NCBI GenBank assembly: GCA_049274945.1 | Contig: JBASTP010000006.1 | Location: forward strand, 96,529 to 160,528 | Reading direction: 5' to 3' | DNA from: Patescibacteria group bacterium | GTDB taxonomy: Bacteria > Patescibacteriota > UBA1384 > GWA2-35-9 > JBASTP01 | Length of the DNA: 64,000 bases | Shown: one piece after another, positions 1 to 64,000 of the stretch | Numbering within the stretch: the first letter of the stretch is position 1 | Layout: each line of letters opens with the position of its first letter | Position numbers and translations under genes: made by a program | Notes under the pieces: generated by a model | What the model was told of the DNA's origin: nothing | The model's database searches: none | What the model saw: the letters and a program-made list of their open reading frames with translations, nothing else

Positions 1-138
1 CAAAAGCGGGCGCCAGCGTGGCGCCAAAGAATGCGAGGTACCAGATTAACCTCCGTATCGGAGTCAACTGCCCGCCTCCATCACGCCTTTTATTATAGCA
101 TAGTTGCGCTTAAAAATCAATATTGGTAGGATATAAGT

Positions 139-534
139 ATGACGAGCGCGCAAACCAAACAGGAACTCGCCCAAGCCGACTGGATGGACGAAACCGACAC
201 CGAAGGCCAGCTCGCGATCGACGCCTACCAAACCGAGGATGCCGTGGTCATTAAGGCGCCCCTGGCTGGGGTGCGGCCCGAGGAGCTCGAAATCTCAATC
301 ACCGACGAGGTGATCACCATCAAGGGCCAGCGCAGCCACGAAGAAACCGTCGCCCAAGAACACTACTACGCCCAGGAGTGCTATTGGGGCGGCTTTACCC
401 GTTCCTGGCTCGTGCCCGTGCCGATCGAACCCGATAAAGGCCAGGCCTCGCTCAAGAACGGGATTCTCACGATTGTCGTGCCCAAGCAAGCTAAATCGCG
501 CACTCGCGTTATCAAGGTTAAATCGGAGGAATAG
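139..534 (+). CDS. Hsp20/alpha-crystallin family small heat-shock protein
   Basis: 131-aa ORF. Alpha-crystallin-like core ending in the G-I-L-T-I-V-V-P-K motif characteristic of Hsp20 proteins. ATG at 139. Confidence 0.8.
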   Translation: MTSAQTKQELAQADWMDETDTEGQLAIDAYQTEDAVVIKAPLAGVRPEELEISITDEVITIKGQRSHEETVAQEHYYAQECYWGGFTRSWLVPVPIEPDKGQASLKNGILTIVVPKQAKSRTRVIKVKSEE

Positions 535-595
535 TCATGACCCATTCGACTGTGCTCAGGGTCATAGTGAGCGAGTCCGAAGGACGAATCGAACT

Positions 596-1465
596 ATGAA
601 GGCAGTTATTCCGGTAGCAGGCTACGGAACGCGCTTCCTGCCATTTACCAAAGTGATCCCCAAAGAAATGCTGCCGGTGGTCGACAAACCGGTGATTCAA
701 TATCTCGTTGAAGAGGTCGCCCAAGCCGGGATTGAAGAAATTATTTTGATTACCGGCTCAAACAAACGGGCGATCGAAGATCACTTTGATTCTTACTTCG
801 AACTCGAGAGTAAGCTCGAAGCCGCCGGCAAAACCAAGGCACTCGAAACCATTCGCTCGATCACCAAACTCGCGAAGTTTATTTTCATTCGCCAAAGCGA
901 GCCCTTGGGCCTGGGCCACGCCGTGCTGCAAGCCAAGCCGGTAATTGGCAACGAACCGTTTGTGGTGCTCTACGGCGACGATATTATTGAGCCGGAAGGC
1001 ACCAAGGGAGTAACTGCCCAGCTCCTTGAGGTATTCAAAAAGCACCCAACTACCATTCTCGGGGTAACCGAAGTAGCCAAAGACCAGGTATCCCAGTACG
1101 GGGTGATTGATGGCGAGGCTACCGCAGAGTTTGGCAACCGGCTCTACCGGGTGAAAGATTTTGTTGAGAAACCCGATCCCGAGCAAGCGCCCTCGAACTT
1201 AGCCATTTCCGGCAGAATCATTTTGACGCCAGAGATCTTTAGCATCCTGGAACAACAACCCCCCGGGGTCGGCGGCGAGATCCAGCTGACCGATGCGGTC
1301 CGCACCTTGATCAAACGGACGAACGGTTTTGCCCTTCACTACCAGGGCGCCTGGTATGACTGTGGCTCCAAAGCAAGCTACATTAAAGCAGTAATCCACT
1401 ACGCGCTGGGGCATCCGGAAGTGGGGGACGAGGTGAGAAAATATCTTAAGCATCTGAAACTCTAA
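596..1465 (+). CDS. galU: UTP--glucose-1-phosphate uridylyltransferase
   Basis: The ORF track starts at 473, but the conserved N-terminus MKAVIPVAGYGTRFLPFTKVIPKEMLPVVDKPVIQY (GalU nucleotide-binding loop) begins at the ATG at 596. Residues upstream of it are non-conserved. Nucleotidyltransferase fold throughout. Confidence 0.75.
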   Translation: MKAVIPVAGYGTRFLPFTKVIPKEMLPVVDKPVIQYLVEEVAQAGIEEIILITGSNKRAIEDHFDSYFELESKLEAAGKTKALETIRSITKLAKFIFIRQSEPLGLGHAVLQAKPVIGNEPFVVLYGDDIIEPEGTKGVTAQLLEVFKKHPTTILGVTEVAKDQVSQYGVIDGEATAEFGNRLYRVKDFVEKPDPEQAPSNLAISGRIILTPEIFSILEQQPPGVGGEIQLTDAVRTLIKRTNGFALHYQGAWYDCGSKASYIKAVIHYALGHPEVGDEVRKYLKHLKL

Positions 1466-1481
1466 ACGAAATAAGGAGGCT

Positions 1482-2945
1482 ATGAACCGGATTCTCATTA
1501 TCGCAATTGTTGGCTTTATCATTATTGCCGCAGTCGTGGCGGCGGTCTCGCTGCGCGGCGGCCGGAACAACAAAACAAAGCAGACGACCCAAACTCGGGA
1601 CGTAAACGAGCTCACCATCTGGCGGGCGGCTGATTCAGCCGAGAGTTTTAAGGACGCGATTGCCGCGTACACCCAAGACAAACAAGGCATCAAAATCAAT
1701 GTAGTTACCAAAACCCCGGCAGACTTTGAGAACGAAAGCCTTTCTGCCCTCTCGGCCGGTAAGGGGCCTGACATCTGGTCGATTCCGGCAAGCTGGCTTC
1801 CCAAACATGCCGACAAGCTCAAACCGGCGCCTGACAATCTGCTCAATCCCAACCCCGATGTCAAAGTTTCCAATAGCGACCTCGTCAAGCAGCTCTACGC
1901 CCCGATCGTTGCCGAAGAGGTGGTGGGCCAAGACGGCAAGGTCTACGGCCTGCCGCTTGCCCTCGACACCTTGGTGGTGTTTGCGAATACCGATTTGGTG
2001 CGGCAGCGGTTCGGCGAACTTTCTAAAAACGGCGAGCTCAAAAATCCTGATCTCTACACCCTGGGCCCCCGAACGTGGGATGAGCTGATCGAACTTTCCC
2101 AGGCATTGACGGTAAAGGATGGGGGAACAATCCGGCGGCCGGGTATTGCGCTGGGAACTGCTACCAACAACCCCCGCGCCGCCCAAATCTTGGCGGCAAT
2201 GATGCTCCAGAACCAAACTCAGATGGTCTCAGCCGACCGCGCTTCGGCGACGTTCCACTTGCCCGCACGCAAATCAACCGGCGAGCAGTTTTACCCGGGC
2301 ACCAATGCGCTGGAATTTTTCACCTCGTTTGCCGACGAAAAATCAAACCGCTACAGCTGGAATGCCACTCTGCCGGACGCCCGAGAACTGTTTATTAAAG
2401 GCGAGCTTCCCCTCCTCATTGAGTTTTCCCACTTCGGCGCGGTAATCAAGCAACGCTCGCCGGAGTTTGCGACTCGGATGTGGGCACTGCCCCAGGTGCG
2501 CGGTTCGGTAAAGCCGGTTGACTACGGCGAATACTTTGTTGAAACTGTTACCAAGGATGCCGCCAATGAGCAGTTGGCGTGGGACTTTATCCGGTTTATG
2601 GCCTTTCAGGGCGCTCGGCTCTACCAGCTTTCAAGTGGCCGGCCCCCGGCGCTCAAGGTAGAGGTGGTGCCGCAAAACATCCTGGAGCGGGCGACGTTCG
2701 GCAGCCCTAACCAGTTCCAGCAGCAGAGCGCAAAACCCTGGTACCGCGGCAAATCTCCCGAAAAAGTGGAAGCGGCTTTTGGGGAAATGATTGATGATGT
2801 GGCGGCCGGGCGGCTCGCCCCGCAGCCGGCAATTGAACGGGCGGCGGCGCAAGTCTCCGGGCTCCTGCGCAAGGATACCGGCATCTCGCCGGCGCCGATC
2901 ATTCAACCGCAACTCGTTCCGGGAGGCGCCAGTGGCGACCGGTGA
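1482..2945 (+). CDS. membrane-anchored extracellular solute-binding protein (ABC-transporter SBP-like)
   Basis: AAGGAGG RBS 7 nt upstream of the ATG. N-terminal TM anchor (ILIIAIVGFIIIAAVVAAV) followed by a ~450-aa extracytoplasmic domain with family-1 SBP-like composition. Family-level call only. Confidence 0.45.
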   Translation: MNRILIIAIVGFIIIAAVVAAVSLRGGRNNKTKQTTQTRDVNELTIWRAADSAESFKDAIAAYTQDKQGIKINVVTKTPADFENESLSALSAGKGPDIWSIPASWLPKHADKLKPAPDNLLNPNPDVKVSNSDLVKQLYAPIVAEEVVGQDGKVYGLPLALDTLVVFANTDLVRQRFGELSKNGELKNPDLYTLGPRTWDELIELSQALTVKDGGTIRRPGIALGTATNNPRAAQILAAMMLQNQTQMVSADRASATFHLPARKSTGEQFYPGTNALEFFTSFADEKSNRYSWNATLPDARELFIKGELPLLIEFSHFGAVIKQRSPEFATRMWALPQVRGSVKPVDYGEYFVETVTKDAANEQLAWDFIRFMAFQGARLYQLSSGRPPALKVEVVPQNILERATFGSPNQFQQQSAKPWYRGKSPEKVEAAFGEMIDDVAAGRLAPQPAIERAAAQVSGLLRKDTGISPAPIIQPQLVPGGASGDR

Positions 2946-2962
2946 TTTCGGCATTCCCCAAA

Positions 2963-3315
2963 TGCTCAATGCCCTCAACGAAGCCATTGACGCCGAGCAC
3001 GCGGCAAATATTGGCATCCTGTTTCGGGAACGGATCGCGCTCATTATTAATTTCATGCTCGCGCTCGTCGGCGCGATCGCGGTGGTGATGGGCATGGTGG
3101 CCGGATTTATGTACATGACCGCCTATGGCAATGAAGAACGAGCCGCGGCGGCCAAGCGAACCATCTTCTATGCCGCGATCGGCTTGGCAATGGTGTTTTC
3201 GGTTTGGACTATCCTGCAGCTCGTTACCAGATTTTTGGGAACCGCGGGGGAAAACATCCCAGATGTGGAGCGCCCGGGAACCGAAGCCCAGCATGGGCTG
3301 GAGGGGCAGCTGTGA
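2963..3315 (+). CDS. T4SS pilin-like two-TM protein (paralogue 1)
   Basis: The track ORF from 2791 overlaps the upstream gene, so I start at the ATG at 2963 (MLNALNE...). Two hydrophobic helices flank the motif Y-G-N-E-E-R-A-A-A-A-K-R, which is shared with six other ORFs in the window. Confidence 0.6.
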
Positions 3316-3674
3316 TTTTGTTTCAAATTATTGTCGGGCAGCCGGAGACTTTCACCTTCGTCGACTTGATCGCCACCGGCAACCGGATTATTGATTTGAT
3401 CTTGATCTTCTCGGTCGGCACGGCGGTGATCGCCATGCTCTGGGCCGCCTACATTTACATTTCTTCATTCGGCTCCGAGGAGCGCGCCAAGCAGGCCAAA
3501 AACATTTGGTATTTTACGCTGATCGGTTTGGCGGTGATGCTCTTGGCAAAAGTGATTATTGCCACTGGCCTGCGGGTAATCGAGCCCGGCCCCGAGCTGC
3601 GTAAAAACATCGATAACGTACTTAAAAGTAACGGGGGCTCCGCAAACCCCCCGCAGCTTGAGTTCAAAAAATAA
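3312..3674 (+). CDS. T4SS pilin-like two-TM protein (paralogue 2)
   Basis: GTG start at 3312 overlaps the upstream TGA (GTGA), so the 3204 start is rejected. Motif F-G-S-E-E-R-A-K-Q-A-K-N lies between two TM helices. Confidence 0.55.
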   Translation: MILFQIIVGQPETFTFVDLIATGNRIIDLILIFSVGTAVIAMLWAAYIYISSFGSEERAKQAKNIWYFTLIGLAVMLLAKVIIATGLRVIEPGPELRKNIDNVLKSNGGSANPPQLEFKK

Positions 3675-3676
3675 CC

Positions 3677-4270
3677 ATGGCCCACACTTCGCAGGAAACC
3701 CAAGGTATCGTTGACTCGCTCACCCGCTTGAGCAAACTCTTTCAAATTCGGGAAGCTCGGCCGCTCACCGACCCTATCCAGGCAGACTTCCTGGCAATTC
3801 TTTTGGCAGTGATCCGGCTAATGCTCGATCTTTCGATTTACCTCTTTATGACCGGGATCCTGGTGATGGGCGTGATTTTCCTCTTTTCAATGGGCAACGA
3901 GGAAACGCTCACGCGCGCCAAACGCACCTTAAACCAATCGCTCATCGGCCTGGCCATGACCTTTTCGAGTTTTGCCGTGCTCGAGTTTTTTATTAGCCGG
4001 CTCTCTGGCCCGCTCGCGTTTGCCCAAGGTGCCAATATTGCGATCGTTTTTGGGAGGGCTTATAATCTAGTGCTTATTGCCGCGGGTTCGGGCCTCGTGA
4101 TCATCTTACTCTATGCCGGGACACGGTACCTGTTTGCCGGCGGCAATGAAGAATCGCAAGAAGGCGCCAAAAAAATGATCAACGCGGCGCTGTACGGTAT
4201 AATTTTGACACTGGGCTCGTTCGCCATTTCACGGCTTTTGATGACCCGGTTTGGAGCGTTACCACAATGA
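3677..4270 (+). CDS. tandem-duplicated pilin-like protein (two pilin modules in one ORF)
   Basis: Two complete TM1 / GNEE / AK[KR] / TM2 modules in one 197-aa ORF: MGNEETLTRAKRTLNQSLIGLAM and AGGNEESQEGAKKMINAALYGIIL. Confidence 0.6.
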   Translation: MAHTSQETQGIVDSLTRLSKLFQIREARPLTDPIQADFLAILLAVIRLMLDLSIYLFMTGILVMGVIFLFSMGNEETLTRAKRTLNQSLIGLAMTFSSFAVLEFFISRLSGPLAFAQGANIAIVFGRAYNLVLIAAGSGLVIILLYAGTRYLFAGGNEESQEGAKKMINAALYGIILTLGSFAISRLLMTRFGALPQ

Positions 4271-4968
4271 GACAAAAATCAAATATCAAAATTCAAATAT
4301 CAAAATTGGTGGCTGGCATCTCATTAGCTACTGTGCTACTGACAACTGCGCTACCGGCTTTTGCCCAGACGCCGGTTTCCGGCGGCAAGGCGGTCAACGT
4401 AAATTTACGCCAAGTCGCCAGCCAGATCCCATCCAACTTTGTTGAGCTGCCCGGAATCATTGGCCGGATTTTTACCGTCACGATCACCGCGGCAGGAGGG
4501 CTCTTTGTCATCATGCTGCTTTTTGGCGGCATCAACTACCTCACCGGCGCGGGCAACGAAGAATCAACCAAAAAAGCCAAAGGCCGAATCATCGACGCGT
4601 CAATCGGTATTGTGATTACCCTTTCGGCCTTCGCGATCGGCACCTTCATTTTGAACCAATTCTACAAAGGTTCGAGGCCGCCCAGCCAACCGGCAACTAC
4701 TCAACAAACTGGCGCCGGCACGAGCCAAGCAATTAGTTTTAGCGTGCGAGTCCAGGATCAAACGGGTAACCCAGTGAATGGCGCGACGGTGAGCGTGAAC
4801 GGTAACCTCAAGGGCAGAACAAACAGCGGCAAAGTCTCATTCCAGGTTACCCAAGGCCCGGGCAGCTACACGGTGGCGGTGTCGTCTGCGGGCTGCGATT
4901 CCCACTCCGAGCAAATCCTGATGACCGACCAAGGCTTTGTTGAGATAACCTTGAATTGCGTGGATTGA
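4267..4968 (+). CDS. pilin-like protein with C-terminal Ig-like/carboxypeptidase-regulatory-like beta domain
   Basis: ATGA overlap with the upstream stop. Signal peptide ending AFAQTP, pilin module (GAGNEESTKKAKGRIIDASIGIV), then a C-terminal beta-rich segment (FSVRVQDQTGNPVNGATVSVNGN...SYTVAVSSAGC). Confidence 0.6.
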   Translation: MRQKSNIKIQISKLVAGISLATVLLTTALPAFAQTPVSGGKAVNVNLRQVASQIPSNFVELPGIIGRIFTVTITAAGGLFVIMLLFGGINYLTGAGNEESTKKAKGRIIDASIGIVITLSAFAIGTFILNQFYKGSRPPSQPATTQQTGAGTSQAISFSVRVQDQTGNPVNGATVSVNGNLKGRTNSGKVSFQVTQGPGSYTVAVSSAGCDSHSEQILMTDQGFVEITLNCVD

Positions 4969-5074
4969 TGCTTCGACCTTGCTCAGCATCAACTCTGAGC
5001 TTGTCGAACGAGTTGACATTACATTGGTCGACCCGTAGCATAGAAGTAACAAACATAGTAGAGGAGGTGACCCT

Positions 5075-5464
5075 ATGAACAAAAATCTCAGGGCTCTGGC
5101 ACGGATTGGCGCCGGCGCTACGGCAGCCATGAGCGTTGCCAAAGTAGCATTCGCCCAGTTTTTCGAACCGGAAACGCTCACCACCCCTGGTGGGGTAACC
5201 CAGAGCCGGTTTGGCTCGGTTAACCAAGCGGTCAACACCATTTTCAACACGGTGATTGCCGCGGCCGCCGCAATTTTCGTGATTCTGCTTTTAGTCGGCG
5301 GCGTCCAGTACCTTGGCGCAGCCGGGAACGAAGAATCAACCGCCAAAGCCAAGAAGCTGCTGATTGACGCGGTGATCGGACTCATTATCGTGCTGGCAGC
5401 CTGGGCCGTCGGTCGGTTTGTCCTTTCACGATTCTTCCAGCCAGGCGCTGGTGTTATTTTCTAA
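5075..5464 (+). CDS. T4SS pilin-like two-TM protein (paralogue 5)
   Basis: GGAGGTG RBS 8 nt upstream of the ATG. Signal peptide plus motif AAGNEESTAKAKKLLIDAVIGLIIV. A possible sigma70-like promoter (TTGACA at ~5018, TAGCAT 17 nt later) lies in the 106-bp upstream gap. Confidence 0.65.
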   Translation: MNKNLRALARIGAGATAAMSVAKVAFAQFFEPETLTTPGGVTQSRFGSVNQAVNTIFNTVIAAAAAIFVILLLVGGVQYLGAAGNEESTAKAKKLLIDAVIGLIIVLAAWAVGRFVLSRFFQPGAGVIF

Positions 5465-5466
5465 AC

Positions 5467-6207
5467 GTGCACGGTTATCTTGTTAAGCTCAGGGCTTGGA
5501 TTATCGGTTTTTTGATAGGGCTCAGCCTGCTTGGTTTACCGGTGGCGGCTGGGGCCCAAGGCGGGCTTGACCCGCGGGGCAACCCGCCGGAACAATTCCG
5601 TGACGTACTCCCCTTTCAAAGCGGCCCTGGCGCAACTCGAATTGAGAACCTGCCCGATCGCTTCCAGTCGCTCGCCCAAATTGTTGCCACGATTTTTAAT
5701 ATTGTCATCGGCATCTCCGGATCAATCTTTATGGTGCTGCTCTTAATCGGCGGCATCCAGTACATGACCGCGGCCGGCAACGAAGAGAACACCACCAAGG
5801 CCAAGAAACTGCTCGTTGACGCGGTGATTGGTTTGGTGCTAACCCTCTCGGCCTGGGCAATCGGCACCTTTATTCTGCGGCAGTTCTACTTGCCGACGAG
5901 TGGAATCATTAGACCAGGCGGCGGAGCGAGCAGTGGCGGCATTGGCGGCGGCGGGGGGGCTGGACCGGTGGCGGGTGGTGGCGGCCCGGGCACAGGAAGC
6001 ACTAACACCAATCAAATCAATGCTGCTTTTAATGCCGGTTTTGACGCCGGCCAACGATCATTCGCGGCGGCCAACAACGATCCAAATGCCGCCTGTGATA
6101 AGACTGGAAATCCGAATTATCGCCCTACTGCAGTTGCGAGCCAGCTACAGGCCGAATATGACAGCGGTTTTGAGACCGGATGCAGTAACTCTGGCACTCG
6201 AAGATAA
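5467..6207 (+). CDS. pilin-like protein with Gly-rich C-terminal extension
   Basis: GTG start 2 nt after the upstream stop. Signal peptide, motif AAGNEENTTKAKKLLVDAVIGLVL, then a poly-Gly linker (GGGASSGGIGGGGGAGPVAGGGGPG) and a short C-terminal domain. Confidence 0.6.
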   Translation: MHGYLVKLRAWIIGFLIGLSLLGLPVAAGAQGGLDPRGNPPEQFRDVLPFQSGPGATRIENLPDRFQSLAQIVATIFNIVIGISGSIFMVLLLIGGIQYMTAAGNEENTTKAKKLLVDAVIGLVLTLSAWAIGTFILRQFYLPTSGIIRPGGGASSGGIGGGGGAGPVAGGGGPGTGSTNTNQINAAFNAGFDAGQRSFAAANNDPNAACDKTGNPNYRPTAVASQLQAEYDSGFETGCSNSGTRR

Positions 6208-6245
6208 AAAAATAGGGGCAAGATTGCTCTTGCCCCCGGGTCGTT
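6205..6245. terminator. bidirectional intrinsic terminator between convergent genes
   Basis: 9-bp perfect stem GGGGCAAGA / TCTTGCCCC (6215-6236) with a 4-nt loop. A/T-rich runs on both sides (AAAAAATA upstream, CGTTTTGG downstream). Confidence 0.4.
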
Positions 6246-6257
6246 TTGGCTCGAAAG

Positions 6258-7688
6258 TTAGAAATGTGGCCCCCGATTGAGGGCCGGATCCCATCGACTG
6301 ATCCTACGATTGTCGTTGGGGATTTCTCCCCAGAGCCTGGTGCAGTTGACGCCAATTTTTTGGCCATTCACCTGCACGGTACTCACGACTCGTAGGGTCC
6401 CCACGTGGACCCCGTTTTCCATGACCATCAACTTTTCTCCCGGTGCGGCCGATTGGCCACCGTCGAGGAAAAAATGACAATCGATCGACGCGGGCAGTTC
6501 AACCCCGGAGGTTGCCAACCTCGTAGGTTGGGGCTCGGCCACCGAGGGAGCCAACCCGGCCCCGTGAGTCGCCATCAAGTCCGCGGCCCAGGCCTCAATC
6601 CCCTTTTCAACGAGCTTCTGGAGTACCAGGAGCTCGGGGCTTGAGTATCCTTGGGTCTGAATAGCAATCGGCTGCCAGCGGCCGTAGCGCGCCGACAACC
6701 CGGAGATGCGCTTGGCCGACTCGTCGGAGGGTTTGGACGACGCGGCGTAAACCGTGCCGTCTTGCCCAACGAGCGAACCAGCAAACGAAGCCCGGCCGGC
6801 AAACTGCCCACCAACCACCTGGATGTCGAACTCGCGGGTAAAAACGCTCCGGGCGCCCTGTGAAGGGGCAATGGCAATGTTCCCCGAAAGGTCGAGGTGG
6901 TAGCGGGCGTTCTCCGGACGCTCGGTCACCGTAACGAATTTAGACAGCTCCGTAATAACCAACTGACGGGTATGTTCGTACGAGGTGTACGAACTCCCTT
7001 CCAGGTTGATTCTGCGGAGGGCCACGGTAATGGGAAGGGGCTTACTATTGCCAGATTGACTGGTCGTAGTAGAGCCAGCCACCTTCCTGATCGCCTCGAT
7101 GCGCGCGTCGAACGATGGGTGGGTACGAACATTCAAAAAACACAATGAATGCCCATCGTCGGACCTAACGGGAGCGACATCTTTAAGCCGCCCAAACAGG
7201 TTTGCCATCGCGTCGGGCTGGTAGCCAGACCGGGCAAGAAGTTGCACGCTCCCCTCGTCGGCACGATATTCGTCGCGGAGCGAAAAGCGCTGCCAGCGCA
7301 TTGTCCCTGCAGCTCTTGCAGCTCCGACGGCTAAATCGCCCGAGGCGCCTGCAACCTTGGCGATGCCGTAGGTCAAAAGCGCGGTCAGCAGGAACTCCTT
7401 GCCCTGCCGAGCCGAATGGCGCTGGTCAACATGGGTGCGCTCATGGGCCAATACGGCCGCAAGTTCGTCCTCCGAACGAACAAAATCAATCATACCGGAG
7501 GTTAGCATGATTCTGCCGTCCGGATACGCGCCGGCATTGGGCTGGCGGTTATTGACGAGCGCGACCGAGTATCGGCCGCCGTTCAGACCGGTCCGCCTGA
7601 TGGCGGACTCAACCGCGCCCTGATCGAGAGCCCACGACGGAGCACAACAAACCAACAAAACACCGATCACGAACAATTTGTGTCGCAT
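6258..7688 (-). CDS. M48-family zinc metallopeptidase, secreted/membrane-anchored, with C-terminal extension
   Basis: H-E-R-T-H (HExxH) zinc motif in a peptidase-M48-like context. Start moved to the ATG at 7688 (MRHKLFVIGVLLV signal/anchor) with a GGAGGTG RBS. The track start at 7739 lacks an RBS. Confidence 0.6.
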   Translation of the reverse strand: MRHKLFVIGVLLVCCAPSWALDQGAVESAIRRTGLNGGRYSVALVNNRQPNAGAYPDGRIMLTSGMIDFVRSEDELAAVLAHERTHVDQRHSARQGKEFLLTALLTYGIAKVAGASGDLAVGAARAAGTMRWQRFSLRDEYRADEGSVQLLARSGYQPDAMANLFGRLKDVAPVRSDDGHSLCFLNVRTHPSFDARIEAIRKVAGSTTTSQSGNSKPLPITVALRRINLEGSSYTSYEHTRQLVITELSKFVTVTERPENARYHLDLSGNIAIAPSQGARSVFTREFDIQVVGGQFAGRASFAGSLVGQDGTVYAASSKPSDESAKRISGLSARYGRWQPIAIQTQGYSSPELLVLQKLVEKGIEAWAADLMATHGAGLAPSVAEPQPTRLATSGVELPASIDCHFFLDGGQSAAPGEKLMVMENGVHVGTLRVVSTVQVNGQKIGVNCTRLWGEIPNDNRRISRWDPALNRGPHF

Positions 7689-7781
7689 ATACGCGACACC
7701 TCCTTTGTTAAGATTTCGAGCGCCTGTAATATACCACAAATAGCCTTAAAAGTCAACGGCTCAATACCTGAGCCGTTAAAC

Positions 7782-8807
7782 CTAGGCAGCGAGTTCGATG
7801 ATCTGGGCTTGTTTTTTAATATTTTCCGGGATTAGGGTAACTTCAGGTGTGGTATAGATCGATTGGCCAATATTGCGAAACTCAACCAACCCTCGGTTGC
7901 CCAAATCGAGCTCAGAGAATAAATCGTCTGCCAAGAGCACCGGCTGTTTACCCGACACGTGGAAAATATACTCTATTTCGGCCACTTTCAGGAGGGTTAC
8001 CGCCCGGCGCCACTGGCCCCGCGAGCCGTACTTCTGGAGCGATTTGTCGGTAAGCAGTAGCTCAAAATCATCGCGATGCGGCCCCACGGTCGTTGCCCCA
8101 AACTGGATGTCGCGCAGGCGCGACGAGTGCAAGGCTTCGGCAGTAAGCGGGACAAACTTCGCCTCAAACCGCAGTTCCTGAGGCAGAATCTGGTTAAAAA
8201 ACGCCGCGAGCTCCTGCCGTTTACCCAAAATATATTGCCCGTGCTCAAGGAGTGGCGGGTCCCACGTTGCAAGATCTTCAGCGCTCGCCTGGCGGAGCTT
8301 AATCCAATTAAGGAGCTCTCCCCGCTGCCGCAACACTTGCTTGTACTGCGAAAGGGCAAATAGGTATTTTCGGTCGAGCTGCGAGAGTAAAAAATCAAGG
8401 AAATGGCGCCGTTTTTGCGGCACGCCGGCAATCAAGTTAAGCTCGTCGGCAGTAAAGAGCACGGTCTTAATGAACCCGATTGCCTCAGTCAACCGCTTGG
8501 CCGACCCATCAAGCTTAACCTGCTTGGTGAGCTTGCCGGTTTCATCTTTCCCCAGGTAGAGCGCTACGGTATGGTTGGTATCGTCTACCAGGGCACCTTC
8601 CACTCTAAAAAAGGCTTGTTCGAATTGAATCGCCTCTTGGTCGCTCCGGGCGCGGAAGCTCTTCATGAGCGAGAGCAACCGAATCGATTCGATCAGATTG
8701 GTTTTGCCTACGCCGTTGCGCCCTACCACCACTACCGTGTCGGCAAACTCAAATATACGATTGGAGAAATTGCGGAACTGGGTGAGTTTAAGGGAGGTTA
8801 GTTTCAT
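7782..8807 (-). CDS. recF: DNA replication and repair protein RecF
   Basis: N-terminal Walker A GRNGVGKTNLIESI. SMC-like ABC ATPase features. Positioned immediately downstream of dnaN, as in the canonical dnaA-dnaN-recF arrangement. Confidence 0.85.
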   Translation of the reverse strand: MKLTSLKLTQFRNFSNRIFEFADTVVVVGRNGVGKTNLIESIRLLSLMKSFRARSDQEAIQFEQAFFRVEGALVDDTNHTVALYLGKDETGKLTKQVKLDGSAKRLTEAIGFIKTVLFTADELNLIAGVPQKRRHFLDFLLSQLDRKYLFALSQYKQVLRQRGELLNWIKLRQASAEDLATWDPPLLEHGQYILGKRQELAAFFNQILPQELRFEAKFVPLTAEALHSSRLRDIQFGATTVGPHRDDFELLLTDKSLQKYGSRGQWRRAVTLLKVAEIEYIFHVSGKQPVLLADDLFSELDLGNRGLVEFRNIGQSIYTTPEVTLIPENIKKQAQIIELAA

Positions 8808-8817
8808 GCCGCGAGCA

Positions 8818-9921
8818 TCAGGTATCGAGTTTAAGGGGCATCACCAGATAGCGGTAGTCGCCGGCGCCCACTGGGTTAACGAGCGCCGGAGAGGACTTAT
8901 CCACAAACAGGAGCTCCACCTGCTCGGCCCCCATGGCATTAAGGCCATCGATCAAAAACTTGATGTTAAAACTAATCTCGATTGGTTCGCCGGTGCGCTT
9001 GGTCTCGATCGTGGTAATGTTTGATCCTAGCTCTTGGGCGGTCGCCTCAACGGTGACGCTCGTTGGGTCTTTGAGCCGCATTACCACCGAACCGGCGCCG
9101 TCCCGGGCAAAGATATGGGCCGCGCGGAGCGCCTCGATTAATTTTGTTCGAGAAACTATCGCAGAGGTATTATGCTTGGTGGGGATAATCTGTTCGTAGT
9201 CGGGGAAGTTGCCTTCGAGCAGGCGGGAAACGAGCTCGGTATTGCCCAGGGTAATCTTGATTTGATTTTGGGCGATTGCCAACTCGACTTGGTCGATACT
9301 GGGTTCGATTAACCGCGCTACCTCCTGGAGCGGGCGCGCCGGCACAATCACCTGGAGCGAACCGCCTGGTTTGGCGAGCTTGATCACCTTTTCCGCGAGC
9401 CGAAAGCTGTCGGTTGCTACAAATCGCATTTCTTTAGCATCGGCTTTAATAAGGATGCCGGTGAGCACCGGGCGGGTTTCATCGGTTGCCGCGGCAAATA
9501 CCACTTCGTCAATTGCCTCTTTAAACTTGAGCGCCGGAATGGTTAAGGTTACCTCTTTTTTCACTTCGGGGATGAGCGGGAACTCGGAAGCATCGATGCC
9601 CTTAAGATGAGCGTCGAAGTGCTTACTCTTGATGGTTACCGTAGTATTTTCGAGCGCGAGATCAATGGTTTCGTCGGAGTTATTGCTCACGAGCTCATAA
9701 AACATTCGGGCGGGAACCGTGATTTTCCCCTCTTCCTCAATTTTGGCGCCAATCCAGGTGGTTACCCCGATTTCTAAATCGGTTGCCGAGAGTTTGAGGC
9801 GGCCCTTTTCCGTGCCGCAATATATATTTGCTAATACCGGTAGTGTGGGTCTTGGACTTGTAATCCGCGATACCGTTGCTACCCCCTTAAGTAAGTTTGC
9901 CTGAGTACATGAAAGCTTCAT
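8818..9921 (-). CDS. dnaN: DNA polymerase III beta sliding clamp
   Basis: 367-aa three-domain clamp-like protein located between dnaA and recF. Confidence 0.85.
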   Translation of the reverse strand: MKLSCTQANLLKGVATVSRITSPRPTLPVLANIYCGTEKGRLKLSATDLEIGVTTWIGAKIEEEGKITVPARMFYELVSNNSDETIDLALENTTVTIKSKHFDAHLKGIDASEFPLIPEVKKEVTLTIPALKFKEAIDEVVFAAATDETRPVLTGILIKADAKEMRFVATDSFRLAEKVIKLAKPGGSLQVIVPARPLQEVARLIEPSIDQVELAIAQNQIKITLGNTELVSRLLEGNFPDYEQIIPTKHNTSAIVSRTKLIEALRAAHIFARDGAGSVVMRLKDPTSVTVEATAQELGSNITTIETKRTGEPIEISFNIKFLIDGLNAMGAEQVELLFVDKSSPALVNPVGAGDYRYLVMPLKLDT

Positions 9922-10110
9922 TTGTTATATTCTCCTTTTTATCCCCAACTACTATTTCTATTTAATATATATATTTTAATAATTGCAATAGTAAGAGTTG
10001 TGGATAACGGGGATAAACAGGACTAATGTTCGATGGCTGTTCGGTGGAAAGATACCTGAAACTTATCCACAAGTTATCCCCAAGGCAGCAAGAATTGGGT
10101 ATAACAAGTT
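9922..10110. other. putative oriC (dnaA-dnaN intergenic DnaA-box cluster plus AT-rich unwinding element)
   Basis: Perfect DnaA boxes TGTGGATAA (9999-10007) and TTATCCACA (10063-10071). One-mismatch boxes TTATCCCCA at 9949-9957 and 10074-10082. AT-rich tract TTTAATATATATATTTTAATAATTGCAATAG at 9961-9990. Confidence 0.6.
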
Positions 10111-11451
10111 TTAAAAATTGGGGCTGGTGATAAGTTCTTTCAGGTGGGTGATCTCAGTCTGAAGGGTATCGGACTGAGAGATTCCCCGGTTAATCACCCC
10201 AAAGCCGTGCATGATGGTAGTGTGGTCTCTGTCCCCAAGCAGGTTACCGATCTGGGGATAACTCATATTAACCTCGTTGCGCAACAAGTACATGGCAATG
10301 TGCCTGGGGTAGACTAGTTCTTTTGAGCGTTTTTTCCCCATTAAATCTTCTCGGCTCACCCCAAAGAACCGGCAGATTGCCTCCACTACTCGTTCCGGTT
10401 CCACTTTCATCTGGTTTTGGTCGACAAATGACTCGAGCGCCTTCACCGCGTTGTCGAGCGTGGTCTCGAGCCGGTTGAGCTGGCAGTAGCCAATAATTCG
10501 GTTTAATGCCCCCTCGAGTTCTCGAATATTCGATTTCACGTGGTTTGCCACGTAGTCAACAATATCCCCGTCGAGTGTGATACCCCGTTCCGCGCACTTG
10601 GCCAGGATAATCGCTTGCCGCGTTTCGGTATTGGGAGTTTGGATATCGGTAACCATGCCCATACCAAAGCGCGACGAGAGCCGTTCCTCCAAATCAGAAA
10701 TCGCCTTGGGCATGCGGTCGGCGGTCATTACAATCTGGCGGTTGCTCTGGTGGAGGGCATTGAAGGTGTGGAAAAACTCTTCCTGGGTGCCTTCTTTGCG
10801 GGCAAGAAACTGGATATCATCAACCAAAAAAACATCGACGTTGCGGTACTTGTGCTTGAAGCTGTCCACGGTTTTCAGCTGGAGCGATTGGATGAACTCG
10901 TTGGTAAAGTCTTCGCAGGAAACGTAGCTGATTTTGAGTTTTGGGGCATTGCGGAGAATGTGGTTGCCAATCGCGCTAATCAGGTGGGTTTTCCCCAGCC
11001 CCACGCCGCCGTAGATATAGAGTGGATTATGGAGTTTGCCCGGGTTCTCAGCCACATTTTTACAAGCGGCAAAGGCGAACCGGTTGGATTGCCCAACCAC
11101 AAAGTTATCGAAGGTATAGTCTGATTTGAGCCGACCATTGGTGTTGCTGGTGTTGTTAATACTGACGACCGGGCCGCTTACAATGGGTTGGAGGGCCGGC
11201 GGGGCGATGGTTTGGACCACAAAATCAACGCCGGTAATGTGATCAGCGTGCTTGTGGAGCACCGAGGTGACGACCCGCCGGTACTCGTTTACCATTTTTT
11301 CTTTAATGAAGTCTGACGGCACGGCCACCCGCGCCGTATCACCGTTCACCTCTTTGAGTGTGGTGTGTTTGAACCAGGTGTGGAAGTTGGGCGGCGAGAT
11401 TTCTACTTCAATCTCCCCGAGGGTTGCCTGCCAGAGTTCTGAAAGCTCCAT
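10111..11451 (-). CDS. dnaA: chromosomal replication initiator protein DnaA
   Basis: AAA+ Walker A GGVGLGKTHL, a sensor region, and a C-terminal DnaA-box-binding HTH (…LMGKKRSKELVYPRHIAMYL…). Confidence 0.9.
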   Translation of the reverse strand: MELSELWQATLGEIEVEISPPNFHTWFKHTTLKEVNGDTARVAVPSDFIKEKMVNEYRRVVTSVLHKHADHITGVDFVVQTIAPPALQPIVSGPVVSINNTSNTNGRLKSDYTFDNFVVGQSNRFAFAACKNVAENPGKLHNPLYIYGGVGLGKTHLISAIGNHILRNAPKLKISYVSCEDFTNEFIQSLQLKTVDSFKHKYRNVDVFLVDDIQFLARKEGTQEEFFHTFNALHQSNRQIVMTADRMPKAISDLEERLSSRFGMGMVTDIQTPNTETRQAIILAKCAERGITLDGDIVDYVANHVKSNIRELEGALNRIIGYCQLNRLETTLDNAVKALESFVDQNQMKVEPERVVEAICRFFGVSREDLMGKKRSKELVYPRHIAMYLLRNEVNMSYPQIGNLLGDRDHTTIMHGFGVINRGISQSDTLQTEITHLKELITSPNF

Positions 11452-11484
11452 GTGGTTTTTTCCCTCCTACTTTGATTTACTTCA

Positions 11485-11540
11485 TCATAGTTATCCACAG
11501 CCATATAAGTCAATTGTGGATAGTGGGGATAAGTTAATGG
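11485..11540. promoter_or_regulatory. DnaA-box cluster upstream of dnaA (autoregulatory region / second origin half)
   Basis: TTATCCACA (11491-11499), TGTGGATAG (11515-11523) and GGGGATAAG (11525-11533), all within 90 bp of the dnaA start codon. Confidence 0.55.
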
Positions 11541-11550
11541 CAACAGGTAC

Positions 11551-11795
11551 CGGCTCCCGGGCCACCCTCGGCAGCGCTCTACAGCGGAGTCTGTCCTCGG
11601 CTCGCTTCTTGGTAGCTCCTGCCCACCTTCGGTGGGGCCCGTCGTCCAGGAAGCTCGCCGGGATTGGAGCACCTCGCCTTCGGCGGGTTTCCAATGGCGC
11701 TTGCTTACTGCCTCGGGTTGGCTCCGGTTCGCCGGGTGTCCAGTTTAAACCTTCACACCTCCGAGGTGTGAGTAAGGTCTATATAACAAAAGGCA
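11551..11795. ncRNA. candidate structured RNA element (unclassified), GC-rich
   Basis: ~65% GC stretch with two UUCG-tetraloop hairpins: GCCCACC-UUCG-GGUGGG (~11622-11637) and CGCC-UUCG-GCG (~11675-11685). A nested helix AUUGGA...UCCAAU encloses the second, and a terminal hairpin CACACC...GGUGUG sits at ~11753-11769. No CDS with coding features. The family could not be assigned. Confidence 0.2.
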
Positions 11796-11806
11796 GAATA
11801 TCTATG

Positions 11807-12484
11807 CTACTCTGCCCGAGACTCTTTTTGGAATGTAGCTTGCCACATTATTTTTGTATCATTTTCGAATCGTTGATCGGAACGCGGCGATTCGGTGGCA
11901 AGTTTAATAATCAGCGAATTTTCTTCTGCCAGTTGTTCGAGTTGATCTCTAGTGTAATGAAATAAGAGATCTTTATTCTCGGATTTTATGCGTGTTGCCG
12001 GCACTCTCATAAAAAACAATCCATTATCTTGTAGTACCCGGTTAATTTCAGAAAAGGCTTTCTTTGCCCCTTCCCAAGGGATACTGTGCAGGCTGGCATT
12101 GCTAATAATTGCTTTAAATGATTGATCTGCAAAGGGCAGCTTATAGAAACTTGCTTCGCTTAAATGAGCATCTAAGTTTTTATCTTTCAGTATTTGTTTT
12201 GCCTCCTTGAGCGCCGTTGCAGAAATATCTATACCAAAGGTATTAAGACCCTGCTCAGCCATGTAGGTAAGATTCCTTCCATTACCGCACCCTATTTCGA
12301 GGACTTTGTCTCCTGGTTTAATCTCATCATGATGTTCTTCAAAAAAACGACGTATAAGGCTGGCCACGTTTTTCATCTCGGCATGATAACCTTCTTGATA
12401 TTTTCTATCCCAACCCTCCCTTGATTGTTGTTCGGCTTTGGCCAGTTCTTCTTCGGGTATCGGCTCTCTTTCTAACATGATCAT
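11807..12484 (-). CDS. class I SAM-dependent methyltransferase
   Basis: Motif I VLEIGCGNGRNL in a Rossmann-fold methyltransferase. First gene of an AT-rich block. Confidence 0.7.
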   Translation of the reverse strand: MIMLEREPIPEEELAKAEQQSREGWDRKYQEGYHAEMKNVASLIRRFFEEHHDEIKPGDKVLEIGCGNGRNLTYMAEQGLNTFGIDISATALKEAKQILKDKNLDAHLSEASFYKLPFADQSFKAIISNASLHSIPWEGAKKAFSEINRVLQDNGLFFMRVPATRIKSENKDLLFHYTRDQLEQLAEENSLIIKLATESPRSDQRFENDTKIMWQATFQKESRAE

Positions 12485-13056
12485 TCCTTTGTAAAAGATC
12501 TCTGTTGAAGCAGACCAAATAAATCTATCTTATTTGATTTGAAATAGTCAAACGTATCCACATAAATCTTTTCTAAACCTCGTTGATAGGCTGGATTATT
12601 TTTTATGGGAGGAGAAGTCACGATAATCCCAAATTTATCCCGCATCATTTCAATTGCTGATTTTTGTAATAGTTTGGGATAGTAGGTGTATATTTCCGAG
12701 ACTCTAAAAATAGATGCAGCTGCTAAGTTCAGGGATAAACCGGCAGGGAGATTAGTTGTTTGCAATATTTCTAGTGCAGCCCCCATTTGTCGTTTATCAA
12801 TTTCCACCCGCTCTATATTTTGAACTGTGTGGAAAGAATCCATGAATCGATAGAAAATGTCTTGATCGTCTTTTTTGAGATTCCAGATAATATCATCAAC
12901 AAGGGAGTTCTCGTTGTAGGTAATAACCCCAATATTTTTCTCCTGCCCCTTAAGACTGATGAGAGCTTGCGATCCTTTAGCCGCAAGGCGCAGCTCTTCG
13001 TTTGCCAGAGAGAACTGACCAAGATGGATTGTTGCGTCAAACATTATTTTTTTCAT
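12481..13056 (-). CDS. hypothetical protein (low-GC island)
   Basis: 191-aa ORF with 4-nt overlaps to both neighbours. AT-rich codon usage like the adjacent genes. No recognisable motif. Confidence 0.4.
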   Translation of the reverse strand: MKKIMFDATIHLGQFSLANEELRLAAKGSQALISLKGQEKNIGVITYNENSLVDDIIWNLKKDDQDIFYRFMDSFHTVQNIERVEIDKRQMGAALEILQTTNLPAGLSLNLAAASIFRVSEIYTYYPKLLQKSAIEMMRDKFGIIVTSPPIKNNPAYQRGLEKIYVDTFDYFKSNKIDLFGLLQQRSFTKE

Positions 13057-13844
13057 CTTTTCGCCTCCTTAACCGGTTCAGCTGATCGCAAAATTCCTCT
13101 CCTTACCAGTTCTTTTTTAATATACAAATACCATTCATTATCTCCGAGATGAAATTTGTTAAATTTTTCTAGAATTTTTTGGTTGATAGTTTCACTTTGC
13201 GTTTCGAACATTTCGCGACAAAACTGCGGTTCCAAATTTGCTAAAGAGACCATGTAGCCATCGCACCCGTAAGAGTTTCCAAGTAAGTTGTCCATCCCCT
13301 GAAAAATCGCCATTTCTAATTTATTTACTTTGCGCATTTCAATCATTTTTTGCATAAGTTCAGGGTTTTGTGAACTATCTTTAATGCCAACAATTTTATC
13401 AAGTTTATTAAGTTGAACGATATCCTCAATATTTTCTAATGAATTATCTTGTGAGTTGTATGCGATGATCGGCAAAACACTCATTTTGTTGACAGCTTTG
13501 TAATACGACAAAATTTGTTTTGAAGATGTACCGTGGGAAGAAACGGCAACAGCGCTACATCCTAGAATTAATGCTTCGTTGGTTAATTCATGAATATTAG
13601 CCAATGATTGTTTAAGTATGCCAGCAATAACTGGTTTATTACTTTTTGAGCGGACTGCCCTCACCGCTTCTCGCCACATATCGCTAGAAAGCTTTTCTCC
13701 TTCGCCGGTACTAAGACATGGTACATAACCGTCTATAAATTGATCAACTGAATCGATTAATTTATGCATTGATTCTCGATCAAATTTTCCCTTGTATACT
13801 GGAGTTATCAAGGGAACATAGATACCTTTTAGATTAATTTTCAT
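13053..13844 (-). CDS. DapA/NAL-family class I aldolase (dihydrodipicolinate synthase / N-acetylneuraminate lyase-like)
   Basis: Motifs STGEGEKLS (GxTGE), a Schiff-base lysine context VGIKDSS, and a YN motif (IIAYNSQ). Confidence 0.6.
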   Translation of the reverse strand: MKINLKGIYVPLITPVYKGKFDRESMHKLIDSVDQFIDGYVPCLSTGEGEKLSSDMWREAVRAVRSKSNKPVIAGILKQSLANIHELTNEALILGCSAVAVSSHGTSSKQILSYYKAVNKMSVLPIIAYNSQDNSLENIEDIVQLNKLDKIVGIKDSSQNPELMQKMIEMRKVNKLEMAIFQGMDNLLGNSYGCDGYMVSLANLEPQFCREMFETQSETINQKILEKFNKFHLGDNEWYLYIKKELVRRGILRSAEPVKEAKR

Positions 13845-15043
13845 TGCGATTCGGTGACTTTATCTAGTGCCCGGCGGACCAATTGAATTGCAGGCTTAAA
13901 CATTTCGGTATTGCGAGCTAAAGCAATACGGATAAATTGTTCGCCCTGAGAACGATCATCCCAGAAAAAATATGTCCCTGGTAATACATAAACTCCTTCC
14001 TTTAAAATAGCTTGTTGCAAATAAGTTGCTTTAAATTTTGGATTGGTAATTTTAAACCAGGCAACGCTTACTTTTGATTTAGGTTCTTGATATTCAAGCA
14101 ACGAACCAGACAGTTCTTTTTTGGCTATTTTGCGGTTACGCTCCAAGAGATCATATACTGAGGCAAATTTATCTTTTTTCGAATCAACAATGTATTGAGT
14201 CAACAAGTTTAGGATAAAAGGCGAAACATTTAATAGGTAGCTTGTTTGGATATTGTAAACGTCTTGCCAAATATTCCTACTCGTTTTAATGAGCGCTGTT
14301 TTTGTATCTTGAACTGGCCATGTTTTACCAGTGTCCTCAATTGAAATATAAGTGACACCTGATTTTTCGAGCATCTCGTAGAGATCAAAAACATCTAAAT
14401 TGCGGTCCGGTAACATAAAAGAGGCAAAACAAAAGTCAAAAATCAATAATTTTTTCTTATCTTTCGCAAATCTTATTAACTCTCGATAGGCTGTTTTATC
14501 ATAGGCAAATAAGGTGAATCCAGTAGGATTATTGGGATCAACAATGAAGATAGCATCACTTTTGACATGCTTATTCAGGGTTTTGTAAATTTTTGAGGGA
14601 TCATATAACCATTCTTCCTTGAGGGGTTCTATCTTGATTTGCATATTGGCGAGCAGATCGTGAATATTATCAAAACAGGGCTCCATTAAACTTACTGACA
14701 TCTTCTTTTTCATAAGATAGTTGGCGACAATTGCCATCGCAATTGAGGCGGCATAAACTAGGAGTGCATTATTTGGTTTGAGTGCGTAATATTGCCCTTG
14801 AGCTCGGAAAAAAGTTTTAATAAACCTTTGTTCCATATCATACTGTTTGGTATTTTCGGCTTCGTACCACAGACTGGGAAGGCGATCGATAATTTTTCGT
14901 TGAGATGAAGATTGCGATTGATGGGTGTGGGCATCCGCCAAGTTATATTCTAACTTTAAGGCTTCAATTTCGTGTTGCGTGAGATCTTGGTATTCTTTTT
15001 TTGGCTTTATGCCAAAAATTTTCTCTTTAATGTATTTGAGCAT
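13841..15043 (-). CDS. PLP-dependent aminotransferase, class I/II-like
   Basis: IFIVDPNNPTG (the NPxNPTG motif of fold-type I aminotransferases). 400 aa. Overlaps the downstream aldolase gene by 4 nt. Confidence 0.5.
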   Translation of the reverse strand: MLKYIKEKIFGIKPKKEYQDLTQHEIEALKLEYNLADAHTHQSQSSSQRKIIDRLPSLWYEAENTKQYDMEQRFIKTFFRAQGQYYALKPNNALLVYAASIAMAIVANYLMKKKMSVSLMEPCFDNIHDLLANMQIKIEPLKEEWLYDPSKIYKTLNKHVKSDAIFIVDPNNPTGFTLFAYDKTAYRELIRFAKDKKKLLIFDFCFASFMLPDRNLDVFDLYEMLEKSGVTYISIEDTGKTWPVQDTKTALIKTSRNIWQDVYNIQTSYLLNVSPFILNLLTQYIVDSKKDKFASVYDLLERNRKIAKKELSGSLLEYQEPKSKVSVAWFKITNPKFKATYLQQAILKEGVYVLPGTYFFWDDRSQGEQFIRIALARNTEMFKPAIQLVRRALDKVTESQ

Positions 15044-15103
15044 TAATCAAATTATACTCCGAACGGATGGATTCGTTAATGAAAATATGATAAAATCTGA
15101 CTG

Positions 15104-15238
15104 ATGAAACGAACTTACCAGCCCAATAAGCGACGCCGGGCAAAAAAGCACGGATTCTTGAGTAGAATGCGCACTCGGGTAACCCAACGGGTGCTCAAGC
15201 GCCGCCGCGCTAGGGGGAGAAAACGATTAACCGTTTAA
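15104..15238 (+). CDS. rpmH: 50S ribosomal protein L34
   Basis: 44-aa [47 protein letters not shown]. It is below the ORF-track size cut-off and was translated by hand. Confidence 0.9.
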
Positions 15239-15288
15239 CCAGGTCGGAGCTCGACGGGCTCTTTAAGCGGGTCAAGCCGGTCAAAACC

Positions 15289-15525
15289 GTGCATTTCAGC
15301 TATCGCATGAAGCCGGCAGCTACCCTTGCCACGGCCGTGGTGGTACCCAAGAGTGTTTCGACCAAAGCCACGGTGCGCAATCGCCTGCGGCGCAAGGTAA
15401 AGGGGGTGCTCCAAGTGTTGGGACGGAGTGGCGCAACCGGAGAGTTGGTAGTTGTAGTCCATAAGCCTTTTGCGTTACCATTTACAGAGCTAAAGAGCGA
15501 GTTAGAGCAATGTTTCAAGGCTTAG
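15289..15525 (+). CDS. rnpA: ribonuclease P protein component (5' end uncertain)
   Basis: [24 protein letters not shown] matches the RnpA RNR motif region. RnpA-like residues ([21 protein letters not shown]) continue upstream in frame to 15214 with no ATG/GTG/TTG. The GTG at 15289 is the first canonical start. Confidence 0.6.
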
Positions 15526-15749
15526 CGTTATCGCTCATAAAGTGGTACCAGCGCACCCTTTCGCCAGATCATAGCCCGCTTAAGCAGTATTTCCCGGGTG
15601 GGTACTGCAAATATTCACCCTCCTGTTCCGAGTATAGCTACCAGGCGATTGCTCGCCATGGTGTGGTGAAGGGCGGCTGGCTCGCGGCGTGGCGAATTCT
15701 GCGGTGCAATCCGTGGTCATCGGGCGGAAGTGACCCGGTAGGGCCATGA
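15510..15749 (+). CDS. yidD: membrane protein insertion efficiency factor YidD
   Basis: Hallmark YQRTLSP...[10 protein letters not shown] motif. Overlaps rnpA by 16 nt. Confidence 0.85.
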
Positions 15750-15878
15750 ATAATGAAGTACCACAACCACAGATATTTGATCCACAGATAAACACAGATC
15801 AGGTATGCCCCAATCAGTGATTATCAGTGGATTAACATCAGTGGTTGTTTACCTACCTTTTTAAAATATAACCCGAAC

Positions 15879-16700
15879 ATGAACCCCATTAAAGCCTTCC
15901 TCAAAATTATCCTCCTCAAGCCACTGTACAACCTGCTCGTGTTTTTTGTGTGGCTCGCGCCCGGCGATTCGCTGGGCGTGGCGGTGATTGCCTTAACCAT
16001 TATCGTGCGCCTGGTGCTGCTGCCACCCTCGCTTAAAGCCGCCCGGCTTCAGAAAAAAATGCAGGATCTCGCGCCGGAACTCGTTAAAATCAAGGAGACC
16101 CACAAAGACGACAAGAAAGCGCAAGCCCAGGCGACCTTTGATCTCCATAAAGCCCACGGCATTAACCCGGCGAATTCCTGCCTCCTCTCACTGATTCAGA
16201 TTCCGGTGGTGATTATTCTCTACTACGTGTTTCAGATCGGGCTCGATACCGGCCGGTTCGATTTACTTTATGCTTTTGTACCTCGGCCAGAGCATATTAA
16301 CACCATATTTTTGGGGATTGATCTTGCCAAGCCAGATAAGTTGGTATTCCCGATTCTGATTGCTCTCTCGCAATTTGCTTTTTCCTGGATCATGCCCAAA
16401 ATCACCATGGGGGACGATGCGACCACGAGCAAGCTGTTCCAGTGGCAGTTCAAGTACATCTTTCCGCTGTTTTTTGCCTATATTTCGATCAAACTGCCGG
16501 CCGCCCTGCCGCTCTACTGGGTGGTTTCGAACATTTTTGGTATTGGCCAGCAGCTCTATGTGAATAAAACCACCGGACCAGTACTTGCCACCGCAAGCGT
16601 TGCAGCCTCCATGCCTCCTATGCTGCCCGCACCCGAGTCTTCCAAAGGTGAGAAAATCACCAAGAAAGGTGTTACCATAACCGTGCGGAAAAAGTCGTAA
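15879..16700 (+). CDS. yidC: YidC/Oxa1-family membrane insertase (short form)
   Basis: 273-aa polytopic protein following rnpA-yidD. Conserved hydrophilic helix with KKMQDLAPELVKIKETHKDDKKAQ, typical of the short YidC coiled-coil. Confidence 0.75.
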   Translation: MNPIKAFLKIILLKPLYNLLVFFVWLAPGDSLGVAVIALTIIVRLVLLPPSLKAARLQKKMQDLAPELVKIKETHKDDKKAQAQATFDLHKAHGINPANSCLLSLIQIPVVIILYYVFQIGLDTGRFDLLYAFVPRPEHINTIFLGIDLAKPDKLVFPILIALSQFAFSWIMPKITMGDDATTSKLFQWQFKYIFPLFFAYISIKLPAALPLYWVVSNIFGIGQQLYVNKTTGPVLATASVAASMPPMLPAPESSKGEKITKKGVTITVRKKS

Positions 16701-16719
16701 ATCGCGCTATAATAAAGAT

Positions 16720-17154
16720 ATGGATTCCAAAGATTTCAAAAAAAATATCTTCATCGAAAATACGGTCAAGAACATTTTTATTGTCTTACTTCTTGTGTTA
16801 AGTTTTGGTTTTTTTCGGACTTATCTTTTATCGGTGAATCCAATCGGGGGGGGGTATGATAGTATTCTTTTAGTTTCTTCAATATTTATCGTTTCATTTC
16901 TTTTCGCCGATTACGGTTTTACGTACAAAGATTCTCATATGACAAATGAGATTCAGAGATTGCTTAGTCATTCAATTACCACGTTGATTATGTATGGTAC
17001 CGGAGCACTTCTCGAAATCTCAAGTATTACCATTAATTTAAAAATTGGGAAGCCATTTTTGCCCTTCGAACTTCTTATGGTTTTGTTCTACATTTCTCTT
17101 GTCATGTATGATTATTGGGATCTCAATCGGGCATTCTTGAAAAAATCGCGATAA
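16720..17154 (+). CDS. hypothetical small membrane protein (AT-rich)
   Basis: 144 aa with three or four predicted TM helices. AT-rich relative to its neighbours. Lies immediately 5' of tRNA-Ser. Confidence 0.4.
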   Translation: MDSKDFKKNIFIENTVKNIFIVLLLVLSFGFFRTYLLSVNPIGGGYDSILLVSSIFIVSFLFADYGFTYKDSHMTNEIQRLLSHSITTLIMYGTGALLEISSITINLKIGKPFLPFELLMVLFYISLVMYDYWDLNRAFLKKSR

Positions 17155-17157
17155 CTT

Positions 17158-17242
17158 GGTGGGTTGGCAGAATGGCATCGCACACGCCTCGAAAGCGTGC
17201 GCCCGCAAGGGCTTGCAGGTTCGAATCCTGCACCCACCGCCA
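17158..17242 (+). tRNA. tRNA-Ser (anticodon CGA)
   Basis: Acceptor stem GGTGGGT/ACCCACC. Anticodon loop CUCGAAA gives anticodon CGA. Long variable arm CCCGCAAGGG. T-arm GCAGGTTCGAATCCTGC. Discriminator G plus an encoded CCA. Confidence 0.7.
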
Positions 17243-17283
17243 GTTGGGAAATGAATTCATTTAATTTAGCAGTATAACCATAT

Positions 17284-17557
17284 ATGAAACTGGTTAAGAA
17301 GATTACGCGAGTGGGAGTTGAACCGGAGCCCAGAGTGCCAACGGATCTTCGCAAAGCCCTCGCGGCTGCCCCCGAGGTTGTGGCAGTGTGGAAGGATCTC
17401 ACGCCAATCGCGCGCAGGGATTTTATCAGTTGGATCGAATCAGCCAAAACGTCGGGACTTTGTTGATTGGATAGATTTAGCGAAAGAACCGGAGATACGT
17501 ACACGCAGGATTGAGAAAGCCTGCGATATGCTTGCGGCCGGAAAGCGCCGCCCGTGA
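17284..17557 (+). pseudogene. YdeI/OmpD-associated (DUF1801-like) protein gene disrupted by a +1 frameshift
   Basis: Frame A (17284-17466) gives ...PTDLRKALAAAPEVVAVWKDLTPIARRDFISWIESAKTSGLC*. Frame B (17318-17557) continues RRDFVDWIDLAKEPEIRTRRIEKACDMLAAGKRRP. The family motif RRDF-x-WI-x-AK occurs twice in adjacent frames. Confidence 0.4.
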
Positions 17558-17653
17558 TGTTTTTCAAATAAAAACTTGCCTGTCCGCCATAGCTCGTAAG
17601 AGCGACGGCGGAAAATCGTCCTTCAGACACCGCATTTTTCAAAATACGCCATT

Positions 17654-17875
17654 ATGAGCAGTACGTTGTTTAAGAGATGGGGCTGGATATATAGGCCGAG
17701 TAGTATTCTTGGCTGGGTAGCCACGGTGGCTACTATTGCGCTCATCGGGTGGGTTTTTATGGCAGTCGATCGCAACTCCCACTCTGCGAGCGATACCTTG
17801 ATTGGCGTATTTCCCTGGGCGTGGATCTTTTTGGCAACGCTCAACTGGATTGCCTCAAAAACAAGTTCTCGGTAA
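17654..17875 (+). CDS. hypothetical small membrane protein
   Basis: 73 aa with two TM helices. Immediately upstream of pilB on the same strand. Confidence 0.3.
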   Translation: MSSTLFKRWGWIYRPSSILGWVATVATIALIGWVFMAVDRNSHSASDTLIGVFPWAWIFLATLNWIASKTSSR

Positions 17876-17920
17876 ACATACTGCAGAGCATTTAGCTGGT
17901 AGATCGAGTACAATTAATTT

Positions 17921-19441
17921 ATGCCCGACATTAGCAGGCAAATTGCGGCGATCCGCCACGAGCAGGAAGAAGGCAAAACCGGCGAGCTCGCCGCGGCCCA
18001 AGGTCTGCCCTACATCGACCTCATCAGCTATCCGCTTACTCCGGAAACGTTACGGATTGTCCCTAAAGCCGATGCTCTGTCCCATCGGGTAGTGAGTTTT
18101 TTGAAGGTGGGCAAAAAGGTTAACGTTGCCACCGATCAACTGGCCCAGAGTTCGATTAAGGATTACCTCAAGGGGCTCGCCGATTCCACCAAACTTTCCT
18201 TTGCCATCCACCTTGCATCCCCCACCTCGCTTGATCGCACGATTGGCCTCTACGATGTTTTTGAAGCCGAAGACGAAAAAAAGATCCTTACTAAAAGTAA
18301 AGCGACGACCGATTTTGCCCAGATTATTAAAACCATTGACGATGTAGCCAAGGAGTTGCCCAAGGTTTCAACCACCGATTTGCTGGAGCTCCTCCTCACC
18401 GCCGCCGTTAAACTTGAGGCATCTGATATCCACCTCGAGCCGGAGCAAGGCGCTTGCCGGTTGCGACTGCGCTTGGATGGGGTGATGGAGGATATTGGTC
18501 GGCTTACGCTCGAACAACACCGGGCGCTCAACTCGCGGATCAAAAATCTCAGCCAGCTCAAACTCGATGTCCGCGACAAACCCCAGGATGGCCGATTCTC
18601 AACCAGGGTGATGGCACTCGATGTCGACGTTCGGGTTGCCACCTTGCCCTCGAGCTACGGCGAGGATATTGTGATGCGGCTTTTGATTCCCGCTCGCCAA
18701 CTCACCACGCTGCAGGCACTCGGTTTCTCAAAAGAGGTTTTGGAATTGGTGACTGACGCGATCGCCAAACCGCACGGCATGATTTTGAACACCGGCCCCA
18801 CCGGTTCTGGGAAAACTACCACGCTCTACGCCATTATAAGCCAGCTCAACAAACCGGGCCGCAAGATTATTACGATCGAGGATCCGATCGAGTACCGGCT
18901 CGCCGGAATTGACCAAAGTCAAGTGGAAGTGGAAAAGGGTTTTACGTTTGCCTCGGCGCTCCGATCGGCGCTCCGGCAAGACCCCGATATTATTATGGTG
19001 GGGGAGATCCGCGACAGCGAAACCGCCAAGATTGCCCTCAATGCGGCGCTGACCGGCCACCTGGTGCTGACAACCTTGCACACTAACAATGCCGCTGGCG
19101 CGATCCCGCGGCTGCTTGAAATGGGGATCGAACCATTTCTGCTCGCTGGCTCGATCAACCTAATTATTGGCCAGCGGCTGGTGCGCCGGCTCTGCCCCCA
19201 CTGCAAAGGCGCCAAATGCCTGCGCTGCCGCAAGCTCGGCTACCACGGTAGAATTGCCGTGGCCGAGGCGCTCAAGCCTCAGGCGGCGTTTAACGAACTG
19301 ATCGGCCGCAAGGCCACGATCGCAGAGTTTGAAGCCAAGGCCAAGGAATTTGGCATGACCACCATGCTTGAAGATGGGCGTGCCAAGGCCGCCCAAGGCT
19401 TGACGACTAGAGAGGAAGTGGAGCGGGTGGCGCAAGAGTGA
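17921..19441 (+). CDS. pilB: GspE/PilB-family secretion ATPase (type IV pilus / T2SS assembly ATPase)
   Basis: N-terminal GspE_N-like domain. Walker A GPTGSGKTTTL, Asp box, Walker B IIMVGEIRD and His box LVLTTLHTNNA. C-terminal tetracysteine CPHCKG...CLRC. Confidence 0.8.
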   Translation: MPDISRQIAAIRHEQEEGKTGELAAAQGLPYIDLISYPLTPETLRIVPKADALSHRVVSFLKVGKKVNVATDQLAQSSIKDYLKGLADSTKLSFAIHLASPTSLDRTIGLYDVFEAEDEKKILTKSKATTDFAQIIKTIDDVAKELPKVSTTDLLELLLTAAVKLEASDIHLEPEQGACRLRLRLDGVMEDIGRLTLEQHRALNSRIKNLSQLKLDVRDKPQDGRFSTRVMALDVDVRVATLPSSYGEDIVMRLLIPARQLTTLQALGFSKEVLELVTDAIAKPHGMILNTGPTGSGKTTTLYAIISQLNKPGRKIITIEDPIEYRLAGIDQSQVEVEKGFTFASALRSALRQDPDIIMVGEIRDSETAKIALNAALTGHLVLTTLHTNNAAGAIPRLLEMGIEPFLLAGSINLIIGQRLVRRLCPHCKGAKCLRCRKLGYHGRIAVAEALKPQAAFNELIGRKATIAEFEAKAKEFGMTTMLEDGRAKAAQGLTTREEVERVAQE

Positions 19442-19704
19442 TGGCGTGGATCAAAGCTTCAAATCTACTAGGTAAATATGCCGGGAACCGTCAGTTTCAC
19501 GCTGCGTATATTTGTAGCGTGGCCCAACAGGTCCTGGGCAATGAAGCGGTTGTGGTGAGCTTTCGAGACGGCAAGCTAGTTCTTGCTATCGTCTCATCGG
19601 CCCAAGCAGCGAGTATCCAGATTCAGTCAGACCAAATTCGTAAGGCGATCAACGAAAAATTGGGGCAGGAATTTGTCACAAGGTTTCGGTTCCGTGCCAG
19701 CTAA
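19438..19704 (+). CDS. DUF721-like small protein (DciA-like)
   Basis: 88 aa. LGNEAVVVSFRDGKLVLAIVSSAQAASIQIQSDQIRKAINEKLG resembles the DUF721 core. ATGA overlap with pilB. Confidence 0.35.
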   Translation: MMAWIKASNLLGKYAGNRQFHAAYICSVAQQVLGNEAVVVSFRDGKLVLAIVSSAQAASIQIQSDQIRKAINEKLGQEFVTRFRFRAS

Positions 19705-20687
19705 GCACGGAGTATTGCGCACTGCTCTATAAAACCTTCGTTGAAACTATTAAACCGCGATTGCTGGGTAGCAGGGTCATAGCTGTTATTAGGTAGACCA
19801 AGCACTCTGACGATCTCCCGATCGCAGGTTTCCGGCCTTGGGCGTGCCCTAATCTCATGAACCGAACGGTTTGCTGCTTGGCATCCTTCTTTTTTGGCGA
19901 TTCCTTCAAGACCGCTCGTTACTGTTGGACAGCTCGGTGGTTGCGCTGGCGGGGCGAGCGCCTCGGGGCCGTAGAGCGAAACGAGAAAGGCCGACATCAT
20001 AAACACGGTGGCAATGCCAAAGATCGCCCCGGCGATCATTTCTTTGGCGTGTGCGGTCGCCTCCGGCGACCCGCCGGAGTTCAAGTAACCGAACCCGGCG
20101 TAGACCACCACGAGCGTGGCCGCCACCACCGAGAGCACCATCGCCACCTTGACGAGATCGGTGAGGTAGTCGCCGAGAGTTTGGTAGGTTTTCCCTCTGA
20201 AGATGGGGCTCAAGTCCGGGGAAGTGTAGCTGATGATGCCCGATCTGCTGGGGGTACTCGATTGAGGCGTGTAGTTGGTGTTGCCGGCGATATTGAGTTT
20301 GATAATCGGGACATTGTTTGCTCCCGTTTTTTGCGCGGTGAATGTGGCAGTGGCTGTGGCGGTTAAGGGATTAGGCGCCGTGACCGTTAGCAGAATACGG
20401 AGGGTGTTGTTACCGCCAAATTCTGTTTCCGGGATGTCAAAATGGAAACCACCCTGCTCACCAGTTGATGTTGATTTAGGGAAGAATCGGCTTGGTCCAG
20501 TATCAGCGCGGGTGACCGTAACTCCGGCTCTCTCGATTGCCTTTTGGTCAATGCTGCTCGCAACAGTGCCGGCAACGCGCGCATCGGCAGCTCGTACCGA
20601 GCTCATAAACGAGAGCGCTAAGAAGACGGCTAAAAATGCAGCGAGCGATATTTTTTTAATTTTGAAATTGCATTTTGACTTTTGCAT
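19701..20687 (-). CDS. pilin-like protein with N-terminal Ig-like beta domain and Cys-rich C-terminus (paralogue 7)
   Basis: Start moved to the ATG at 20687 (MQKSKCNFKIKKISLAAFLAVFLALSFMSSVRA signal peptide). The track start at 20924 would overlap the giant gene. C-terminal pilin module YAGFGYLNSGGSPEATAHAKEMIAGAIFGIATVF, then a 4-Cys tail. Confidence 0.55.
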   Translation of the reverse strand: MQKSKCNFKIKKISLAAFLAVFLALSFMSSVRAADARVAGTVASSIDQKAIERAGVTVTRADTGPSRFFPKSTSTGEQGGFHFDIPETEFGGNNTLRILLTVTAPNPLTATATATFTAQKTGANNVPIIKLNIAGNTNYTPQSSTPSRSGIISYTSPDLSPIFRGKTYQTLGDYLTDLVKVAMVLSVVAATLVVVYAGFGYLNSGGSPEATAHAKEMIAGAIFGIATVFMMSAFLVSLYGPEALAPPAQPPSCPTVTSGLEGIAKKEGCQAANRSVHEIRARPRPETCDREIVRVLGLPNNSYDPATQQSRFNSFNEGFIEQCAILRA

Positions 20688-20712
20688 TTTGAGGTTTGAG
20701 TTTGAGGTTTCG

Positions 20713-23700
20713 TTAAAACCCGATATGAACATGTTGGGTAACCAATGGGGAGATACTGATACCCTGGCGGTTTTCCTTGGATGGGGCATCTTCATTGAAG
20801 ACTTGTTTGTAGCGGTCAGAGCCAAAGAAGGCGAGCAGGTCTTGCTGTCGGGCGGTAATGATCTGAACCGGTTTTGTTGAAAAGTCAGGTTCCTTTTGCC
20901 GCACGCCCACGAAGTTTTTGTCAATAAAGTAATAGGGCATCTCCATCATATCAGAAATCAAACCGTTGACTCGGACCCGGGCAGCCTGTTTAAGCCCTGC
21001 GCGGTACTCGGTCGCCGCCATGCCGTTAAACTCGGGCAAGCCAATCGCGAGATTTGGGTTGAGAGGCTCAATTTGCGGGTAGTAGCCGTCGCCGGTGCAC
21101 AGCACAAAGATTTTTACCTTGTTGAAGCCAAAAAGGTTGAGGGCGATAAAAAGGCCAAGCGTAATCGGGTTTAAGGCCGCGCCCATCAGCGCCGCGATGC
21201 CCATGCCGATCAAGATTGCGCCGGTGCCTGGCACGAGGCCGAGCGCTTGCTCCATCTGCCCCACCTGTTTGGCAAACACGATCGTAACAACAATCGTAAT
21301 CATTAGGGTATAAGCATCACTAAGTTTCGACCCGGCATCCTGAATCGCCGGATTACCTAAGGTAAAGGTGCTTTGAGCTGCCGCAAATGCTGCTTTGGCG
21401 TGGAGGAAGTTTTGAGTGGCAAAGTAGATTTGGGCGGCATTGCCGACTTGCCAGCCCATTTTACTGTCAAGAAATTGGAAGGCTTGCGAGACTGCCCACT
21501 GGCCGTAGATGCCGACAATTGTTCCCGGAGTATTGAGGTTGCCCAGCGCTCCGGTGCGGCCGTACTGGAACAGCGCCTGGGTAGTGCCCGGCTTCCACAG
21601 GTCGCCAAAGAGTTTCTTTTGGATCACAAACTGATCGAGTGAGCCGAGCGCGCCGGTTTGCACCAGCCTGTCATAGTTTTGCCCCGAAGAATCACGAAGG
21701 TACGCTCGGGCGGCATCGAGCGACCCCTGCGCTAAATGAATGCCAAGAATGTTGTGGTTATTAATCAGGTTTTCCGCGTAATTTAGGAGCGAGGTGGTGC
21801 GCTCTTGGGTGGTGCCTTCGAACATCGCCCGAGCAAACCCAGCAGGAATGTTGATGTCGGCTTTGTAGAGTTGGTTGTCGATTAGGCGAAATTGGAATTC
21901 ACTCTTGCGTTGGGAGCGAACTCTACTCCGTTCGTTCTCGGTTTCGGCGGCAGCTTGGGCTTGGGCGAGGACTCGTTGTTGCGCTTCGTCAGTCACACCC
22001 GATTCCTCGGCGAATCTTAGCGCGCTATTGTAGGCATCTTCGCGGAACGCCTCGAGGCGGCTCTCATCGTCAGCCGGCGCGCGCAGCGAATTGACAATTA
22101 CCTCATAGGTAATCTGGCGGTCTGGCGGCAGAAGATTGCCGTTTTTATCTTTGTTGAGCGAGCCCGCCATGTCAGCGGCGGCGACAAAGCCCAAAAAGCG
22201 CATGTCGCCATGGATCAGTGATTGAATATCGCTATCTGGCATAACAATACCACCGCGGCCTTGCCGATCTTGGGTGCGCGTAAAAATTTCGCTGCGCGCC
22301 GCGAGCGTAAACTCATTTTCAGCGGCATCTCTGACGACTTGCGGCTGGCGAGTTGCATCAGCCTCAAAGGAAATATTAAAGACACGCGAGAGCGGCCCGT
22401 CGTGCACGCCATCGTTCAAGCCAAATTGGTTTTCGAGCTTGAAGACCCCCTCGGTTAGGAAGACTTTCCGCGCGTTTTCCGGTTCTGCGGCAATGAGCGA
22501 GAAGGTGCCGGTGCGCACCCCAAGCTTGCTGTCAAATCTGATGCTGAATACGGTATCGAGCGCGCTGTAAAATGATTGGCGATCTTGTGGCCGCCAAGCA
22601 GCAACGTCGGTCACTGAGTTGCGTCGCAGTAAATCAAAAACGATCGGAAACTGGGAATTGAAATTGTCCCTGGCCGTGCCCTCAAGTCCAAGCACATCCG
22701 CTAACCGATCAATCAGCGCTGTCGAACGGGCAAGCGTGTCTGCAATCGAGAAGTCCCCCACCTTCTTGGCATAATTCGCCGGACTAAGCTCACCCTTCAG
22801 CAATTTTTCGGTAGCGCCGATTTCAAGCCGCAGTTTTTCGTCAACCTCTTCAATGGTTAGTTCCTTTTGTTCGTTTGCGACCTCGCCGCGCCGGAACTGA
22901 TCAATAATTCTCCAAGCGCCGTCTCGGCTTATCGCGTTGCCGTTTACTCGGCTAAGGTATGCCAAGGCGGCGTTTTGGGGGCCTATGGTAGTGATCGACT
23001 GAGGCAACGAGAGAGTTTCAATCGCTCGCCCCAGCTCGCCAGGATCATAGCCCTCAAGAGACAGGCCGTTGGGGTGACCGGTCATCCGGAACGCGATCGC
23101 AAAATTAATCGGCTGGTTGCGCTCGATTACCTTATCGAGCGAATCGCGGAAGGTGCCGGGCTGCAGGCCAAGCGTTGCCTCAACCGCGTAGCGTCCTTGG
23201 ATTTCCTCCGGCACGCCAAAGATCGGCAGCGCCCCGATGCCTAAAAGATTGCCGAAGTAGTGCGATGCTACATCGGCCATGGCCAACCGCTTGTCGTCGG
23301 AGGAGGGGGCATGGAGCAGTTGGTAGAATACACTTTGGGGCAGATCGAGCACTTGCTCAAACTTCTGCGCGGCCACCCGTTCAAACACCGGCCTGCCACT
23401 ACCTGAGAGCATGTCGTAGATGTCGTAGGGGGTAAAACTAAGCCCGCCGAACTCTACGTTGATCCCCAGCAGGTTAACACCGCGCAGGAGCAGCACCTCT
23501 TTACCCACTCGTTCAAAGTACTGATCGGCTGTCAGTTCTTGGGTCGCCAGACGACTTGTGATTGATCGTCTGCCCGTTCCGATTCCCAGGATCGCATCGA
23601 TCTGTTCCGGTGTGTTTTGAGCGAGCGCTACGCGAATGGGTTGGCGGCCGAAATACTGCTCGTACTGGGCGCGCCCCACTGCCCTGAAGAACGTCTCGGG

Positions 23701-26382
23701 AGATTGCTCCCGCTCCTTGAGCGTGTAGAAGATTGCCCGCGGCGGCAGCTCGAGCGAATTTTCAACTTGTCGTGCGCCAATTGAGAGTGCCAAATCTTTG
23801 GTGGCGCGTCGGCCATTCAACCAATCAAATAAGTCTCGAGCGGCAATAAGGTTGTTTGAGCGGCCGCGCTTGCCCGTTTGACTGTAATCGGCAAGCCTTA
23901 CATCGCTGATTTGTCTTGCGGGCGTGCCACTCACAAGTTCCTCGATATCACGGTACATTGCGCTGAGCTCATTTTGGATTTGAGTGCGCAGAGCTTGTTC
24001 ATTGAGCGGCCCGACGGCGCTTGAAATAGCATCGAGCGATCGCGAGATTTGTCTCACTGCGTTCGCCGAGTTTTGGAAATTAAGCGGGCTGCGGAAAAAC
24101 TGATCAAGACTGGATTTGATTGTGTTAACTTCAGTTCTAATGGCTGGGTCGCTCGTTGCCGCTCTGGTGAGTTGGTCTAAATTATCATTACGATTTTTGA
24201 GATCATCAAAACGGCTGCGGCGAAAATCATATGAGGCTCTGGCCTCGGCAATTTCTGGGTGCTCGGCCAAGAGTTCCTGCTCCCTATTATTGATTGCTTG
24301 TTGCACTTCGGTAGTATTTTGGATTGCCTGCACAAGCCTATCGCGGCCGATGCGTTTAAAAATAGGGACAGCGCCTTGGCCGGAGAAGATGCGAGCAAAT
24401 TCCCCGGGCCGCAACTTCGTCAATGACATAATTGTTCGTTCAGGGATTTGCCAATCGTTTGACGGATTTTCAAAAAAATTATTAATCGCCGAACGATCAC
24501 CATCGTTCGGCGACAATTGATTAACGAGCGCCTGACGGCCAATTACGGCAAGCACGGTTTGGTCACCATTCAATAATCTTCTGATAGTGCCAGCCGGTGT
24601 TGCATAAAAACTATTTTCTTGTGACTGTTCACTGTTCACAAAGTTGCGGAATGAGCCAAAGTTGTCATTGAGCAGTTTACTGCCAATCGCTCGTTTGTAA
24701 TCCGCAACACGGCCATTCAAGAAATCGGAAGCAGTCTTGCCATACGGCAACCCGACGAGTTCATCAATTGCGCTGGGTGATGAGGCAAACATAATTTGAA
24801 TTTTACGTTCGCCAAGTTGTCGTTTAAGCGTTGTCAAATCATTCGCCGCGAAGCTCCCCGCGGGCAATTTCATTTTAGTTTCGATCATTGCCTCGCCGAT
24901 TTTTTCCTCAAGCGCTGGACGCGAGTTCCAGGTACCCTGAAGGGTGTTTTCTTTAAGCCCAAGTTCTGACTCAAGTTTGCGGCGGCCAACCGAGGTCAAG
25001 ATCTCGCTAGCGTTATTACCACGCAGTGAGCCAATCGGGAGACCTAAGCGTTGTTCGATCGTAAATCGGCCTACTGAGTATTGGATATCATCAATTGTGT
25101 TGCCCTCAATCGCCTGTCGAGGCAAACCGAGCCGGTCAGCTAATACGGCACGGCCAAAGAGCTCCACGGTATCGCCTAGGGATGACCCGTCAAGGCCACG
25201 GCCGCCAATTGCCGATTCAATGAGGTGGCGGCCAATAAAGTCTGCCATATCCTGGAGGTTGGCGTAGCGCAAGCTGCCGTCATCGCCTAAATCATTGACG
25301 TCAAATTCAGAGAGCGTATCAAGCAGGGCATTTTGAATAAGATTTTGAGTGAGGTCGTTGATCGAGAGCCCCGGTGGGTTTTCTTGCGCCACGCCTTGGT
25401 CGGTTTGATAGCTCACTTTGATAGGTTTGGGCGGGAGTTTTTGGCGGTTGACCTTGCGGAGGATGATGCCCTTTTTGACCACTACCTTACTGCACTTAAT
25501 CGTTTCGATTTCCGAGATATCGAACGCCTGGCCTTGAGCATGGAGCGAGATGTTATCGGCCCCCTCGGTTTCTTTTGAGAGTGTCTTCTCGCGCAACGGT
25601 TTGCCGCTTTTGGGGTCCCGGGCCGTGTAGTTTTTCCAGATTCTGGCCACCTTAATGCGTTCGTGGCCGCCGCCGTCTTGCGCGCGCGGCGTGATGAGCC
25701 AGGCAAGGGCATCAACCACTCGACGATCGAGCGGGAAGTTCTGTTTGGTTTTTTGAACCAACTGATCGCCCGGCAGGTCACTCGCAAATACGATGCCTTC
25801 CAGGAAATCGCTCACCTCAATGGCCTCGCGTTGTTGCTCGATCAGTCGTTCGAGTGAGCTAAGAGCAACGCGCGATCGGTCGGTGAATATCTTGGTTTGA
25901 GTCTCTCGAACAAGCTCCAGCACTTGGTTTCTGCGCACTTCGTCCTGGAGCACGGCCCCTACCCCTTGCTCACCCTCAAAGCCCAGCTCGATTAGCTTTT
26001 GTTTGAAGTCGTTGAAGGTTGCCTGATCTTCTGCCGATACGTTGCTCGTGTTCTTGGTGTACTGGTCAGGATCAAGGTGGGCGCGCAGGATCGCGGCGTC
26101 TCGCGGGTCTAGGATGAGTTTGCCTTCTCTGGTGATCGGGTTTTTGAGTGCATCGAGTGTATCAGTGAGGGTGGCAAGTAGCGGTTCGGCCGTTTCACCG
26201 GGCGCCTCATTTGGATCAAGCGGATCGCTGTCGCCCTCACTGCCTAGTTCTTGGGCATAAACTGGTTTGGCAAACAAGGTCAGCGGGCTCACTTTTGGAT
26301 CAACTAACCAACTTGCGAATACCAATTCCGTGAGAATGAATCCAAGGATGATGCCCCGAATTATTAGACTCGTACTTTTCAT
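20713..26382 (-). CDS. giant (~1890 aa) secreted/membrane-anchored protein of the T4SS-like operon
   Basis: The ATG at 26382 (MKSTSLIIRGIILGFILTELVFASWLV signal/anchor) overlaps the upstream stop as ATGA. The TTG at 26427 is less likely. Long, mostly hydrophilic body. Several C-terminal hydrophobic helices (…ITIVVTIVFAKQ…GTGAILIGMGIAALMGAALNPITLGLFIALNLFGF…). Confidence 0.5.
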   Translation of the reverse strand: MKSTSLIIRGIILGFILTELVFASWLVDPKVSPLTLFAKPVYAQELGSEGDSDPLDPNEAPGETAEPLLATLTDTLDALKNPITREGKLILDPRDAAILRAHLDPDQYTKNTSNVSAEDQATFNDFKQKLIELGFEGEQGVGAVLQDEVRRNQVLELVRETQTKIFTDRSRVALSSLERLIEQQREAIEVSDFLEGIVFASDLPGDQLVQKTKQNFPLDRRVVDALAWLITPRAQDGGGHERIKVARIWKNYTARDPKSGKPLREKTLSKETEGADNISLHAQGQAFDISEIETIKCSKVVVKKGIILRKVNRQKLPPKPIKVSYQTDQGVAQENPPGLSINDLTQNLIQNALLDTLSEFDVNDLGDDGSLRYANLQDMADFIGRHLIESAIGGRGLDGSSLGDTVELFGRAVLADRLGLPRQAIEGNTIDDIQYSVGRFTIEQRLGLPIGSLRGNNASEILTSVGRRKLESELGLKENTLQGTWNSRPALEEKIGEAMIETKMKLPAGSFAANDLTTLKRQLGERKIQIMFASSPSAIDELVGLPYGKTASDFLNGRVADYKRAIGSKLLNDNFGSFRNFVNSEQSQENSFYATPAGTIRRLLNGDQTVLAVIGRQALVNQLSPNDGDRSAINNFFENPSNDWQIPERTIMSLTKLRPGEFARIFSGQGAVPIFKRIGRDRLVQAIQNTTEVQQAINNREQELLAEHPEIAEARASYDFRRSRFDDLKNRNDNLDQLTRAATSDPAIRTEVNTIKSSLDQFFRSPLNFQNSANAVRQISRSLDAISSAVGPLNEQALRTQIQNELSAMYRDIEELVSGTPARQISDVRLADYSQTGKRGRSNNLIAARDLFDWLNGRRATKDLALSIGARQVENSLELPPRAIFYTLKEREQSPETFFRAVGRAQYEQYFGRQPIRVALAQNTPEQIDAILGIGTGRRSITSRLATQELTADQYFERVGKEVLLLRGVNLLGINVEFGGLSFTPYDIYDMLSGSGRPVFERVAAQKFEQVLDLPQSVFYQLLHAPSSDDKRLAMADVASHYFGNLLGIGALPIFGVPEEIQGRYAVEATLGLQPGTFRDSLDKVIERNQPINFAIAFRMTGHPNGLSLEGYDPGELGRAIETLSLPQSITTIGPQNAALAYLSRVNGNAISRDGAWRIIDQFRRGEVANEQKELTIEEVDEKLRLEIGATEKLLKGELSPANYAKKVGDFSIADTLARSTALIDRLADVLGLEGTARDNFNSQFPIVFDLLRRNSVTDVAAWRPQDRQSFYSALDTVFSIRFDSKLGVRTGTFSLIAAEPENARKVFLTEGVFKLENQFGLNDGVHDGPLSRVFNISFEADATRQPQVVRDAAENEFTLAARSEIFTRTQDRQGRGGIVMPDSDIQSLIHGDMRFLGFVAAADMAGSLNKDKNGNLLPPDRQITYEVIVNSLRAPADDESRLEAFREDAYNSALRFAEESGVTDEAQQRVLAQAQAAAETENERSRVRSQRKSEFQFRLIDNQLYKADINIPAGFARAMFEGTTQERTTSLLNYAENLINNHNILGIHLAQGSLDAARAYLRDSSGQNYDRLVQTGALGSLDQFVIQKKLFGDLWKPGTTQALFQYGRTGALGNLNTPGTIVGIYGQWAVSQAFQFLDSKMGWQVGNAAQIYFATQNFLHAKAAFAAAQSTFTLGNPAIQDAGSKLSDAYTLMITIVVTIVFAKQVGQMEQALGLVPGTGAILIGMGIAALMGAALNPITLGLFIALNLFGFNKVKIFVLCTGDGYYPQIEPLNPNLAIGLPEFNGMAATEYRAGLKQAARVRVNGLISDMMEMPYYFIDKNFVGVRQKEPDFSTKPVQIITARQQDLLAFFGSDRYKQVFNEDAPSKENRQGISISPLVTQHVHIGF

Positions 26383-27596
26383 GGGAATGTTAGGTAGTAT
26401 GCGTTGGGGTAGCGGCCGCCGAACCAACGTTCATCGTCAATCAAATGAACCGGTGAATTTTTTTCTCGATAGGCTTGGGGCAGTTTGATCCGTGCACGGC
26501 CGTCCTTTGAACCAGGGTCGTTGACATAGGCCTCGCGGCCGTCCTCGGAGAAACCAACAATCGTCAGGAAGTGACTGCCCTTATTGGAGAAGTTCGTGCC
26601 GATTACCACCGGCGTTTTGGTGCGATCTACGATATCCCGGATTGTACGCCAGTCTTGATCAGACGGCCCCATCTTGCCAGAGCGGCTGCCGCCCAGCACA
26701 ATTTTTTCCACTTTGGCGTTGGGCAGACCTGCCTGGCTGGCGGCAAAACGGAGATAGCCCCCGGTATCTTTCGGGCAACTCCTCGGTGGATCAGTTCGAC
26801 CTGCTATAATTTTTTCTTCAAGCTCGCGGGGGTAGCTTTTCTTCTCAGGTGGTCCAGAACTTTTGTCGTATGCATGGTAGAGCACTGCCATCATCGCTGC
26901 GTAGTAGTTGCAAGTAGTCGAGTTGACTGGTTGGAGCCGCCAGGGCACCTTGAGGCGCTTTGAACCGCCAGGCAAGAACAGTTCGGCAGTAAGAAACTCA
27001 AAGCGCAAACCGAGGGCGTGGAGTTGCTGGAGTAAATTGTCTTGGCTACCAAGGTCGCTTGTCCCGCGAATTTTTTTGGCGAGTACCTCCATCTCCCGTA
27101 ATAGGTTGATCGCTTCGGTCCGCTTATCCTCAGCAATGTTAGCTCTGCGTAGACCCTCAATTGCTGTGTAAACTCGCGCATCGAGTTGACGCGACTCGAT
27201 CAACTCTCGTTGAAGGGTCGGGATCAGTCCCGCCGCTGACTGGACTCGCAGCAGGTTTTCCCGATCAACGCTATTTTCGCCGTTGAACGGTTCCGGCTCG
27301 TGGGTGCCCTGGGCTCTTAATAACCTTGAAGGTTGCCGATAGTACACAAAAAACGCCGCTCCGGCGATGAGCACCACCACGATGATCATTATGACTGCGG
27401 CAATCGGTCCGAGCGCCAATAGAGCCGCAAACGCAAACTGGATCCCCGCCTGGACGACCGGGATGACCATCTTTAGTTTATTGAGCGTACCGGCTATCGT
27501 ACGGAGTTGGTTAAGCTTGTCCTCAAATTCTCGCCGGGTCTGGCGGTAGCGCGTCGGCTCCTCCGAATCATCACTGATTGTTGGTTCATCGGCCAT
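26379..27596 (-). CDS. membrane-anchored papain-fold Cys peptidase (CHAP/C39-like), putative cell-wall hydrolase
   Basis: AAGGGGGTG RBS. N-terminal TM segment, coiled-coil region, then a C-terminal domain with candidate catalytic Cys (NSTTCNYYAAMMAV) and His (KGSHFLTIVGFSEDG) followed by Asp/Asn (AYVNDPGS). Confidence 0.45.
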   Translation of the reverse strand: MADEPTISDDSEEPTRYRQTRREFEDKLNQLRTIAGTLNKLKMVIPVVQAGIQFAFAALLALGPIAAVIMIIVVVLIAGAAFFVYYRQPSRLLRAQGTHEPEPFNGENSVDRENLLRVQSAAGLIPTLQRELIESRQLDARVYTAIEGLRRANIAEDKRTEAINLLREMEVLAKKIRGTSDLGSQDNLLQQLHALGLRFEFLTAELFLPGGSKRLKVPWRLQPVNSTTCNYYAAMMAVLYHAYDKSSGPPEKKSYPRELEEKIIAGRTDPPRSCPKDTGGYLRFAASQAGLPNAKVEKIVLGGSRSGKMGPSDQDWRTIRDIVDRTKTPVVIGTNFSNKGSHFLTIVGFSEDGREAYVNDPGSKDGRARIKLPQAYREKNSPVHLIDDERWFGGRYPNAYYLTFP

Positions 27597-27605
27597 TGCA
27601 CCCCC

Positions 27606-28826
27606 TTAGAGTTCTAACCACCATAGTTTGTCTTGAGCAATAAAGACTACATTTTTACCAGTTGCATCCATTCTAAATTGGTGTGCTCCTTCCGGCAGTT
27701 CGTTCGCCAACTTCAGGGCGAGAAAATTGTTGGTGTTAAGCTCATAGCTGCCAAATTGTTTACCCTGAGCGGAGTCGAAGGGTTCGAAGATTCCCGTGAT
27801 GCGATCCCCTGCGATTGCCAGGTCGCTAGCTTGGCCCTTAAATCCAAGCTTCAGCGCCTCCCCGAGTTTGATTGTGCCAAGTTCCTTGCTTGTACCGGTC
27901 GTTACTATTTGAAATGGTACTACCGTAAGCTCGCCATCGCGGGTTATAAGGAGCCGTTCGTTAGCCAGGAAAACACTGCTTGAGACGCCATCGGCAACTT
28001 TGCTGATTGTCTTGGTAGTGATGACGGCAAGGTAGGCGGCTTTGCCATCATTGACAAGGACGGTGTTACCGTCGGGTGAAATATTGAGCCGGGCACGATC
28101 GATCTCGACATCTTTGAGATCGATCAGCCGTTCAATTCGCTCCCGAGATCGCTCCGATCGCACCAGTGACCGTTCGGATGAAGGACTGTAGAGGTGGTAG
28201 ATCAGTTTGCCTTCCGGGTCGAACGCAAATGCGCGAGAATCACTATCGTATAGTTTGAACTCTTGGTGGAGCAGGTCGTACCGGGCAAAGTTATAAAGTC
28301 CTGAGCTGCCGGTACGATCGGCGAGCGTTGCTACGGAATAGTCAGGCGCAAACGCTACTTCGGTCAGCTCGCCCAGCACCGAGGGGGTAATCGGAATATT
28401 CTCAACTTTGGCACCTTCAGGGCCTTCCACAAACCGCAGCCGAAAGAGCGCTCTAGCTTGCCGGTTAAAGTAAAAAAATTGATCTCCCTCGGGATTGCTT
28501 GAGAGCAAATCAACCTGCTCTGCTACCACGAGTTTTGCTGAAGCCAGCTTCTTGAGCGAAGTCCGAATCCGTTTAATTTGCAGCGCCCGGATTTTTATGG
28601 TCTCCCGGTGCGGAACAAATCCTGGAGCGGTAACGGTAAGCTGGTAGCTGCCCGGCGTGAGCCGGCTCGTAAAGCCCACTTCTTTGCCATCGATTAGTAC
28701 CGTAGCGTTTTTTGGTTCAGGCAGCACAATAATGCTGCCAAGCCGATACGACACGGCAAACGCGATGGCGAGCGCGAGGAGGGGAATGGCGATAATCGCT
28801 ATCCAGAACCATATACGTGCCGTCAT
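27606..28826 (-). CDS. PEGA-domain membrane protein with beta-rich periplasmic domain
   Basis: N-terminal TM anchor. PEGA-like segment PKNATVLIDGKEVGFTSRLTPGSYQLTVTAPGFVPH. The remaining ~300 aa is beta-rich. ATGA overlap with the virB4 stop. Confidence 0.45.
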   Translation of the reverse strand: MTARIWFWIAIIAIPLLALAIAFAVSYRLGSIIVLPEPKNATVLIDGKEVGFTSRLTPGSYQLTVTAPGFVPHRETIKIRALQIKRIRTSLKKLASAKLVVAEQVDLLSSNPEGDQFFYFNRQARALFRLRFVEGPEGAKVENIPITPSVLGELTEVAFAPDYSVATLADRTGSSGLYNFARYDLLHQEFKLYDSDSRAFAFDPEGKLIYHLYSPSSERSLVRSERSRERIERLIDLKDVEIDRARLNISPDGNTVLVNDGKAAYLAVITTKTISKVADGVSSSVFLANERLLITRDGELTVVPFQIVTTGTSKELGTIKLGEALKLGFKGQASDLAIAGDRITGIFEPFDSAQGKQFGSYELNTNNFLALKLANELPEGAHQFRMDATGKNVVFIAQDKLWWLEL

Positions 28827-30613
28827 GGTTGGTTAGGTTCAGATTTCGGTTGCTTGGTTGCCTGCTCGATCGCTAACAGTTGCCGGGGGTCGGTGGTAAT
28901 GAGTTGGTCCTCGATGTACGAAGCAACCACTTTAATTGCGACATGGTTTTTGCCCGCAAAGAATAAGCCTTCACCGACATCGGCTTCAAGGAGCAGAAAC
29001 TTTTCACCCTCAGTGAGATTAAACACCTCGGCAATTTTGTCGATCGCCGCGGTTGATTGCTTAAGCAGCACCTGCATCGCCGCGTTATTCAAGACCGCGC
29101 GGCCGTACTTGGAATCGAGGAAATCCTCGGCATCTTGGGTGATTACGGTCATACCGAGGTAGTACTTGCGGGCGCGTTTAACCAGGGCGTGAACGAATTT
29201 GGCCGAGTCTTCGTGGGCCATCATTACCCAGGCCTCGTCCATAATCACGAGGCGCCGCCGCAGCTCGCGGCGGATCTTGCCCCAAATATAGGAGAGGATC
29301 AAATACATGCCGATCGGCCGAAGTTGCTCTTCCAAGTCGCGAATCGAAAACACCACCAAGCCGGCAGTCAATTCAAAGTTAGTTGGTTTGGTAAACAGGC
29401 CCGCGAACGTGCCCTCGGTGTATTTTTGCAACCGTTTTACCAGGCTCTCGGCGCCGGTCATATTGGCAAGCACCGAGATGAGGTCGGGTAAAAGCGGCGG
29501 CGGATTTTTGTGGCTGGCCGGATCGGCGGTAATGTCTTTGAGGGCATACACTTCGTAGAGCGCCTTATCGAGGATTCCCGATTCGTCGGGGGTTAAGCCG
29601 CCGACCATCAAACTTATCAAACCTTCAACCATGGCAATGGTTGAACGGAGTACGTTCTCACCGGTCTCACCTTCGGTGAGCGGCGGCAGGTCGAACGGAT
29701 TGATCCTTTGGGTCGAGTTGAGCGAAAGGTTCATAAACGAGCCGCCGACTGCCTCGGCAAGCGCCCGGTACTCGTTTTCCGGGTCAATGATAATCACGTC
29801 CGTGCCCAGCATCAGGTAGCGGAGCGCCTCGAGCTTGACCATGTAACTTTTGCCGGCGCCCGAGCGAGCAAACACAATCGAGTTAGCGTTTTCTAAATCG
29901 AACCGGTCAAAGAGAATCAAGCTGTTATTATGCCGGTTGATGCCGTACAGGATGCCTCGGTTCGAAGAGAGGGTTGCCGAGGTAAAGGGGAACGTGGTAG
30001 ACAGTGATGCCGTGTCGAGGTTGCGCAGGACCTGGAGCTCATCGGCGCCGAGCGGCAGCGAGGAATTGAAGCCCTGTTCCATTTGCAAGAACGCCTGCTT
30101 GGTGTAAATCAGCATGCCGCCAAACGCACTCTCAAGTTGTTTGTTCAGTGAATCGAGCTCGCCCATGCTCGTGGCATACACCGTGATGTAGAGTGAGAAG
30201 TGGAAGATCCGCGTCTCACCTTTTTGGAGCACCTCGCGCAGGGCATCAATGTCGCCGACCGCGGTTTCAAGCTCCGGGTCGCGCACCAAACCTTTTTCGT
30301 GCTGGATCGCTACTGAACTTTCAAGTTGGGTCTGGCGTCGGCGGAGCTGGCCCATCACCTCGCGAGTTTCAACCGGGTAGATAAACATCGAAATGTCCAT
30401 GGGGATGTCGAAGTTAATCACCGGCGAGAGCCAGTTGGTGTTGAGATAGCGCGGGTAGGTGAACACGAAAAATGTCTTCACGTAGAGGTTGTTAAGTTCA
30501 AGGTAGTTAGGCGTGATCGCAAAGGCCGCCGGCGAAATAATATCAAGGAGGGTGGTTTCGCCCGCGTGGAGCTCTTTTTCTAATGTAGTCTCGTGGGTGG
30601 TTTGTTTGGCCAT
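28823..30613 (-). CDS. virB4: VirB4/TrbE/PrgJ-family T4SS ATPase
   Basis: Walker A FARSGAGKSYMV, DPENEY motif, Walker B RRLVIMDEAWVMM, and TVITQDAEDF (sensor/arginine-finger region). 596 aa, consistent with the Gram-positive-type VirB4. Confidence 0.7.
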   Translation of the reverse strand: MAKQTTHETTLEKELHAGETTLLDIISPAAFAITPNYLELNNLYVKTFFVFTYPRYLNTNWLSPVINFDIPMDISMFIYPVETREVMGQLRRRQTQLESSVAIQHEKGLVRDPELETAVGDIDALREVLQKGETRIFHFSLYITVYATSMGELDSLNKQLESAFGGMLIYTKQAFLQMEQGFNSSLPLGADELQVLRNLDTASLSTTFPFTSATLSSNRGILYGINRHNNSLILFDRFDLENANSIVFARSGAGKSYMVKLEALRYLMLGTDVIIIDPENEYRALAEAVGGSFMNLSLNSTQRINPFDLPPLTEGETGENVLRSTIAMVEGLISLMVGGLTPDESGILDKALYEVYALKDITADPASHKNPPPLLPDLISVLANMTGAESLVKRLQKYTEGTFAGLFTKPTNFELTAGLVVFSIRDLEEQLRPIGMYLILSYIWGKIRRELRRRLVIMDEAWVMMAHEDSAKFVHALVKRARKYYLGMTVITQDAEDFLDSKYGRAVLNNAAMQVLLKQSTAAIDKIAEVFNLTEGEKFLLLEADVGEGLFFAGKNHVAIKVVASYIEDQLITTDPRQLLAIEQATKQPKSEPNQP

Positions 30614-30617
30614 GGCG

Positions 30618-31346
30618 TTACTCCGGGTTAATCACGTTTAACTGGCTTGCTTTGTTTTCCACTTTCTTTTCTTCTTCGATTGGCTGTTTCTCAATGATCG
30701 GCGCCTCGATTACGCCCAGTTCGGTAAGCTGTTCCTCTTGTGACTCCTCGTGGTTGTACAGGCGATAAAACAGTTCAACAACTCCCTGGGTGTCCAAAAT
30801 GGTGGTAGTCATGCCCAAGGGGGCAAGCCCGCCAATCACCACCTGCGTGCGTTCATCGAGCGTTTTCTGGAACTTGCCGTAGTCGGCCGGTGAAAACTTA
30901 ATCTGCGATTTTCTGGTGCCAAAAAGGGAGCTGAAAAATCCCTGCTTGGTGGGACCCGGCTCAATTCCTACCACAACGTAGAATCGCTTCTCCATAATGT
31001 TCGCCAGCTGGGTAAGCCGTTTAATAAACTCGATATACTCGTTGGCATGGAGCCGTAGCAGCTCCGACTCAATTTTGTTGACGAACTTGGTGAGCGATTC
31101 CATGTAGGGGTGCAAGTCGAGCCGCCGGGAGTGCACGACAATTTGGATGGGGAAGTTGAGCGAGTTCAAAAAGCTCTGGAACTGGCCAACCATCGCCTGC
31201 TGCTCTTGCTCGGATTTGAGCGAGAAGTTCACTGGTGTTACCTCTACCACTTTGCGCAGTAAACCAGTCTTCGTGACTACAATACCATCGGCAACATTGG
31301 CAATGTTGACGTATCCCTGGGTTGATTGGACGACTTTTTTGGCCAT
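30618..31346 (-). CDS. hypothetical T4SS-associated protein (resembles the N-terminal domain of Gram-positive VirB4/PrgJ-like proteins)
   Basis: The ATG at 31346 (MAKKVVQ) is preferred over the track TTG at 31367. The pattern DGIVVTKTGLLRKVVEVTPVNFSLKSEQEQQAMVGQFQSFLNSLNFPIQIVV recalls the membrane-proximal N-domain of PrgJ/TraE-type ATPases. No NTP-binding motifs. Confidence 0.3.
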   Translation of the reverse strand: MAKKVVQSTQGYVNIANVADGIVVTKTGLLRKVVEVTPVNFSLKSEQEQQAMVGQFQSFLNSLNFPIQIVVHSRRLDLHPYMESLTKFVNKIESELLRLHANEYIEFIKRLTQLANIMEKRFYVVVGIEPGPTKQGFFSSLFGTRKSQIKFSPADYGKFQKTLDERTQVVIGGLAPLGMTTTILDTQGVVELFYRLYNHEESQEEQLTELGVIEAPIIEKQPIEEEKKVENKASQLNVINPE

Positions 31347-31353
31347 GGTTATT

Positions 31354-31719
31354 TCAATGGATATCAAGCCGCTGGGCTACCCCGCGGATTATTCCTAAGT
31401 CAAACTTTTTCGGCACTGGCCGTACTACCGGTTGTTTGGTACCCGGTGCATCGGCAATGGTTACTACCGCGGTTGGCCCTTTGTGCCACACCCAGGTTTT
31501 CGGCGTCAGGTTGTAGTGGATGAGCGAGCCGAGAAACTTGGAAAATGGCTGGTCTTGGACTTTCACGAACGCGAATGCCAGCGCTAGTACCACCACCGGT
31601 ATGCCAAACGCGATAAAGAGGTACAGCGAGATTTTGAGCAGGGCATAGGCAAACATGCCGCCCGTAAGCAGGTACAAAAATTGGAACAGGGTGAGCGGCC
31701 CAAAGATTTTATCCTGCAT
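31354..31719 (-). CDS. VirB3/PrgI-like small two-TM protein (short form; 5' end uncertain)
   Basis: The track ORF extends to 31920. That would overlap the metK start codon and promoter head-on, so the ATG at 31719 (MQDKIFGPLTLFQFLYLLTGGMFAYALL...) is preferred. Two adjacent TM helices plus a short hydrophilic tail, immediately upstream of virB4. Confidence 0.35.
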   Translation of the reverse strand: MQDKIFGPLTLFQFLYLLTGGMFAYALLKISLYLFIAFGIPVVVLALAFAFVKVQDQPFSKFLGSLIHYNLTPKTWVWHKGPTAVVTIADAPGTKQPVVRPVPKKFDLGIIRGVAQRLDIH

Positions 31720-31833
31720 ATCGATATTTTGCGGAACCTTATACTGCGCCACGGCGAAAAAACCTCCTTCTCCCTCCTTGGGGAGAACTACCTGCCCCGC
31801 GTAGCCCAGAGCTTGGCGAAGGGCGTAGCGGGG

Positions 31834-31863
31834 TTGACTATTGAACCTAATTGTTTGTATTAT
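31834..31863 (+). promoter_or_regulatory. putative sigma70-type promoter of metK (possibly leaderless)
   Basis: TTGACT (31834-31839), an 18-nt spacer, then TATTAT (31858-31863). The metK ATG at 31871 lies only 7 nt downstream of the -10 element, and there is no SD. Confidence 0.3.
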
Positions 31864-31870
31864 ATCACCT

Positions 31871-33025
31871 ATGCATCGACTTTTCACTTCAGAGTCAGTC
31901 ACCGAAGGCCATCCGGACAAGATTTGCGACCAGATCAGTGATGCCGTTTACGACGAAATGCTTCGTCAGGACAAAAAAACTCATGCCGGCATTGAATGTT
32001 TTGTCACTACCGGGTTGGTAGTGGTTGGCGGGGAAGCCCGCACCAAGGGTTATGTGGACATTCATGAAATCGTGCGCCGCACCCTGAAGAGAATCGGCTA
32101 CGATAAACCCGAGTATGGTTTTTGCTACACCGACGTCGGGGTGATTTCCACGCTCCACGAGCAGTCGCCGGATATCGCCCAAGGGGTGGACAAAAACCGC
32201 GGAGAATTCAAAGAACAGGGGGCGGGTGATCAAGGCTTGATGTTTGGTTTTGCCTGTGATGAGACAAAAGAACTCATGCCGCTACCCATTACCCTGGCAC
32301 ACGGTTTGACTCGCCGATTGGCCCAAGTCCGTAAAAATGGCAAGTTGCCGTATCTGCGACCAGATGGCAAATCACAAGTGAGCGTTGAATATTTGGATAA
32401 CAAACCGAATCGGGTTACTGCAGTAGTGATCGCGGCCCATCATTCAGAAGGCGTGACGACCGAGAAATTGCGCGGTGATATTAAAAAATTTGTCATCAAA
32501 CCGGTATTAGGAAAATGGCTTTCGCCTCAAACCAAGATATTTATTAACGCTACTGGCAGATTTGTGCTCGGCGGCCCGCCGGCGGATGCTGGCTTGACTG
32601 GCCGGAAAATTATTGTTGACACCTACGGCGGCTATGCGCCGCACGGCGGCGGTTGTTTTTCAGGGAAATGCGTAACCAAGGTGGACCGAAGCGCGGCGTA
32701 CGCGGCCAGATACATTGCCAAAAATATCGTGGCAGCCGGGTTGGCAAAAAAATGCCTGGTGCAATTAGCCTACGCCATTGGCGTGGCTAAGCCAGTATCC
32801 GTGATGATTGATACCTACGGGACCGGTGCAGCGGCCGATGGGGATTTGGAAAAATCCGTGGAAAAGATTTTTCCGCTGAAGCCCGCTGATATTATCCGCG
32901 TGCTCGATCTGGAGCGACCTATATATGAACAAACCGCGGCGTACGGCCACTTCGGCCGCCCCGATTTAGATCTCCCGTGGGAAAAAACGAATAAGGTTAA
33001 TGAGCTCAGGCGAGCGATTCGTTAA
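31871..33025 (+). CDS. metK: S-adenosylmethionine synthetase
   Basis: [26 protein letters not shown]. Glycine-rich [17 protein letters not shown]-terminal GGGCFSGK. Confidence 0.9.
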
Positions 33026-33220
33026 AGCGTCGTAATCGGCCGGGCTGGGTTCCCAATGGTACAATTGTGTATCGATCCCCACCATCAACAATATGCAACG
33101 GCCGTGTTAGTATGTTGAGGTAGTCGAAGGAGAGGCCGAAACCGAGTGCCAGGGAGGCCCCGCCCGCCGGAGGTGGGGAACTCCCGGCGCTCGTGGCAAT
33201 GGGGCGAGCTAAGTTGCTTA

Positions 33221-35887
33221 TCAAACCATCGTCCCGGTCACGGTGAACGACATGCCCGGTTTGAGTTCTTGGCGCAAAATCTTTTCGGCAACGAGGTTTT
33301 CCACTTTGTCGGTAAGCGCGCGTTCCAGCGCCCGCGCGCCGTACACCGGGTCAAAACCCAGCTGCACCAACTTTTGCTTGGCCGCTTGGTCAAGCGTAAT
33401 TGTGATTTGTTCTTTAGCGAGTCCTTCGTTCAATCGGGAAACCATAATATCCAGCACTTTTGCCATTTCGGCATGACTCAGCGGCCGGTAAACCACCGCC
33501 GCATCAAAGCGGTTCAAGAACTCCGGGCGGAACGTGCCTTGCCGCTGGATGTCATCAATCAGCTGTTTGGCAAATGTTTCCACTTGCTCACCGGCGTTGA
33601 TCCGCTCGCGGATTTGCTCTGAGCCGGCGTTAGAGGTGGCAATAATAATCGTATTGGTAAAATCAACGGTTTTGCCGGAGTCATCGGTCAGCCGGCCTTC
33701 GTCGAGCAGCTGCAAAAATAGGTTAAGGATATTCTCGTTGGCCTTGTCGATTTCATCAAAAAGAATCAGCGAAAAGGGTTTTTCGGCCACCGCGCGGGTG
33801 AGCAGCCCGCCACCCGGGTGCGACGGCCCGCCGATCAGCCGCTCGGCGCCAAAGGGCGTGTCATATTCCGACATGTCAAACCGAACGATTTCCTTTTCGC
33901 CGCCAAAGTAGGCGTTGGCCAGGGCTTTGGCGGTAGCGGTTTTACCCACGCCGGTTGGCCCCAAAAATAGGAAGGCGCCGATTGGTCGCGGCCGGGTTTT
34001 CACGCCGGTTCTGGCGCGGCGCAGCGCATCGGCAATTTGGCTAACCGCATAGTCTTGGTTGATCAAACTTTTGTGTAGCACGGTCTCAAGATTTAGCAGC
34101 AGTTCCCGTTCATCTCCGCCTACCGGCCCCACTGCCACATGGGTTTTACTCTCAACGATTTTGTCGAGATCTGCCGGCCGGAGGATCTTCTCGGCTGATC
34201 GTTCAGCGGTGTAAACCGCTGCTTCATCAAGCAGATCAATCGCCTTTTCCGGTAGTTTTTTCTCCGGCAGGAAGCGGTGGGAAAGCGCGAGCACTTCTTT
34301 CAAACTGGCGTAGCTTATTACAATCCGATAGCGGGCTTCGAACGCAGCGGCCACTTCCTCAAGAATATTCATCATCTCGTCGTCGCTCGGCTGTGTAACC
34401 TCGATTTTTTCAAAACTCGCCGCAATATCCGGGTGGCGGCTCAACACTTTGTGCCAGCCGTTTGGCGTGGTGGTGGCAATCAGCTTGAGGGCAGGGGAGT
34501 CGAGGTAGGGCTGAAGAATCGAGCCGGCATCAACTCGACCAATGGAAAGCTCCTCGCCAAAGAGCAGCCGATCAAATTCATCAATGAACAAAATTACATT
34601 TCCCGCCCGCACCGTTTCGTTGAAGATTTTTACCATTACCTGCTCAAGGGCGCCTACTGAACTAGCCCGCCCGAGCAGCCGGTTAGTATCGAGTTCAATA
34701 ATTCGTTTGTAAACGAGGGTCGAGAACGAGCTGCTTGCGAAGATTTTTTCCGTGATCCCCTCCACCACGGTGCGCTTGCCGGTGCCCGGCTCGCCCACCA
34801 GTACGGCGTTGTGGTGGCTGCGGCGCGCGAGGATGCGCTCAAGCCTCTCAATTGAGTTGCGATGAGCCACAAAGTGGTGGCTCGGGGCGCGGCCTTCGAG
34901 CCGGCTCGTCCAATCAATCGAAAACGCATCGAGCGTGGGGGTCCAGCCCGCTGCCCAATCGCGGCCCACCCCACCGGTTGCCCTCAATTTTTTAGGGTCA
35001 AAGAGCGCCGAAGGTTCATTCATTCGCCCCCATAACTCCGCCTGCCAGCGGCAGACTGCCTCGACATCTTGGAGCGTGAGCTTTTTTTCGGGCAGTTTAT
35101 TAGTTAGATCTTTTGTGTTCGCAATAAGTGTAAAGACCAAATCAGCTACCTCGACTCGCTCTCGGTGGTGGTTCAGAGCGGTTTGAGCTGATTTGATAAT
35201 AAAGGCGCGTTCGTCAAGTGCATTGGGATCCGCAGCGGTTACCTCATTTACCCCAAAATCCAAATGCTGAAATATGAATCGCGCTTGCTCATTTTTCAAA
35301 AGATTACCTACCAACTCGTTAAGATCTTTTGACTCCTTAACGATCCGCCGCGCAGCCAAGGTAAAATAAGGTCCGAATTTGAAGTCAGTTTGTTTGATAG
35401 CGCGGTCGAGCGGTTCGGGCTTCGGCGGGTTCGCCAGTAAGTCGTGGCGGTACCACCACAGCAGACCGCCTATGGTAGCTGCCACGGCCGCTACCAAACC
35501 CACCCCCCAGGTGCTTGCCCCAATAGTCATAAAGAAAAATCCAGCCACAAAAGCCACCGGTGCGAGTACCGGGAGTATCCAACTTGCGAGCACTATAAGC
35601 CCAAGGGCTAGCGCCACCGCAACCGTTACGATTAATCCCACTATCACGGTGGCTGCCCTCACCACAAAGCCGAAGCCGCGCGAGGCTAAATTGAGCGCAA
35701 CGGCTTGCAGCAGGAGCGAGATTTCTTGGCGCACCGGCGCCACCACATCGCGTTTCCAGGGTGCAAACAAGGTTTTTAGAAGCAGCTCAATCGAAAACAG
35801 GTCGTAGGTAATGAATAACAAACTCGCCGCCACATTTCTGAGTGTCTTAAATGCAACGCGGTAGTACCAGTGGAAAATGTTTTTCAT
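33221..35887 (-). CDS. membrane-anchored double-AAA+ Clp/Hsp100-like ATPase
   Basis: ~150-aa N-terminal region with 3-4 TM helices, then D1 Walker A LVGEPGTGKRTVV and D2 Walker A FLFLGPTGVGKTATAKALA, a sensor-2 region and a ClpB_D2-small-like C-terminus. No clear ClpP-docking IGF/LGF loop. Confidence 0.6.
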   Translation of the reverse strand: MKNIFHWYYRVAFKTLRNVAASLLFITYDLFSIELLLKTLFAPWKRDVVAPVRQEISLLLQAVALNLASRGFGFVVRAATVIVGLIVTVAVALALGLIVLASWILPVLAPVAFVAGFFFMTIGASTWGVGLVAAVAATIGGLLWWYRHDLLANPPKPEPLDRAIKQTDFKFGPYFTLAARRIVKESKDLNELVGNLLKNEQARFIFQHLDFGVNEVTAADPNALDERAFIIKSAQTALNHHRERVEVADLVFTLIANTKDLTNKLPEKKLTLQDVEAVCRWQAELWGRMNEPSALFDPKKLRATGGVGRDWAAGWTPTLDAFSIDWTSRLEGRAPSHHFVAHRNSIERLERILARRSHHNAVLVGEPGTGKRTVVEGITEKIFASSSFSTLVYKRIIELDTNRLLGRASSVGALEQVMVKIFNETVRAGNVILFIDEFDRLLFGEELSIGRVDAGSILQPYLDSPALKLIATTTPNGWHKVLSRHPDIAASFEKIEVTQPSDDEMMNILEEVAAAFEARYRIVISYASLKEVLALSHRFLPEKKLPEKAIDLLDEAAVYTAERSAEKILRPADLDKIVESKTHVAVGPVGGDERELLLNLETVLHKSLINQDYAVSQIADALRRARTGVKTRPRPIGAFLFLGPTGVGKTATAKALANAYFGGEKEIVRFDMSEYDTPFGAERLIGGPSHPGGGLLTRAVAEKPFSLILFDEIDKANENILNLFLQLLDEGRLTDDSGKTVDFTNTIIIATSNAGSEQIRERINAGEQVETFAKQLIDDIQRQGTFRPEFLNRFDAAVVYRPLSHAEMAKVLDIMVSRLNEGLAKEQITITLDQAAKQKLVQLGFDPVYGARALERALTDKVENLVAEKILRQELKPGMSFTVTGTMV

Positions 35888-35903
35888 ACCCTCCTTCTTT
35901 CGG

Positions 35904-36614
35904 CTAAATCTCCTGGGTTTCTCCAGGACTAAAAATAAACACTTTTGTTTTCGTAGCTGCTTCTACTTTTTGTTTGAACTCGTTGGGATTTGCGGCGACC
36001 TCGATCGCCGGCGTGTTGTAGTGCATCGGAATCACTACTTTTGGCGCCATGGTTTTAACCGCCGCCACTGCTTCATCGAGCGTCATGGTATAGGTGCCGC
36101 CGATTGGCACCATGGCAATATCCAGGTCGTTGAGCTCGGCCATTTCGGGAATGTGGTCGCTGTCGCCGGTGTGATAGATTTTTTTACCCTCTGCCTCAAG
36201 CACAAACCCCACGCCAAAATCTTTGGGGTGGTAGGGGGTATTGGGCGCCCGGAATTTGTTGGTATTGTATGCCGGTACCGCCCGAATCGTTACGCTCCCA
36301 ATTTTTTGCGATCCGCCAACTGCGAGTCCTATACCGCCCTGAACTTTCAGAGCATTCTCCTGTGAGGTAATAATGTTAGTAGTACCTTTCCGCAGCTGAC
36401 CAATTTTACCGCTGTCGGAGTGATCGAGGTGCGAATGGCTGATGCAGATAATATCAGCCTGCACGTTGCTAATATCTCCAGCATAGGGATCAAGGGCGAT
36501 AATCGTACCGTTGCCTAATGTAATCAGCCAGCTGGCATGCCCCAGCCACGTGAGTTGCATATGTTCATTATAGTTGAAAATTTGATGGGTGGCACGTGAG
36601 CCAGACCCCGTCAA
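35904..36614 (-). CDS. metallo-beta-lactamase-fold hydrolase
   Basis: HSHLDHSD (HxHxDH) zinc-binding motif. 236 aa. Confidence 0.7.
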   Translation of the reverse strand: MTGSGSRATHQIFNYNEHMQLTWLGHASWLITLGNGTIIALDPYAGDISNVQADIICISHSHLDHSDSGKIGQLRKGTTNIITSQENALKVQGGIGLAVGGSQKIGSVTIRAVPAYNTNKFRAPNTPYHPKDFGVGFVLEAEGKKIYHTGDSDHIPEMAELNDLDIAMVPIGGTYTMTLDEAVAAVKTMAPKVVIPMHYNTPAIEVAANPNEFKQKVEAATKTKVFIFSPGETQEI

Positions 36615-37372
36615 ATAATCGCTTTTCCGAGATTTTTCGGACTCTTACTCAGCAGTTCGTAGCCACTTTTCGTCACGAGCACCAAATCCTCAATCCGTAC
36701 CCCACCCCAACCCCGCAGGTAGATGCCGGGTTCGATGGTGATTACCTCTCCGGCGACGAGTTTTTCGCGGACACCTTTTTTAAGATTCGGCCGTTCGTGG
36801 ATTTGCAGCCCTACGCCGTGGCCAGTGCCGTGAGCAAAGGCGGCGCGGTAGCCAGCATTCACAATAATTTGCCGCGCCGCGCGATCAACCTGCCCGCCGG
36901 TTACCCCTTCGCGCACCATAGCAAGGGCCGCCTGCTGCGCTGCGAGCACCAGGTTATAGATTTTGGTTTGCTTGGCATCTGGTTTTCCTAAAAACACCGT
37001 GCGCGTCATATCGGAGTTGTAACCATCCACCACCGCCCCGAAGTCAAGCACCACCATTTCGCCGCGCCTCAGCCGCTTTTGGCACGGCACTTCGATCATG
37101 GTGCGATCAGCTCGCAGCGTCCGCACGCCGTGGTGGATTGCTGCCGCATGCGTGCCCGATGCCACTAAAGGCGGAAAGGCGAGCGCTTTGGCCCCCTCGC
37201 GTTCCAGTAGTTTTTTAATTAACTCGACAACATCACATTCGCGCATTCCCATTCTAATGTTCTTAAGAACATTAGAATGGACTCGGTCATTAATATCCGC
37301 TGCCGCGCGGATTTTGGCAAGCTCACGGGGTGACTTCACCAGCCGCAGGTCTTCAAGGATTTCTAAGGCCAT
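36611..37372 (-). CDS. M24-family metallopeptidase (Xaa-Pro aminopeptidase-like catalytic domain only)
   Basis: Pita-bread-fold motifs DFGAVVDGYNSDMTRT, HGTGHGVGLQIHERP, and EPGIYL...GVRIED. It lacks the usual N-terminal domain (253 aa). 4-nt overlap with the MBL-fold gene. Confidence 0.7.
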   Translation of the reverse strand: MALEILEDLRLVKSPRELAKIRAAADINDRVHSNVLKNIRMGMRECDVVELIKKLLEREGAKALAFPPLVASGTHAAAIHHGVRTLRADRTMIEVPCQKRLRRGEMVVLDFGAVVDGYNSDMTRTVFLGKPDAKQTKIYNLVLAAQQAALAMVREGVTGGQVDRAARQIIVNAGYRAAFAHGTGHGVGLQIHERPNLKKGVREKLVAGEVITIEPGIYLRGWGGVRIEDLVLVTKSGYELLSKSPKNLGKAII

Positions 37373-37375
37373 AAA

Positions 37376-37519
37376 TTATTTTAGGAGATCTACGGTTGCT
37401 CTCCCATCGCTGTGTTTAAAGAAAATATGGGATCCCCGCTGCCGAATTTTCTGAAAGCCTAACCTTTCTAATATTCTAATAATTTGGCGTGCTTTAAGAG
37501 AACCAAGGCGCTTAGCCAT
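37376..37519 (-). CDS. hicA: HicA-family toxin, short form (47 aa), not in the ORF track
   Basis: Hand translation gives MAKRLGSLKARQIIRILERLGFQKIRQRGSHIFFKHSDGRATVDLLK*. It carries the HicA dsRBD-like core with the GSH motif. The start lies 2 nt after the hicB stop. It is shorter than typical HicA (~60 aa) and may be truncated. Confidence 0.45.
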   Translation of the reverse strand: MAKRLGSLKARQIIRILERLGFQKIRQRGSHIFFKHSDGRATVDLLK

Positions 37520-37772
37520 TGTTCAGTGAAACAACTTCCATACCAACAAACGAGGGTTCGTAGGAAAACTGTGAAATTTTCTCTTGGTACTCGGGGTCAT
37601 CGCTCTCAACATCAAGACATAGTTTGATTGCTTCTTTGATTCGTTTATTAAGTTCAGCCAAAGTTTTTGCTTGAGTGTAACAACCCGGTAACGATGGAAC
37701 CGTTGCAACAAAAAATCCGTCTTCGTCTCGTTCAATCAAGACTTTAAATTGGCGTGGTTGTAGTCTCGGCAT
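37512..37772 (-). CDS. hicB: HicB-family antitoxin
   Basis: 86 aa. FKVLIERDEDGFFVATVPSLPGCYTQAKTLAELNKRIKEAIKLCLD matches the HicB/UPF0150 RNase-H-like fold pattern. Confidence 0.5.
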   Translation of the reverse strand: MPRLQPRQFKVLIERDEDGFFVATVPSLPGCYTQAKTLAELNKRIKEAIKLCLDVESDDPEYQEKISQFSYEPSFVGMEVVSLNNG

Positions 37773-37831
37773 AGTGCGATGATTATATCATTGTTTCCAA
37801 TTTCCGCAATAATCAAGTTACCCACCGATAC

Positions 37832-38221
37832 TTATTCGATTCTTTTACTGTGCTTTTTGAGCCACTGGGCGATTTTGTCTTCGGGGAGCGAGTTATTTTC
37901 AATTTCTAGGGCGAGTCCATATAAGTGATTTTTTGATTGGATTAATTGGTAGCCGTTTTCTTCTAGAAACATACCTATTGATGCGATTGCAGTGCGTTTA
38001 TTGCCATCAACAAACGGGTGATTTTTAAGGAGCGAATGTCCTAACACGGCTGCCTTCATAAAAAGATCGGGGTAGGCTTCGAAGTCTCCAAAACCAGCTC
38101 GCGGTCGCGCAACAGCAGAATCCACGAGTCCGTAATCTCGGACACCCTGCGAACCGCCATACCTAATAACGAGCTCCTCGTGGATCTCGAGTACCGTTTC
38201 CGTGGCGAGATAACGGGTCAT
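37832..38221 (-). CDS. doc: Doc (death-on-curing) toxin, Fic-fold
   Basis: The Doc-specific motif HPFVDGNKRTA is present. 129 aa. Confidence 0.8.
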   Translation of the reverse strand: MTRYLATETVLEIHEELVIRYGGSQGVRDYGLVDSAVARPRAGFGDFEAYPDLFMKAAVLGHSLLKNHPFVDGNKRTAIASIGMFLEENGYQLIQSKNHLYGLALEIENNSLPEDKIAQWLKKHSKRIE

Positions 38222-38442
38222 TAGTTCTTGGCTAATTTTTTGAGGTCAGCGTCATTCCGATCCATGAATTTTTTCAAACGCCGTTTGAAGGCGGGAGTTG
38301 GCAACACGGTATTTGATACAGAGATTACAACTGATGGCTTACCGTGTTTTAACACTTGGTATTGTTCGCCCGAATAGGTAACCTTGTCGCTGATCTCGCT
38401 CCAACGTTTGCGGACCTCTGTTGAAGAAATTGTTTTAGTCAT
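38221..38442 (-). CDS. phd: Phd/YefM-type antitoxin partner of Doc
   Basis: 73-aa ORF overlapping the doc start by 1 nt. N-terminal pattern ISSTEVRKRWSEISDKV...VLKHGKPSVVISV is typical of Phd/YefM. Confidence 0.55.
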   Translation of the reverse strand: MTKTISSTEVRKRWSEISDKVTYSGEQYQVLKHGKPSVVISVSNTVLPTPAFKRRLKKFMDRNDADLKKLAKN

Positions 38443-38584
38443 TATGTATTAATTATACAATATGTACAAAACTATGTCAAGGGCCACTTGTGGTCAGGGG
38501 ATTTCCTTGACTTATTGGCTTTTGTTTGGTTTAATAACTGGTTCGCACTATGTTCCTGCACAACCTAGTCCAAGGAGGACGTCC

Positions 38585-39238
38585 ATGACCGAGGCTCTGC
38601 TTAACTCAATCGTCAATGTTGGTATCGCATTGGTCGCTGTTACGATTATGTCTGCGTTCATAATTTGTTTCGTATTGGTGACATCTGCCAGGACAATCGC
38701 CAAGTCAATTGTCCAGGGCCGCAACCTCCGTGTTGCGTTTGCGCTGGACGATGTTACGCGCGCCGCCACACTCGAAGCGCTCAAGCAAGATCCCCTATTC
38801 CTCGAAGCGATCGCGAACTACTTGGGTGATCATATCAAAGGCGAAAAAGGCGATCCCGGCAACGCAGTTGATCCGTGCGAGGAAGTGATGAGGATCTTCG
38901 ATAACCCGGAGGCAACTGCAACACTGATCAATGGTTTGGCAACCCGCGCCGGCTACCAGGTGGCTCAAGAGAGCCGTCAATTACTCGCTGAATTAAATAA
39001 CAACGTTACTCAACAATTGGCGGTGCCCGTCGGAGAGCTTGCTCATCTGCGTGATGAGTTACGGAGTTATGTCGCCGATCTGGAGACAATAAATCAACTA
39101 CTCGCAGCTGCCCAGAATATTGTGGAAGGCGCCCAGCATGACACTGCGGATCTCAGAGCCACCGCCGCTCAGCTCGAGCAACTGATTGCAACGTCCAATT
39201 TACTCAAACGTCTCCTCGTTGATCCACAACCCGCTTAA
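38585..39238 (+). CDS. hypothetical membrane protein with coiled-coil C-terminus
   Basis: The ATG at 38585 is preceded by a perfect AAGGAGG. The track start at 38462 has no RBS. One TM helix, then a helical region with a heptad-like Leu/Ala/Glu pattern. Confidence 0.45.
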   Translation: MTEALLNSIVNVGIALVAVTIMSAFIICFVLVTSARTIAKSIVQGRNLRVAFALDDVTRAATLEALKQDPLFLEAIANYLGDHIKGEKGDPGNAVDPCEEVMRIFDNPEATATLINGLATRAGYQVAQESRQLLAELNNNVTQQLAVPVGELAHLRDELRSYVADLETINQLLAAAQNIVEGAQHDTADLRATAAQLEQLIATSNLLKRLLVDPQPA

Positions 39239-39366
39239 CCAATCACGCCCACAACCCCCTAACCACAGGGGGTTTATTGTTGCCCAAAAATGCCCAAAAA
39301 AAGAACGGATCGAGGAGGTCTCGTTCCGTTCTGGTGCCACTTTTGCAGTGGCGGGTAGGGTCGTAG

Positions 39367-40554
39367 TTATGTTCTGCCCTGCGAGCGGCAGCGCGGGAGG
39401 TTGGCAAGATAGATGCCGCATTCCGCGCCGATGCAACCATGCTGTCCAGAAAATCCCGGGCAGCACTGAGGGAATCGCTTGGGCTCCAGGGCCAAGGTAA
39501 CCGCTACCCGCATAATTTTGAGGTAGTAGTCCTTGTCCCAGTCGGGTTTGGCCCCGATATTGCGGTCGTTGCCGCCGACCGTAATTTCAGCCCCCCGGGC
39601 GTGGAAGTACACTTCCTCGCATCCCGCAATCGTACCGGGCGCGAGGAGCTCGTCGTCGGAATAACGGTAGCCTCTCGGCCGGGCAATGTCACTGCGCAGA
39701 ATCCGCAGCACATCGTCCAGCATGCCGAGGGTATTCACGCCCTCAAGCCGCCGGTTGGGCCGTACCGCGATTTCGCCGTGGCTCGTGATCTGGCAAATAA
39801 TCGCGAGGCCCAACTTTTGTGCCAGGTCGCGCGCCCAGAGGCTATCGTGTTCAATGATGCAGCCGCGCTCGCCAGACTTGGCCACAATCGTTCCCGCCTC
39901 GATCGCTGCCTTGAGGCCCGGCTCCTGCATCTGCTGCGCCCAATAGAGCCAGTCATCGAAGAGCGGCCTGGCAAGGACGAGCGCTTCCTGCACTGCCTGT
40001 AGCCGGTATTCCGGGTTGCTCCGCCACAAGGGATTGTCGCGCAGCCGTTTGAACCGGCGGTTGATGGTGGCAAAAATATCGCCACCGCCGCGGGTGTCCC
40101 AGTGGGCAGCTTGATCAGCCACGGCTCGGACCACCGGATCGCTCTCGTATTTTCGGGTTACGATAGCGACGTTTTTGATCGCGCACTCGTCCGGGTAATC
40201 CTCGGGTGGGTGGTGGTCAAACGGCCGTTGGTCGGTGCGACCGGCGCAATCAAAGGCCACTGCCTGGCGGCTGTCGAGCAGCTTGCCGTATTTTTGCTCA
40301 AGCAACGCCCGATCCGGCTCGACGATGATCGGCGCCTCGGCCAGGCCGGGAAATACTTTGCCATCCGGGTCGCAGTGGAGTGCCATCAGGATGGCAAAGA
40401 TGCCATCGGCATCCGCGTCGATGATCACCGCTTGAAGTTTCTTCCATTGTTGGCCCTTCCAGTCAGAGACGCATAAACTTTCTGTTGTCAACGTTCTCAC
40501 CTCCTTGGGGTGTTGTTGTGTGGAACCGTGCCGGTTTAGCCGGTTTGGTGCCAA
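39367..40554 (-). CDS. hypothetical protein with DHH-phosphoesterase-like motifs
   Basis: VIIDADADGIFAILMAL (DxDxDG, RecJ/NrnA motif I-like), FDHHPPED (DHH), and TRGGGD (a GGGH-like motif). An alternative reading is a nucleoside-hydrolase-like DxDxxxDD motif. Family unresolved. Confidence 0.3.
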   Translation of the reverse strand: MAPNRLNRHGSTQQHPKEVRTLTTESLCVSDWKGQQWKKLQAVIIDADADGIFAILMALHCDPDGKVFPGLAEAPIIVEPDRALLEQKYGKLLDSRQAVAFDCAGRTDQRPFDHHPPEDYPDECAIKNVAIVTRKYESDPVVRAVADQAAHWDTRGGGDIFATINRRFKRLRDNPLWRSNPEYRLQAVQEALVLARPLFDDWLYWAQQMQEPGLKAAIEAGTIVAKSGERGCIIEHDSLWARDLAQKLGLAIICQITSHGEIAVRPNRRLEGVNTLGMLDDVLRILRSDIARPRGYRYSDDELLAPGTIAGCEEVYFHARGAEITVGGNDRNIGAKPDWDKDYYLKIMRVAVTLALEPKRFPQCCPGFSGQHGCIGAECGIYLANLPRCRSQGRT

Positions 40555-40663
40555 GAAAAGGCGGCCCCGACCTTCCTCCGAAAAGCTCGGATTGGGTCGG
40601 GACCGCGTCTCGCTAATTCAGTTGATCTTAATAAACTGTTCTAGCGAGGGTATGACTGGGTCT

Positions 40664-41881
40664 TTACAGCTCTACGTTGCCCGCCGCGGGGGCTGTACTC
40701 ACCTCGGCGGTTTTTGCCTTGATCAGCTCCTTTGCTGCATCAATCGTTGCTTGCGCTCGTGCTTGGTTCTTGAGAACCTTCACGAGCTCGTTGACGTTGG
40801 CCGCAGCCAGGTAGGCTGCGTTGAGGTAACCGGCCTTGTTGAGCCGGTCGGCAAATTCGCCGCGCCGCTGGCCATCCCGTTCGGGGAAGTGCTTTTTGGC
40901 GACTGCCGCGAGCACCTCCATAACCGAAATGTCGCTGCCGGGCTTGCTGGGTGTTGTCTTTCCGGAGCCCTTTCCTTTTCCGCCTCGCGTTGTGCGTTTG
41001 GCCTTGCGAGCCGCTTGCTCAACGATCTCGGCGAAAATGGTAGGCGTGAAAAATACCACCCGGTCGTCGCGTTTCTCCGGGCCGTATTTGGAAACCGAAT
41101 AGGCGTATGCCTTTCGGTAGGCCTGGATCAGGGAGTAGCGGCGCTCACTGGCATCGGTACTCATCAGCGATGCCTCGGCAGTGTTGATATCACCGCGAGC
41201 AATGAGCGCCCTGAGGACTTCAGCACTGCCTTCTTTGGTGGCGTTAAGCATCATGCTGTAAGCCCGTCTCACCTCCTGTGGTCTGGGCGGTTGGTTAGGA
41301 TCCGATTCGATGAATCCCAGGACCACAAACACGCCTCGTTCCTCGCCGTTGATCAGGATTGTCAAGGGATTGTCTTCGTCGGTCTCACCCTCGAGCAATG
41401 TGATCTGGCCTTCGTCAATCTGATTCGCGGAAACGAACCAAACGAGGTGGGCCGACGGCCGGTACCAGTACTTACCGTTAGTCGGTTCCATCTTACGGTT
41501 GACGTGGAGTAGCGGGCCGCCGTTGAAGTGGCACTTCTGGGCAAACCCAATAGTCTCATCACGCTCGGACGGTTTGATGTTGCCCTTCTCCACGAGTTCC
41601 TCGTGGAAGTAGCGCCCTGCGAGCGATCCGCCGTCGGTCAGAAACTCGGAGTCGATGTGGCAGCACCACACCGTTCCCCTCCGGTTTTTGTGCGCCCGGT
41701 AGCGTATGGGAGTGCCAATCGGCGGCACATCGCACGCTCTCGGAATGAGGGGTAAGCCATCCACCTTCTCAGTGGAGAAGCGACGGTAGGGGAATTCGAT
41801 GATTCCCGACCGCTGGCGCCTCGAACCGTCCTTGAAGACGGCGGTCCCTTCTAACTCAAATGTAATCTTCGGGCCGGCCAT
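40664..41881 (-). CDS. hypothetical protein (last gene of the Hsp70-like operon)
   Basis: 405 aa, basic, with a KGKGSGKTTPSKPGS linker. No recognisable catalytic motif. 1-nt gap to the upstream gene. Confidence 0.4.
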   Translation of the reverse strand: MAGPKITFELEGTAVFKDGSRRQRSGIIEFPYRRFSTEKVDGLPLIPRACDVPPIGTPIRYRAHKNRRGTVWCCHIDSEFLTDGGSLAGRYFHEELVEKGNIKPSERDETIGFAQKCHFNGGPLLHVNRKMEPTNGKYWYRPSAHLVWFVSANQIDEGQITLLEGETDEDNPLTILINGEERGVFVVLGFIESDPNQPPRPQEVRRAYSMMLNATKEGSAEVLRALIARGDINTAEASLMSTDASERRYSLIQAYRKAYAYSVSKYGPEKRDDRVVFFTPTIFAEIVEQAARKAKRTTRGGKGKGSGKTTPSKPGSDISVMEVLAAVAKKHFPERDGQRRGEFADRLNKAGYLNAAYLAAANVNELVKVLKNQARAQATIDAAKELIKAKTAEVSTAPAAGNVEL

Positions 41882-41882
41882 G

Positions 41883-42473
41883 TTAGGCTCCTTTCTTTGG
41901 TTTCAGGCGGCCTTGGTTGATCTCGCCCTGCGTGTTATTGACAACCTGGCGCTGCGCCAAGCCCTGCCACGTGTGGGCGAGTTCGGCGATCTTCGTCCGT
42001 TGCGGTTTACTCTTCACCTCGGTGAGCGAGCCATACCCCAGCGTTTCGAGGATCCAGGTAATTTCTTGCGCAGATTGTGTCGATGATGTGGAGTTGCCGC
42101 GCATAACTTCCTCCACATCAGTGATCCGTCGCTCAAGGTTATGTACCGTTGCCTGGAGCTGAGCGACTGTTGCCGAGGTGCCTCCGTCGAGATTGTTTTG
42201 GGTACCCAATCTTTCAGGAACACTACGCACAAACAATCTGATCATGGTTTCCGGGTTGCTCGTCAGGCCATCAGCGATGTCCTTACCGAGTTCTCCGTCA
42301 CGATCCAGCTCGCTGGCAAGCCACTCTGCCGCGGTCCGGTACTGCTCCCCGAGTCCAGTCACAAACCCTTGGACAAACCAGTCGTGGTTGCCAGGCGTAT
42401 GTTGCCAAGCTGCCAGTCGCTTGTTGCCGTTGGGGCCGATCTTGGTCAGGATCTCCCGGACCATGTGTTTCAT
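41883..42473 (-). CDS. hypothetical protein (third gene of the Hsp70-like operon)
   Basis: 196 aa. ATGA overlap with the stop of the Hsp70-like gene. Confidence 0.4.
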   Translation of the reverse strand: MKHMVREILTKIGPNGNKRLAAWQHTPGNHDWFVQGFVTGLGEQYRTAAEWLASELDRDGELGKDIADGLTSNPETMIRLFVRSVPERLGTQNNLDGGTSATVAQLQATVHNLERRITDVEEVMRGNSTSSTQSAQEITWILETLGYGSLTEVKSKPQRTKIAELAHTWQGLAQRQVVNNTQGEINQGRLKPKKGA

Positions 42474-44218
42474 TCGTCATCTCCTCTCGGTTGTCGCTTT
42501 TTCTCGCCGTACCTGCGTGCCTTATTCTTGGGCGGGCGCTCTCGTCTTGCCGGTCGCTCACTGGCTTGCTTGGGTCGCAAACTTGCTTCAAGCGTGGTGA
42601 GCTGCGTACTCACTTCCCCCATCTTGAAGGTACTCCCGGCTATAGCGGGCTCGTGTCTCCTGTTGGGACGGTTGGAATATTCGAACACATACTCGTCAAC
42701 CGCCTGAGCCACATGCGCCAGGTCAATGTCCGAAGGGGTCTCCACTCGTTTGCAGTGGTCGGTATCGCGCTGGCCATCAGCCATCGCGACATACAGGTTG
42801 ACTTCGCCGTTTCCCGTGACTTCGGCGCGCAGTTTGCCCCGTCTGACCCCGACGCTCTTGAAGCTGACCGTAGCGATCCGCTTCTCGACGCTTCGGGTGT
42901 CCGAGGCCGACTGCACCAGGCGAACCGTGGCTTTGTCTTCCTTGGTTGCGAAGGGCAGCTCGATCGATCCTCCCAACGGATCATTGCGATCGAACAGCGT
43001 TCTCCGGAGCTCGTTTCCCTGGCTATCGTGATGCACCAGAGAAATTCTTGCCCCGACCACGTCCTGCACAACCTGGGTGTCTTTGCCTTCGGCCAGATCG
43101 GCGGCGTAGCGAGCTGCTCCGAGCGCCACGCACTCGTCCGGGTTGATCTTGTCGTACACCACCGGACTACCGAAGAGCTTTCGCACCATCGCGCGCAGCG
43201 CAGGCATCCTGGTTGGACCGCCTACGAGCACGACATGGTGGATACTCTCCGGGACAAACTGGTGGTCAGAGTCGTTCAGCGCGGCGAGCGTTTGTTCCTT
43301 CACTCGCTCGAGCAGGTGGTTCGTCAGGTCCTCGAATTGCGCCCGAGTCACCTGGGGATCAATCGCACTGGTGAGATCGACGAAATCGTTGCCAATCACA
43401 ACCTGGGCGTCTAACACCGCGGTGTTTTTGGCTGAAAGTTGGATCTTCGTCCATTCAGCGGCCGCCTTGAGGCTTGCCACTGCCTGGGGGTTGATCCAAT
43501 TTCCTTGCTCATCGGTTGCAAAGCAGTCCTGTTCGAACTGCTCGCTGTACTCCGCCGCTTTGGCGCGCGCCAACACGAGGTCCCAATCGTCGCCACCGAG
43601 TTTTTCGACCCCGCGCGTTGTGATCACGCGAAAGCCAAATGCCCGGCTGTATTCAACGATCGAAACATCGAAGGTGCCGCCGCCAATGTCCAGAACCAGG
43701 AAGATTTCCCCGTCTTTGACATCCTTGTTGCGATGGATGCCGTACGCCACCGCGGCTGCGGTGGGCTCTTTGAGCCAGCCGAGTACGTCGATCCGCGCTG
43801 CCTCGGCTGCCAAACGCATTCGCTGCAATTGCAGTTCCGGCGCGTTGGCAGGCACGGTCATTACCGCGCGCAGCTTGTCGCCGCCACTCAAGGGTGCAAC
43901 GAGCTTGCCCAGAAAGATCGCGGTCAGGTCCACCAAGTTCATGGTTTTCCCGAACACGTCTACTATCTGGAGCTCTTCTTCGCCCAGCCGGCGCTTCCAA
44001 CTCGTGAAACTCACGGCCCGCGAGTCGCGGCTCAGTTCCTCAGCTCGCCCGCCGATAATTGCTTCCTCGGTGCCGTTCTGAGACAGGAAAGTCAGGACGC
44101 TGCGCATAAGCGGTCCGTCCGGTGCTTTGTACAACCAGGGGCGCACTACCCCCTTCGGGTCAACTGCGCCTACCACCGAATTGGTGGTGCCGAAGTCGAT
44201 CCCTGCGACGTTTTCCAT
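42470..44218 (-). CDS. non-canonical Hsp70/DnaK-like ATPase
   Basis: The ATG at 44218 (MENVAGIDFGTTNS) has a GAGGTGA RBS. The track GTG at 44230 lies inside that SD. Phosphate-1 DFGTTNS, phosphate-2 LDIGGGTFDVSIV, adenosine motif VVLVGGPTRMPAL. Truncated, divergent substrate-binding region and a basic C-terminal tail (RPARRERPPKNKARRYGEKKRQPR). Confidence 0.7.
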   Translation of the reverse strand: MENVAGIDFGTTNSVVGAVDPKGVVRPWLYKAPDGPLMRSVLTFLSQNGTEEAIIGGRAEELSRDSRAVSFTSWKRRLGEEELQIVDVFGKTMNLVDLTAIFLGKLVAPLSGGDKLRAVMTVPANAPELQLQRMRLAAEAARIDVLGWLKEPTAAAVAYGIHRNKDVKDGEIFLVLDIGGGTFDVSIVEYSRAFGFRVITTRGVEKLGGDDWDLVLARAKAAEYSEQFEQDCFATDEQGNWINPQAVASLKAAAEWTKIQLSAKNTAVLDAQVVIGNDFVDLTSAIDPQVTRAQFEDLTNHLLERVKEQTLAALNDSDHQFVPESIHHVVLVGGPTRMPALRAMVRKLFGSPVVYDKINPDECVALGAARYAADLAEGKDTQVVQDVVGARISLVHHDSQGNELRRTLFDRNDPLGGSIELPFATKEDKATVRLVQSASDTRSVEKRIATVSFKSVGVRRGKLRAEVTGNGEVNLYVAMADGQRDTDHCKRVETPSDIDLAHVAQAVDEYVFEYSNRPNRRHEPAIAGSTFKMGEVSTQLTTLEASLRPKQASERPARRERPPKNKARRYGEKKRQPRGDDE

Positions 44219-44237
44219 CACTGTGATCACCTCTTTT

Positions 44238-44795
44238 TCAGTCCATTGGACCTTGATTCCTTGCCGCCGAAGAGCTTGCGCCCGCCGGTGCAGGGGTAGG
44301 ACGTACGGCTACGGCTTTCCCTTGCGCGATTTCCTGGAGGAGTTGATTTTTCAACCGCTTCCGAAACTCGGGGCGGCTGAAGTCTCCTCGCAGGTGCGCG
44401 CTCAGCATGCCGCCAGCTCGGTGTCGAAGTAATCTATCCGCTTCGGCATCAAGCGCGGCAACGGTCTGTTTGGGGAGCCGCTCTATCTCTGCGGTGACGA
44501 TGTCCCAAAACGGAAGATGTTCATCTTCGCCTTCCTGGGATTCACCACGACCACTCAGCTGCCCCTCGAGCTCGGTAATGCGCGCGCGGGCCTGGGCCAA
44601 CTCATCGGCCAAGTTCCCGTTTGCGCCGCCTGCCTCGAGCTCCTTCCGCAGGGCGTTCACTTGGTCTCGTAATTTAAACAACTCTTCAAGCACGAGTTTG
44701 CCAATGACGCCTTGCTGAAACTCCCGTCGGTACTCAGGGTCTGTTTCCAAACGTCTGAGTGCCGCTTCTACAATTGTCTCTGGTGTTTCTGCCAA
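44238..44795 (-). CDS. hypothetical coiled-coil protein (first gene of the Hsp70-like operon)
   Basis: 185 aa with long predicted coiled-coil segments (…LRDQVNALRKELEAGG…LAQARARITELEGQL…). 19-nt gap to the Hsp70-like start. Confidence 0.4.
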   Translation of the reverse strand: MAETPETIVEAALRRLETDPEYRREFQQGVIGKLVLEELFKLRDQVNALRKELEAGGANGNLADELAQARARITELEGQLSGRGESQEGEDEHLPFWDIVTAEIERLPKQTVAALDAEADRLLRHRAGGMLSAHLRGDFSRPEFRKRLKNQLLQEIAQGKAVAVRPTPAPAGASSSAARNQGPMD

Positions 44796-45051
44796 TTATT
44801 CCACCTCCTTCCTTTTCAGTTTTTATCGCCATTTTTGGTTCCCCGCTGGCGACCCACGGTGTATTTTTTCAAGAACATTGCAGAGTTGCTGCAACCTGGA
44901 ATTATACCAGAAAAACCTTGATTTGTCAAGGAGTGCACGCTGCGGTGCACTCCGCAGACCCCGCGAAGCACGCACTGTGCGGAGAGGGGTCAAGGTTACG
45001 TTGACTTTCTTGACTAGCTGCCCTAACGTAGAATCAAAGCAAGGAGGCACA

Positions 45052-45396
45052 ATGGCACAAACCGCAACTATCGACTGGTCTACCGCAACTGACGATCAAA
45101 TCACCGACGCGGATTTGATCGTGGCGCTCAACCTGGAGCGGCTCTCGGATGAAGAAAAAGCCGGATTTTTGGCGAAAATGGCGGAAACCGTGCAAAAAGC
45201 GGTAATCGCCCGGGCAATCGCCACCATGGACGAGGCCAAGCGCAAGGAGCTGGACGAGGTGATGGCCAAAAACGATCCCGAGGCCCTAGCCACGTTTATC
45301 ACCGATGCGGTCCCGACCTTCGACGATCTGACGCGCCAGGAAACGCTCACGTTCAAGCGCGCCATGCTCACCGGCAAAATGCCAGCCTCCGCATAA
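45052..45396 (+). CDS. hypothetical protein
   Basis: The ATG at 45052 has AAGGAGG 5 nt upstream (MAQTATIDWSTATDD...). The track start at 44878 has no RBS. Confidence 0.45.
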   Translation: MAQTATIDWSTATDDQITDADLIVALNLERLSDEEKAGFLAKMAETVQKAVIARAIATMDEAKRKELDEVMAKNDPEALATFITDAVPTFDDLTRQETLTFKRAMLTGKMPASA

Positions 45397-45557
45397 AGCT
45401 ACGGCCGGCAAGCCGGCATAAGTTCTCAATTTGACCCCGCTTCGTCCCACTTCGCTAAAGCTACGCGGGATTTTGCGGGGCAGGAGTCGGACAACAGACA
45501 ACCCGAAGCCTGTGGTATATGGTTGACAAATCATAAAATCTGACATATAATATAAAT

Positions 45558-45824
45558 ATGTCAAAATCAACGGCCATGACAACTCGGTTGGGAGCCAATG
45601 GCAGGGTGGTGTTACCGGCAGGTATACGCCGGAAACTCAACCTAAAACCAGGTTCCTCCTTTAAGGTAGTTATTAAAGATCGAGATATTGTGTTAAAAGA
45701 TCCCCTCAAGGCTTGGCGAGATATTCAGGAATTTTTTAAGCCGTATCGCCCTAAACCTGGTGAAAAACTTGTTTCCGAGCAGCTTATTGAAGAACGACGG
45801 CAAGCCGCGCTCCGTGGAGACTGA
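45558..45824 (+). CDS. vapB: VapB antitoxin, AbrB/MazE/SpoVT swapped-hairpin fold
   Basis: TRLGANGRVVLPAGIRRKLNLKPGSSFKVVIK is an AbrB-like DNA-binding pattern. The stop overlaps the vapC start (ATGA). Confidence 0.65.
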   Translation: MSKSTAMTTRLGANGRVVLPAGIRRKLNLKPGSSFKVVIKDRDIVLKDPLKAWRDIQEFFKPYRPKPGEKLVSEQLIEERRQAALRGD

Positions 45825-46198
45825 TGATTATTGATTCCTCCGCGCTTTTAGCGTATATCCTTGGCGAGCCAGGATCAGATCGCGTTGAATCCTTGCTCGA
45901 GACAAGTCTTTTTATATCAACCGTCAACTACGTTGAATCGATTTTACGATTGAAACGCCAGGGGGCATCGTTTACGAGCGCTGTTAAAAAAATTGAAACA
46001 TCAAATTTGAGAGTTATTGATTTCACACAATTATTTGCTCGGCAAGCCGCGGCCATTGATGTTTCGGGCAATATGGTTTTATCGTTGGGCGATAGAGCAT
46101 GTTTGGGAACGGCAATAGGTTTAGGGTTGCCCGTCGTGACTGCCGATCGGGCGTGGGCAAAGCTTAATTTGCCAATAAAAGTGATGGCTATTCGTTAG
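45824..46198 (+). CDS. vapC: VapC PIN-domain toxin
   Basis: MIIDSSALLAYILGE places the first conserved PIN Asp at position 4. Acidic residues D/E occur at PIN spacing. 124 aa. Confidence 0.65.
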   Translation: MIIDSSALLAYILGEPGSDRVESLLETSLFISTVNYVESILRLKRQGASFTSAVKKIETSNLRVIDFTQLFARQAAAIDVSGNMVLSLGDRACLGTAIGLGLPVVTADRAWAKLNLPIKVMAIR

Positions 46199-46270
46199 AA
46201 AAAAAATCCCCGACGGCGCGGGTAACGGTTGGCCGTGGGGATTTGCGATGAATGGGGGTTGAGTCGTGAA

Positions 46271-46645
46271 CTATTTGTCGGGGATGGCTTGAACCATCAC
46301 TTCGCCTGCACGAGCGTCTGTGGGGGTCTCTCCGCCAGCTTCACTCTTTCGTTTTTCGAATTCGACTGTCGCTTGTGCGGCCTTGGTTTTTTCGTCGGGT
46401 TGTGGCCTGGGACGTGGTTTCAGGGCATTGAAAATGCCCAAGAGCGTTGACCGGCCGTAGCCGTAACGGATAACTAGGTCAACGAACAGGCCAAGGGCGA
46501 ACAGCGCGCCGGCCTCGGACTTGCCCCATTTCAGGAAGTGGCCGAGCAGGAAGAACGCCGTGGCGCTCGGCGCCACGAGAATTGCCAGCATCAGCCCAAC
46601 CGGCACGAGAAAACCTTCGAACGTCATCGCATTCAACGTGTCCAT
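46271..46645 (-). CDS. hypothetical small membrane protein
   Basis: Start moved to the ATG at 46645 (MDTLNAMTFEGFLVPVGLMLAILVA...). Two or three TM helices and a charged C-terminal tail. Confidence 0.4.
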   Translation of the reverse strand: MDTLNAMTFEGFLVPVGLMLAILVAPSATAFFLLGHFLKWGKSEAGALFALGLFVDLVIRYGYGRSTLLGIFNALKPRPRPQPDEKTKAAQATVEFEKRKSEAGGETPTDARAGEVMVQAIPDK

Positions 46646-46738
46646 GAGAATCTCCAATCGCGTGTTGTAGTGGTACAGCCGAAAAAATATACCACACCGG
46701 CGTTGTTTTGTCAACAGGACTACTGGTAGAATAAAACT

Positions 46739-48136
46739 ATGTTAACGGAGGATGGGGCGCCGGGACCGTTCGATGTAGATCCCGCCGAAGCGGAAAACAA
46801 AGAGCAGCTCTTAGGCGAGTTAAAAACTCGGCTTTCGGAATTACGCAAGTATTCCGATAATCCCAATCTACTAATGCCAAGTCAGCCCATGCCAAGCGAA
46901 TTGGAGGAGTATACGGTTAACTTCGAGGTACCAGAGGACGATCGTTTTCCGGGTCAGTATACGCTTAAAAGATTGAGCCCAAGTGGCTATAGCACAGGTT
47001 CCATTGGGGTGCCAAAAGAATTGCTTGGCCGCCATGATGATTCGATTGAGGGTGATATTAGTCTCCAGTTCGGAAACGATGGCACTTTCGAAAGAGTTTT
47101 CTATATGGTTAGGTATAAGAATCAGCACGGAAAAGACCAAAGGGGCCTACAGACCGTTTTACCCGGTGAGCGCGAGGGAGATTACAAAAAAATTAAACAA
47201 GCCGATCTTCCGGCGCTCCGAGAGCGGTTCGAACACCTTGTTCAACGGGGGATTAAACCCGAGGAAGTCTCTAGGATAGGACTTAAAGAAGAGACGGGAA
47301 GTATATCCAAGTTTTTATCGTTTCCTAATGGTAACGAGTTTGACGATATTGTTGGTGGCCAACAATATCGAGTTCATCTAGAGAATACTAGGCACCCTGG
47401 TACGGTAATGAAGCATATAGGTGGCAATCGTTGGGAGGAAGTCGGTAAGATTGAACTGCCCGCACCCGCTGAATCAATCCAGCATGAACCCGATCGAATG
47501 CTTACTACCGAAGAACTCAATGCGCTCCTCGCAATGATAGGGACTGAACTTGGGGCACCGCCGATCGATGCAGAAGTCATTGCTCAAACCGCTGTTCCTG
47601 ACCCCACTGCCGAGCCAGAAAAACCAACCCCCGAGACCCCTACCCCCGAGCGCCTGAGCGAGGAAAAACTCGCTCAACTCAAAGAAGCGCTGCCACTGCT
47701 GCTTGAGCTTGGGTTACGGCACGACTGGGATGAGGGCTACGAAGGGTTAGCGAAAGACGAACGGCTGGCAAAACTGCTCGATGCCGAAACACTGGCAGAT
47801 ATTCGCACTGATTGGGCAAGTGCAAAGCTTTCCACCGAAAAAATCGAGGTCAGGAGCACTTCATGGCCATCTGGAGCGGTGGAGGGTCGAGTTGGTGAGG
47901 TTCTTTTTTACCTCGATCGACTCGGTTTCCGAACGGCTAGTGATTATGATAAATTACGATCTGCCCCTCCAGAACCACTGGGCGGGAGTCCCGAGGATTT
48001 TGACGAAATGTACGAGGAAATTAAGCAGCGAGTTGGTGACGAGTTGGAGGAACGGGTGCAAGCACGACAGCAACGGATCGAGGTGCTAAAGCAAAAACTG
48101 GGCAACCCTGAACACACGGGAGGTGGCAATGGCTGA
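46739..48136 (+). CDS. hypothetical acidic protein
   Basis: 465 aa. No motifs recognised. Pro/Glu/Thr-rich linker (PDPTAEPEKPTPETPTPE). Overlaps the next gene by 14 nt. Confidence 0.45.
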   Translation: MLTEDGAPGPFDVDPAEAENKEQLLGELKTRLSELRKYSDNPNLLMPSQPMPSELEEYTVNFEVPEDDRFPGQYTLKRLSPSGYSTGSIGVPKELLGRHDDSIEGDISLQFGNDGTFERVFYMVRYKNQHGKDQRGLQTVLPGEREGDYKKIKQADLPALRERFEHLVQRGIKPEEVSRIGLKEETGSISKFLSFPNGNEFDDIVGGQQYRVHLENTRHPGTVMKHIGGNRWEEVGKIELPAPAESIQHEPDRMLTTEELNALLAMIGTELGAPPIDAEVIAQTAVPDPTAEPEKPTPETPTPERLSEEKLAQLKEALPLLLELGLRHDWDEGYEGLAKDERLAKLLDAETLADIRTDWASAKLSTEKIEVRSTSWPSGAVEGRVGEVLFYLDRLGFRTASDYDKLRSAPPEPLGGSPEDFDEMYEEIKQRVGDELEERVQARQQRIEVLKQKLGNPEHTGGGNG

Positions 48137-51125
48137 TATAGAATTTGGTGGTCTTGATCAGGCAGTTACCGAACGAGAAAGACGAGAACAGGATGAAATG
48201 GAACTCCAGCGACTGCAGTACCAACAAGAACACGATCTCGCTATTGCCCGCCGCCGATTCAGCCGTGAGATTGATTTGAGTGAGGCTAAGGCACCAACGC
48301 CGGAAACCTCAGAAATTCCAGTAACTCCCCCGGCGCCCGAGGCCCCTGCTCGTCCCGAGCCCGCCAAAAAAACCGCCGAAAAGCTCCGACAAACCTTCGA
48401 AAGAGCATCAGCTAAACTGCTGCCCAGAACCGGCCAACGCCGCGTAGAACAGGTTAATGCCCTGCTCGCGCTCGCCAAGCGGCTTGGGATACGGCTCGGC
48501 CTCGCCGACATTTCGGAAAGGATTGCTTTTTTACGCGGTAAAGGGGAGATGCCCGCCCGCACCAAAGAACGATTGACCAAAGCACAAGAAGCCAAGCAAG
48601 CGGAGCGCGAAGAGGAGGCTCACGCAGAGGAACCGGAGCCTCTCACCACCGAAGAAGCCCGCGACGAATCATTCGGCCGGCTCGATTCCATGCGTGCTTA
48701 TGTTGAAAATCTCGCCGAGCGCAAACCGGAAAACCTGCAACGAGCGGATAGACTCTACGATTTGCTGCTCAAAACCAGGAACACCAAGTTCGACAAGTGG
48801 AAGGAAATTGCCGGTGTCGGCTTGTCGCTTGCCACACTCGCTACGCTGCCGGTTGGTGGTTCGGCCTCTTCGTTGGTAAAAGTAGGCCGCATGGCATTCG
48901 GTTCGCTCAACTACTCTACCATCGGGTTCCGCATGGGTTCTGAGTTGGGCTTGCGCGATGAAATAAACTGGAGACAAGAACGCTACGAGCAAATGATGAA
49001 AATGTCTCCAGATGATGAACATTATCTTGATTCTCTGCGAGCCGTTATTAATGATCAGGTCGCGCTGTACCGCGCCGGGGTGCGGTTTGACCGCTATGAA
49101 TCAGGCCAGAAAGGGCTAGCGATGTTCGGCAAAGCCGGTGAAGTGTTCCAAAAACTCAAACAAGGCAAAATTTTTGAATCCGGCAAAACGCTTTGGAATG
49201 CCGTAATCGAGGATAGGAAGGAACTCCTAAAACTTGGTGGGAAGATGGCGTTCTACAGCACGCCGCTTATTGCCGCGGCGCTCGCGCCAGGTTTGGCGCT
49301 ACCACTCTATGCTGGTACCACAGGCGCAAACATGGTGGAGCGCATTATGCGTTACCGTCAGTCAAGCGCCAAAGAGCAGTTTGAGAAAAATCGCAAAGAA
49401 CCCGATCCGCTCCTCAAACGAATTTTGGATCTCGCCGATCGGTATGACCAGGGATTCACGGCTAAGACTGCGACACTAGAGGGTATCGGTCCTGAGGAGC
49501 TCAGAGAAGCAATGCTCAATGCCCAGTCGCTCCTCAGTGAACGTAACGACGAACGCTACCTTGAACTCCAGCGATATCGTGGCGCTCAAGGTCTCAAGGC
49601 GGGCGCCATTCTTGGCCTCATTTCCGCCAGTTTCTATGGCATCATGAGCCTGCGCGGCCCAGCCGAGGCCGCTCGCCCGGGAGGAGCCGCTGGCGCTGGC
49701 GCAGCGGCAGGTGCTGCTGGTGGGGCAACCGAGCACGCCCACGGTGCCGGAAAATCAACTACACACCTCGAGCCTTCAAAATCTGGCGGCGCAGCCGCAC
49801 CGCTCCAAGAACGCTCTGGTACGCCACCAGATGCTCCTTCCGCGGGCGACGCTACACCTCCGCCCGATGCAGAATCTCAAGATGGAGGCACTGGAGAAAA
49901 AGCCGCTGATGCAGCCATACCAGGACAGTCTGAAACCAAGGCCCCCTCCACTGAAACCCCAGGTGGCAAAGCCACCATTGATATTCAAGAAAAACCCTGG
50001 CCAACCGATAAAGTGGAACAAGCCCGCCGGATCACCCAAATACTCGGCACCCGCCTGCGCGAAGCCGTGCCCGAAGACTTCAAGGGATTGGAAGACCTTA
50101 AATCTAATGAATCGCTTACCCGTTCCATTACCTGGGAGCACAATGGTGAGAAGTTTCTGGTCGGCGGCATTACCGACAAAAATGAGTTTTTTATAGACGG
50201 CCAGCGGTTCAAAATTTTTGATGACCACTACATTGAAGTACCGGTTGATCTTGATCCCAACGGCAAGATCGACGGCAACGATTTGATAAACGGCAAAGTG
50301 GCAACGATGAAGATTGATCTCAACACCGGCCGCTCGGTCGATGGCAAGTTCGCTGCGTGGGATAAGGATGTGTTCTTTCGGCGTGAGGGTGCAACTGGCA
50401 GCCACGAGGACATCCGCTTGGTCGCCTCGGATCGCGCGCGGCTGGATCAATATGGCGTTTCGATTGGCCGCGATAGGAGTGGCCAATTCCACATCACCCA
50501 CGAATCACTTGCCGGCCAGCCGGGGCTTAACGTTGAAAGTTTTAAGGCCTACCTGGGCACCGAGGCGGTGCCACTCAATAAGATAAATCAACCGCTCATT
50601 GATTACCGTTGGGAACTCGACCATTTTGTGTACCATAAGGATTCCGCCAACGGTTGGCTCGATCTTGCCCACCAACGGTCGGTGCTCGATTACAGCAATT
50701 TTGAAGGCAACGAGTATCAGGGCAAGGAACTTGAGCAGCGCCTGGCCGCCGAATTGGAAAAATCTGCCGGCAGTTCGGCCGATACTAGGGCGGCGCTCGA
50801 GCGAGGGGATAAAACGGTTATCGAGCAAGCCTACGATCGGGTAAAAACCACGGTGCAAACCAATTTGCCCGAGGCGCTCAAGACCAGCCACCGCAGCGAC
50901 TTTCTGGGTTGGCTTAAAGAGGGCGCTGGCAAGCTTAGCTCTGAGGCGCAGCGGTCAACGCGCGAAGCGCTTGAACGAGTTGCCAGTCAAAAGGTGGCAT
51001 TCCGGATTGATAAAAATTTCGATAGCACATATTGGCTTAAGATCGAGGGTGGCCAAAAGCCAATCCAGCTCGATCCCATTCCAGGATTCAAAGCATTCTT
51101 AGAACGGTTCAAAATAGGCGGATAA
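48123..51125 (+). CDS. hypothetical large protein (1000 aa) with a central Gly/Ala/Pro-rich linker
   Basis: Charged coiled-coil N-terminus. Two hydrophobic segments (~aa 370-400 and 490-510). Low-complexity linker (GGAAGAGAAAGAAGGATEH...PPDAPSAGDATPPPD). A ~380-aa C-terminal domain. Confidence 0.45.
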   Translation: MAMADIEFGGLDQAVTERERREQDEMELQRLQYQQEHDLAIARRRFSREIDLSEAKAPTPETSEIPVTPPAPEAPARPEPAKKTAEKLRQTFERASAKLLPRTGQRRVEQVNALLALAKRLGIRLGLADISERIAFLRGKGEMPARTKERLTKAQEAKQAEREEEAHAEEPEPLTTEEARDESFGRLDSMRAYVENLAERKPENLQRADRLYDLLLKTRNTKFDKWKEIAGVGLSLATLATLPVGGSASSLVKVGRMAFGSLNYSTIGFRMGSELGLRDEINWRQERYEQMMKMSPDDEHYLDSLRAVINDQVALYRAGVRFDRYESGQKGLAMFGKAGEVFQKLKQGKIFESGKTLWNAVIEDRKELLKLGGKMAFYSTPLIAAALAPGLALPLYAGTTGANMVERIMRYRQSSAKEQFEKNRKEPDPLLKRILDLADRYDQGFTAKTATLEGIGPEELREAMLNAQSLLSERNDERYLELQRYRGAQGLKAGAILGLISASFYGIMSLRGPAEAARPGGAAGAGAAAGAAGGATEHAHGAGKSTTHLEPSKSGGAAAPLQERSGTPPDAPSAGDATPPPDAESQDGGTGEKAADAAIPGQSETKAPSTETPGGKATIDIQEKPWPTDKVEQARRITQILGTRLREAVPEDFKGLEDLKSNESLTRSITWEHNGEKFLVGGITDKNEFFIDGQRFKIFDDHYIEVPVDLDPNGKIDGNDLINGKVATMKIDLNTGRSVDGKFAAWDKDVFFRREGATGSHEDIRLVASDRARLDQYGVSIGRDRSGQFHITHESLAGQPGLNVESFKAYLGTEAVPLNKINQPLIDYRWELDHFVYHKDSANGWLDLAHQRSVLDYSNFEGNEYQGKELEQRLAAELEKSAGSSADTRAALERGDKTVIEQAYDRVKTTVQTNLPEALKTSHRSDFLGWLKEGAGKLSSEAQRSTREALERVASQKVAFRIDKNFDSTYWLKIEGGQKPIQLDPIPGFKAFLERFKIGG

Positions 51126-51133
51126 TTTTGGCA

Positions 51134-51167
51134 CAAAAAAAGAGACAGGGTGGTAAGCACCTGTCTC
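51134..51167 (-). terminator. intrinsic terminator for the minus-strand operon 53463->51283
   Basis: Stem GAGACAGG (51142-49) / CCTGTCTC (51160-67) with a 10-nt loop. On the minus strand it is followed by TTTTTTT(GTG) (51134-51141). Confidence 0.5.
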
Positions 51168-51282
51168 GGTTCCCGCCGATTCCACGGCGCGGTATTCAGT
51201 TGATTTGTTCGGGACGCGCTTACCCGCGTCCATGGTTCACATTATGGTAGCACCTCCTGTGCTTTGATCGCGTTCGGGTTGG

Positions 51283-51636
51283 CTACAGTTTAAGGCCGAA
51301 CCCGAGATTGATCCCCTTTCTCTCTTTTTTTGCCTCTGCCGGCTCCTTCGCCGGTTCAGCCTTGTCGTCCTTCTTGGGGGTGGCCTTCGTGGCCCCCTCC
51401 TTAAAGGTGTTGACCAAGGTGAGAAGATTTTCCTTGGTCAACCCGGCGGCGCGGACTTCATCCATGGTCCGCATGTCCGCGACCGCCTGGTCGCGGCAGC
51501 TTGTGCAGTACGTCAGGTGTTGCGCCCATTTCTGGGCGTCACCCTTCGCGTCTGCACACCCGACGAAATCGACTCTTGGGGGGCGGCTTTCGCCGCCCCC
51601 ACCACCGCCTTCGCGGGGGTTTGCCATGTTATTCAC
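51283..51636 (-). CDS. hypothetical small Cys-containing protein
   Basis: 117 aa. Gly run, then CxxC-like pairs (VGCADAKGD...YCTSCRD) and a Lys-rich tail. Confidence 0.35.
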   Translation of the reverse strand: MNNMANPREGGGGGGESRPPRVDFVGCADAKGDAQKWAQHLTYCTSCRDQAVADMRTMDEVRAAGLTKENLLTLVNTFKEGATKATPKKDDKAEPAKEPAEAKKERKGINLGFGLKL

Positions 51637-52264
51637 CCCCTTGTTTGGCGGGTTCCTGCACCGCGCGGAACGCGTTCGTCCGCACGTGCAGGTTCCTGAC
51701 TAGTACGCCGCCGTAGTACGGGATCCGCTCCGTAGCTACGGGCACCCCGCCGTAGTTTACGCGGAACTCATAGATAAGCCCGGTCAGGGGCTTTTCTACG
51801 GTCGCGCCAACCCGGTGGGTGGGCAACTCTTCGTCAAGCACCGGTTTGTCCGGTGCGTCCGGGTGATAAGCCCGGACATGGACGCCGCCGCCGACCGCTT
51901 GTCCGGAACGCGCGGCGTCGAAAATCCGGACCACGATGCGGTCCGTGATCTCCGGGTCGCCGTCGGTCTCCCCGTTCTTGCGTTCGGTCGCGGGGTGGTC
52001 GGGTGCCGGCGCTTTGGGTGCCTCGGCTTGAATGCCAGGTACCGAGCCGAAACCCGATCCGAGCGACGCGGCGAGCGTGCTCTTCGCCGCTCCCCACATC
52101 CAGCCGAACCCGTGGCTCATGAGCCACGGCGTCACCATGAAGGTGGCGATGGCGCCCAAAACGGCGCCGATCAGTCTAGCCTTCGTCCTGTAGACGAGGA
52201 TGCCGACGATACCGGCCGCCACAATGGCGACCAGGAACGACAACGAAATTGCAACGGTGTACAT
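51629..52264 (-). CDS. hypothetical membrane-anchored protein
   Basis: 211 aa. Two N-terminal TM helices. 8-nt overlap with the downstream gene. Confidence 0.4.
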   Translation of the reverse strand: MYTVAISLSFLVAIVAAGIVGILVYRTKARLIGAVLGAIATFMVTPWLMSHGFGWMWGAAKSTLAASLGSGFGSVPGIQAEAPKAPAPDHPATERKNGETDGDPEITDRIVVRIFDAARSGQAVGGGVHVRAYHPDAPDKPVLDEELPTHRVGATVEKPLTGLIYEFRVNYGGVPVATERIPYYGGVLVRNLHVRTNAFRAVQEPAKQGGE

Positions 52265-52428
52265 CTTTTTATCCTCCTGTGAAACTGAATACCAGATCCG
52301 GGGAACAGATGTACAAAAAGGGGCGCCCCCGGACCTGGATTTAATGCTCTCAGTCAGTCACTCAGTGTTGCCTTGCAGCAATCTGTGGTTCCAACCTCGA
52401 GCCTCGATGTACGACTTGAACAGCTCGA

Positions 52429-53463
52429 CTACCGGAGGCTCATGTTATTAAAGAACACATACCTCCTGGTCGTCTTTTTTCCGTCTTCCTGCGTCTTGCC
52501 CTTGTCTTCAGCCTTGGGGGCCTTGGACTCGGGTGGAGCAGGCTTGCCGCCCTTCCCCTCCGCGCCGTTCTTTGGCGCTTCGGGCTTGGGGTTGTCGGCC
52601 TTCGGCTGATCTTTCTTCGGATCGGCCTTGGGTTTTTCATCGCTGCCGGCTTTCTCGGACGGCGGGGGGGGCACGGTGGTCTCGCCCGGTTGGGCGCTAC
52701 CACTGCCTCCCTTTGCCTTCGCTGAACCTCCGGTCGCGGAAATCGTGGCGCCCTTCAGGACATTCACGTATACTCCGCGATCGACGCTCGCCGCACCTTC
52801 CTGCCGTCCTTCGAGACGGGCGAGTTGGATGCGGAGCGCTTGGATAGCTTCCCGTGCTTGAGGATCGTGCTTTTCAGTGACTCGCACGATTCGCGCTTCG
52901 GGAGCTTTCGACGGGGCCAGCTTTCGAGCAACCCGATGATGGGCTGCTTTGGCCGGTGCCGGTCTGCGCGCAGTGGACGTCGTTGTGGCGGGAGGCGTTG
53001 CGGCGGGCTTTTCCGCGGCTTCTTTGACTTTCTTTTCTGCCGCTGCCCTCGCTTCCTCTGCCGTCTTCCTGGCCGTTTCTGCTGCCTCGAGCTTCTTCTC
53101 AAGCTCTTCGGCATGCTTCTTCGCGGCTTCGGCCTCTGCTTTCGCTTTGGCCGCCTCGTCCTCTGCCTTCGCCGGCGGACCCATCGGGTCGCCGACCTTG
53201 ACGTCGGGGGCCTTCGCGGGCTCGGGCGCCTTCGCAGGCGCCGTTTTGCCCTTGGCGTTGCCCCCCACGACGACGGCCGTGCCGTCGTCGGCCTCATGGC
53301 AGTGGACTGGGGTTAGGCTCAAAAGAGCCGCAACCACCACCACCACCATGGCCACCATCAGTCCAAAAAAAATTCTGTCTTCACTGTCTCGAAACAATTT
53401 ACTCACATCCTTTCCCCCTCTCGGGGATATTTTTGTGGTATTCCAGAGTAGTTCTCGCAACAA
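52429..53463 (-). CDS. hypothetical membrane-anchored low-complexity (Lys/Ala/Glu/Pro-rich) protein
   Basis: N-terminal TM anchor, then repetitive AKAKAEAEAAKK / PKADPKKDQPKADNPKPEAPK tracts. Confidence 0.4.
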   Translation of the reverse strand: MLRELLWNTTKISPRGGKDVSKLFRDSEDRIFFGLMVAMVVVVVAALLSLTPVHCHEADDGTAVVVGGNAKGKTAPAKAPEPAKAPDVKVGDPMGPPAKAEDEAAKAKAEAEAAKKHAEELEKKLEAAETARKTAEEARAAAEKKVKEAAEKPAATPPATTTSTARRPAPAKAAHHRVARKLAPSKAPEARIVRVTEKHDPQAREAIQALRIQLARLEGRQEGAASVDRGVYVNVLKGATISATGGSAKAKGGSGSAQPGETTVPPPPSEKAGSDEKPKADPKKDQPKADNPKPEAPKNGAEGKGGKPAPPESKAPKAEDKGKTQEDGKKTTRRYVFFNNMSLR

Positions 53464-53964
53464 GCGCTACCCTGGAACACCATCAAGGAACAGACACGCT
53501 AATAACGCCAGTATTCTGGCGCATACCTGCTACTCTGCAGGTCTTAACCTGTACGCTCCTTGATAGTGTCCAAGGTATCTACTCTGTACTACTCCTGTAA
53601 AAAATACACACCAGGTGTGGTAACAGGTACCACATCTGGTATTTGAGTAGTTTTTGTTGTCAATCTACACCCTCTCGTTTATTGAGGGGAGATTCTCCTA
53701 ATAGAGATCCCCCTCCCTAAACTTCAGGCTGTGCTAGCGCCTCGCTAGGTACCGAAGCCAAGGAGCGAACTCCTGGTGGCCCCAGTACTCAGCGGGCTAA
53801 CAAACCTTTCTTATTTTGTTAACAATGTATTATAGCATATTCTAGGCTAAAAGTCAATACCTCTAGCTGTCTGGCCCTGGCTACTGACTACTAATACCTG
53901 ACTACTATGTTTTGTCAACCGCAATACTGTACCACAAAATTGACAAAAAGTCAAGGGCTGAGAT

Positions 53965-54246
53965 ATGATATATGTAATGGCAGTGCGTATTCCTCTCAAA
54001 AAAGCCCAACAGGATTTTGACGCCGTGCTGGCGCTCGCTGAGCACGAGTATGTTGTGGTGGTAAACAAAAAGCAGCACTATCTCCTTACCAAAATTGGTG
54101 ATCGGGGACTAACCGACGAGCGCGCCGCCGAGCTTGGCCGCGCCGCCGAAGCAGAATATCGGGCCGGAAAAACTCGTTCATTTGCCTCGTTTATTCGTGC
54201 CCACTATCCAAAATATGCCAAACTCCTGGCAGCTAACGAGGGTTGA
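53965..54246 (+). CDS. Phd/YefM-like antitoxin
   Basis: VRIPLKKAQQDFDAVLALAEHEYVVVVNKKQHYLLTKI is a Phd/YefM N-terminal pattern. The palindromic operator-like TTTGTCAA-N21-TTGACAAA (~53926-53962) ends immediately 5' of the start. Confidence 0.5.
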   Translation: MIYVMAVRIPLKKAQQDFDAVLALAEHEYVVVVNKKQHYLLTKIGDRGLTDERAAELGRAAEAEYRAGKTRSFASFIRAHYPKYAKLLAANEG

Positions 54247-54457
54247 GTCCTCGCTGCAGAAAAAAACCGTCGAGCGCGTTGCTATGTTCCGCGACAATCC
54301 ATTTGATATTCGACTCAAAACGCATAAATTGACAGGTAAATTGAAGGGTGATTGGGCGTTCTCGGTGGATTATCACAATCGCGTGCGTTTCCGCATTCTT
54401 GATCAAACAATTGCACTGCTCATTGATGTGGGTTCGCACGATATTTACAAACATTAA
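54215..54457 (+). CDS. RelE/ParE-superfamily toxin (start uncertain)
   Basis: C-terminal KLKGDWAFSVDYHNRVRFRILDQTIALLIDVGSHDIYK matches the RelE/ParE core. The ATG at 54215 is chosen because it gives 80 aa and a 32-nt overlap with the antitoxin. The track ATG at 54134 would overlap 113 nt. Confidence 0.55.
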   Translation: MPNSWQLTRVESSLQKKTVERVAMFRDNPFDIRLKTHKLTGKLKGDWAFSVDYHNRVRFRILDQTIALLIDVGSHDIYKH

Positions 54458-54459
54458 CA

Positions 54460-55458
54460 ATGGCAGATATGGTAGTTTTGGGTTCAATAGGGATCGATAC
54501 GATCGAGACGCCATATGGCAAAGTGGTCGGTGGGTTGGGCGGTTCGGCGGTATATGCGGCATTAGCGGCCCTGAGCGTTAGTCGAAGGGCGGCGAAGGTG
54601 GCGCTTACTTCGGTGGTGGGCGATGATTTCCCGGATAAGCACCGCAAGTTCCTGCAGTCACAGGGCATTGCGCTCGACGGCCTGGTTACCGTGGACACTC
54701 CCACCTTCCGCTGGCACGGCCGCTACCAGTTCGATATGGGCGTGGCGGAGACTGTGAAAACAGATTTAGGTTCGCTCGCGTATGGAAAAGAGGTTATTAC
54801 GGGTTACCAGATGTTACTCGATTCGCCAACACCGGGAGTTGATAAAGGTGTAACGTCTGGATATAAACCTTCATTTCTCCTCCTCGCCAACTTTGACCCC
54901 GAAGTGCAACTCCAGATTATCCAAGCCAGCCCCCAGCCTCTCGCCCCTTTTGTTATTCTCGATACCATGAACTTTTGGATTAAAAACAAAAACGAAGCGC
55001 TGCGCGCCGCGATCCAGCACGTTGATGCGCTGGTGTTGAACGAGAACGAGGCGCGGGAGTTCTTTGGCACGCCAAATCTGGTGAAGGCGGGCCACGGCGC
55101 GCTCGAGTTAGGGCCGGAGTACGTGATTATCAAAAAAGGCGAGCACGGCAGCATGCTCTTTTCCGAACACGGGTTCTTTGCCGTGCCCGGCTATCCGTTA
55201 CTTTCACCGGTTGATCCCACCGGCGCCGGCGACAGCTTCGCCGGCAGTCTCGCGGGCGTGCTCGCCCGCGAGGGGTTTCATGGAACAGGTTTAAAGTTTA
55301 AGGGGGTTACATTCAACCACATGCGGAAAGCGGTCGTATATGCCACAGCGGTTTCAAGCTTCACCGTGGAGGGCATGGGGGTGTCGCGGCTGGCAGCACT
55401 CAAACCAGTGGAGATCAAGGAACGAGTCGAGGTATTCCAAAAGATGCGACAGTTCTGA
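54460..55458 (+). CDS. PfkB-family carbohydrate/nucleoside kinase (candidate adenosine kinase)
   Basis: PfkB signature DPTGAGDSFAGSLAGVLA and N-terminal GG motif (VGGLGGSAVYAA). The gene sits immediately upstream of ahcY, 12-nt gap. Confidence 0.7.
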   Translation: MADMVVLGSIGIDTIETPYGKVVGGLGGSAVYAALAALSVSRRAAKVALTSVVGDDFPDKHRKFLQSQGIALDGLVTVDTPTFRWHGRYQFDMGVAETVKTDLGSLAYGKEVITGYQMLLDSPTPGVDKGVTSGYKPSFLLLANFDPEVQLQIIQASPQPLAPFVILDTMNFWIKNKNEALRAAIQHVDALVLNENEAREFFGTPNLVKAGHGALELGPEYVIIKKGEHGSMLFSEHGFFAVPGYPLLSPVDPTGAGDSFAGSLAGVLAREGFHGTGLKFKGVTFNHMRKAVVYATAVSSFTVEGMGVSRLAALKPVEIKERVEVFQKMRQF

Positions 55459-55472
55459 TATACTCAACCTCT

Positions 55473-56786
55473 ATGTATAAGATCAAAGACATCAAACTTG
55501 CCCCGCAAGGTGAGAAAAATATCGCTTGGGCCGGGGAGCAGATGGGCGCGCTAGAGCGCCTTAAGGAAGAACTTGCCAAGACCAAGCCATTTAAGAATCT
55601 GGTGATCGGCTGCGTGCTCCACGCCACCAAGGAAACCGCCAACCTGGTACGCACCCTCGAGGCGGCGGGCGCCTACGTGGTGCTCGGGCCCTCAAATCCG
55701 CTGTCGACTCAAGACGACGTGGTGGCGGCGCTGGCAAAATCAGGCACACCGGTGTTTGGTTGGAAAGGCATGAACCGTAAGGAGTATTACGATGCCCTGC
55801 TCTCGGTTGTAAACCACTTAAAAACTCAAAGCCTTAACGCCTCAAAGCCTTCGATTGTCACGATCGATGACGGGCTCGATTTGGTTTCGCTCATCCATTC
55901 CAAATATACTGAACTTATCCCCCACATTATCGGCGGCGCCGAGGAAACCACCACCGGCGTGAACCGGCTGCAGGCCATGGAGGCCGATGGCGCGCTCCGG
56001 TACCCCATGGTGGCGGTCAACGAGAGCCGCACCAAGCACCTGATGGATAACTACATCGGCACCGGCCAATCGACGATCGACGGCATTCTGCGGGCCACCG
56101 GCGGCGTGCTCCTGGCTGGCAAGGTGTTTGTGGTGGCTGGCTTTGGCGAGTGCGGCAAAGGCGTGGCGGCGCGAGCCGATGGCATGGGAGCCCGCGTCGT
56201 GGTGGTTGAGGTTGATCCCTTCCGGGCGCTCCAGGCTACTATGGAGGGCTACGAGGTACTGAAGATGAGCGAGGCTGCCAAAGTTGGTGACATTTTTGTA
56301 ACGGTAACCGGCGGCAAGCACATTATTTCAGCCGAACATTTAGCGAACATGCCAGACGGTGCGATTGTCGCGAATTCTGGCCACTTTGATATTGAGATCG
56401 ACGTGGCCGGCTTGAAAAAGATGGCAAAGAAAATTGTCGAGATCCGTTCGCAACTCACCGAATATACCCTCAAAGCCTCAAAGACTCAAAGCCTCAAAGA
56501 CTCAAAGACTCAAAGACTCTATCTCCTCGGCGAAGGCCGGCTCGTTAACCTGGCGGCGGCCGAGGGCCACCCTTCAACCATTATGGCCATGAGTTTTGCC
56601 AATCAGACGCTGGCCGTTGATTTTCTCAACAGGAACCAGGGCAAGCTAGAACCAAAAGTATATGTTCTACCGAAAGAGGTTGACGATCGAATCGCCAAAC
56701 TTCAGCTTCAGGCCATGGGCATAATGATTGACGCGCAGAGTGATGAGCAAAAAAAGTACTCCGAGTCCTGGCAGGAAGGGACCTAG
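55473..56786 (+). CDS. ahcY: adenosylhomocysteinase (S-adenosyl-L-homocysteine hydrolase)
   Basis: Conserved N-terminus (IKDIKLAPQGEKNIAWAGEQM), NAD-binding GFGECGKGVAARADGMGARVVVVEVDP, and HFDIEIDV. Carries an in-frame repeat-encoded insertion (see repeat feature). Confidence 0.85.
   Translation: MYKIKDIKLAPQGEKNIAWAGEQMGALERLKEELAKTKPFKNLVIGCVLHATKETANLVRTLEAAGAYVVLGPSNPLSTQDDVVAALAKSGTPVFGWKGMNRKEYYDALLSVVNHLKTQSLNASKPSIVTIDDGLDLVSLIHSKYTELIPHIIGGAEETTTGVNRLQAMEADGALRYPMVAVNESRTKHLMDNYIGTGQSTIDGILRATGGVLLAGKVFVVAGFGECGKGVAARADGMGARVVVVEVDPFRALQATMEGYEVLKMSEAAKVGDIFVTVTGGKHIISAEHLANMPDGAIVANSGHFDIEIDVAGLKKMAKKIVEIRSQLTEYTLKASKTQSLKDSKTQRLYLLGEGRLVNLAAAEGHPSTIMAMSFANQTLAVDFLNRNQGKLEPKVYVLPKEVDDRIAKLQLQAMGIMIDAQSDEQKKYSESWQEGT
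56472..56519 (+). repeat. tandem 8-nt repeat (CAAAG[C/A]CT x6) inside ahcY
   Basis: tcAAAGCCTCAAAGACTCAAAGCCTCAAAGACTCAAAGACTCAAAGACTct encodes LKASKTQSLKDSKTQR. A related pair CTCAAAGCCT...CTCAAAGCCT sits at ~55828-55858 in the same gene. Confidence 0.7.
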
Positions 56787-59700
56787 GGCGCCGGCGCAGG
56801 AGGAGGAGTGGCAGGTGCAGGAGTTGGGGGTGCCGGTTTTTCTGTTAGTTCGTTAATCAGGGCGGCTTGGAAGAGCCGCAGCTGGTAGTATAGCCATTTT
56901 GGGCGGTCTTCCTGCCCCATTTCATACTCGGGCGGGTGGCCGACAATCATTGGCATGGTTTGGGTTGGGCTCACGCGCACATTGAGTACTCGGCGCTCTC
57001 GTTTGGTTGCACACTGGCGCCATAGGTCGGTTTCCTCCCACTGCGATTCAGGCACCTCGTCCAGATACTTGAACTTTTTCTTGATGTCCAGATATTCCTG
57101 GTCAGTCAACTCTCGTTTGGTCTGGCCGGTTTCATCCTTATAGTGATAGTCGAACCGCGGCATGGGCTTGTCTTCCTTTTGGATTGGGGTGAACTTTTTG
57201 AGCGCTTGTTCTACCTCGCCGCGGACGTTTTTAAGATGCTCGATCCTAATAGCCTCTGCGTCAGCATTATTTTCTGGCTCGGGCAGCTTAGTCTTGATTG
57301 GTTTAATATCAGCTAACCAATCCTCAAGATCCCACATCACATTCAGTAATACGCGTTTTTGTTCATAAAAGGTGCGGATTTTTGCAAAATCCTGAAAAAG
57401 CTTCTGGTAGTGGCGATTGTGGGCATTAGTGTAGGCAGGTTCGTCTTGCGGGTTTGCCACGGTCGGCCGCTGAAGTTTAAAAATAGTATCGGTTAGGGTG
57501 TGAAGATCGTCCGGGTCGTCCAATAATAATCGCTTGATTTCCTGCGGGTTTTTCTTGATTATGCGTTTGAGTTCGGCGTTAATTGCCAGCTGCTCAATGC
57601 CGTCTTTTTTATCATTCCCACCCTCAACCAATTTTTCCCTGAGGTTTGCCTCGCCGTGTTCAACCGTGGCAAGCTTTTTAGCGGTTTCTTCCGGGTCATC
57701 CTCGGCGCTCACGATTGGATTCTTGGCAACAATCTCATTCGCTGCCTCGGCATCCGCGTCGTACTTAGCCGCTTCTTGCCTTTGCTTCACGGCCGCGAGT
57801 TCTTTTTCTTTGAAAAAATGGATGTGGTGGAGGAATCGGTCATAGGCCGGGATCGGGGTACCGCCTTTGGCCTTGTGCGCTTCATATTCTTCAGCCTGTT
57901 TAGAATAGTGATCAACCGCGCGTTTTTGAGCAAGTTTAAAGTGCTCTGAAGAAAAGGGGTCGCGAATGTCACCAGAAGTTCCTACTTTGTATTTGATGCC
58001 ATGATATTCTAGTTTTGGATTGTTGATTAACTGACTCATCGCCACGAGCCGGGCGATCATGAGTACCTGGTCGGGGTCGAGTTTGAACCACCCTTGGCTT
58101 TTGTCCTCTTTGGATCGGTGAAAGTTGGCGGTTTGGCTGACCTGCTCGACAAAGTCTTTGTCCATTAAGTTGAGAAAATTGTTGGTTTCCTCTTGGTATT
58201 GGTCGCGGTGGCCCTGCCACCCTTTGAGCTTAAATGGTTCGTCATCAGGATTGCCAAAGGTTTCATCTATCTCAAACTGGCCCCGCGTGCCGTCAGCCCG
58301 CTCACATTCCATCCACTCGTAGGCCTCCTGGGCAACGGCCAGCAGATCACGCATTGATCGCTTATCAATTTCATCAAGCGCGGCCTCTTCCCAAACTTCC
58401 CGAGAAACCCGTTTGATCCGTCTCCGGCCGCCGGCAATGCGCGCTTGGATCGGCGCGTACTCGCCTGGCTTGGTGCCGTGGCGCTTGCCGACGTGCGAGA
58501 TCCGGAGACACTGCACGATGAAGCTGTATTTTTCGAGGGTGATCTCTTCACCGTTGGTTTTGCGGTAGAGCGGATCGAACTGGTAGAGGAACATGTGGTA
58601 AACCCACCAGCGCGAGTCGCCGGTGTGGGCCATCGATTTAATCAGGGTGCGTGCGCCGAACTCGTCGTGGTTTTCAAAGAAGGTTTTGAGCCGTTTGTGC
58701 CGGTCGGTAACGTGCTCGTCGCGGGCCAGCACTTTGCTGACTTCTTTGTCTTCGAACTCCACCAAGGTTCGTTCATACCAGTCGGTTTGTTTGTAGGGCA
58801 CCAGTTCTCGAAGCGCCATCAACATGCGCTCCGAGGCTTCTTCTCTGAAGGCGCTGATTTTTTGCATAAATTTGATCGATCGGCCCCACAACCCAATATA
58901 GTTATTGCCGGCGAACTCAAATTTGGTGTCGAGTTTTTCGGTCCTGGTGTCGGTGTTGAGTCGCTTACGGAGGTCATCGGACCCGGTCGCGGTTTTCAGA
59001 TTCTCGAACACTTTTTTGACTGCATTATAGCCTTCCGGTGCCAGGCGTTGACACTCGGTTGGGTCGGTTAAATAGAGCGCAACAAAATCTTTCCACTCCG
59101 GCGCCCGCTGCTCAAGCACCCGGACAGACCTGGTGTATTCTTTCCATGCGGTTGGTTCATGGAGCAGGGCGCCGACCATGCGTCCGAGCTGGAACATTAC
59201 CTTATCAACGCGGGGCACCTGCTTGCCGCCTTGTTTTTCTGTCATCAGCAGGCCCGGCCCGAATCGGAACACAATCTTACCTGTATCGGCTACTTTCAGC
59301 TCGTCGTCTTTGAGATCCGGGTCGTATTCGATCTTGCAGTGCTCCTCAAAGAAAGCGCGCAGGTGGGCCGGGATTACCCGTTTGATGAGGAGCCTGATTT
59401 CATCGTCGTCTAAAAATGGATCTTCGGCCCCCAGGCGCGCTTCGGCTGAGGTTTGAAACATTTCCCGAGTGAGTTTATCAAGCTCCTTTTGTTGGTCTTC
59501 TATGTCTTCGTCTGAAGCGTTGATTTGGCGGAGTCTCTCGAGCTTCGAAACTTCTTTGTCGTAGGCCTCCGTCTTTTCTTTGAGGATACGGTATTTCTCC
59601 ATTCGGTTTGGAGGGGTGAAGCCCTTGATTTCAACCTTAGGGGCGGTTTTCAGTTCTTCCTTAAACTCGTTGGAATGGCGATGGTATTTGATTTCTGCCA

Positions 59701-59917
59701 GTTTCTGCTTCCGGTCTGCTTCGTTGAGTGTTTGTCCTTTTTCTTGTTCAATCTTGCGAATCGCATCGCGTTGCGCGTGGATTTCTTTCATAAACCTACC
59801 AAACGCATTCATCGCGGTTTCACGCGAAGACTTACCCGCCACTCGCAGCGGTGATCGTTCTACCCAGGCGGGTTGATTTTCAGATTCTTCCTTGTGGGCT
59901 AACGCTCCTTGACTCAT
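56783..59917 (-). CDS. hypothetical large hydrophilic protein (1044 aa) with Pro-rich C-terminus
   Basis: No TM segments or catalytic motifs recognised. Lys/Glu-rich. C-terminal KPAPPTPAPATPPPAPAP. Last gene of the VirB6-like operon. Confidence 0.45.
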   Translation of the reverse strand: MSQGALAHKEESENQPAWVERSPLRVAGKSSRETAMNAFGRFMKEIHAQRDAIRKIEQEKGQTLNEADRKQKLAEIKYHRHSNEFKEELKTAPKVEIKGFTPPNRMEKYRILKEKTEAYDKEVSKLERLRQINASDEDIEDQQKELDKLTREMFQTSAEARLGAEDPFLDDDEIRLLIKRVIPAHLRAFFEEHCKIEYDPDLKDDELKVADTGKIVFRFGPGLLMTEKQGGKQVPRVDKVMFQLGRMVGALLHEPTAWKEYTRSVRVLEQRAPEWKDFVALYLTDPTECQRLAPEGYNAVKKVFENLKTATGSDDLRKRLNTDTRTEKLDTKFEFAGNNYIGLWGRSIKFMQKISAFREEASERMLMALRELVPYKQTDWYERTLVEFEDKEVSKVLARDEHVTDRHKRLKTFFENHDEFGARTLIKSMAHTGDSRWWVYHMFLYQFDPLYRKTNGEEITLEKYSFIVQCLRISHVGKRHGTKPGEYAPIQARIAGGRRRIKRVSREVWEEAALDEIDKRSMRDLLAVAQEAYEWMECERADGTRGQFEIDETFGNPDDEPFKLKGWQGHRDQYQEETNNFLNLMDKDFVEQVSQTANFHRSKEDKSQGWFKLDPDQVLMIARLVAMSQLINNPKLEYHGIKYKVGTSGDIRDPFSSEHFKLAQKRAVDHYSKQAEEYEAHKAKGGTPIPAYDRFLHHIHFFKEKELAAVKQRQEAAKYDADAEAANEIVAKNPIVSAEDDPEETAKKLATVEHGEANLREKLVEGGNDKKDGIEQLAINAELKRIIKKNPQEIKRLLLDDPDDLHTLTDTIFKLQRPTVANPQDEPAYTNAHNRHYQKLFQDFAKIRTFYEQKRVLLNVMWDLEDWLADIKPIKTKLPEPENNADAEAIRIEHLKNVRGEVEQALKKFTPIQKEDKPMPRFDYHYKDETGQTKRELTDQEYLDIKKKFKYLDEVPESQWEETDLWRQCATKRERRVLNVRVSPTQTMPMIVGHPPEYEMGQEDRPKWLYYQLRLFQAALINELTEKPAPPTPAPATPPPAPAP

Positions 59918-59953
59918 GATCGAGATCTACTCCTAGTATTAAAATATACCATA

Positions 59954-60226
59954 TTATTTCCTTTTTGTCAATTGACGGCTGTTTTTTGCGATATCGCCAG
60001 TTTCGAGAAATTCCTTAGCGACGTAGCGCGTGTATAGGATCCAATCGACTATGGGATTGATCGGTTCGAGTCCCGAGCTCGTCAGTTTTGGGGCAAGGCG
60101 TATACTGCGCAGCTGTTTCAGAACTTCTGGGGCCAAATCGGCAACCCGCTGCCCGAGGCTTTGTTCGAGGATTGGGGCAATCCGGTCAATCTTCTCAACT
60201 TCAGCGGTGATTGGGTGGAGTGCCAT
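59954..60226 (-). CDS. hypothetical small protein
   Basis: 90 aa. Its start abuts the stop of the VirB6-like gene with a 0-nt gap. Confidence 0.35.
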   Translation of the reverse strand: MALHPITAEVEKIDRIAPILEQSLGQRVADLAPEVLKQLRSIRLAPKLTSSGLEPINPIVDWILYTRYVAKEFLETGDIAKNSRQLTKRK

Positions 60227-63175
60227 TTACGATTGCCTCCTGAAACGGTTCAAGAAGGAGCGCGCCTGCTTATCTGGTTCCCGGAACCGGTTACTGAGAG
60301 TCGTTCCCCGAGACAACTTGGTTTTAGCATCGAGTAAGCGGTGCAGTTCTTGGTCGATGTTCTGTGAGACGTTCGATTGTTGGAGCCGAACTTTAATTTT
60401 TGGCATCAGGTCAATATTGATGTTCTCCCCGGCTTTTTTGATTTCATCTTCGATGATGCTTCCGAAGTGTGTGGTACCGATGGCTTGCCGGATTGCTGCT
60501 TCGGCGCGGCTTGTTTCAAACCGGAAGTGGTCCATAATAAAGGGTTGCGTGTTGATAGTGTGCGCTACTGCGCGATCAGCGTCATTCCCGGGAACCCCCG
60601 TGCCGTATGATCCGGTGGCAAGGTGCTCGATCACACGGTTGACGGTTGGCGCGTTTTTGTGAATGTCAAGTTGGCCTCGAAATTTATTGACCATTTCCGT
60701 CGCGTACTGTTTCATTCCTTGATCGCGGTGTTGCAAGCCACTCACCTCAAAGGCCCGGAGCGCGCCAAGCTGCCTTGGATTTAAGGCGGCTTGTGCAGGT
60801 GTCCCACGCAAATTAATTTGAGATTCAACTCCATCGATATTAATCGATCCAACACCAAGATCTGCAATCTGAGCACTGAATTCGTCCTTCGCTTGTTCTG
60901 AAACCTCCACTCCTTGAACCTGTGCGGTGACCGCAAACTGGTCGAGCGCTTGTTTGATTGCGGGATTTTTATCGACTACCGCTTGGCTCACCATATCGCG
61001 GAGCGCGCGAGCTCTGAGTTCATTGTGTGCGTTGGTGGCAATATCACCATTGCTGTCGCGCTCGAATTGATTGAGTAGCTGGTTCGCCGCAGTTTCGAGT
61101 TGACCAGTAGTTTTATTGCCCTGGAGCCGTTTCCAGAGTGCACCGGCGTTCCGTTCTGCGTCACCGCCGTGAGCTGGATTGACGACGAAGTTACTGTTCT
61201 TCATCGCCTCTTTTTGGGCACTCGACAACGCTTGTTGGACCGTGGCATCTTGTAATAATTTCTTATTGCCCGCGATTTCTTCGAAATCTTTCGTGACATC
61301 TTGTCCTTGCATGGCCTTGGCAATGAGGTACGGGGCAGCCTTGCTGTGGTCTTTGTCCTGGATGGCTTCTGCCAAGCCGCTGGTTACGGCGTCGTCCGAG
61401 AGTGCGGCGATCTGCTGGGCTTCGGACGCAATTTGTTTGTTAACCGCCTGCTTGTGGCGCTCGCCGGTGAGCATGATGTTGATCCCTCGCTTGACTCGGC
61501 CGCCGAATTCCCTGGGCCGGAGTATTCCCATGGCGCCGGAAGCAACCATTTCACGAACATCCTCGCCGGCGCCCGAAGATTCGGCGACGTGGCGCTGGTA
61601 GTACCGGTCGGCATTGGCACCCCATCCTCGGTAGAGTCCGCCAAGCGTGATTGGCCTGCCGCTAATCCCTTTCGAAATCTTGCCAGAGACTACATCCGAG
61701 GTCCTGCCGTACCAGCGCGCGCCAAAGCCGCCGGCTTGGCGGAGCGGCTTGCCCAGGTACTTGGCAACATTTCCGGTGATTACCCCGCCCATCTTAAACG
61801 GCAGTGAGATGGCCAGGTAGAGCATGGTGAGCGAAATTAAGTAGATGCCAAATTCGAATCCGCCGCCAAAGGCCTCGGTAAACTGAATCCCCAGCCAGAT
61901 CATAAAAAAGGCGATCGGGCCCATAAACGCCCAGCGGGCCAGCTGGGTCCACCACTGGCGAAACAGCACCTGGCCGGCCGGCAGGGCAAAGGCAATAAAG
62001 GCGAGCGGCGATACCGCCGCGAGCGCCAAAATCACATAGGTGCGGACGTAAAAGAGCACTGCGAGGATTAAAATGAAAATGCTCGGCACGATAATCGCCA
62101 GGGCCGCAAGCAGTACTGCTCCGAGGACGAGGTAGCCACCGGCGACGTAGATCGCGCTAACGAATACCACTGATTTGATTGCACTCTCGTATACCCCGCC
62201 GCCTTGATTAGTGGAAAATATTCCAATCAACTCGCCGAGCTTGTCTCTGCCGCCGTGGATGAAGGTCTTGAGCAAATTGTTGACCAGCACCTCTGAGCCA
62301 CCTTGGTTATTGACGATCGCGACGACCCCGATGTTAGCGACGTCCACCACCATGCGGGTAATGAAGAGCGAAAAGTTGGCGAGAATGATGGCGATGATTA
62401 CGTTCGGCAACGCTTTTTTAACGCCGTAGGTATCTATCTGGACACTGAAGATGGTGGCAAACCCCATCACCAAGAAGACAAGAATCACGATGCCGTTGGT
62501 GATATTGAGCATGGTGCGCCAAATGCGGCCGATCGCTTCGCCCTCTGGTTTGCGGGGGTTGAGCCGGTCGGCGAGCGTGGTAATTTCTGACGGCGGCGTT
62601 ATCTGCCCGATGGTTTTACCGCCACTGCTCGCGCTCGGATTCACCGCAGGCTGGTTAGGTGATTGGACAGGGCCAACTCCGCCGGTACCTGCGGCGGCAC
62701 CACCTACCGGTCGCCTGGGCTGCGTTGGGGCTGGCGCGCAATTACCGGTAGTGGTTGGCTGGCCAGTATCGGGGTGGTTAATGCCCGGTAGCCGAGGAAA
62801 GCGGAGTGTTACGGCGTTTGAACCGTTGATGTTGAAGCGTCGCGGCGGGATCGAAACTGGATCAGTGGCAAAGCCGTGTGATCTGGCAGATAAGCGCACA
62901 AGCTCTAGGTTATCGGGATCCAACCGCTCCTCATTCACCGAAAATCTGAATCCACCCCTTGGACCAGTCGAGGTGGTTTGGTCCAGGTGCCCGGCCGGTT
63001 TGCCAGAAACGCTGCCGTTCCACTCGATCCGGAGCGTCACCTCTGCTTGCGCCACGGCGCAGCTATTATTGCCCAGCGCCGTTCCGGCAATCGTCGCGGC
63101 AGCGTAAGCCGGCGCGGCCATTAAAAATTGCGAAGCAGCGAGTGCCAGAGCCAGTTGTGCAAATCGTCGGTTCAT
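60227..63175 (-). CDS. VirB6/TrbL-like polytopic membrane protein with Pro/Gly-rich extracellular N-domain and long cytoplasmic C-domain
   Basis: The ATG at 63175 (MNRRFAQLALALAASQFLMAAPAYAA signal) overlaps the upstream stop (ATGA). ~330-aa extracytoplasmic region with a PTQPRRPVGGAAAGTGGVGPVQSPNQPAVNP linker. At least six TM helices (…GIVILVFLVMGFATIF… to …MGPIAFFMIWLGIQF…). ~480-aa hydrophilic C-terminus. Confidence 0.45.
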   Translation of the reverse strand: MNRRFAQLALALAASQFLMAAPAYAAATIAGTALGNNSCAVAQAEVTLRIEWNGSVSGKPAGHLDQTTSTGPRGGFRFSVNEERLDPDNLELVRLSARSHGFATDPVSIPPRRFNINGSNAVTLRFPRLPGINHPDTGQPTTTGNCAPAPTQPRRPVGGAAAGTGGVGPVQSPNQPAVNPSASSGGKTIGQITPPSEITTLADRLNPRKPEGEAIGRIWRTMLNITNGIVILVFLVMGFATIFSVQIDTYGVKKALPNVIIAIILANFSLFITRMVVDVANIGVVAIVNNQGGSEVLVNNLLKTFIHGGRDKLGELIGIFSTNQGGGVYESAIKSVVFVSAIYVAGGYLVLGAVLLAALAIIVPSIFILILAVLFYVRTYVILALAAVSPLAFIAFALPAGQVLFRQWWTQLARWAFMGPIAFFMIWLGIQFTEAFGGGFEFGIYLISLTMLYLAISLPFKMGGVITGNVAKYLGKPLRQAGGFGARWYGRTSDVVSGKISKGISGRPITLGGLYRGWGANADRYYQRHVAESSGAGEDVREMVASGAMGILRPREFGGRVKRGINIMLTGERHKQAVNKQIASEAQQIAALSDDAVTSGLAEAIQDKDHSKAAPYLIAKAMQGQDVTKDFEEIAGNKKLLQDATVQQALSSAQKEAMKNSNFVVNPAHGGDAERNAGALWKRLQGNKTTGQLETAANQLLNQFERDSNGDIATNAHNELRARALRDMVSQAVVDKNPAIKQALDQFAVTAQVQGVEVSEQAKDEFSAQIADLGVGSINIDGVESQINLRGTPAQAALNPRQLGALRAFEVSGLQHRDQGMKQYATEMVNKFRGQLDIHKNAPTVNRVIEHLATGSYGTGVPGNDADRAVAHTINTQPFIMDHFRFETSRAEAAIRQAIGTTHFGSIIEDEIKKAGENINIDLMPKIKVRLQQSNVSQNIDQELHRLLDAKTKLSRGTTLSNRFREPDKQARSFLNRFRRQS

Positions 63176-63933
63176 TGGAGTGTGGCGGCTTTGAGCAACA
63201 AACTGAACGAGAGATTGGCAAAACTCACTGCCACTCCCATGACTAAATCGGCCACACCGCAAAGGGCGCCACCCAGTCCGTAGGGTAGCTTGTTCAATTC
63301 TGGCGGACAGGTGCTACCACCCCCGGTGCTCGCATCAAGGTTCTGGTTGCTTAAAATCCGTATTGCTCCCAGTTCATCGGGGTCTTGGCGGGTGGCGGCA
63401 GTATTTTGTGTCCTCTTATCGTTGCTTGTAAACGAACTATCATAGGGGCTTTTACCGCCGTACAATTTTTTTATGAATTCAATAAAGGAGTCGCGTTGAA
63501 AAACGACAGAGCCAAATTGATCTTGTTCGGAGTCGGAGATTGCAATCTTATTGCCTTGAACACGATTAACGCTCACAGTTAGGACCGCTGCTTGACCACC
63601 GATATCCCCTAGTACTGAGCCAACAATAGGAATGGTATTGATAGTGCTATCGCTCAAGCGAAGCGCGAGATTACAGTGGTTGCCTGGTGGGTCAGGGAAA
63701 AAATAGAAGTAATTTGCGGTCGCTACCGGGCTCAAGATTTGTCCTGCCCGAGTTGTTTCTGTGTAAATCATGTAGTACTTGTAACGAAAGCGAAGAGCAG
63801 GTCTTCTTAGGTTGGTTGAAGCGGGAGCTGGCGGGATGTCTATATATGCGCCGCGTGTGTCAAGCTGAATTGGACGAGTGCCCAGAAATGTGCTATTCCC
63901 TGAATCGAAATACTTCAACGAGTCAATGTACAC
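63172..63933 (-). CDS. hypothetical protein (5' end may extend beyond the window)
   Basis: The track start is a GTG at 63933. The frame stays open to the window edge. Gly/Ser-rich region and a hydrophobic C-terminus (GVADLVMGVAVSFANLSFSLLL). Confidence 0.3.
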   Translation of the reverse strand: MYIDSLKYFDSGNSTFLGTRPIQLDTRGAYIDIPPAPASTNLRRPALRFRYKYYMIYTETTRAGQILSPVATANYFYFFPDPPGNHCNLALRLSDSTINTIPIVGSVLGDIGGQAAVLTVSVNRVQGNKIAISDSEQDQFGSVVFQRDSFIEFIKKLYGGKSPYDSSFTSNDKRTQNTAATRQDPDELGAIRILSNQNLDASTGGGSTCPPELNKLPYGLGGALCGVADLVMGVAVSFANLSFSLLLKAATLQ

Positions 63934-64000
63934 TTGATGTCTATGCGCGCAACCGGCTGGTCCTAACTCGCTCCCTGCTTCAGGATTCGTTAAGGCCCAG

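Follow-up and report, generated by a model that had tools for sequence, protein, structure and literature searches.

Six consecutive genes near the replication origin of a Berkelbacteria-related Patescibacterium, and a seventh farther along the contig, encode related proteins with two hydrophobic helices. We asked whether these are pilins and, if so, of what machine, by analyzing the surrounding window of 64,000 nucleotides from its metagenome-assembled genome. Tandem arrays of divergent VirB2-like pilin genes near dnaA have already been published for Patescibacteria: 441 arrays of 2 to 11 genes, with a mean identity of 25% and often near dnaA, were described (PMC12102498). In Candidatus Southlakia epibionticum, a pilin series in the cluster of a type IV secretion system (T4SS) is essential according to the pilin passages of PMC10633639, and a review proposes a pilus-like conduit (PMC12857230). 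Our analysis indicates that the seven genes probably encode VirB2-like (PF18895) pilins of a chromosomal, origin-proximal, monoderm-type T4SS.

Seven genes encode eight hairpin modules

The first-pass annotation had described a seven-member family of two-TM paralogues, and this was borne out. Seven ORFs, P1 to P7, carry eight two-helix hairpin modules (Table 1). Two profile HMMs, one of the eight modules and the other of 94 family members, were run over every six-frame ORF of the window down to 40 aa in length, and each found exactly these eight modules. Six genes are consecutive on the plus strand as described, but P7 lies on the minus strand, and the start given at 2963 was off by one base, in a frame that contains stops.

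Alignment of the modules showed a core without gaps and five invariant residues (G39, E42, A47, K48, and G57), with pairwise identities of 17 to 60%; DNA similarity between the paralogues was only 63 to 73%. Two hydrophobic stretches in each module lie around a G-[NSG]-[ES]-[EP]...AK loop, a motif that marks PF18895 proteins in general and is not peculiar to the host genome. All seven proteins matched the Pfam T4SS_pilin model PF18895 (22.6 to 44.6 bits), five of them above its gathering score of 26.6, with P7 0.3 bit under it and P2, a divergent paralogue, the weakest. The 94-member profile, which includes P1, P2, P4, P5, and P6, found the two proteins left out of it, P3 at E = 5e-30 and P7 at 44.7 bits (E = 5e-13), and gave 70 bits (E = 7e-21) for P2, itself part of the profile. 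Six of the seven proteins had NF045849 as their top NCBIfam match, and for P2 it ranked second (16 bits); its scores of 16 to 39.7 bits were all under the cut-off of 40.

NCBI annotation applies the name "pilin" to a protein 100% identical to P7, which in that version starts at 20732 (343 aa), and to P0020, a 127-aa protein of the same contig that corresponds to P1, carries its loop motif, and implies the GTG start at 2932. The name as used here for PF18895-type proteins is a prediction. A signal or first TM segment had been assigned to all members; a signal-peptide-like N-terminal segment with A-x-A was found in P4 to P7, but none was seen at the N terminus of P1 to P3.

Table 1. Features of the pilin array, the origin region, and the T4SS operon (positions in the window; PF18895 scores in bits)
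Feature	Position	Strand	Description
Solute-binding protein (SBP)	1482..2945	+	Membrane-anchored, extracellular; Pfam SBP_bac_1, SBP_bac_8; directly upstream of P1
P1	2932..3315	+	One-module pilin; 127 aa with the GTG start at 2932, 117 aa with the ATG start at 2962
P1 module	3016-3240	+	Loop YGNEERAAAAKR; PF18895 44.6
P2	3312..3674	+	One-module pilin of 120 aa; its GTG start overlaps the P1 stop (GTGA); PF18895 22.6
P2 module	3351-3581	+	Loop FGSEERAKQAKN
P3	3677..4270	+	Two complete pilin modules, 197 aa, no signal peptide; PF18895 33.3
P3 module A	3776-4009	+	MGNEETLTRAKR
P3 module B	4028-4255	+	GGNEESQEGAKK
P4	4267..4968	+	Signal peptide, pilin module, linker, C-terminal beta domain; start overlaps P3 stop (ATGA); PF18895 34.0
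P4 signal peptide	4267-4365	+	...PAFA|Q
P4 module	4438-4671	+	AGNEESTKKAKGR
P4 linker and C-terminal domain	~4672-4965	+	Pro/Thr/Gln linker, then beta domain
P5	5075..5464	+	Signal peptide (...VAFA|Q), single module; PF18895 42.7
P5 module	5210-5443	+	AGNEESTAKAKK
P6	5467..6207	+	Signal peptide (...AAGA|Q), module, C-terminal tail; PF18895 43.8
P6 module	5662-5895	+	AGNEENTTKAKK
P6 C-terminal tail	~5896-6204	+	~100 aa, Gly-rich, contains Cys
Terminator-like hairpin	6214..6237	.	GC-rich, A/T-run flanks; 10 pairs, 6 G-C
recF-dnaN-dnaA	7782..11451	-	Pfam SMC_N, DNA_pol3_beta, Bac_DnaA
P7	19701..20687	-	Signal peptide (...SVRA|A), N-domain, module, C-tail; last gene of T4SS operon
P7 N-terminal domain		-	Putative beta-rich, ~130 aa
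P7 module	19962-20186	-	SGGSPEATAHAKE; PF18895 26.3
P7 C-terminal tail		-	~90 aa, 4 Cys
Giant protein	20713..26427	-	1904 aa; N-terminal TM segment, large hydrophilic body (hydropathy)
Peptidase_C39_2-like protein	26379..27596	-	TM-anchored (TM residues 41-89); PF13529 24.7 bits (gathering score 24)
PEGA-domain protein	27606..28826	-	TM-anchored (hydropathy); PF08308 38.3 bits
VirB4 ATPase, C-terminal part	28823..30613	-	NF045971 (VirB4-like CD1110 family) 361.7 bits (cut-off 325)
VirB4 N-terminal/TrsD-like	30618..31367	-	NCBIfam partial: VirB4_plasma E = 4.6e-11, TrsD E = 1.6e-6
PrgI (VirB3-like)	31354..31920	-	PF12666 40 bits (gathering score 27)

Conserved hairpins and variable appended domains

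Four genomes have the array with every slot retained, and its synteny with the upstream solute-binding protein (SBP) gene is retained as well. Identity between P1 and its orthologues is 87% in the relative L002, 91% in L014, and 64% in L015. A gene caller run on an identical Logan contig likewise gave a P2 of 120 aa. P3 does hold two complete modules, as the first-pass annotation had it: two HMM stretches correspond to two full modules, separated by about 6 aa between module boundaries and about 12 aa between predicted helices. Eight homologues have 196 to 197 aa and identities down to 68%, and more distant doubles (178 to 194 aa) align with P3 end to end; by these alignments the two-module gene is conserved. 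AlphaFold2 gave P3 the secondary structure of two hairpins, at a mean pLDDT of only 53. Polypeptides with 2 to 17 tandem modules are widespread in the family, accounting for 146 of the best 150 matches.

For P4, the predicted helical hairpin was confident (H61-93/H98-135, pLDDT 82 to 89), in agreement with the proposed fold, and the beta strands had pLDDT values of 50 to 70. The module is indeed followed by a C-terminal beta domain, but its description as Ig-like comes down to a near-threshold match of the CarboxypepD_reg/Big_1 type (CarboxypepD_reg 31.0 bits, gathering score 32.3; Big_1 E = 2e-5; PEGA E = 4e-3). P5 is the plainest and best-conserved pilin, with module identities of 100% in L002 and L014 and 92% in L015, and is likely the major subunit. 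The 106-bp gap that precedes it contains a promoter-like site (5013-5041, TTGACA-17-TAGCAT) and a GGAGG ribosome-binding site. The hairpin downstream of P6 separates the convergent P6 and M48 peptidase genes and is likely a bidirectional terminator that closes the array.

In the closest relatives the hairpins are 88 to 100% identical, but identity falls to 21 to 72% in the outer domains that P4 and P6 carry. For P4, identity was 81 to 91% in the module and 34 to 72% in the C-domain; for P6 in L002 and L014, it was 96 to 97% in the module and only 21 to 23% in the tail. At the DNA level, identity falls steeply over 4673-5029 and 5914-6261, and in P6 it is 31 to 38% from 5914 onward. The hairpins are nearly invariant and the appended N- or C-terminal domains hypervariable, P7 behaving alike, a difference that fits surface exposure of the termini. 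The slot-by-slot synteny together with the low DNA similarity of the paralogues points to old and specialized copies. Multiplicity had been read as antigenic or structural diversification, which for the antigenic part is only partly right. Each paralogue is a conserved orthologous slot in the four genomes, and variation is concentrated in the appended domains and not in the number or the hairpins of the paralogues, so that the pilin itself does not show antigenic variation of a simple kind. Hypervariable appended domains would fit adhesin-tipped or minor pilins.

P7 belongs to a predicted monoderm-type T4SS operon

In P7 the module follows an N-terminal domain, as annotated, but the Ig-like beta nature of that domain is putative: it has no Pfam match of its own, and two orthologues gave only weak CarboxypepD_reg matches (E ~1e-3). 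In P7 orthologues the module and the segment before it are invariant, whereas the N-domain and C-tail are variable or absent.

By gene content, the operon at 19701-31920 is a monoderm-type T4SS, with PrgI/VirB3, a split VirB4, and a giant membrane protein. The ATPase part of VirB4, encoded apart from the N-terminal/TrsD-like part, also has Pfam P-loop_TraG and AAA_10 matches. The giant protein gave no Pfam or NCBIfam match; its hydrophobic residues 1705-1777 would suit about three C-terminal TM segments, and it is a candidate for a surface component or for an extended protein of the VirB6 type. The C39_2-like protein is a candidate cell wall hydrolase or VirB1 analogue. The PEGA domain encoded in the operon is of a broad beta-sandwich class to which the P4 C-domain also belongs. 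No relaxase or coupling protein was recognized in the window.

Relation to VirB2 and pilus formation

The first-pass reading of these proteins as VirB2/TrbC-like T4SS pilins is supported by the matches of all seven to PF18895, a model that it had named as a check, and by the place of P7 in a PrgI/VirB3-VirB4 operon, although the direct match to VirB2 is weak. Pfam TrbC/VirB2 (PF04956), proposed as a test, gave no significant match among the seven proteins (best E = 0.25). hhalign against eight annotated VirB2/TrbC proteins aligned the whole hairpin in register (score 26.8, P = 4e-4), at a probability of only 35%; the reversed control scored 11.1, and none of 30 column shuffles exceeded 15.2. 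Several family members match both PF18895 and PF04956. This in-register profile similarity and the doubly matching members suggest a link to true VirB2, a homology that is weak yet above controls. The module profile matched no solved structure by sequence, and fold searches did not discriminate, the fold being a generic TM hairpin.

The modules might instead be non-polymerizing, membrane-resident T4SS or envelope parts, forming or lining a channel in the cytoplasmic membrane or serving as two-helix anchors that present variable ectodomains on the cell exterior, with no extracellular pilus. We regard this as unlikely, albeit a serious competitor. The generic fold suits it, and the common tandem fusions, of which P3 is one, would give polytopic proteins with 4 to 34 TM segments, typical of membrane proteins and not of filament subunits; it is difficult to see how chains of as many as 17 modules could be extracted as single subunits into a helical filament. 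Moreover, Gram-positive-type T4SSs, the class of this VirB4, generally lack pili in the accounts given in the T4SS passages of PMC10633639 and in PMC12102498. Against it stand the VirB2/TrbC similarity above controls, the members matching both Pfam models, the very strong conservation over the entire surface of the hairpin (up to 100% for the P5 module), which fits tight subunit packing, and the many divergent paralogues per genome, which resemble sets of major and minor pilins. In the F and T pilus structures, both termini of VirB2-type subunits face outward, and a short external linker joining adjacent subunits should be geometrically compatible with such lattices. To our knowledge, no pilus of such type has been observed in any Patescibacterium.

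Genomic position of the array

Two observations speak against the pilin reading: 13.5 kb separate the array from the T4SS operon, and the array is translationally coupled to the SBP gene instead. The stop of that gene overlaps the GTG-2932 start of P1, as was likewise called in L002, L014, and L015. The array is about 4 kb from recF-dnaN-dnaA, and this origin region sits between it and the T4SS operon. The six proteins could accordingly be lineage-specific small membrane proteins that work with the SBP and have no tie to the T4SS, P7 alone being T4SS related. The coupling, its synteny in four genomes, the distance, and the scores of P2 and P7 under the Pfam gathering score agree with this, but we consider it quite improbable, as all eight modules, that of P7 included, are clearly homologous, family members occur near virB4 in 1135 of 1948 assemblies (PMC12102498), the S. 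epibionticum array is essential and inside its T4SS cluster according to the passages on it in PMC10633639, and no ABC permease or ATPase genes lie beside the SBP gene. Type IV (PilA-like) pilins assembled by the PilB/GspE-family ATPase encoded between array and operon (17921-19441) are next to impossible, because the class-III motif [GA][FMYW][TS][LIV][IVLM]E with its prepilin peptidase site is absent from the pilins and from every six-frame ORF of the window, the proteins are two-TM hairpins of PF18895 and not one N-terminal helix with a globular head, and we rejected this identity, as the first-pass annotation had.

Comparison with known systems

The closest counterpart is Candidatus Southlakia epibionticum ML1 (SEML1_0006-0019; Wang et al. 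2023, PMC10633639; reviewed in PMC12857230), also a Patescibacterium with a chromosomal monoderm-type T4SS. From the pilin and T4SS passages of that work, the two share a position near the origin (read from the low SEML1 gene numbers), about six tandem VirB2-like pilin genes that are structurally conserved and divergent in sequence, and the lack of a recognized relaxase or coupling protein. They differ in class (Saccharimonadia versus a Berkelbacteria-like lineage) and in layout, the array being inside the T4SS cluster there and beyond dnaA here, with only P7 in the operon. Essentiality is a result for the S. epibionticum series. The pilin and T4SS passages do not mention fused double modules or ectodomain fusions.

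The arrays surveyed by Quinonero-Coronel et al. 2025 (PMC12102498) were likewise detected by PF18895, are associated with VirB4, PrgI, and TrsD near dnaA, and have no relaxase; their maximum identity is 54%, against 60% here. They are most abundant in Microgenomatia and Saccharimonadia, Berkelbacteria not being named in the text. That study counts genes, and a word search of it found no mention of multimodule polypeptides, appended domains, or hypervariability. Tandem VirB2 paralogues of Bartonella and Anaplasma, as cited there, are also divergent pilin genes in a row and are read as host-exposed surface variation, whereas each paralogue here keeps its orthologous slot stably and has a hairpin that hardly varies.

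Like VirB2/TrbC (PF04956) and TraA of the Agrobacterium tumefaciens T pilus and the F pilus, the proteins are small, with two long hydrophobic helices as a hairpin, a signal peptide ending in A-x-A (P4 to P7 only), in-register profile similarity over the hairpin, and VirB3 and VirB4 encoded with them. Unlike VirB2, their loop is about 7 residues longer and has the conserved G-N-E-E...A-K-K motif; the host is monoderm, PF04956 is not significantly matched, paralogues, fused modules, and large ectodomains abound, and pilus formation and lipid binding are hypothetical here. The mycoplasma ICE "pilin-like conjugal transfer protein" Mbov_0395/MMCAP2_0565 (NF045849) is an 80-position two-helix model that adjoins VirB4, and the Mbov_0397 family, the VirB4 beside it, also matches the VirB4 here; the pilin-like family is found in conjugating mobile elements, whereas here the genes are chromosomal and multiplied, with no relaxase seen. 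The archaeal Ced pilin (Aeropyrum pernix pilus, PDB 8dfu) is a VirB2-like hairpin of an organism with no outer membrane, but its fold match was non-significant (Foldseek E = 5.4, rank 43) and no sequence match was found.

Proposed model

If the seven proteins are VirB2-like pilins, the modules would enter the cytoplasmic membrane as hairpins with both ends outside, P4 to P7 after signal-peptide cleavage and P1 to P3 perhaps via YidC or N-tail translocation; since P1 to P3 have no signal peptides, their topology could be inverted. The zwitterionic G-N-E-E...A-K-[KR] turn would then be at the cytoplasmic face. A machine driven by VirB4 would extract the modules and, much as F and T pili are built, stack them as a tube or as a conduit resembling a pilus, with the conserved loop lining the lumen and the termini on the outer surface. 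P5 would supply most subunits; P4, P6, and P7 would expose variable ectodomains, at the tip or surface, that make contact with host cells; and P3, in which a P1-like and a P4-6-like module form one covalent heterodimer, might be a nucleating or adaptor subunit.

The papers searched make no mention of the fused two-module gene or of three genes with fast-evolving outer domains. New here are the slot-wise conservation, the contrast between hairpin and ectodomain, the conserved two-module gene, and the widespread polypeptides of 2 to 17 modules. With no relaxase or coupling protein recognized in the window, the structure would serve not conjugation but an epibiotic lifestyle, through attachment to and exchange with the host cell.

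Eight hairpin modules encoded by seven genes

Seven ORFs of the window, P1 to P7, encode proteins carrying a G-N-E-E...A-K-[KR] motif, which hydropathy analysis places between two hydrophobic stretches in each of eight modules. The architecture that the first-pass annotation had described is real, as judged from ORF lists, hydropathy, a gap-free alignment and HMMs, and so is the presence of two complete modules, A and B, in the single ORF of P3, where the HMM matched two separate stretches. The start quoted for P1 was one base off, and the six consecutive plus-strand genes (the array, P1 to P6) were described correctly, whereas P7 lies on the minus strand.

Coordinates of the module-bearing genes and of the genes of the T4SS operon
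Feature	Coordinates	Strand	Basis or context
P1	2962-3315 (or GTG start 2932)	+	ORF list and sequence
P2	3312-3674	+	ORF list and sequence
P3, two modules	3677-4270	+	ORF list and sequence
P4	4267-4968	+	ORF list and sequence
P5	5075-5464	+	ORF list and sequence
P6	5467-6207	+	ORF list and sequence
P7	19701-20687	-	ORF list and sequence
1904-aa giant protein	20713-26427	-	no Pfam/NCBIfam match
Peptidase_C39_2-like protein, TM-anchored		-	T4SS operon, between PEGA and giant genes
TM-anchored PEGA-domain protein	27606-28826	-	T4SS operon
VirB4 ATPase part, 596 aa	28823-30613	-	NCBIfam CD1110 family, 361.7 bits (cut-off 325)
VirB4 N-terminal/TrsD-like, 249 aa, separate ORF	30618-31367	-	T4SS operon
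PrgI/VirB3	31354-31920	-	T4SS operon

The core of the eight modules aligned without gaps, with G, E, A, K and G invariant and pairwise identities of 17 to 60% (24 to 60% among the seven modules of the array alone). Searches of the 822 six-frame ORFs of the window (at least 40 aa) with a module HMM or with an HMM of the 94-member family returned exactly these eight modules. The loop carries 2 to 4 K/R and 2 to 3 D/E residues in seven modules, and 1 and 2, respectively, in P7. A signal segment had been claimed for all seven proteins. Heuristic prediction found signal-peptide-like n-h-c regions in P4 to P7, ending in AFA|Q (P4 and P5), AGA|Q (P6) and VRA|A (P7), but none in P1 to P3; an N-terminal hydrophobic segment is present in about half of 120 homologues. 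A-x-A-Q was considered as a processing signature shared by VirB2 and these proteins and was dropped, as it occurs in only 7 of the 120 homologues.

The array is compact, with four-base overlaps between P1 and P2 (GTGA) and between P3 and P4 (ATGA) and two-base spacings between P2 and P3 and between P5 and P6. The 106 bp between P4 and P5 form the only gap large enough for a promoter-like site and a GGAGG ribosome-binding site, and the array is followed by a GC-rich hairpin at 6214-6237 that marks its end. Directly upstream lies a gene for a membrane-anchored solute-binding protein (SBP; 1482-2945, plus strand), the stop codon of which overlaps P1 at its GTG start. Beside the SBP gene there are no genes for an ABC permease or ATPase. 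A tie of the array to uptake is possible.

Assignment to the T4SS pilin family

All seven proteins matched PF18895 (T4SS_pilin, gathering score 26.6 bits), the test proposed in the first-pass annotation. Five scored above the threshold (P1, 44.6; P3, 33.3; P4, 34.0; P5, 42.7; P6, 43.8 bits), and P7 (26.3 bits, 0.3 short) and P2 (22.6 bits) just below it. Against the 94-member family profile, P3 and P7, neither of which was part of it, gave E values of 5e-30 and 5e-13, respectively; P2 gave 7e-21, being itself one of the profile's sequences. The motif was present as claimed but proved to be a signature of the whole PF18895 family rather than peculiar to this genome: [YW]-x-T-[AS]-[AG]-G-N-x-[ED]...A-K is common to most of about 50 sequences among the 120 homologues listed. 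The family is large, since a profile of the eight modules matched 72,420 clusters at 50% identity with E <= 1e-3 and 11,161 with E <= 1e-10. AlphaFold2 modeling of the P4 module from a 94-sequence alignment yielded a helical hairpin (residues 61-93 and 98-135, pLDDT 82 to 89), with G-A-G-N forming the turn and E-E...A-K-G-R at the start of the second helix.

An identity as type IV (PilA) pilins was rejected, as the first-pass annotation had done, both on the two-helix hairpin architecture and because the class-III prepilin motif [GA][FMYW][TS][LIV][IVLM]E is absent from every frame of the window (six-frame ORFs of at least 40 aa). The window does encode a PilB/GspE-family ATPase (17921-19441, plus strand; T2SSE, E = 2.6e-116), alone between yidC and dciA. 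As no window ORF has a class-III prepilin motif, the pilins and platform genes of this ATPase must lie elsewhere.

The assignment to VirB2/TrbC-like pilins was supported by PF18895 and by the T4SS operon to which P7 belongs, but not by PF04956 (TrbC/VirB2, gathering score 27.9), for which P1 to P7 gave no significant match, the best being P7 with 12 bits (E = 0.25). We then compared the profile of 92 CPR pilins with that of eight annotated VirB2/TrbC proteins from MPF_T plasmids using hhalign. The whole hairpin aligned in register over 67 columns, with a score of 26.8 (P = 4e-4, probability 35%) and a CPR loop seven residues longer than that of VirB2. The reversed VirB2 profile scored 11.1 and 30 column shuffles scored 5.6 to 15.2, indicating that the similarity exceeds an effect of composition. 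Several family members match both PF18895 and PF04956. When the module profile was run against the sequences of solved structures, it returned nothing beyond two chance matches (E = 0.11 and 1), and fold searches do not discriminate a VirB2-type pilus subunit from other hairpins. Distant homology to VirB2 is thus likely from the profile alignment, though the link is weaker than the name "pilin" suggests, and it is by inference that we regard P1 to P7 as pilus subunits.

The best NCBIfam match was NF045849, the "pilin-like conjugal transfer protein" Mbov_0395 of mycoplasma ICEs. Scores ranged from 16.0 to 39.7 bits (P6 being the best) against an equivalog cut-off of 40 bits; P1 to P7 are related to this family without being members of it. 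The match hints that pilin-like proteins accompany some monoderm-type systems.

T4SS operon and genomic neighborhood

P7 closes the operon PrgI-VirB4N-VirB4C-PEGA-C39_2-giant, and it is thus encoded together with VirB3, VirB4 and a candidate VirB6. The two VirB4 ORFs (28823-31367, minus strand) are set 4 bases apart. In the giant protein, an N-terminal TM segment precedes a very large hydrophilic body, and a hydrophobic region at residues 1705-1777 could accommodate about three TM segments near the C terminus. Candidate roles are those of an "extended VirB6-like" or surface protein. Judged by its predicted products, the operon is a monoderm-type (MPF_FATA-like) T4SS gene set. No relaxase or VirD4-type coupling protein was recognized among the scanned ORFs of the window, several large ones of which match nothing.

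The six-gene array lies 13.5 kb from this operon. It ends at 6207, the operon begins at 19701, and recF-dnaN-dnaA (7782-11451, with dnaA at 10111-11451) lies between them, so that the replication origin has the array on one side and the operon on the other. From dnaA to yidC, a low-GC stretch (approximately 11800-16000; 38 to 43% versus about 54% elsewhere) carries genes for a SAM methyltransferase, a DUF6190 protein, a DHDPS-family protein and an aminotransferase, and may be a horizontally acquired island for sugar or amino acid modification. At 38462-53463 and 56783-63933, large ORFs of up to 1044 aa follow one another with no Pfam match at E <= 1e-4, the exception being an Hsp70-like protein at 42470-44230; they are typical CPR "dark matter".

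Two NCBI entries from a 214,118-bp contig bear the name "MAG: pilin [Patescibacteria group bacterium]". One is 100% identical to P7, of which the NCBI version is 343 aa long; the other (P0020) is a protein of 127 aa with the loop motif of P1. The closest named relatives are Candidatus Berkelbacteria.

Conserved hairpins and variable appended domains

The gene order SBP-P1-P2-P3 (double)-P4 (with beta domain)-P5-P6-M48 peptidase (-recF-dnaN) is the same in three related assemblies, represented by the loci L002 (Berkelbacteria, GCA_016196985.1), L014 and L015/L016, indicating that each paralogue occupies a stable orthologous slot. The adjacency of the SBP gene and the array was seen in L002, L014 and L015. 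DNA similarity between paralogues amounts to only 63 to 73% over 144 nt, which points to old duplications; recent duplication or gene conversion was rejected on these figures.

Identity to the relatives differed markedly along the proteins. The hairpin modules are 88 to 100% identical in L002 and L014 (100% for the P5 module) and 71 to 92% identical in the more distant L015, compared with 34 to 72% for the P4 C-terminal domain and 21 to 23% for the P6 tail. At the DNA level, identity is 80 to 93% and drops to 30 to 50% in two stretches, 4673-5029 and the remainder of P6 from 5914 onward. Among P7 orthologues, the module and the preceding 20 residues are invariant, whereas the N-terminal beta-rich domain and the Cys-containing C-tail are variable, replaced or missing. 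This is the signature of a core under constraint that bears exposed, rapidly evolving appendages.

A "23S_rRNA_IVP" (four-helix-bundle) gene lies between P1 and P2 in L002 (9185-9577) and between the M48 peptidase gene and recF in L014 (6360-6839). The window has no such gene, so that it resembles a small mobile insertion within or close to the array.

Ig-like fusions had been reported for P4 and P7. The P4 C-terminal domain does match beta domains (PF13620 CarboxypepD_reg, 31.0 bits for a gathering score of 32.3; Big_1, E = 2e-5; PEGA, E = 4e-3), but below the gathering score, and its five beta strands were modeled by AlphaFold2 with a pLDDT of only 50 to 70, making it a near-threshold CarboxypepD_reg/Big_1/PEGA-type beta-sandwich. 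The claim fared less well for P7, in which neither the N-terminal nor any other domain beyond the module matched Pfam; two of its orthologues (P0010 and P0012) match CarboxypepD_reg weakly (19 bits, E about 1e-3), and no sequence similarity was found between the P7 N-terminal and P4 C-terminal domains. P6 and P7 also have C-terminal tails of 90 to 100 aa that had gone unflagged. The PEGA protein of the T4SS operon and the P4 C-terminal domain (4672-4965, plus strand; weak PEGA/CarboxypepD_reg match) belong to the same broad beta-sandwich class, and a shared partner or cell-wall-binding role is possible.

Double and multi-module chains

The double module of P3 is conserved: its length is 196 to 197 aa in eight homologues, with identities down to 68%, and its alignment with doubles of 178 to 194 aa, which are only 24 to 33% identical, runs over the full length. 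Its two halves have different closest paralogues, P1 for module A and P4 to P6 for module B. AlphaFold2 modeling of P3 from 9 close homologues gave a pLDDT of 53, at which the secondary structure alone is usable. One relative was found in the scan of GTDB species genomes, a weak Saccharibacteria locus. We considered P3 as a polyprotein cut at the linker "PLAFA|QG", which resembles the AFA|Q of P4 and P5, and dropped this idea, since P0007, a homologue at 68% identity, lacks the A-x-A, as do the distant doubles P0194, P0198, P0203 and P0212; the linker thus lends no support to processing into two pilins.

Longer chains are common. From 2 to 17 modules per chain were found in 146 of the 150 best matches to the module profile, which stem from many public assemblies (P0138-P0286) and several independent sources; Pfam confirmed the multi-module architecture for a sample. 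Examples are a 583-aa protein with 7 modules (P0140; 4904-6655 in locus L013) and a 1775-aa protein with 17 modules (P0156; 10001-15328 in locus L012), whose ORF is uninterrupted under table 11 and also matches PF04956 TrbC. The latter ORF adjoins a ribosomal L39e gene and Cas4 and is therefore probably archaeal.

Such long chains favor a reading in which the modules never leave the membrane and act there as parts of a channel or as anchors. We nevertheless consider it rather unlikely that this is what the modules do, and we retain assembly into a T4SS-built structure as the preferred interpretation.

Relation to described systems and proposed function

VirB2-like pilins were found with PF18895 in 1,948 VirB4-containing Patescibacteria assemblies by Quinonero-Coronel et al. 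2025 (PMC12102498), who described 441 arrays of 2 to 11 genes with a mean identity of 25%, and T4SS genes near dnaA. According to Wang et al. (PMC10633639), a pilin array is needed for epibiotic growth, as determined by Tn-seq in S. epibionticum only. A 2025 review (PMC12857230) offers a pilus-like conduit as a speculative product of the system. Our locus resembles the published arrays (PMC10633639, PMC12102498) in its at least two tandem PF18895 genes of low mutual identity, in its monoderm-type VirB4, PrgI and TrsD with no relaxase or coupling protein recognized nearby, and in its position near dnaA and the origin. It is thus largely known, a further example of a described kind rather than a new kind of system, and two of its genes already carry the label "pilin" at NCBI. 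No mention of fused modules was found in PMC10633639, PMC12102498 and PMC12857230, nor any description of the conserved double module, the hypervariable ectodomains on invariant hairpins or the widespread multi-module chains.

The first-pass observation is confirmed and its interpretation supported. We propose that the modules would insert with both ends outside and the zwitterionic conserved loop at the cytoplasmic face, and that the VirB4 machine would assemble a tube or pilus-like conduit from them, its lumen lined by the loop and its outer face bearing the termini. P5 would be the major subunit, P4, P6 and P7 would carry host-contact domains, and P3 might act as a covalent heterodimer, serving as adaptor or nucleator. 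The structure would serve host attachment or exchange rather than conjugation. More generally, and only tentatively, the VirB2-like pilins of Patescibacteria and some archaea may be modular, with a near-invariant hairpin "chassis" bearing swappable, fast-evolving host-specificity ectodomains and also joined covalently into "polypilins" of 2 to 17 modules, of which P3 would be the minimal conserved case.

The locus bears on the question of how ultrasmall CPR/Patescibacteria attach to and exploit their hosts. Their T4SS with its pilin series belongs to the small number of gene sets with demonstrated essentiality for growth as an epibiont. The clean syntenic comparison of four genomes reveals old, specialized paralogue slots, very strongly constrained hairpins and variation concentrated in the outer domains, as expected of a conserved filament or channel core bearing host-contact modules. 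It nominates P5 as the likely major subunit and P4, P6 and P7 as host-range candidates, and the common multi-module chains constrain any assembly model. If the fused forms do enter a T4SS pilus or conduit, a one-membrane cell would be building and decorating a conjugative-type filament in a manner not described before, and the P4 C-terminal domain, the P6 tail and the N-terminal domain and C-tail of P7 would be direct candidates for the determinants, long sought, by which epibiotic CPR bacteria recognize a host.

Follow-up and report, generated by a model that had tools for sequence, protein, structure and literature searches.

A foreign, low-GC operon between dnaA and rpmH of a Patescibacteria genome probably encodes an arginine-to-2-aminoimidazole pathway

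Background

In Streptomyces and Pseudomonas, the biosynthesis of azomycin (2-nitroimidazole) is encoded by the rohPQRST cluster (Hedges & Ryan 2019, as given in PMC10724926, PMC12713392 and PMC13133933). RohP-type enzymes supply several pathways, which involve MppP, MilM or RohP (PMC12464687). MilM from the mildiomycin pathway is about 60% identical to RohP in its authors' alignment and yet belongs to a different pathway (PMC12464687). A RohP relative alone thus does not fix the product.

We analyzed a 64,000-nucleotide stretch of a Patescibacteria contig (hereafter the window), in which four genes separate dnaA from rpmH. Descriptions of Patescibacteria usually portray a minimal metabolism with few secondary metabolites. 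If such bacteria carried a compact, mobile and O2-dependent arginine-to-heterocycle pathway, this would be a concrete and testable case of a traded accessory trait. The segment at ~11,780-15,104 is probably an acquired operon for the conversion of arginine to 2-aminoimidazole in a Berkelbacteria-like Patescibacteria genome.

Like rohPQRST, the island encodes homologues of RohP (P, 54% identity), RohR (R, which keeps the catalytic Lys and Tyr) and RohQ (Q, a DUF6190 protein). This set leads us to expect the L-arginine to 2-aminoimidazole chemistry. Unlike the azomycin cluster, the island is without the N-oxygenase RohS and should thus form no nitro group. The gene order is P-R-Q, P falls into a separate clade, and a small unrelated class I methyltransferase is found instead of the PRMT-like methyltransferase at the fifth position. 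The setting differs as well, with a 3.3-kb island at rpmH|dnaA of a candidate-phyla host. The first enzyme, P, belongs to the PLP/O2-dependent arginine 4-hydroxylases together with MilM and with MppP of the enduracididine set MppP/MppQ/MppR, but its partners are an aldolase and a DUF6190 protein rather than MppR and MppQ. R shares the TIM-barrel class I aldolase fold and the Schiff-base lysine with DapA and N-acetylneuraminate lyase (NAL), whereas its neighbors are RohP and RohQ homologues and not lysine or sialic-acid genes.

Results and discussion

An AT-rich island in a variable slot

The features of the locus are as follows (window coordinates).
10111-11451, minus strand: dnaA, flanking the island
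11452-11780, no strand: promoter region of dnaA, containing three DnaA boxes as well as a GC-rich structured element, part of the backbone and not of the island
11781-11817, minus strand: terminator-like hairpin GGGCAGAGTAGCATAGATATTCTGCCT with a T-tract, overlapping the methyltransferase stop codon (consensus scan)
11807-12484, minus strand: orphan 225-aa class I SAM-dependent methyltransferase (Pfam Methyltransf_25/11/31 and TPMT, 39.5 bits)
12481-13056, minus strand: Q, 191-aa DUF6190 protein of the RohQ family (Pfam DUF6190, 59.5 bits)
13053-13844, minus strand: R, RohR-like DHDPS-family aldolase of class I (Schiff-base type), 263 aa (Pfam DHDPS, 82.4 bits)
13841-15043, minus strand: P, 400-aa fold-type I PLP enzyme of RohP/MppP type (PDB, NCBIfam and residue conservation)
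15044-15104, no strand: divergent, AT-rich spacer of 61 bp separating the rohP-like gene from rpmH (homology comparison with relatives)
15051-15079, minus strand: sigma-70-like candidate promoter TTAACG-17-TATAAT (10/12 consensus matches)
15105-15239, plus strand: rpmH, the other flank (tblastn), followed by rnpA, yidD and yidC

A sequence-only reading had described an AT-rich island in a GC-richer backbone, which sliding-window GC, GC3 and tetranucleotide distance confirm. GC content is 37.4% in the island (11,780/11,807-15,104) compared to 53.7% in the remaining window. Equal-sized windows elsewhere have a mean GC of 0.539 (sd 0.022, minimum 0.486), which places the island at z = -7.4. Each 200-nt window from ~11,800 to ~15,100 has a GC of 0.30-0.45, against 0.50-0.62 on both flanks. 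Tetranucleotide distance from the backbone reaches a maximum of 0.55 in the island over a baseline of ~0.19, and GC3 is 0.31-0.37 for the four island genes compared to 0.61-0.67 for recF, dnaN, dnaA, rnpA, yidD, yidC and pilB. The position between dnaA and rpmH is likewise supported by gene coordinates on both sides. The ORF at 16720-17154, reported as similarly AT-rich, indeed has a GC of 0.336 and a GC3 of 0.37, and no link between this ORF and the island was found.

The DnaA boxes (11491-11532) lie in a stretch conserved in both relatives L010 and L011, and the adjacent GC-rich element (~11535-11775) aligns in parts. Rfam searches of the window and of 11380-11900 matched only tRNA, hence the element is not a known RNA. 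Backbone homology to relatives stops between 11556 (blastn) and ~11760 (MAFFT) on the dnaA side and resumes approximately at the rpmH start codon (15104-15107), which makes the 61-bp spacer the rpmH-side boundary. GC content falls at the hairpin, which probably forms the 3' end of this operon and roughly marks the edge of the island toward dnaA.

The same slot contains a FabI-like gene in the closest relative L010 (DnaA 89% identical), while in L011 (DnaA 73% identical) ~370 bp without any gene separate rpmH from dnaA. Synteny with the two nearest relatives with usable contigs thus upholds the absence of the island at this position, and horizontal acquisition, as previously suggested, is supported by the compositional contrast and by the absence from both relatives. 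Neither uniform composition nor lineage-wide presence was found. In this lineage, the spacer between rpmH and dnaA holds variable cargo, with the DnaA-box clusters undisrupted. The nearest P is only 79% identical and no donor was matched. Phage origin was rejected based on the absence of RohP relatives in IMG/VR in two scans (with the protein query and with a 28-sequence alignment). Plasmid origin was rejected as well, with tblastn against PLSDB producing only matches of 29-30% identity. Searches for flanking direct repeats or att sites found only short, chance-level repeats. The window contains no homologues of integrases, serine recombinases or X142 (a 142-aa protein replacing Q in some modules), and its only tRNA is 2 kb from the island. 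Sister modules adjoin large serine recombinases (L005, L015/L016/L024, L021/L022 and L031).

The AT-rich block could also be a mis-assembly or a chimera from another organism of the metagenome, given that the source is a MAG, that the composition contrast is extreme and that the dnaA-side junction is without an independent assembly. Such an artefact appears extremely improbable. The rpmH-side junction is reproduced with 100% identity in an independent Logan contig (L008, corresponding to window 13306-15782), and both junctions are clean in a single intergenic slot, which is differently filled in L010. Furthermore, the contig is 214 kb long, and its NCBI protein accessions run on without a gap over the island junctions.

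The description of four co-oriented genes with 4-nt overlaps was accurate. All four ORFs are on the minus strand, in the transcription order P-R-Q-methyltransferase, and all three junctions are ATGA stop/start overlaps. The motif AAGGAGG is located 7 nt upstream of the Q start. The promoter-like motif ends 8 nt upstream of the rohP-like start codon and is a candidate only, because such matches in the region do not exceed shuffles. We propose that a self-contained operon, consisting of promoter, four translationally coupled genes and terminator, was horizontally acquired and inserted into the variable slot that directly precedes rpmH and lies clear of the DnaA-box clusters.

Homologues of RohP, RohR and RohQ

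The four gene families initially assigned (methyltransferase, hypothetical protein, DHDPS/NAL-family aldolase and class I/II aminotransferase fold) agree with Pfam, while the functions needed partial revision. P matches the crystal structure of RohP (PDB 6c3a) with 474.5 bits (E = 2.7e-141, 54% identity over 378 ungapped residues) and MppP with 183 bits. The best NCBIfam family is the MppP model (TIGR04462), with 161 bits against an equivalog cut-off of 450. An assignment as the MppP enzyme of enduracididine synthesis was rejected based on this score and the absence of MppQ and MppR among the four genes. The PLP lysine (DTGKTWP) is conserved, as are the N-terminal residues T22/E25/D37/H39, which are the equivalents of MppP T12/E15/D27/H29. 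The active-site residues are invariant in 28 homologues. Based on the PDB and NCBIfam scores, the putative aminotransferase is rather predicted to be a RohP/MppP-type PLP/O2-dependent L-arginine oxidase/4-hydroxylase.

R had been labeled a DapA/NAL-like aldolase. The scores of 75.7 for DapA (TIGR00674, cut-off 206.15) and 48.5 for NAL (NF003164, cut-off 281) are far below both NCBIfam equivalog cut-offs and rule out either identity in favor of a RohR-type partner. In a set of 54 aldolases encoded next to RohP, Lys155 (Schiff base) and Tyr129 do not vary. The positions matching DHDPS Tyr107 and Arg138 in an alignment to DHDPS are not conserved. Aldolases from canonical P-Q-R-S clusters share 28-31% identity with R across the entire length, and the R sequence points to a RohR-type retro-aldolase.

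Q is hypothetical in label but a predicted RohQ-family cyclodehydratase by profile and structure match. A 29-sequence family profile of Q matches RohQ in PDB (9c5w/9oq8) over the full length (E = 2.1e-28). The AF2 model (pLDDT 95.7) retrieves RohQ chains as the ten best Foldseek PDB matches (TM 0.65-0.80), followed by PIN/VapC folds. Q is ~27% identical to the canonical counterpart, and the invariant or near-invariant DUF6190 residues, most of them common to crystallized RohQ, are all present. A DHDPS-DUF6190 fusion protein exists as well and points to a functional link, as does the recurrent adjacency of P-R(-Q). The locus had been thought to produce a modified sugar or an amino-acid derivative. 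Only an amino-acid-derived product remains, since the sugar-modification reading (NAL, aminotransferase and methyltransferase) was rejected on family scores and the RohP and RohQ identities.

A clade of modules without RohS

P and R, in part with Q, are adjacent in about 90 loci. Several of these loci are near-duplicates from one population and the counts are therefore not fully independent. A neighbor-joining tree of P resolves two RohP clades. Canonical high-GC clusters have the order P-Q-R-S(-T), while the low-GC clade, which includes the window P, has no S and is organized as P-R-Q, P-R-X142 or P-R. The low-GC clade is common in candidate-phyla bacteria and often adjoins serine recombinases. 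RohS stands directly after R in 18/20 canonical loci and was found in 0/19 loci of the window clade with at least 2.5 kb downstream (Fisher p = 3e-9). Q precedes R in 24/24 canonical loci, while R precedes Q in 19/20 loci of the window clade. X142 as a diverged RohQ was rejected (hhalign probability 0.6%). The fifth gene of canonical loci encodes a PRMT-like methyltransferase of ~340-400 aa (Methyltransf_25 and PRMT5_C), presumably RohT given its position. No such gene was found at the window island, where the small unrelated methyltransferase is located instead.

When all six-frame ORFs in the 64 kb of the window were scanned with an HMM of RohS-like HDO proteins (PF14518) from four P-Q-R-S loci, none matched, even with the threshold relaxed to E <= 10. 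P, R and Q correspond precisely to the enzymes that make the azomycin precursor, and RohS, possibly with RohT, could be encoded elsewhere in the genome, as the search covered 64 kb of a 214-kb contig in a draft MAG. Such a split azomycin pathway is highly improbable considering that the window has no RohS-like ORF, that RohS is missing throughout the 19 loci of the same clade, that the order P-R-Q differs from canonical P-Q-R, and that the island is a compact transcription unit. The S-less modules differ from azomycin clusters and such loci should therefore not be annotated as azomycin producers. This distinction matters for genome mining.

A putative route from arginine to 2-aminoimidazole

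Following the chemistry described for the roh pathway (PMC10724926, PMC13133933 and PMC12464687), P would convert L-arginine to 4-hydroxy-2-ketoarginine in a PLP/O2-dependent step, which R would cleave by class I retro-aldol chemistry into pyruvate and guanidinoacetaldehyde. Q, with its PIN-like fold, would then act as the cyclodehydratase closing guanidinoacetaldehyde to 2-aminoimidazole. With the nitro-forming RohS absent, the pathway most likely ends at this compound. The O2 requirement of RohP chemistry counts against this pathway, as many Patescibacteria are considered to live by anaerobic fermentation. The actual substrates and products, as well as the dependence on O2 in this host, would presumably follow those of the roh enzymes.

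The same enzymes could serve an oxidative degradation of arginine, with pyruvate and ammonia useful to a metabolically poor cell, and with guanidinoacetaldehyde and 2-aminoimidazole as waste detoxified by the RohQ homologue and the methyltransferase. Pyruvate is indeed released at the aldolase step (PMC10724926), many loci of the window clade consist only of P-R without tailoring genes, and P-R adjoins NMT1-type substrate-binding proteins in L014 and L001. RohQ accelerates a reaction described as spontaneous, according to the title of a reference cited in PMC13133933. We consider a catabolic or nutritional module unlikely though, because the modules behave as mobile accessory cassettes beside recombinases, unlike core metabolism. 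P makes H2O2 and is slow in characterized homologues (MilM, kcat about 6 per minute, PMC12464687), which makes it poorly suited to supplying energy. The presence of a dedicated cyclase and of a methyltransferase is characteristic of product-directed pathways, and an SMR-type efflux gene lies downstream of P-R at one locus (L014). Instead of serving catabolism, the cassette would make a secreted small molecule.

Alternatively, 4-hydroxy-2-ketoarginine or guanidinoacetaldehyde might be diverted to another compound, as in enduracididine or mildiomycin-type side chains, or the aldolase might work in the condensing direction, with the methyltransferase acting on another arginine-derived product. 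RohP-type enzymes feed several pathways (PMC12464687), R and Q diverge from their canonical counterparts, and the third gene can be exchanged, as seen in the P-R-X142 variant. This alternative is quite improbable since MppR/MppQ-type partners are missing, with the four island genes in other Pfam families, and since the trio of P, a DHDPS-type aldolase and DUF6190 specifically marks the 2-aminoimidazole branch. The retention of all conserved DUF6190-family residues in Q also favors 2-aminoimidazole.

The methyltransferase gene (GC3 0.363) encodes an intact GxGxG SAM motif (VLEIGCGNG). Its AF2 model (pLDDT 83.7) has a generic small-molecule methyltransferase fold, and PDB searches by sequence and fold returned only generic class I methyltransferases. 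The protein scores 16 bits against the T-like HMM and has no PRMT5_C domain. Among 5.8 billion proteins, the sole near match was the protein itself (NCBI MFY9484485, with the start placed two codons later) and the next-best match had 34% identity over 61% of the length. The best match (P0002) has an unrelated gene context, and no orthologue was found beside any other roh-like module. We infer a role in the pathway only from operon position and shared composition. The enzyme may make a methylated derivative of 2-aminoimidazole. The MAG assembly includes MFY9484484-88.

The island shares the P clade, the P-R-Q order, the absence of RohS and the mostly low GC with the S-less modules (L001-L007, L014-L054, L060, L062-L063 and L069), whose P is 57-79% identical to the window P. 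Among the loci seen, only the window has its methyltransferase and the dnaA/rpmH site, whereas several modules adjoin large serine recombinases or IS elements not present in the window. No description of S-less P-R-Q, P-R-X142 or P-R modules was found in the searchable literature. The comparison of loci further raises the possibility that 2-aminoimidazole itself is a final product. Somewhat doubtfully, the modules could represent a widespread and undescribed family of mobile roh-like cassettes in candidate-phyla and other uncultured organisms, producing 2-aminoimidazole, and here, by way of the unique methyltransferase, an N-methyl-2-aminoimidazole, as a diffusible compound that ultra-small episymbionts direct at hosts, competitors or biofilms. 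If true, this would provide a bacterial source of the 2-aminoimidazole scaffold and rare O2-dependent natural-product chemistry in Patescibacteria. Synthetic 2-aminoimidazoles have been studied as anti-biofilm agents. The hosts named for several of the S-less modules are Doudna-, Uhr- or Yanofskybacteria, Paceibacterota or Patescibacteria.

A horizontally acquired operon between dnaA and rpmH

The four-gene block between dnaA and rpmH is a real and horizontally acquired island, and it is mechanistically interpretable. The GC content is about 0.50-0.60 across the window compared with 0.36-0.40 at 12-15 kb, with the low-GC stretch starting at about 11,800 and ending at about 15,100 (200-nt resolution). 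Positions 11,807-15,104 have 37.4% GC compared with 53.7% in the remainder of the window (z = -7.4; equal-sized windows elsewhere have a mean of 0.539, sd 0.022 and minimum 0.486). Within the block, the tetranucleotide distance from the backbone reaches 0.55 at its peak, compared with about 0.19 elsewhere. GC3 is 0.31-0.37 in the four island genes and 0.61-0.67 in recF, dnaN, dnaA, rnpA, yidD, yidC and pilB. The junctions among the four ORFs are ATGA overlaps. The description of an AT-rich block of four co-oriented, overlapping genes in the sequence-only reading is hence confirmed as written by GC, GC3, tetranucleotides and ORFs. Beyond rpmH follow rnpA, yidD, yidC and then a PilB-like ATPase.

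Features of the island and its surroundings
9939-10082, four DnaA boxes in the dnaA-dnaN spacer
10111-11451, minus strand, dnaA (island flank)
11491-11532, three DnaA boxes upstream of dnaA
11807-12484, minus strand, methyltransferase ORF
11817-11791, terminator-like hairpin overlapping the stop codon of the last island gene (consensus match only)
12481-13056, minus strand, DUF6190 ORF
13053-13844, minus strand, DHDPS-fold aldolase ORF
13841-15043, minus strand, RohP-like ORF
15079-15051, promoter-like site TTAACG-17-TATAAT upstream of the first island gene (consensus match only)
15105-15239, plus strand, rpmH (island flank)

The four island proteins and DnaA are NCBI singletons with consecutive accessions (MFY9484484-88) on a single 214-kb contig, and the closest named relatives of DnaA belong to Candidatus Berkelbacteria. 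The Logan contig L008 stems from a separate assembly and is 100% identical to 13306-15782 of the window, so the island/rpmH junction is independently spanned. Relatives for synteny analyses were located via DnaA. The related contig L011 (DnaA 73% identical) has the order yidC-yidD-rnpA-rpmH, about 370 bp, dnaA-dnaN-recF, with a gene-free rpmH-dnaA interval. In the closest relative, L010 (DnaA 89% identical, DNA about 80%), the same slot is occupied by a gene for a FabI-like enoyl-ACP reductase/SDR with normal GC (L010 1197-1994), which makes the slot a recurrent cargo site. Homology between the window and L010 ends at 11556 (blastn) or about 11760 (MAFFT) and restarts at 15104, the base directly ahead of the start codon of rpmH. 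Because the slot is empty in L011, holds another gene in L010 and homology breaks at the island, the island is lineage-specific and the slot takes different cargo in different relatives. The horizontal acquisition initially proposed from composition is thus borne out as a lineage-specific insertion by both the compositional contrast and the absence from the slot in L010 and L011. Genomic islands are known in general from Patescibacteria (PMC12455944). The island has no integrase, no repeats resembling att sites and no tRNA next to it.

The two clusters of DnaA boxes on either side of dnaA suggest a bipartite origin. The island lies outside both clusters, and the boxes and an adjoining GC-rich structured element are backbone left intact. 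This non-coding, strongly structured element (11535-11775, GC 0.59-0.62) lies between the dnaA-upstream boxes and the island, with MFE z-scores of -5.35 (minus strand) and -4.1 (plus strand), several hairpin loops of the CCGAAGG/CCGAGG type and no match to an Rfam family. Partial alignment in two relatives (L010 1995-2215 and L011 1320-1600) indicates that the element belongs to the backbone.

A predicted route from L-arginine to 2-aminoimidazole

The best-supported reading of the island, based on homology, is a route from L-arginine to 2-aminoimidazole. In the azomycin pathway, this conversion is performed stepwise by RohP, the retro-aldolase RohR and the cyclodehydratase RohQ, and the heme-oxygenase-like diiron N-oxygenase RohS oxidises 2-aminoimidazole to azomycin (PMC10724926, PMC13133933). 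The island carries P, R and Q genes. An HMM made from the RohS-like proteins (PF14518) encoded at canonical loci had no match at E <= 10 among all six-frame ORFs of the window (64 kb of genome). The enzymes would convert L-arginine to 4-hydroxy-2-ketoarginine, cleave this to pyruvate and guanidinoacetaldehyde, and cyclise guanidinoacetaldehyde to 2-aminoimidazole, possibly followed by methylation through the putative activity of the fourth gene. The proposed endpoint is 2-aminoimidazole because P, R and Q are present in the island and RohS is absent from the window.

The product of 13841-15043 had been read as an aminotransferase, but it is not an ordinary one. The best NCBIfam model is MppP, and the best PDB match is Streptomyces RohP (6c3a, E = 2.7e-141, 54% identity over 378 ungapped residues) with MppP second. 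The PLP lysine and the N-terminal counterparts of MppP T12/E15/D27/H29 are kept and are invariant in 28 homologues. An O2 requirement fits poorly with CPR physiology as it is usually viewed. RohP, MppP and MilM oxidise L-arginine to (S)-4-hydroxy-2-ketoarginine in a PLP- and O2-dependent reaction, and MilM serves another pathway despite about 60% identity to RohP (PMC12464687).

The proposed DapA/NAL-like aldolase (13053-13844) is a class I aldolase of the DHDPS fold as suggested, but its scores fall far short of the cut-offs for DapA and NAL. Across 54 RohP-adjacent aldolases, the Schiff-base residue Lys155 and Tyr129 do not vary. The product of 12481-13056 is a DUF6190 protein, which as a single sequence matches PDB RohQ weakly. 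An exhaustive HMMER search of 1.84 billion proteins recovered relatives in only 43 representative clusters, and a 29-sequence profile from these clusters matches RohQ over the full length (E = 2.1e-28). The ten best PDB matches of the AF2 model (pLDDT 95.7) are RohQ chains (TM 0.65-0.80), followed by PIN/VapC folds. DUF6190 domains also occur in natural fusion proteins with a DHDPS domain (i.e., aldolase and RohQ-like domain) or with a 2OG-Fe dioxygenase (database proteins P0283 and P0301). Within the literature searched, we found no paper naming DUF6190 or tying 2-aminoimidazole to Patescibacteria.

The last gene (11807-12484) encodes a class I SAM methyltransferase of 225 aa whose SAM motif is intact. 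Among 5.8 billion proteins, the best non-self match shows 34% identity across 61% of the length, and sequence and fold searches retrieved only generic small-molecule methyltransferases. Only its place in the operon and the composition it shares with the other genes point to a part in the pathway. Overall, the island resembles the azomycin pathway in its front half but differs from the roh cluster in three defining features, as it has no RohS, no PRMT-like fifth gene and another gene order. The island is therefore not filed as an azomycin cluster.

Distribution and diversity of RohP loci

We found 1,700 RohP-like proteins at E < 1e-40, with the closest (up to 79% identical) encoded on metagenome contigs. 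Named hosts include Yanofskybacteria, Paceibacterota, Patescibacteria and one Pacearchaeota archaeon, and genome matches include Doudnabacteria, Uhrbacteria and proteobacterial MAGs. In the Uhrbacteria MAG locus L007 (9971-11118), the RohP-like gene is broken into ORFs of 90 and 296 aa beside a tyrosine integrase, possibly a frameshift or pseudogene. About 90 loci were annotated using HMMs for P, R, Q, S, T and X142, a conserved protein of 142 aa. A neighbor-joining tree of P has two clades. Clade A loci have high GC and the order P-Q-R-S(-T) or T-P-Q-R-S, with S being a PF14518 protein. Clade B, including the window, has low to mid GC and the order P-R-Q, P-R-X142 or simply P-R. Where at least 2.5 kb of sequence lies downstream of P, S is present in 18/20 loci of clade A and 0/19 of clade B (Fisher p = 3e-9; some of the loci are near-duplicates, so their independence is overstated). 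Counting near-duplicate loci, the order is Q before R in all 24 clade A loci and R before Q in 19 of 20 clade B loci. Clade B modules often adjoin large serine recombinases or an IS element, which is consistent with mobile cassettes. None were found on viral contigs and no closely related ones on plasmids.

An orthologue of the island methyltransferase is absent from every other module in the census. Two loci with a P 78% identical to that of the island (L021 and L022) carry a different class I methyltransferase two genes downstream. In canonical high-GC P-Q-R-S clusters, T is a PRMT-like methyltransferase (Methyltransf_25 and PRMT5_C) located after S or before P (L084 7441-8460, L100 9441-10574, L061 1640-2782 and 13 more loci), and is presumably RohT. 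The literature searched describes no role for such an enzyme, which resembles arginine methyltransferases, in a pathway that starts from arginine. X142 accompanies P-R pairs without RohQ (L022 7973-8401 and L004 2183-2611; further loci are L005, L018-L023, L026, L029, L035, L036, L038 and L050) and may be an alternative third enzyme. Identity is 69-87% among loci with full-length copies, with weaker or partial matches in L005, L023, L038 and L050. X142 has no Pfam family, and hhalign shows no relationship to DUF6190.

Other low-GC features of the window

The 144-aa ORF at 16720-17154 (plus strand), between yidC and tRNA-Ser(cga), is indeed AT-rich like the island (GC 0.336, GC3 0.37). It has four hydrophobic segments by eye, is a singleton called only in a Logan contig and not by NCBI, and has no Pfam or NCBIfam match. 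Nothing was found to link it to the island. A Fic/Doc-family toxin gene (37832-38221, minus strand) lies in another patch of lower GC, at about 37.2-38.1 kb.

Follow-up and report, generated by a model that had tools for sequence, protein, structure and literature searches.

The seven-gene operon analyzed here is very probably the core operon of a chromosomal, origin-proximal type IV secretion system (T4SS) of the Patescibacteria (CPR), carried by a Berkelbacteria-like genome, as judged from its sequence. Six of the seven genes could be assigned to families. T4SSs of Patescibacteria have been published (McLean 2020; Wang 2023, PMC10633639; Quinonero-Coronel 2025, PMC12102498), and the phylum-wide description includes TrsD, PrgI, VirB2 arrays, the absence of a relaxase, and the proximity of dnaA (PMC12102498). 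The system is an already described kind of machine, which the original prediction recognized correctly: the piliated, non-conjugative, lineage-specific CPR apparatus that it proposed agrees with the literature (PMC10633639, PMC12102498, PMC12857230) and was known already.

Operon layout and genomic setting

The operon occupies positions 19701 to 31752 on the minus strand of the 64-kb stretch of DNA that was analyzed (the window). All seven co-directional reading frames of the predicted array are present in their predicted places, with gaps of at most 25 nt or 4-nt overlaps; in operon order, the spacing is 7 nt, 4 nt, a 4-nt overlap, 9 nt, a 4-nt overlap, and 25 nt. The GC content (0.51 to 0.56) is the same as that of the flanks. 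The genes recF, dnaN, and dnaA are found at positions 7782 to 11451, with dnaA 8.2 kb from the 3' end of the operon, and the surroundings constitute a core origin region (dnaA, dnaN, recF, dciA, yidC, metK, and clpB). A chromosomal location near dnaA/dnaN is a trait of the Patescibacteria clade. Here dciA abuts the operon, and the same context occurs in two related loci: dciA-recF-dnaN-dnaA adjoins the cluster in L004 and a homologue of the giant protein described below in L008, a locus with no virB4 gene call within 10 kb. A possible operon promoter (GTGAAA, 17 nt, TG-n-TATAAT, with an extended -10 element; positions 31859 to 31887, minus strand) scored 10/12 in a consensus scan and lies within the 118-bp divergent region common to the operon and metK; it is a candidate only, because the region has no more such sites overall than expected from shuffling.

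Family scans of the window ORFs of at least 110 aa gave no match to relaxase, VirD4, or VirB11 families, as predicted, and none to integrase or recombinase families. Likewise, no scanned window ORF matched a Pfam or NCBIfam model of VirB8/PrgL (NTF2 fold; PrgL/TraM/TcpC type).

As originally proposed, a PilB/GspE-family ATPase gene (17921 to 19441, plus strand) and a DUF721 gene converge on the 3' end of the operon. The latter family is now named DciA (PF05258), and the stop codons of dciA and the operon pilin gene overlap at 19701 to 19704. The ATPase (T2SSE, 388.8 bits, plus an MshEN domain) scores 437 bits with GspE and 425 bits with PilB in NCBIfam, both under the cutoffs, and 61 bits with VirB11. 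It is an orphan: no PilC/GspF, PilT, PilM/N/O, or type IV pilin partners were found in the scanned window ORFs. Orphan PilB-like ATPases recur beside or within the T4SSs of Kazan and Berkelbacteria relatives: such a gene is part of the T4SS operons of L021, L023, and L024 and converges on that of L018. Its membership in the T4SS is uncertain, and the convergence may not be incidental.

PrgI, TrsD, and the VirB4 ATPase

The first gene (31354 to 31752, minus strand) encodes a PrgI/VirB3-like small membrane protein of 132 aa (Pfam PrgI PF12666, 31.3 bits; cutoff, 27) with a single strong hydrophobic segment (aa 45 to 63). The predicted family was right and the predicted start was not: ATG 31719 is an internal Met codon, and the best start is GTG 31752, which has a strong ribosome-binding site (GGAGGGAGAAGGAGG directly before the start). 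NCBI also calls this gene as 132 aa on a near-identical contig.

The second gene (30618 to 31346, minus strand; ATG 31346) encodes a 242-aa protein for which a resemblance to the VirB4 N-domain had been noted. It is a TrsD/TraC-like, free-standing VirB4 N-terminal domain, annotated as TraC-like (PF26593) in precomputed annotation, and its matches to four VirB4/TrsD models of NCBIfam, confined to their N-terminal ~120 to 180 positions, are to VirB4_plasma (E = 4.6e-11, profile positions 101 to 282), TrsD/TraD NF041427 (E = 1.6e-06, under the full-length cutoff), the CD1110 model (positions 11 to 122), and TIGR00929 VirB4 (positions 10 to 132). In having prgI and a free-standing trsD gene immediately before virB4, the operon corresponds to the pGO1-like subclass of MPF-FATA.

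The third gene (28823 to 30613, minus strand; ATG 30613) encodes a 596-aa VirB4 ATPase without the canonical N-terminal domain. It matches NF045971 (the VirB4-like CD1110 family) with 361.7 bits (cutoff, 325) over profile positions 177 to 734 of 752, and the N-terminal positions absent from it are those covered by TrsD. Walker A (GAGKS, aa 252) and Walker B (IMDEAW, aa 457) motifs are present, as the VirB4 prediction had it. Scores with other NCBIfam models are lower (TraC-F, 177 bits; VirB4_CagE, 130 bits), and the protein also matches Pfam P-loop_TraG, AAA_10, and DUF87. The best solved structure is the C-domain of Thermoanaerobacter VirB4 (PDB 4AG5, E = 3e-45), followed by R388 TrwK. A HerA/FtsK identity, named in the original prediction as the competing assignment, was rejected: HerA/DUF87 reaches 32 bits only and FtsK is absent, against 361.7 bits for the VirB4 family.

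VirB4 has at least 8,000 homologues at an E value of ≤1e-10. Among the 120 best homologues listed, identities are 66 to 100%, and all those with a named source are from Patescibacteria/Berkelbacteria. We confirmed 592 relatives in species-representative genomes, of which 80 loci (53 to 74% identity) were kept; almost all are labeled as Patescibacteria lineages, the exceptions being assemblies titled Gammaproteobacteria, Bdellovibrionales, or Woesearchaeota. By similarity ranking, the predicted ATPase groups with Patescibacteria VirB4 proteins.

Envelope proteins encoded downstream of virB4

The fourth gene (27606 to 28826, minus strand; ATG 28826) encodes a membrane-anchored protein of 406 aa with a TM segment (aa 7 to 25) and a PEGA domain (PF08308, 38.3 bits at aa 30 to 92; cutoff, 20.8). 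The PEGA-domain membrane protein of the original prediction is therefore borne out, but a beta-propeller had been overlooked. The profile of this family (A5, 11 sequences) matches the WD40 structure 2YMU (E = 1.7e-24) and TolB (E of ~1e-13) at positions ~124 to 398.

The fifth gene (26379 to 27596, minus strand; ATG 27596) encodes a membrane-anchored C39-like (papain-fold) cysteine peptidase of 405 aa. Of the CHAP/C39-like assignment made earlier, the C39 part holds at a borderline score (Peptidase_C39_2 PF13529, 24.7 bits at aa 216 to 361; cutoff, 24), there is a weak match to Peptidase_C70, and CHAP gave no match. TM segments span aa 44 to 83, and Cys229 and His342 are candidate catalytic residues. 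A homologue in L007 (36% identical) is likewise C39_2. The protein is a candidate peptidoglycan peptidase. In the search for a VirB1-type hydrolase, no SLT or CHAP match was found; this peptidase and a DD-peptidase-like motif in the next protein are present instead.

The sixth gene (20713 to 26382, minus strand; ATG 26382) encodes a giant envelope protein of 1,889 aa that matches no Pfam or NCBIfam family. It comprises an N-terminal anchor (aa 5 to 23), a Hedgehog/DD-peptidase-like motif domain, a repeat-rich middle, and a conserved C-terminal membrane module (TM segments, aa 1690 to 1762). The motif ISxHxxGxAxDxxEI (aa 278 to 292) is kept in homologues, which share no recognizable third zinc ligand, and the only PDB profile matches are sub-threshold ones (E of ~0.6), at the motif, to the N-domain of Sonic/Indian hedgehog. 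From the motif and these matches, we infer a DD-peptidase-like domain. About 100 of the 150 best matches share the C-terminal module, for which neither Pfam nor the PDB gave a match. The family is small, with 231 cluster representatives among 1.84 billion; in 11 related loci, all among the closest (Berkelbacteria-like) ones, a homologue occupies the same position. The predicted size (1.9 k aa) is correct, whereas the term "surface protein" was too generic, since the protein is anchored at both ends and has a peptidase-like motif.

Pilins and a distant VirB6/TrbL-like gene

The last gene of the operon (19701 to 20687, minus strand; ATG 20687) encodes a VirB2-like T4SS pilin of 328 aa (T4SS_pilin PF18895, 27.0 bits; cutoff, 26.6). 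It has a signal peptide (signal-like segment, aa 13 to 31), an N-terminal extension of ~150 aa, two pilin TM helices (aa 181 to 199 and 218 to 236), and a Cys-containing C-terminal tail. It had been called a pilin paralogue, and a phmmer search with its pilin domain indeed finds all six pilins of a tandem array located across the replication-origin genes (2791 to 6207, plus strand; genes at 2791 to 3315, 3204 to 3674, 3677 to 4270, 4267 to 4968, 5075 to 5464, and 5467 to 6207). All six array pilins match PF18895 (22.6 to 43.8 bits), five of them at or above the 26.6-bit cutoff, and the fourth gene encodes an additional Ig-like C-terminal domain. The occurrence of PF18895 pilins both near virB4 and in a tandem array is typical of the Patescibacteria clade.

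A VirB6/TrbL-like polytopic membrane protein of up to 1,011 aa (start unrefined; at least 5 TM segments, aa 247 to 487) is encoded at 60227 to 63262 (minus strand), 28.5 kb from the core operon, which itself contains no gene of this kind. The assignment is transitive and based on homologue context, because the protein has no direct Pfam match and is linked to Pfam through homologues of its aa ~248 to 500. Such homologues exist in 32 of the 85 virB4 loci, all on the virB4 strand and 2.4 to 9 kb upstream; in three that were tested, the aligned region scored 31 (L022), 20 (L029), and 13.5 (L067) bits with TrbL/VirB6 PF04610 (cutoff, 25.9). With this gene and the pilin array also in the window, the description of the apparatus as minimal does not hold.

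Synteny across relatives

The synteny that had been anticipated is conserved. TrsD lies directly upstream of virB4 and on the same strand in all 63 loci having a TrsD match, and PrgI homologues are upstream in 58 of 85 related loci (same strand in 57 of the 58). PEGA-propeller homologues are found downstream of virB4 in 10 loci, and in the closest relatives they are accompanied there by giant-protein homologues. Overall, the order PrgI-TrsD-VirB4 is invariant, the VirB6-like gene is always upstream, and the PEGA-propeller protein, a variable wall hydrolase (NlpC/P60, amidase_3, M15_4, M23, or SLT_2 plus C39_2), and the giant protein are encoded downstream. Because the context is conserved and VirB4 is 53 to 77% identical across many candidate phyla, vertical inheritance is indicated.

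Proposed function

The machine is most likely not a conjugation system, given that neither a relaxase nor a coupling protein is encoded nearby. Most likely it would build a pilus or conduit to a host cell and move proteins or host-derived material, a model in which we place moderate confidence. PrgI, TrsD, and the VirB4 motor form the module that energizes the membrane, as in the TrsC/TrsD/TrsE subclass of pGO1; the VirB6/TrbL-like protein is the candidate channel; and the seven VirB2-like pilins (one from the operon and six from the array) are candidate pilus subunits. The PEGA/TolB-like propeller protein could serve as a wall-spanning scaffold and may replace the absent VirB8/PrgL. In place of VirB1, the C39-like peptidase and the giant protein, through its DD-peptidase-like domain, might breach peptidoglycan of the cell itself or of its host. 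The giant protein would extend outside the cytoplasm as a long stalk or adhesin, with its conserved C-terminal module fixing it in the membrane. The system derives from monoderm MPF-FATA conjugation machinery that was repurposed for host-cell interaction, with VirB2-like pilins added. In one cultured species, Southlakia epibionticum, the T4SS is essential for growth on the host, as determined by Tn-seq (PMC10633639). By analogy with that cluster, which belongs to the Saccharimonadia, the T4SS is probably indispensable for epibiotic growth here as well.

The direction of transport could be the reverse. An uptake machine like archaeal Ced or Helicobacter pylori ComB, importing host DNA or macromolecules to feed a cell unable to make nucleotides, is unlikely. 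A published perspective offers the T4SS as a candidate route of nucleotide acquisition on the grounds that S. epibionticum can do without comEC, and the VirB2-like pilins and the monoderm envelope resemble Ced. VirB4 matches the DNA-import ATPases CedB and CedD weakly (40 and 24 bits), but these scores are far under those of the conjugal VirB4 families, the operon contains no gene for a CedA-like protein or for DNA binding or processing, and the literature holds no experimental evidence on transport direction for any Patescibacterium.

It is improbable that the organelle serves attachment only, in which case both the giant protein and a VirB2-type pilus would be adhesins put together by the VirB4 module, without any translocation. 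Such a role would suit the seven pilin paralogues, of which some carry Ig-like extensions; the 1,889-aa protein, which is mostly extracytoplasmic; the lack of a coupling protein gene nearby; and the high divergence among pilin arrays, which variation in host range would lead one to expect. However, the VirB6-like channel protein is kept, and syntenic, in 32 loci, two wall-hydrolase-type domains exceed the usual need of pilus assembly, and type IV pili already serve adhesion in Patescibacteria.

An integrated conjugative element (ICE) of the Gram-positive type, transferring DNA with a relaxase and a coupling protein (T4CP) encoded outside the window, is very improbable. In its favor, MPF-FATA conjugation systems have homologues of VirB4, TrsD, and PrgI, the best-scoring NCBIfam families consist of conjugal-transfer ATPases known from ICEs, and VirD4 homologues occur far from virB4 in many Patescibacteria genomes (2025 survey, PMC12102498). 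Against it, none of the scanned window ORFs matched a family of relaxases, T4CPs, integrases, or recombinases; the cluster lies among the core genes of the origin region and has the GC content of its flanks; its context points to vertical inheritance; and in S. epibionticum a t4cp homologue is nonessential whereas the T4SS genes are essential.

Comparison with known systems

The Mycoplasma ICE resembles the system described here in that each comes from a monoderm that is wall-poor or reduced and encodes pilin-like T4SS proteins. The Mbov_0397 VirB4 model matches TrsD (E = 4.6e-11) and VirB4 (E = 9.6e-75) and the Mbov_0395 pilin-like family matches the operon pilin weakly (E = 1.1e-3), all under the family cutoffs. 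The Mycoplasma genes, however, are carried by a mobile ICE that encodes a DDE recombinase, whereas those of the present system are part of the core chromosome. The archaeal Ced system (CedA, CedB, and VirB2-like pilins) likewise combines a VirB4-family ATPase with VirB2-like pilins, without an outer membrane or association with a relaxase; the similarity to CedB/CedD is weak, and CedA is absent here.

With the MPF-FATA systems of pGO1/pSK41 (TrsC, TrsD, and TrsE) and CD1110/CTn2, the operon shares the VirB3-like protein, a separate TrsD, and VirB4 in the same order, a VirB4 that passes the CD1110-family cutoff, and the absence of outer-membrane core components. It differs in that the window scan found no relaxase, T4CP, VirB8-like protein, or TrsG/PrgK-type hydrolase, in having VirB2-like pilins, which are absent from the Gram-positive systems, and in being chromosomal and vertically inherited rather than carried by a mobile element.

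The closest system is that of S. epibionticum ML1 (SEML1_0004 to SEML1_0019, mostly Tn-seq essential). The two differ in gene order and content. After virB4, the order here is PEGA protein, peptidase, giant protein, and pilin, compared with a 1,113-aa protein, lysozyme, and PEGA protein in S. epibionticum, and the VirB6-like gene, here 28.5 kb away, is upstream of prgI there. The hydrolase here resembles C39_2 and has no lysozyme domains, the PEGA protein has 406 aa and a TolB-like propeller (211 aa in S. epibionticum), the DD-peptidase-like motif lies in the N-terminal part of the 1,889-aa protein, the operon includes an additional pilin with fused extension domains, and an NTF2-like protein was not detected. 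Otherwise, the gene set mirrors the S. epibionticum cluster: PrgI, TrsD, a VirB4 lacking its N-domain, a PEGA protein, a wall hydrolase of the cysteine-peptidase type, a large Hedgehog/DD-peptidase-type protein, a TrbL/VirB6-like protein, a six-gene VirB2-like array, and Hsp20 nearby, all beside dnaA, dnaN, and recF and with no relaxase or T4CP in the vicinity. The counterparts are SEML1_0005 (PEGA), 0006 (two lysozyme domains plus a cysteine proteinase), 0007 (1,113 aa, Hedgehog/DD-peptidase domain), 0008 (VirB4), 0009, 0010 (PrgI), 0013 (TrbL/VirB6), and 0014 to 0019 (pilins), all of which are essential or growth defective in Tn-seq.

Organization of the T4SS operon

The original prediction described seven tightly packed, co-directional genes on the minus strand, and all of these ORFs are present with the spacings described. 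With starts refined by codon and ribosome-binding site, they encode a PrgI-like protein (31354-31752; 132 aa), TrsD (30618-31346; 242 aa), VirB4 (28823-30613; 596 aa), a PEGA protein (27606-28826; 406 aa), a C39-like peptidase (26379-27596; 405 aa), a giant protein (20713-26382; 1889 aa), and a pilin (19701-20687; 328 aa), separated in order by 7 nt, 4 nt, a 4-nt overlap, 9 nt, a 4-nt overlap, and 25 nt. A single coordinate needed correction: the prgI start had been placed at ATG 31719, which is an internal ATG, while the gene begins with GTG (ribosome-binding site GGAGGGAGAAGGAGG); the NCBI gene call on a near-identical contig likewise gives 132 aa. The predicted convergence of two plus-strand genes on the operon was confirmed. 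These encode a PilB/GspE ATPase neighboring the T4SS (17921-19441) and DciA (19438-19704; Pfam PF05258, formerly DUF721); the 3' end of pilB and the start of dciA share 4 nt, and the stop codons of dciA and the T4SS pilin gene overlap.

The top promoter-like site, with an extended -10 element (31887-31859), lies in the 118-bp divergent region common to the operon and metK; site counts in the promoter/terminator scan were no higher than in shuffled sequence. Near the T4SS, a gene at 33221-35887 (minus strand) encodes an 888-aa ClpB-like double-AAA+ protein with an N-terminal membrane region, and in three of the related loci compared (L002, L006, and L009), a ClpB-like gene immediately precedes prgI on its strand.

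Core module and its conservation

PrgI matches PF12666 above the cutoff. TrsD matches just the first ~120 to 180 profile positions of the VirB4 models, as well as the TrsD/TraD family, which bears out the prediction of a 242-aa protein resembling the VirB4 N-domain, whereas the match of VirB4 to these models sets in at about position 177. Thus, the canonical VirB4 is encoded as two proteins, as it is in the pGO1 TrsD/TrsE subclass. VirB4 scores 362 bits against the VirB4-like CD1110 family (above the cutoff) and only 32 bits against HerA/DUF87, with no match to FtsK; its identity therefore stands against the HerA/FtsK-type alternative. Of the solved structures, that of the Thermoanaerobacter VirB4 C-domain is nearest (E = 3e-45). 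PDB sequence searches with TrsD and with the C39-like protein returned nothing meaningful.

The exact VirB4 sequence has been recorded from a “Patescibacteria group” MAG, and a 99%-identical VirB4 is labelled “Ca. Berkelbacteria.” VirB4 has at least 8000 homologues at an E value of ≤1e-10, and among species-representative genomes 592 relatives were confirmed, 80 of which (53 to 74% identity) were kept; their titles name Berkel-, Sacchari-, Doudna-, Peregrini-, Peri-, Gracili-, Morani-, Falkow-, Magasanik-, and Buchananbacteria as well as Kazan. Across 85 loci, trsD lies upstream of virB4 on the same strand in all 63 loci with a match, and prgI does so in 57 of 58. Because gene order is kept in this way, synteny is conserved in related genomes, and the prediction is not contradicted on that count. 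Eleven loci have a detected PEGA-propeller homologue, which in 10 of these is downstream of virB4. For the giant protein, downstream homologues are present in 11 virB4 loci, and these loci all belong to the closest, Berkelbacteria-like relatives. Different loci have different types of wall hydrolase (C39_2, NlpC/P60, amidase_3, M15_4, M23, or SLT_2). In many Patescibacteria loci (L015 to L086), the interval from the VirB6-like gene to prgI codes for a member of a family of 330- to 650-aa proteins (31 ORFs); HMM and jackhmmer searches found no homologue of this family in the window.

T4SS components elsewhere in the window

The apparatus is not the minimal one that had been proposed, as T4SS components are encoded in at least three places in the window. 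Six divergent VirB2-like pilin genes (PF18895; 2791-6207, plus strand) form an array across the origin from the core operon. An Hsp20 gene (139-534) is close to the array, as in Southlakia epibionticum (Saccharimonadia). The fourth pilin of the array (4267-4968) carries a C-terminal CarboxypepD_reg/Big_1-like Ig domain.

The third place is a polytopic ORF of 1011 aa (60227-63262, minus strand) with five or more TM segments; Pfam gives no direct match. Homologues of its TM region turned up in 32 virB4 loci, always on the virB4 strand and 2.4 to 9 kb upstream, in the position of VirB6. Over the aligned region, one of these homologues scores at the cutoff of Pfam TrbL/VirB6 or above, and two others match less strongly. 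Position and profile matches together make this ORF a candidate VirB6-like component, set apart from the core operon by 28.5 kb. It is flanked by ORFs of 1044 aa (56783-59917, minus strand) and 253 aa (63172-63933, minus strand) that have no Pfam match and no homologue among the genes upstream of virB4 in the 85 related loci.

The T4SS is origin-proximal in the window. The chromosomal origin region comprises recF, dnaN, and dnaA (7782-11451, minus strand), followed by yidC (15879-16700, plus strand), and dciA is ~8 kb apart from dnaA. DciA-recF-dnaN-dnaA follows the T4SS cluster in locus L004 and, in L008, a homologue of the giant protein that has no called virB4 gene within 10 kb. The GC content of the operon equals that of its flanks. 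Between dnaA and yidC, a low-GC island (11807-15043, minus strand; GC, 0.38 to 0.43 versus about 0.53 in its flanks) encodes a SAM methyltransferase, a DUF6190 protein, a DHDPS-family protein, and a class I/II aminotransferase; its horizontal acquisition is probable. A tRNA-Ser(CGA) gene (17158-17242, plus strand) is the sole RNA gene found in the window by Rfam and ARAGORN. Elsewhere in the window, an uncharacterised same-strand module (39367-44795, minus strand) includes an Hsp70/MreB-like ORF of 586 aa (42470-44230), whose neighbors (39367-40554, 40664-41881, 41883-42473, and 44238-44795) have no significant Pfam match, and two overlapping large ORFs of 465 and 1000 aa (46739-51125, plus strand) have neither a Pfam match nor a predicted TM segment.

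Predicted wall-associated proteins and the giant-protein family

The PEGA protein has a TM anchor and a PEGA domain, and a profile of 11 family members matches WD40 (E = 1.7e-24) and TolB (E of about 1e-13) beta-propellers; the single-sequence AlphaFold2 model (pLDDT, 37.1) is confident for the TM helix and PEGA domain only. The peptidase has two hydrophobic segments at its N terminus, a borderline match to Peptidase_C39_2 (24.7 bits versus a cutoff of 24), and the candidate catalytic residues Cys229 and His342. The last operon gene encodes a VirB2-like T4SS pilin (PF18895) with a signal peptide, an N-terminal extension of ~150 aa, and a C-terminal tail.

The giant protein belongs to no Pfam or NCBIfam family. 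An anchor at its N terminus is followed by ~1650 residues without a hydrophobic segment and then by three hydrophobic segments (aa 1690-1762). Word-indexed searches found only two or three relatives; an exhaustive HMMER search of 1.84 billion cluster representatives with aa 190-600 as the query was needed to obtain a family of 231 representatives. The best 150 of these are mostly 1400 to 3200 aa long, and among 139 full-length-looking members of the best matches, 119 have an N-terminal TM segment, 120 a middle without TM segments, and 112 hydrophobic segments in the last 350 residues (~150 residues from the C terminus in the examples inspected). About 100 of the best 150 share a strongly conserved C-terminal module (aa 1660-1889 of the giant protein, ending in HIGF); Pfam scans and a PDB profile search with it were empty.

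The N-terminal domain carries a conserved motif, ISxHxxGxAxDxxEI...C...PIKVaWQ. The sole matches of its profile were Sonic and Indian hedgehog N-domains at the motif (E of about 0.6), a sub-threshold hint of a Hedgehog/DD-peptidase (LAS) fold. The hint gains weight from the 1113-aa SEML1_0007 of S. epibionticum, which adjoins VirB4 and has a structure-based Hedgehog/DD-peptidase domain (PMC10633639). Pfam scans of five overlapping pieces of the giant protein gave noise only, besides a weak Extensin-like_C hint (E = 0.2; aa 275-306) that overlaps the SxH motif. The AlphaFold2 model of aa 190-420, built on a five-sequence alignment, was unusable (pLDDT, 40.6). Membership in M15 is not claimed, since hhalign of the domain profile with the L004 M15_4 protein aligned the 17-residue motif alone (probability, 1.9%).

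A PilB-like ATPase beside the T4SS

The PilB/GspE-type ATPase of the window has an MshEN domain and abuts the T4SS. PilC, PilT, and PilM were not found in the scanned window ORFs, so that it is an orphan there. A PilB-like gene stands by the T4SS in only 5 of 86 loci. In three Kazan-type loci it is inside the T4SS operon (L021, 7768-9417; L023, 13291-14949; L024, 7972-9681), the order being the VirB6-like gene (not detected in L021), prgI, trsD, virB4, one ORF, pilB, and one ORF; in L024, the one of these loci that was scanned, housekeeping genes come next. In a Berkelbacteria UBA1384 locus (L018, 16752-18338), the gene converges on the cluster directly after a VirB2-like pilin gene. The 2025 survey of Patescibacteria T4SSs makes no mention of PilB (PMC12102498). 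The ATPase may be a VirB11 surrogate, i.e., a third ATPase, or its position may be mere adjacency.

Predicted function

Homology shows that the products of the locus include an energising module (VirB3/TrsD/VirB4), a candidate for the channel (the VirB6-like protein), and the subunits of a pilus (the VirB2-like pilins). The PEGA-propeller protein would form a wall-spanning scaffold, the C39-like peptidase and the N-domain of the giant protein would open peptidoglycan, and the giant protein itself would serve as a stalk or adhesin. As predicted from the sequence, no relaxase, T4CP, or VirB11 family matched any scanned ORF of the 64-kb window. The absence of a relaxase and a T4CP from the scanned ORFs, together with the published counterparts, support the reading of the locus as a T4SS-like, nonconjugative organelle, and we consider a host-contact conduit the most likely function. 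A Ced/ComB-like import machine is less likely, and an organelle for adhesion only is less likely still. A mobile-element reading of the locus was considered and rejected, as no relaxase, T4CP, integrase, or recombinase family matched a scanned window ORF, the operon lies in the core origin region with the GC content of its flanks, and its context is conserved among relatives.

We regard it as improbable that the Berkelbacteria/Kazan T4SS recruited two lineage-specific parts, a PilB/GspE-type VirB11 surrogate and a wall-piercing stalk formed by the giant protein. (i) The orphan ATPase would act as a third motor for the dynamics of the VirB2-type pilus. (ii) The 1400- to 3200-aa family, with its DD-peptidase-like N-domain and C-terminal membrane module, would provide a stalk that reaches or opens the host envelope. 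Neither a PilB-type motor nor a giant-protein stalk is mentioned in the published descriptions of the Patescibacteria T4SS that were consulted, and the ATPase and the giant-protein family are two testable lineage-specific candidates.

Comparison with known systems

Few machines are known on which the epibiotic life of this very large and mostly uncultured bacterial radiation depends, and the Patescibacteria T4SS is one of them. It has already been published, and the locus adds no new kind of system. Across Saccharibacteria and other CPR bacteria, McLean et al. (2020) noted homologues of VirB4, VirB6, and VirB2 as well as an array of secreted proteins. In S. epibionticum, most SEML1_0006-0019 genes are essential or growth-defective by Tn-seq, and the cluster has pilins and is missing a coupling protein and a relaxase (Wang et al. 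2023, PMC10633639). The phylum survey of Quinonero-Coronel et al. (2025, PMC12102498) placed the VirB4 clade as sister to MPF-FATA, with TrsD as the most abundant partner, and also reported PrgI, VirB2 arrays, rare relaxases, and proximity to dnaA; in a T4SS review of 2025, the Patescibacteria systems appear as a new branch.

Our locus is a clean example from the Berkelbacteria lineage, in which fixed parts (PrgI-TrsD-VirB4, the VirB6-like protein, and VirB2-like pilins) can be told from swapped ones (wall hydrolase type, scaffold protein, and giant envelope protein). It will not surprise specialists; its value for comparative and structural work rests on the lineage-specific accessories. The S. 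epibionticum cluster has a counterpart for every gene of the operon, including a PEGA protein, a cysteine-peptidase-type hydrolase, and a large protein with a DD-peptidase-type domain. However, the gene order after virB4 differs and the VirB6-like gene is displaced in the window, while the window operon has C39_2 where S. epibionticum has lysozyme domains, a propeller fused to PEGA, the giant-protein family, and a pilin with extension domains inside the operon. These differences are lineage-level.
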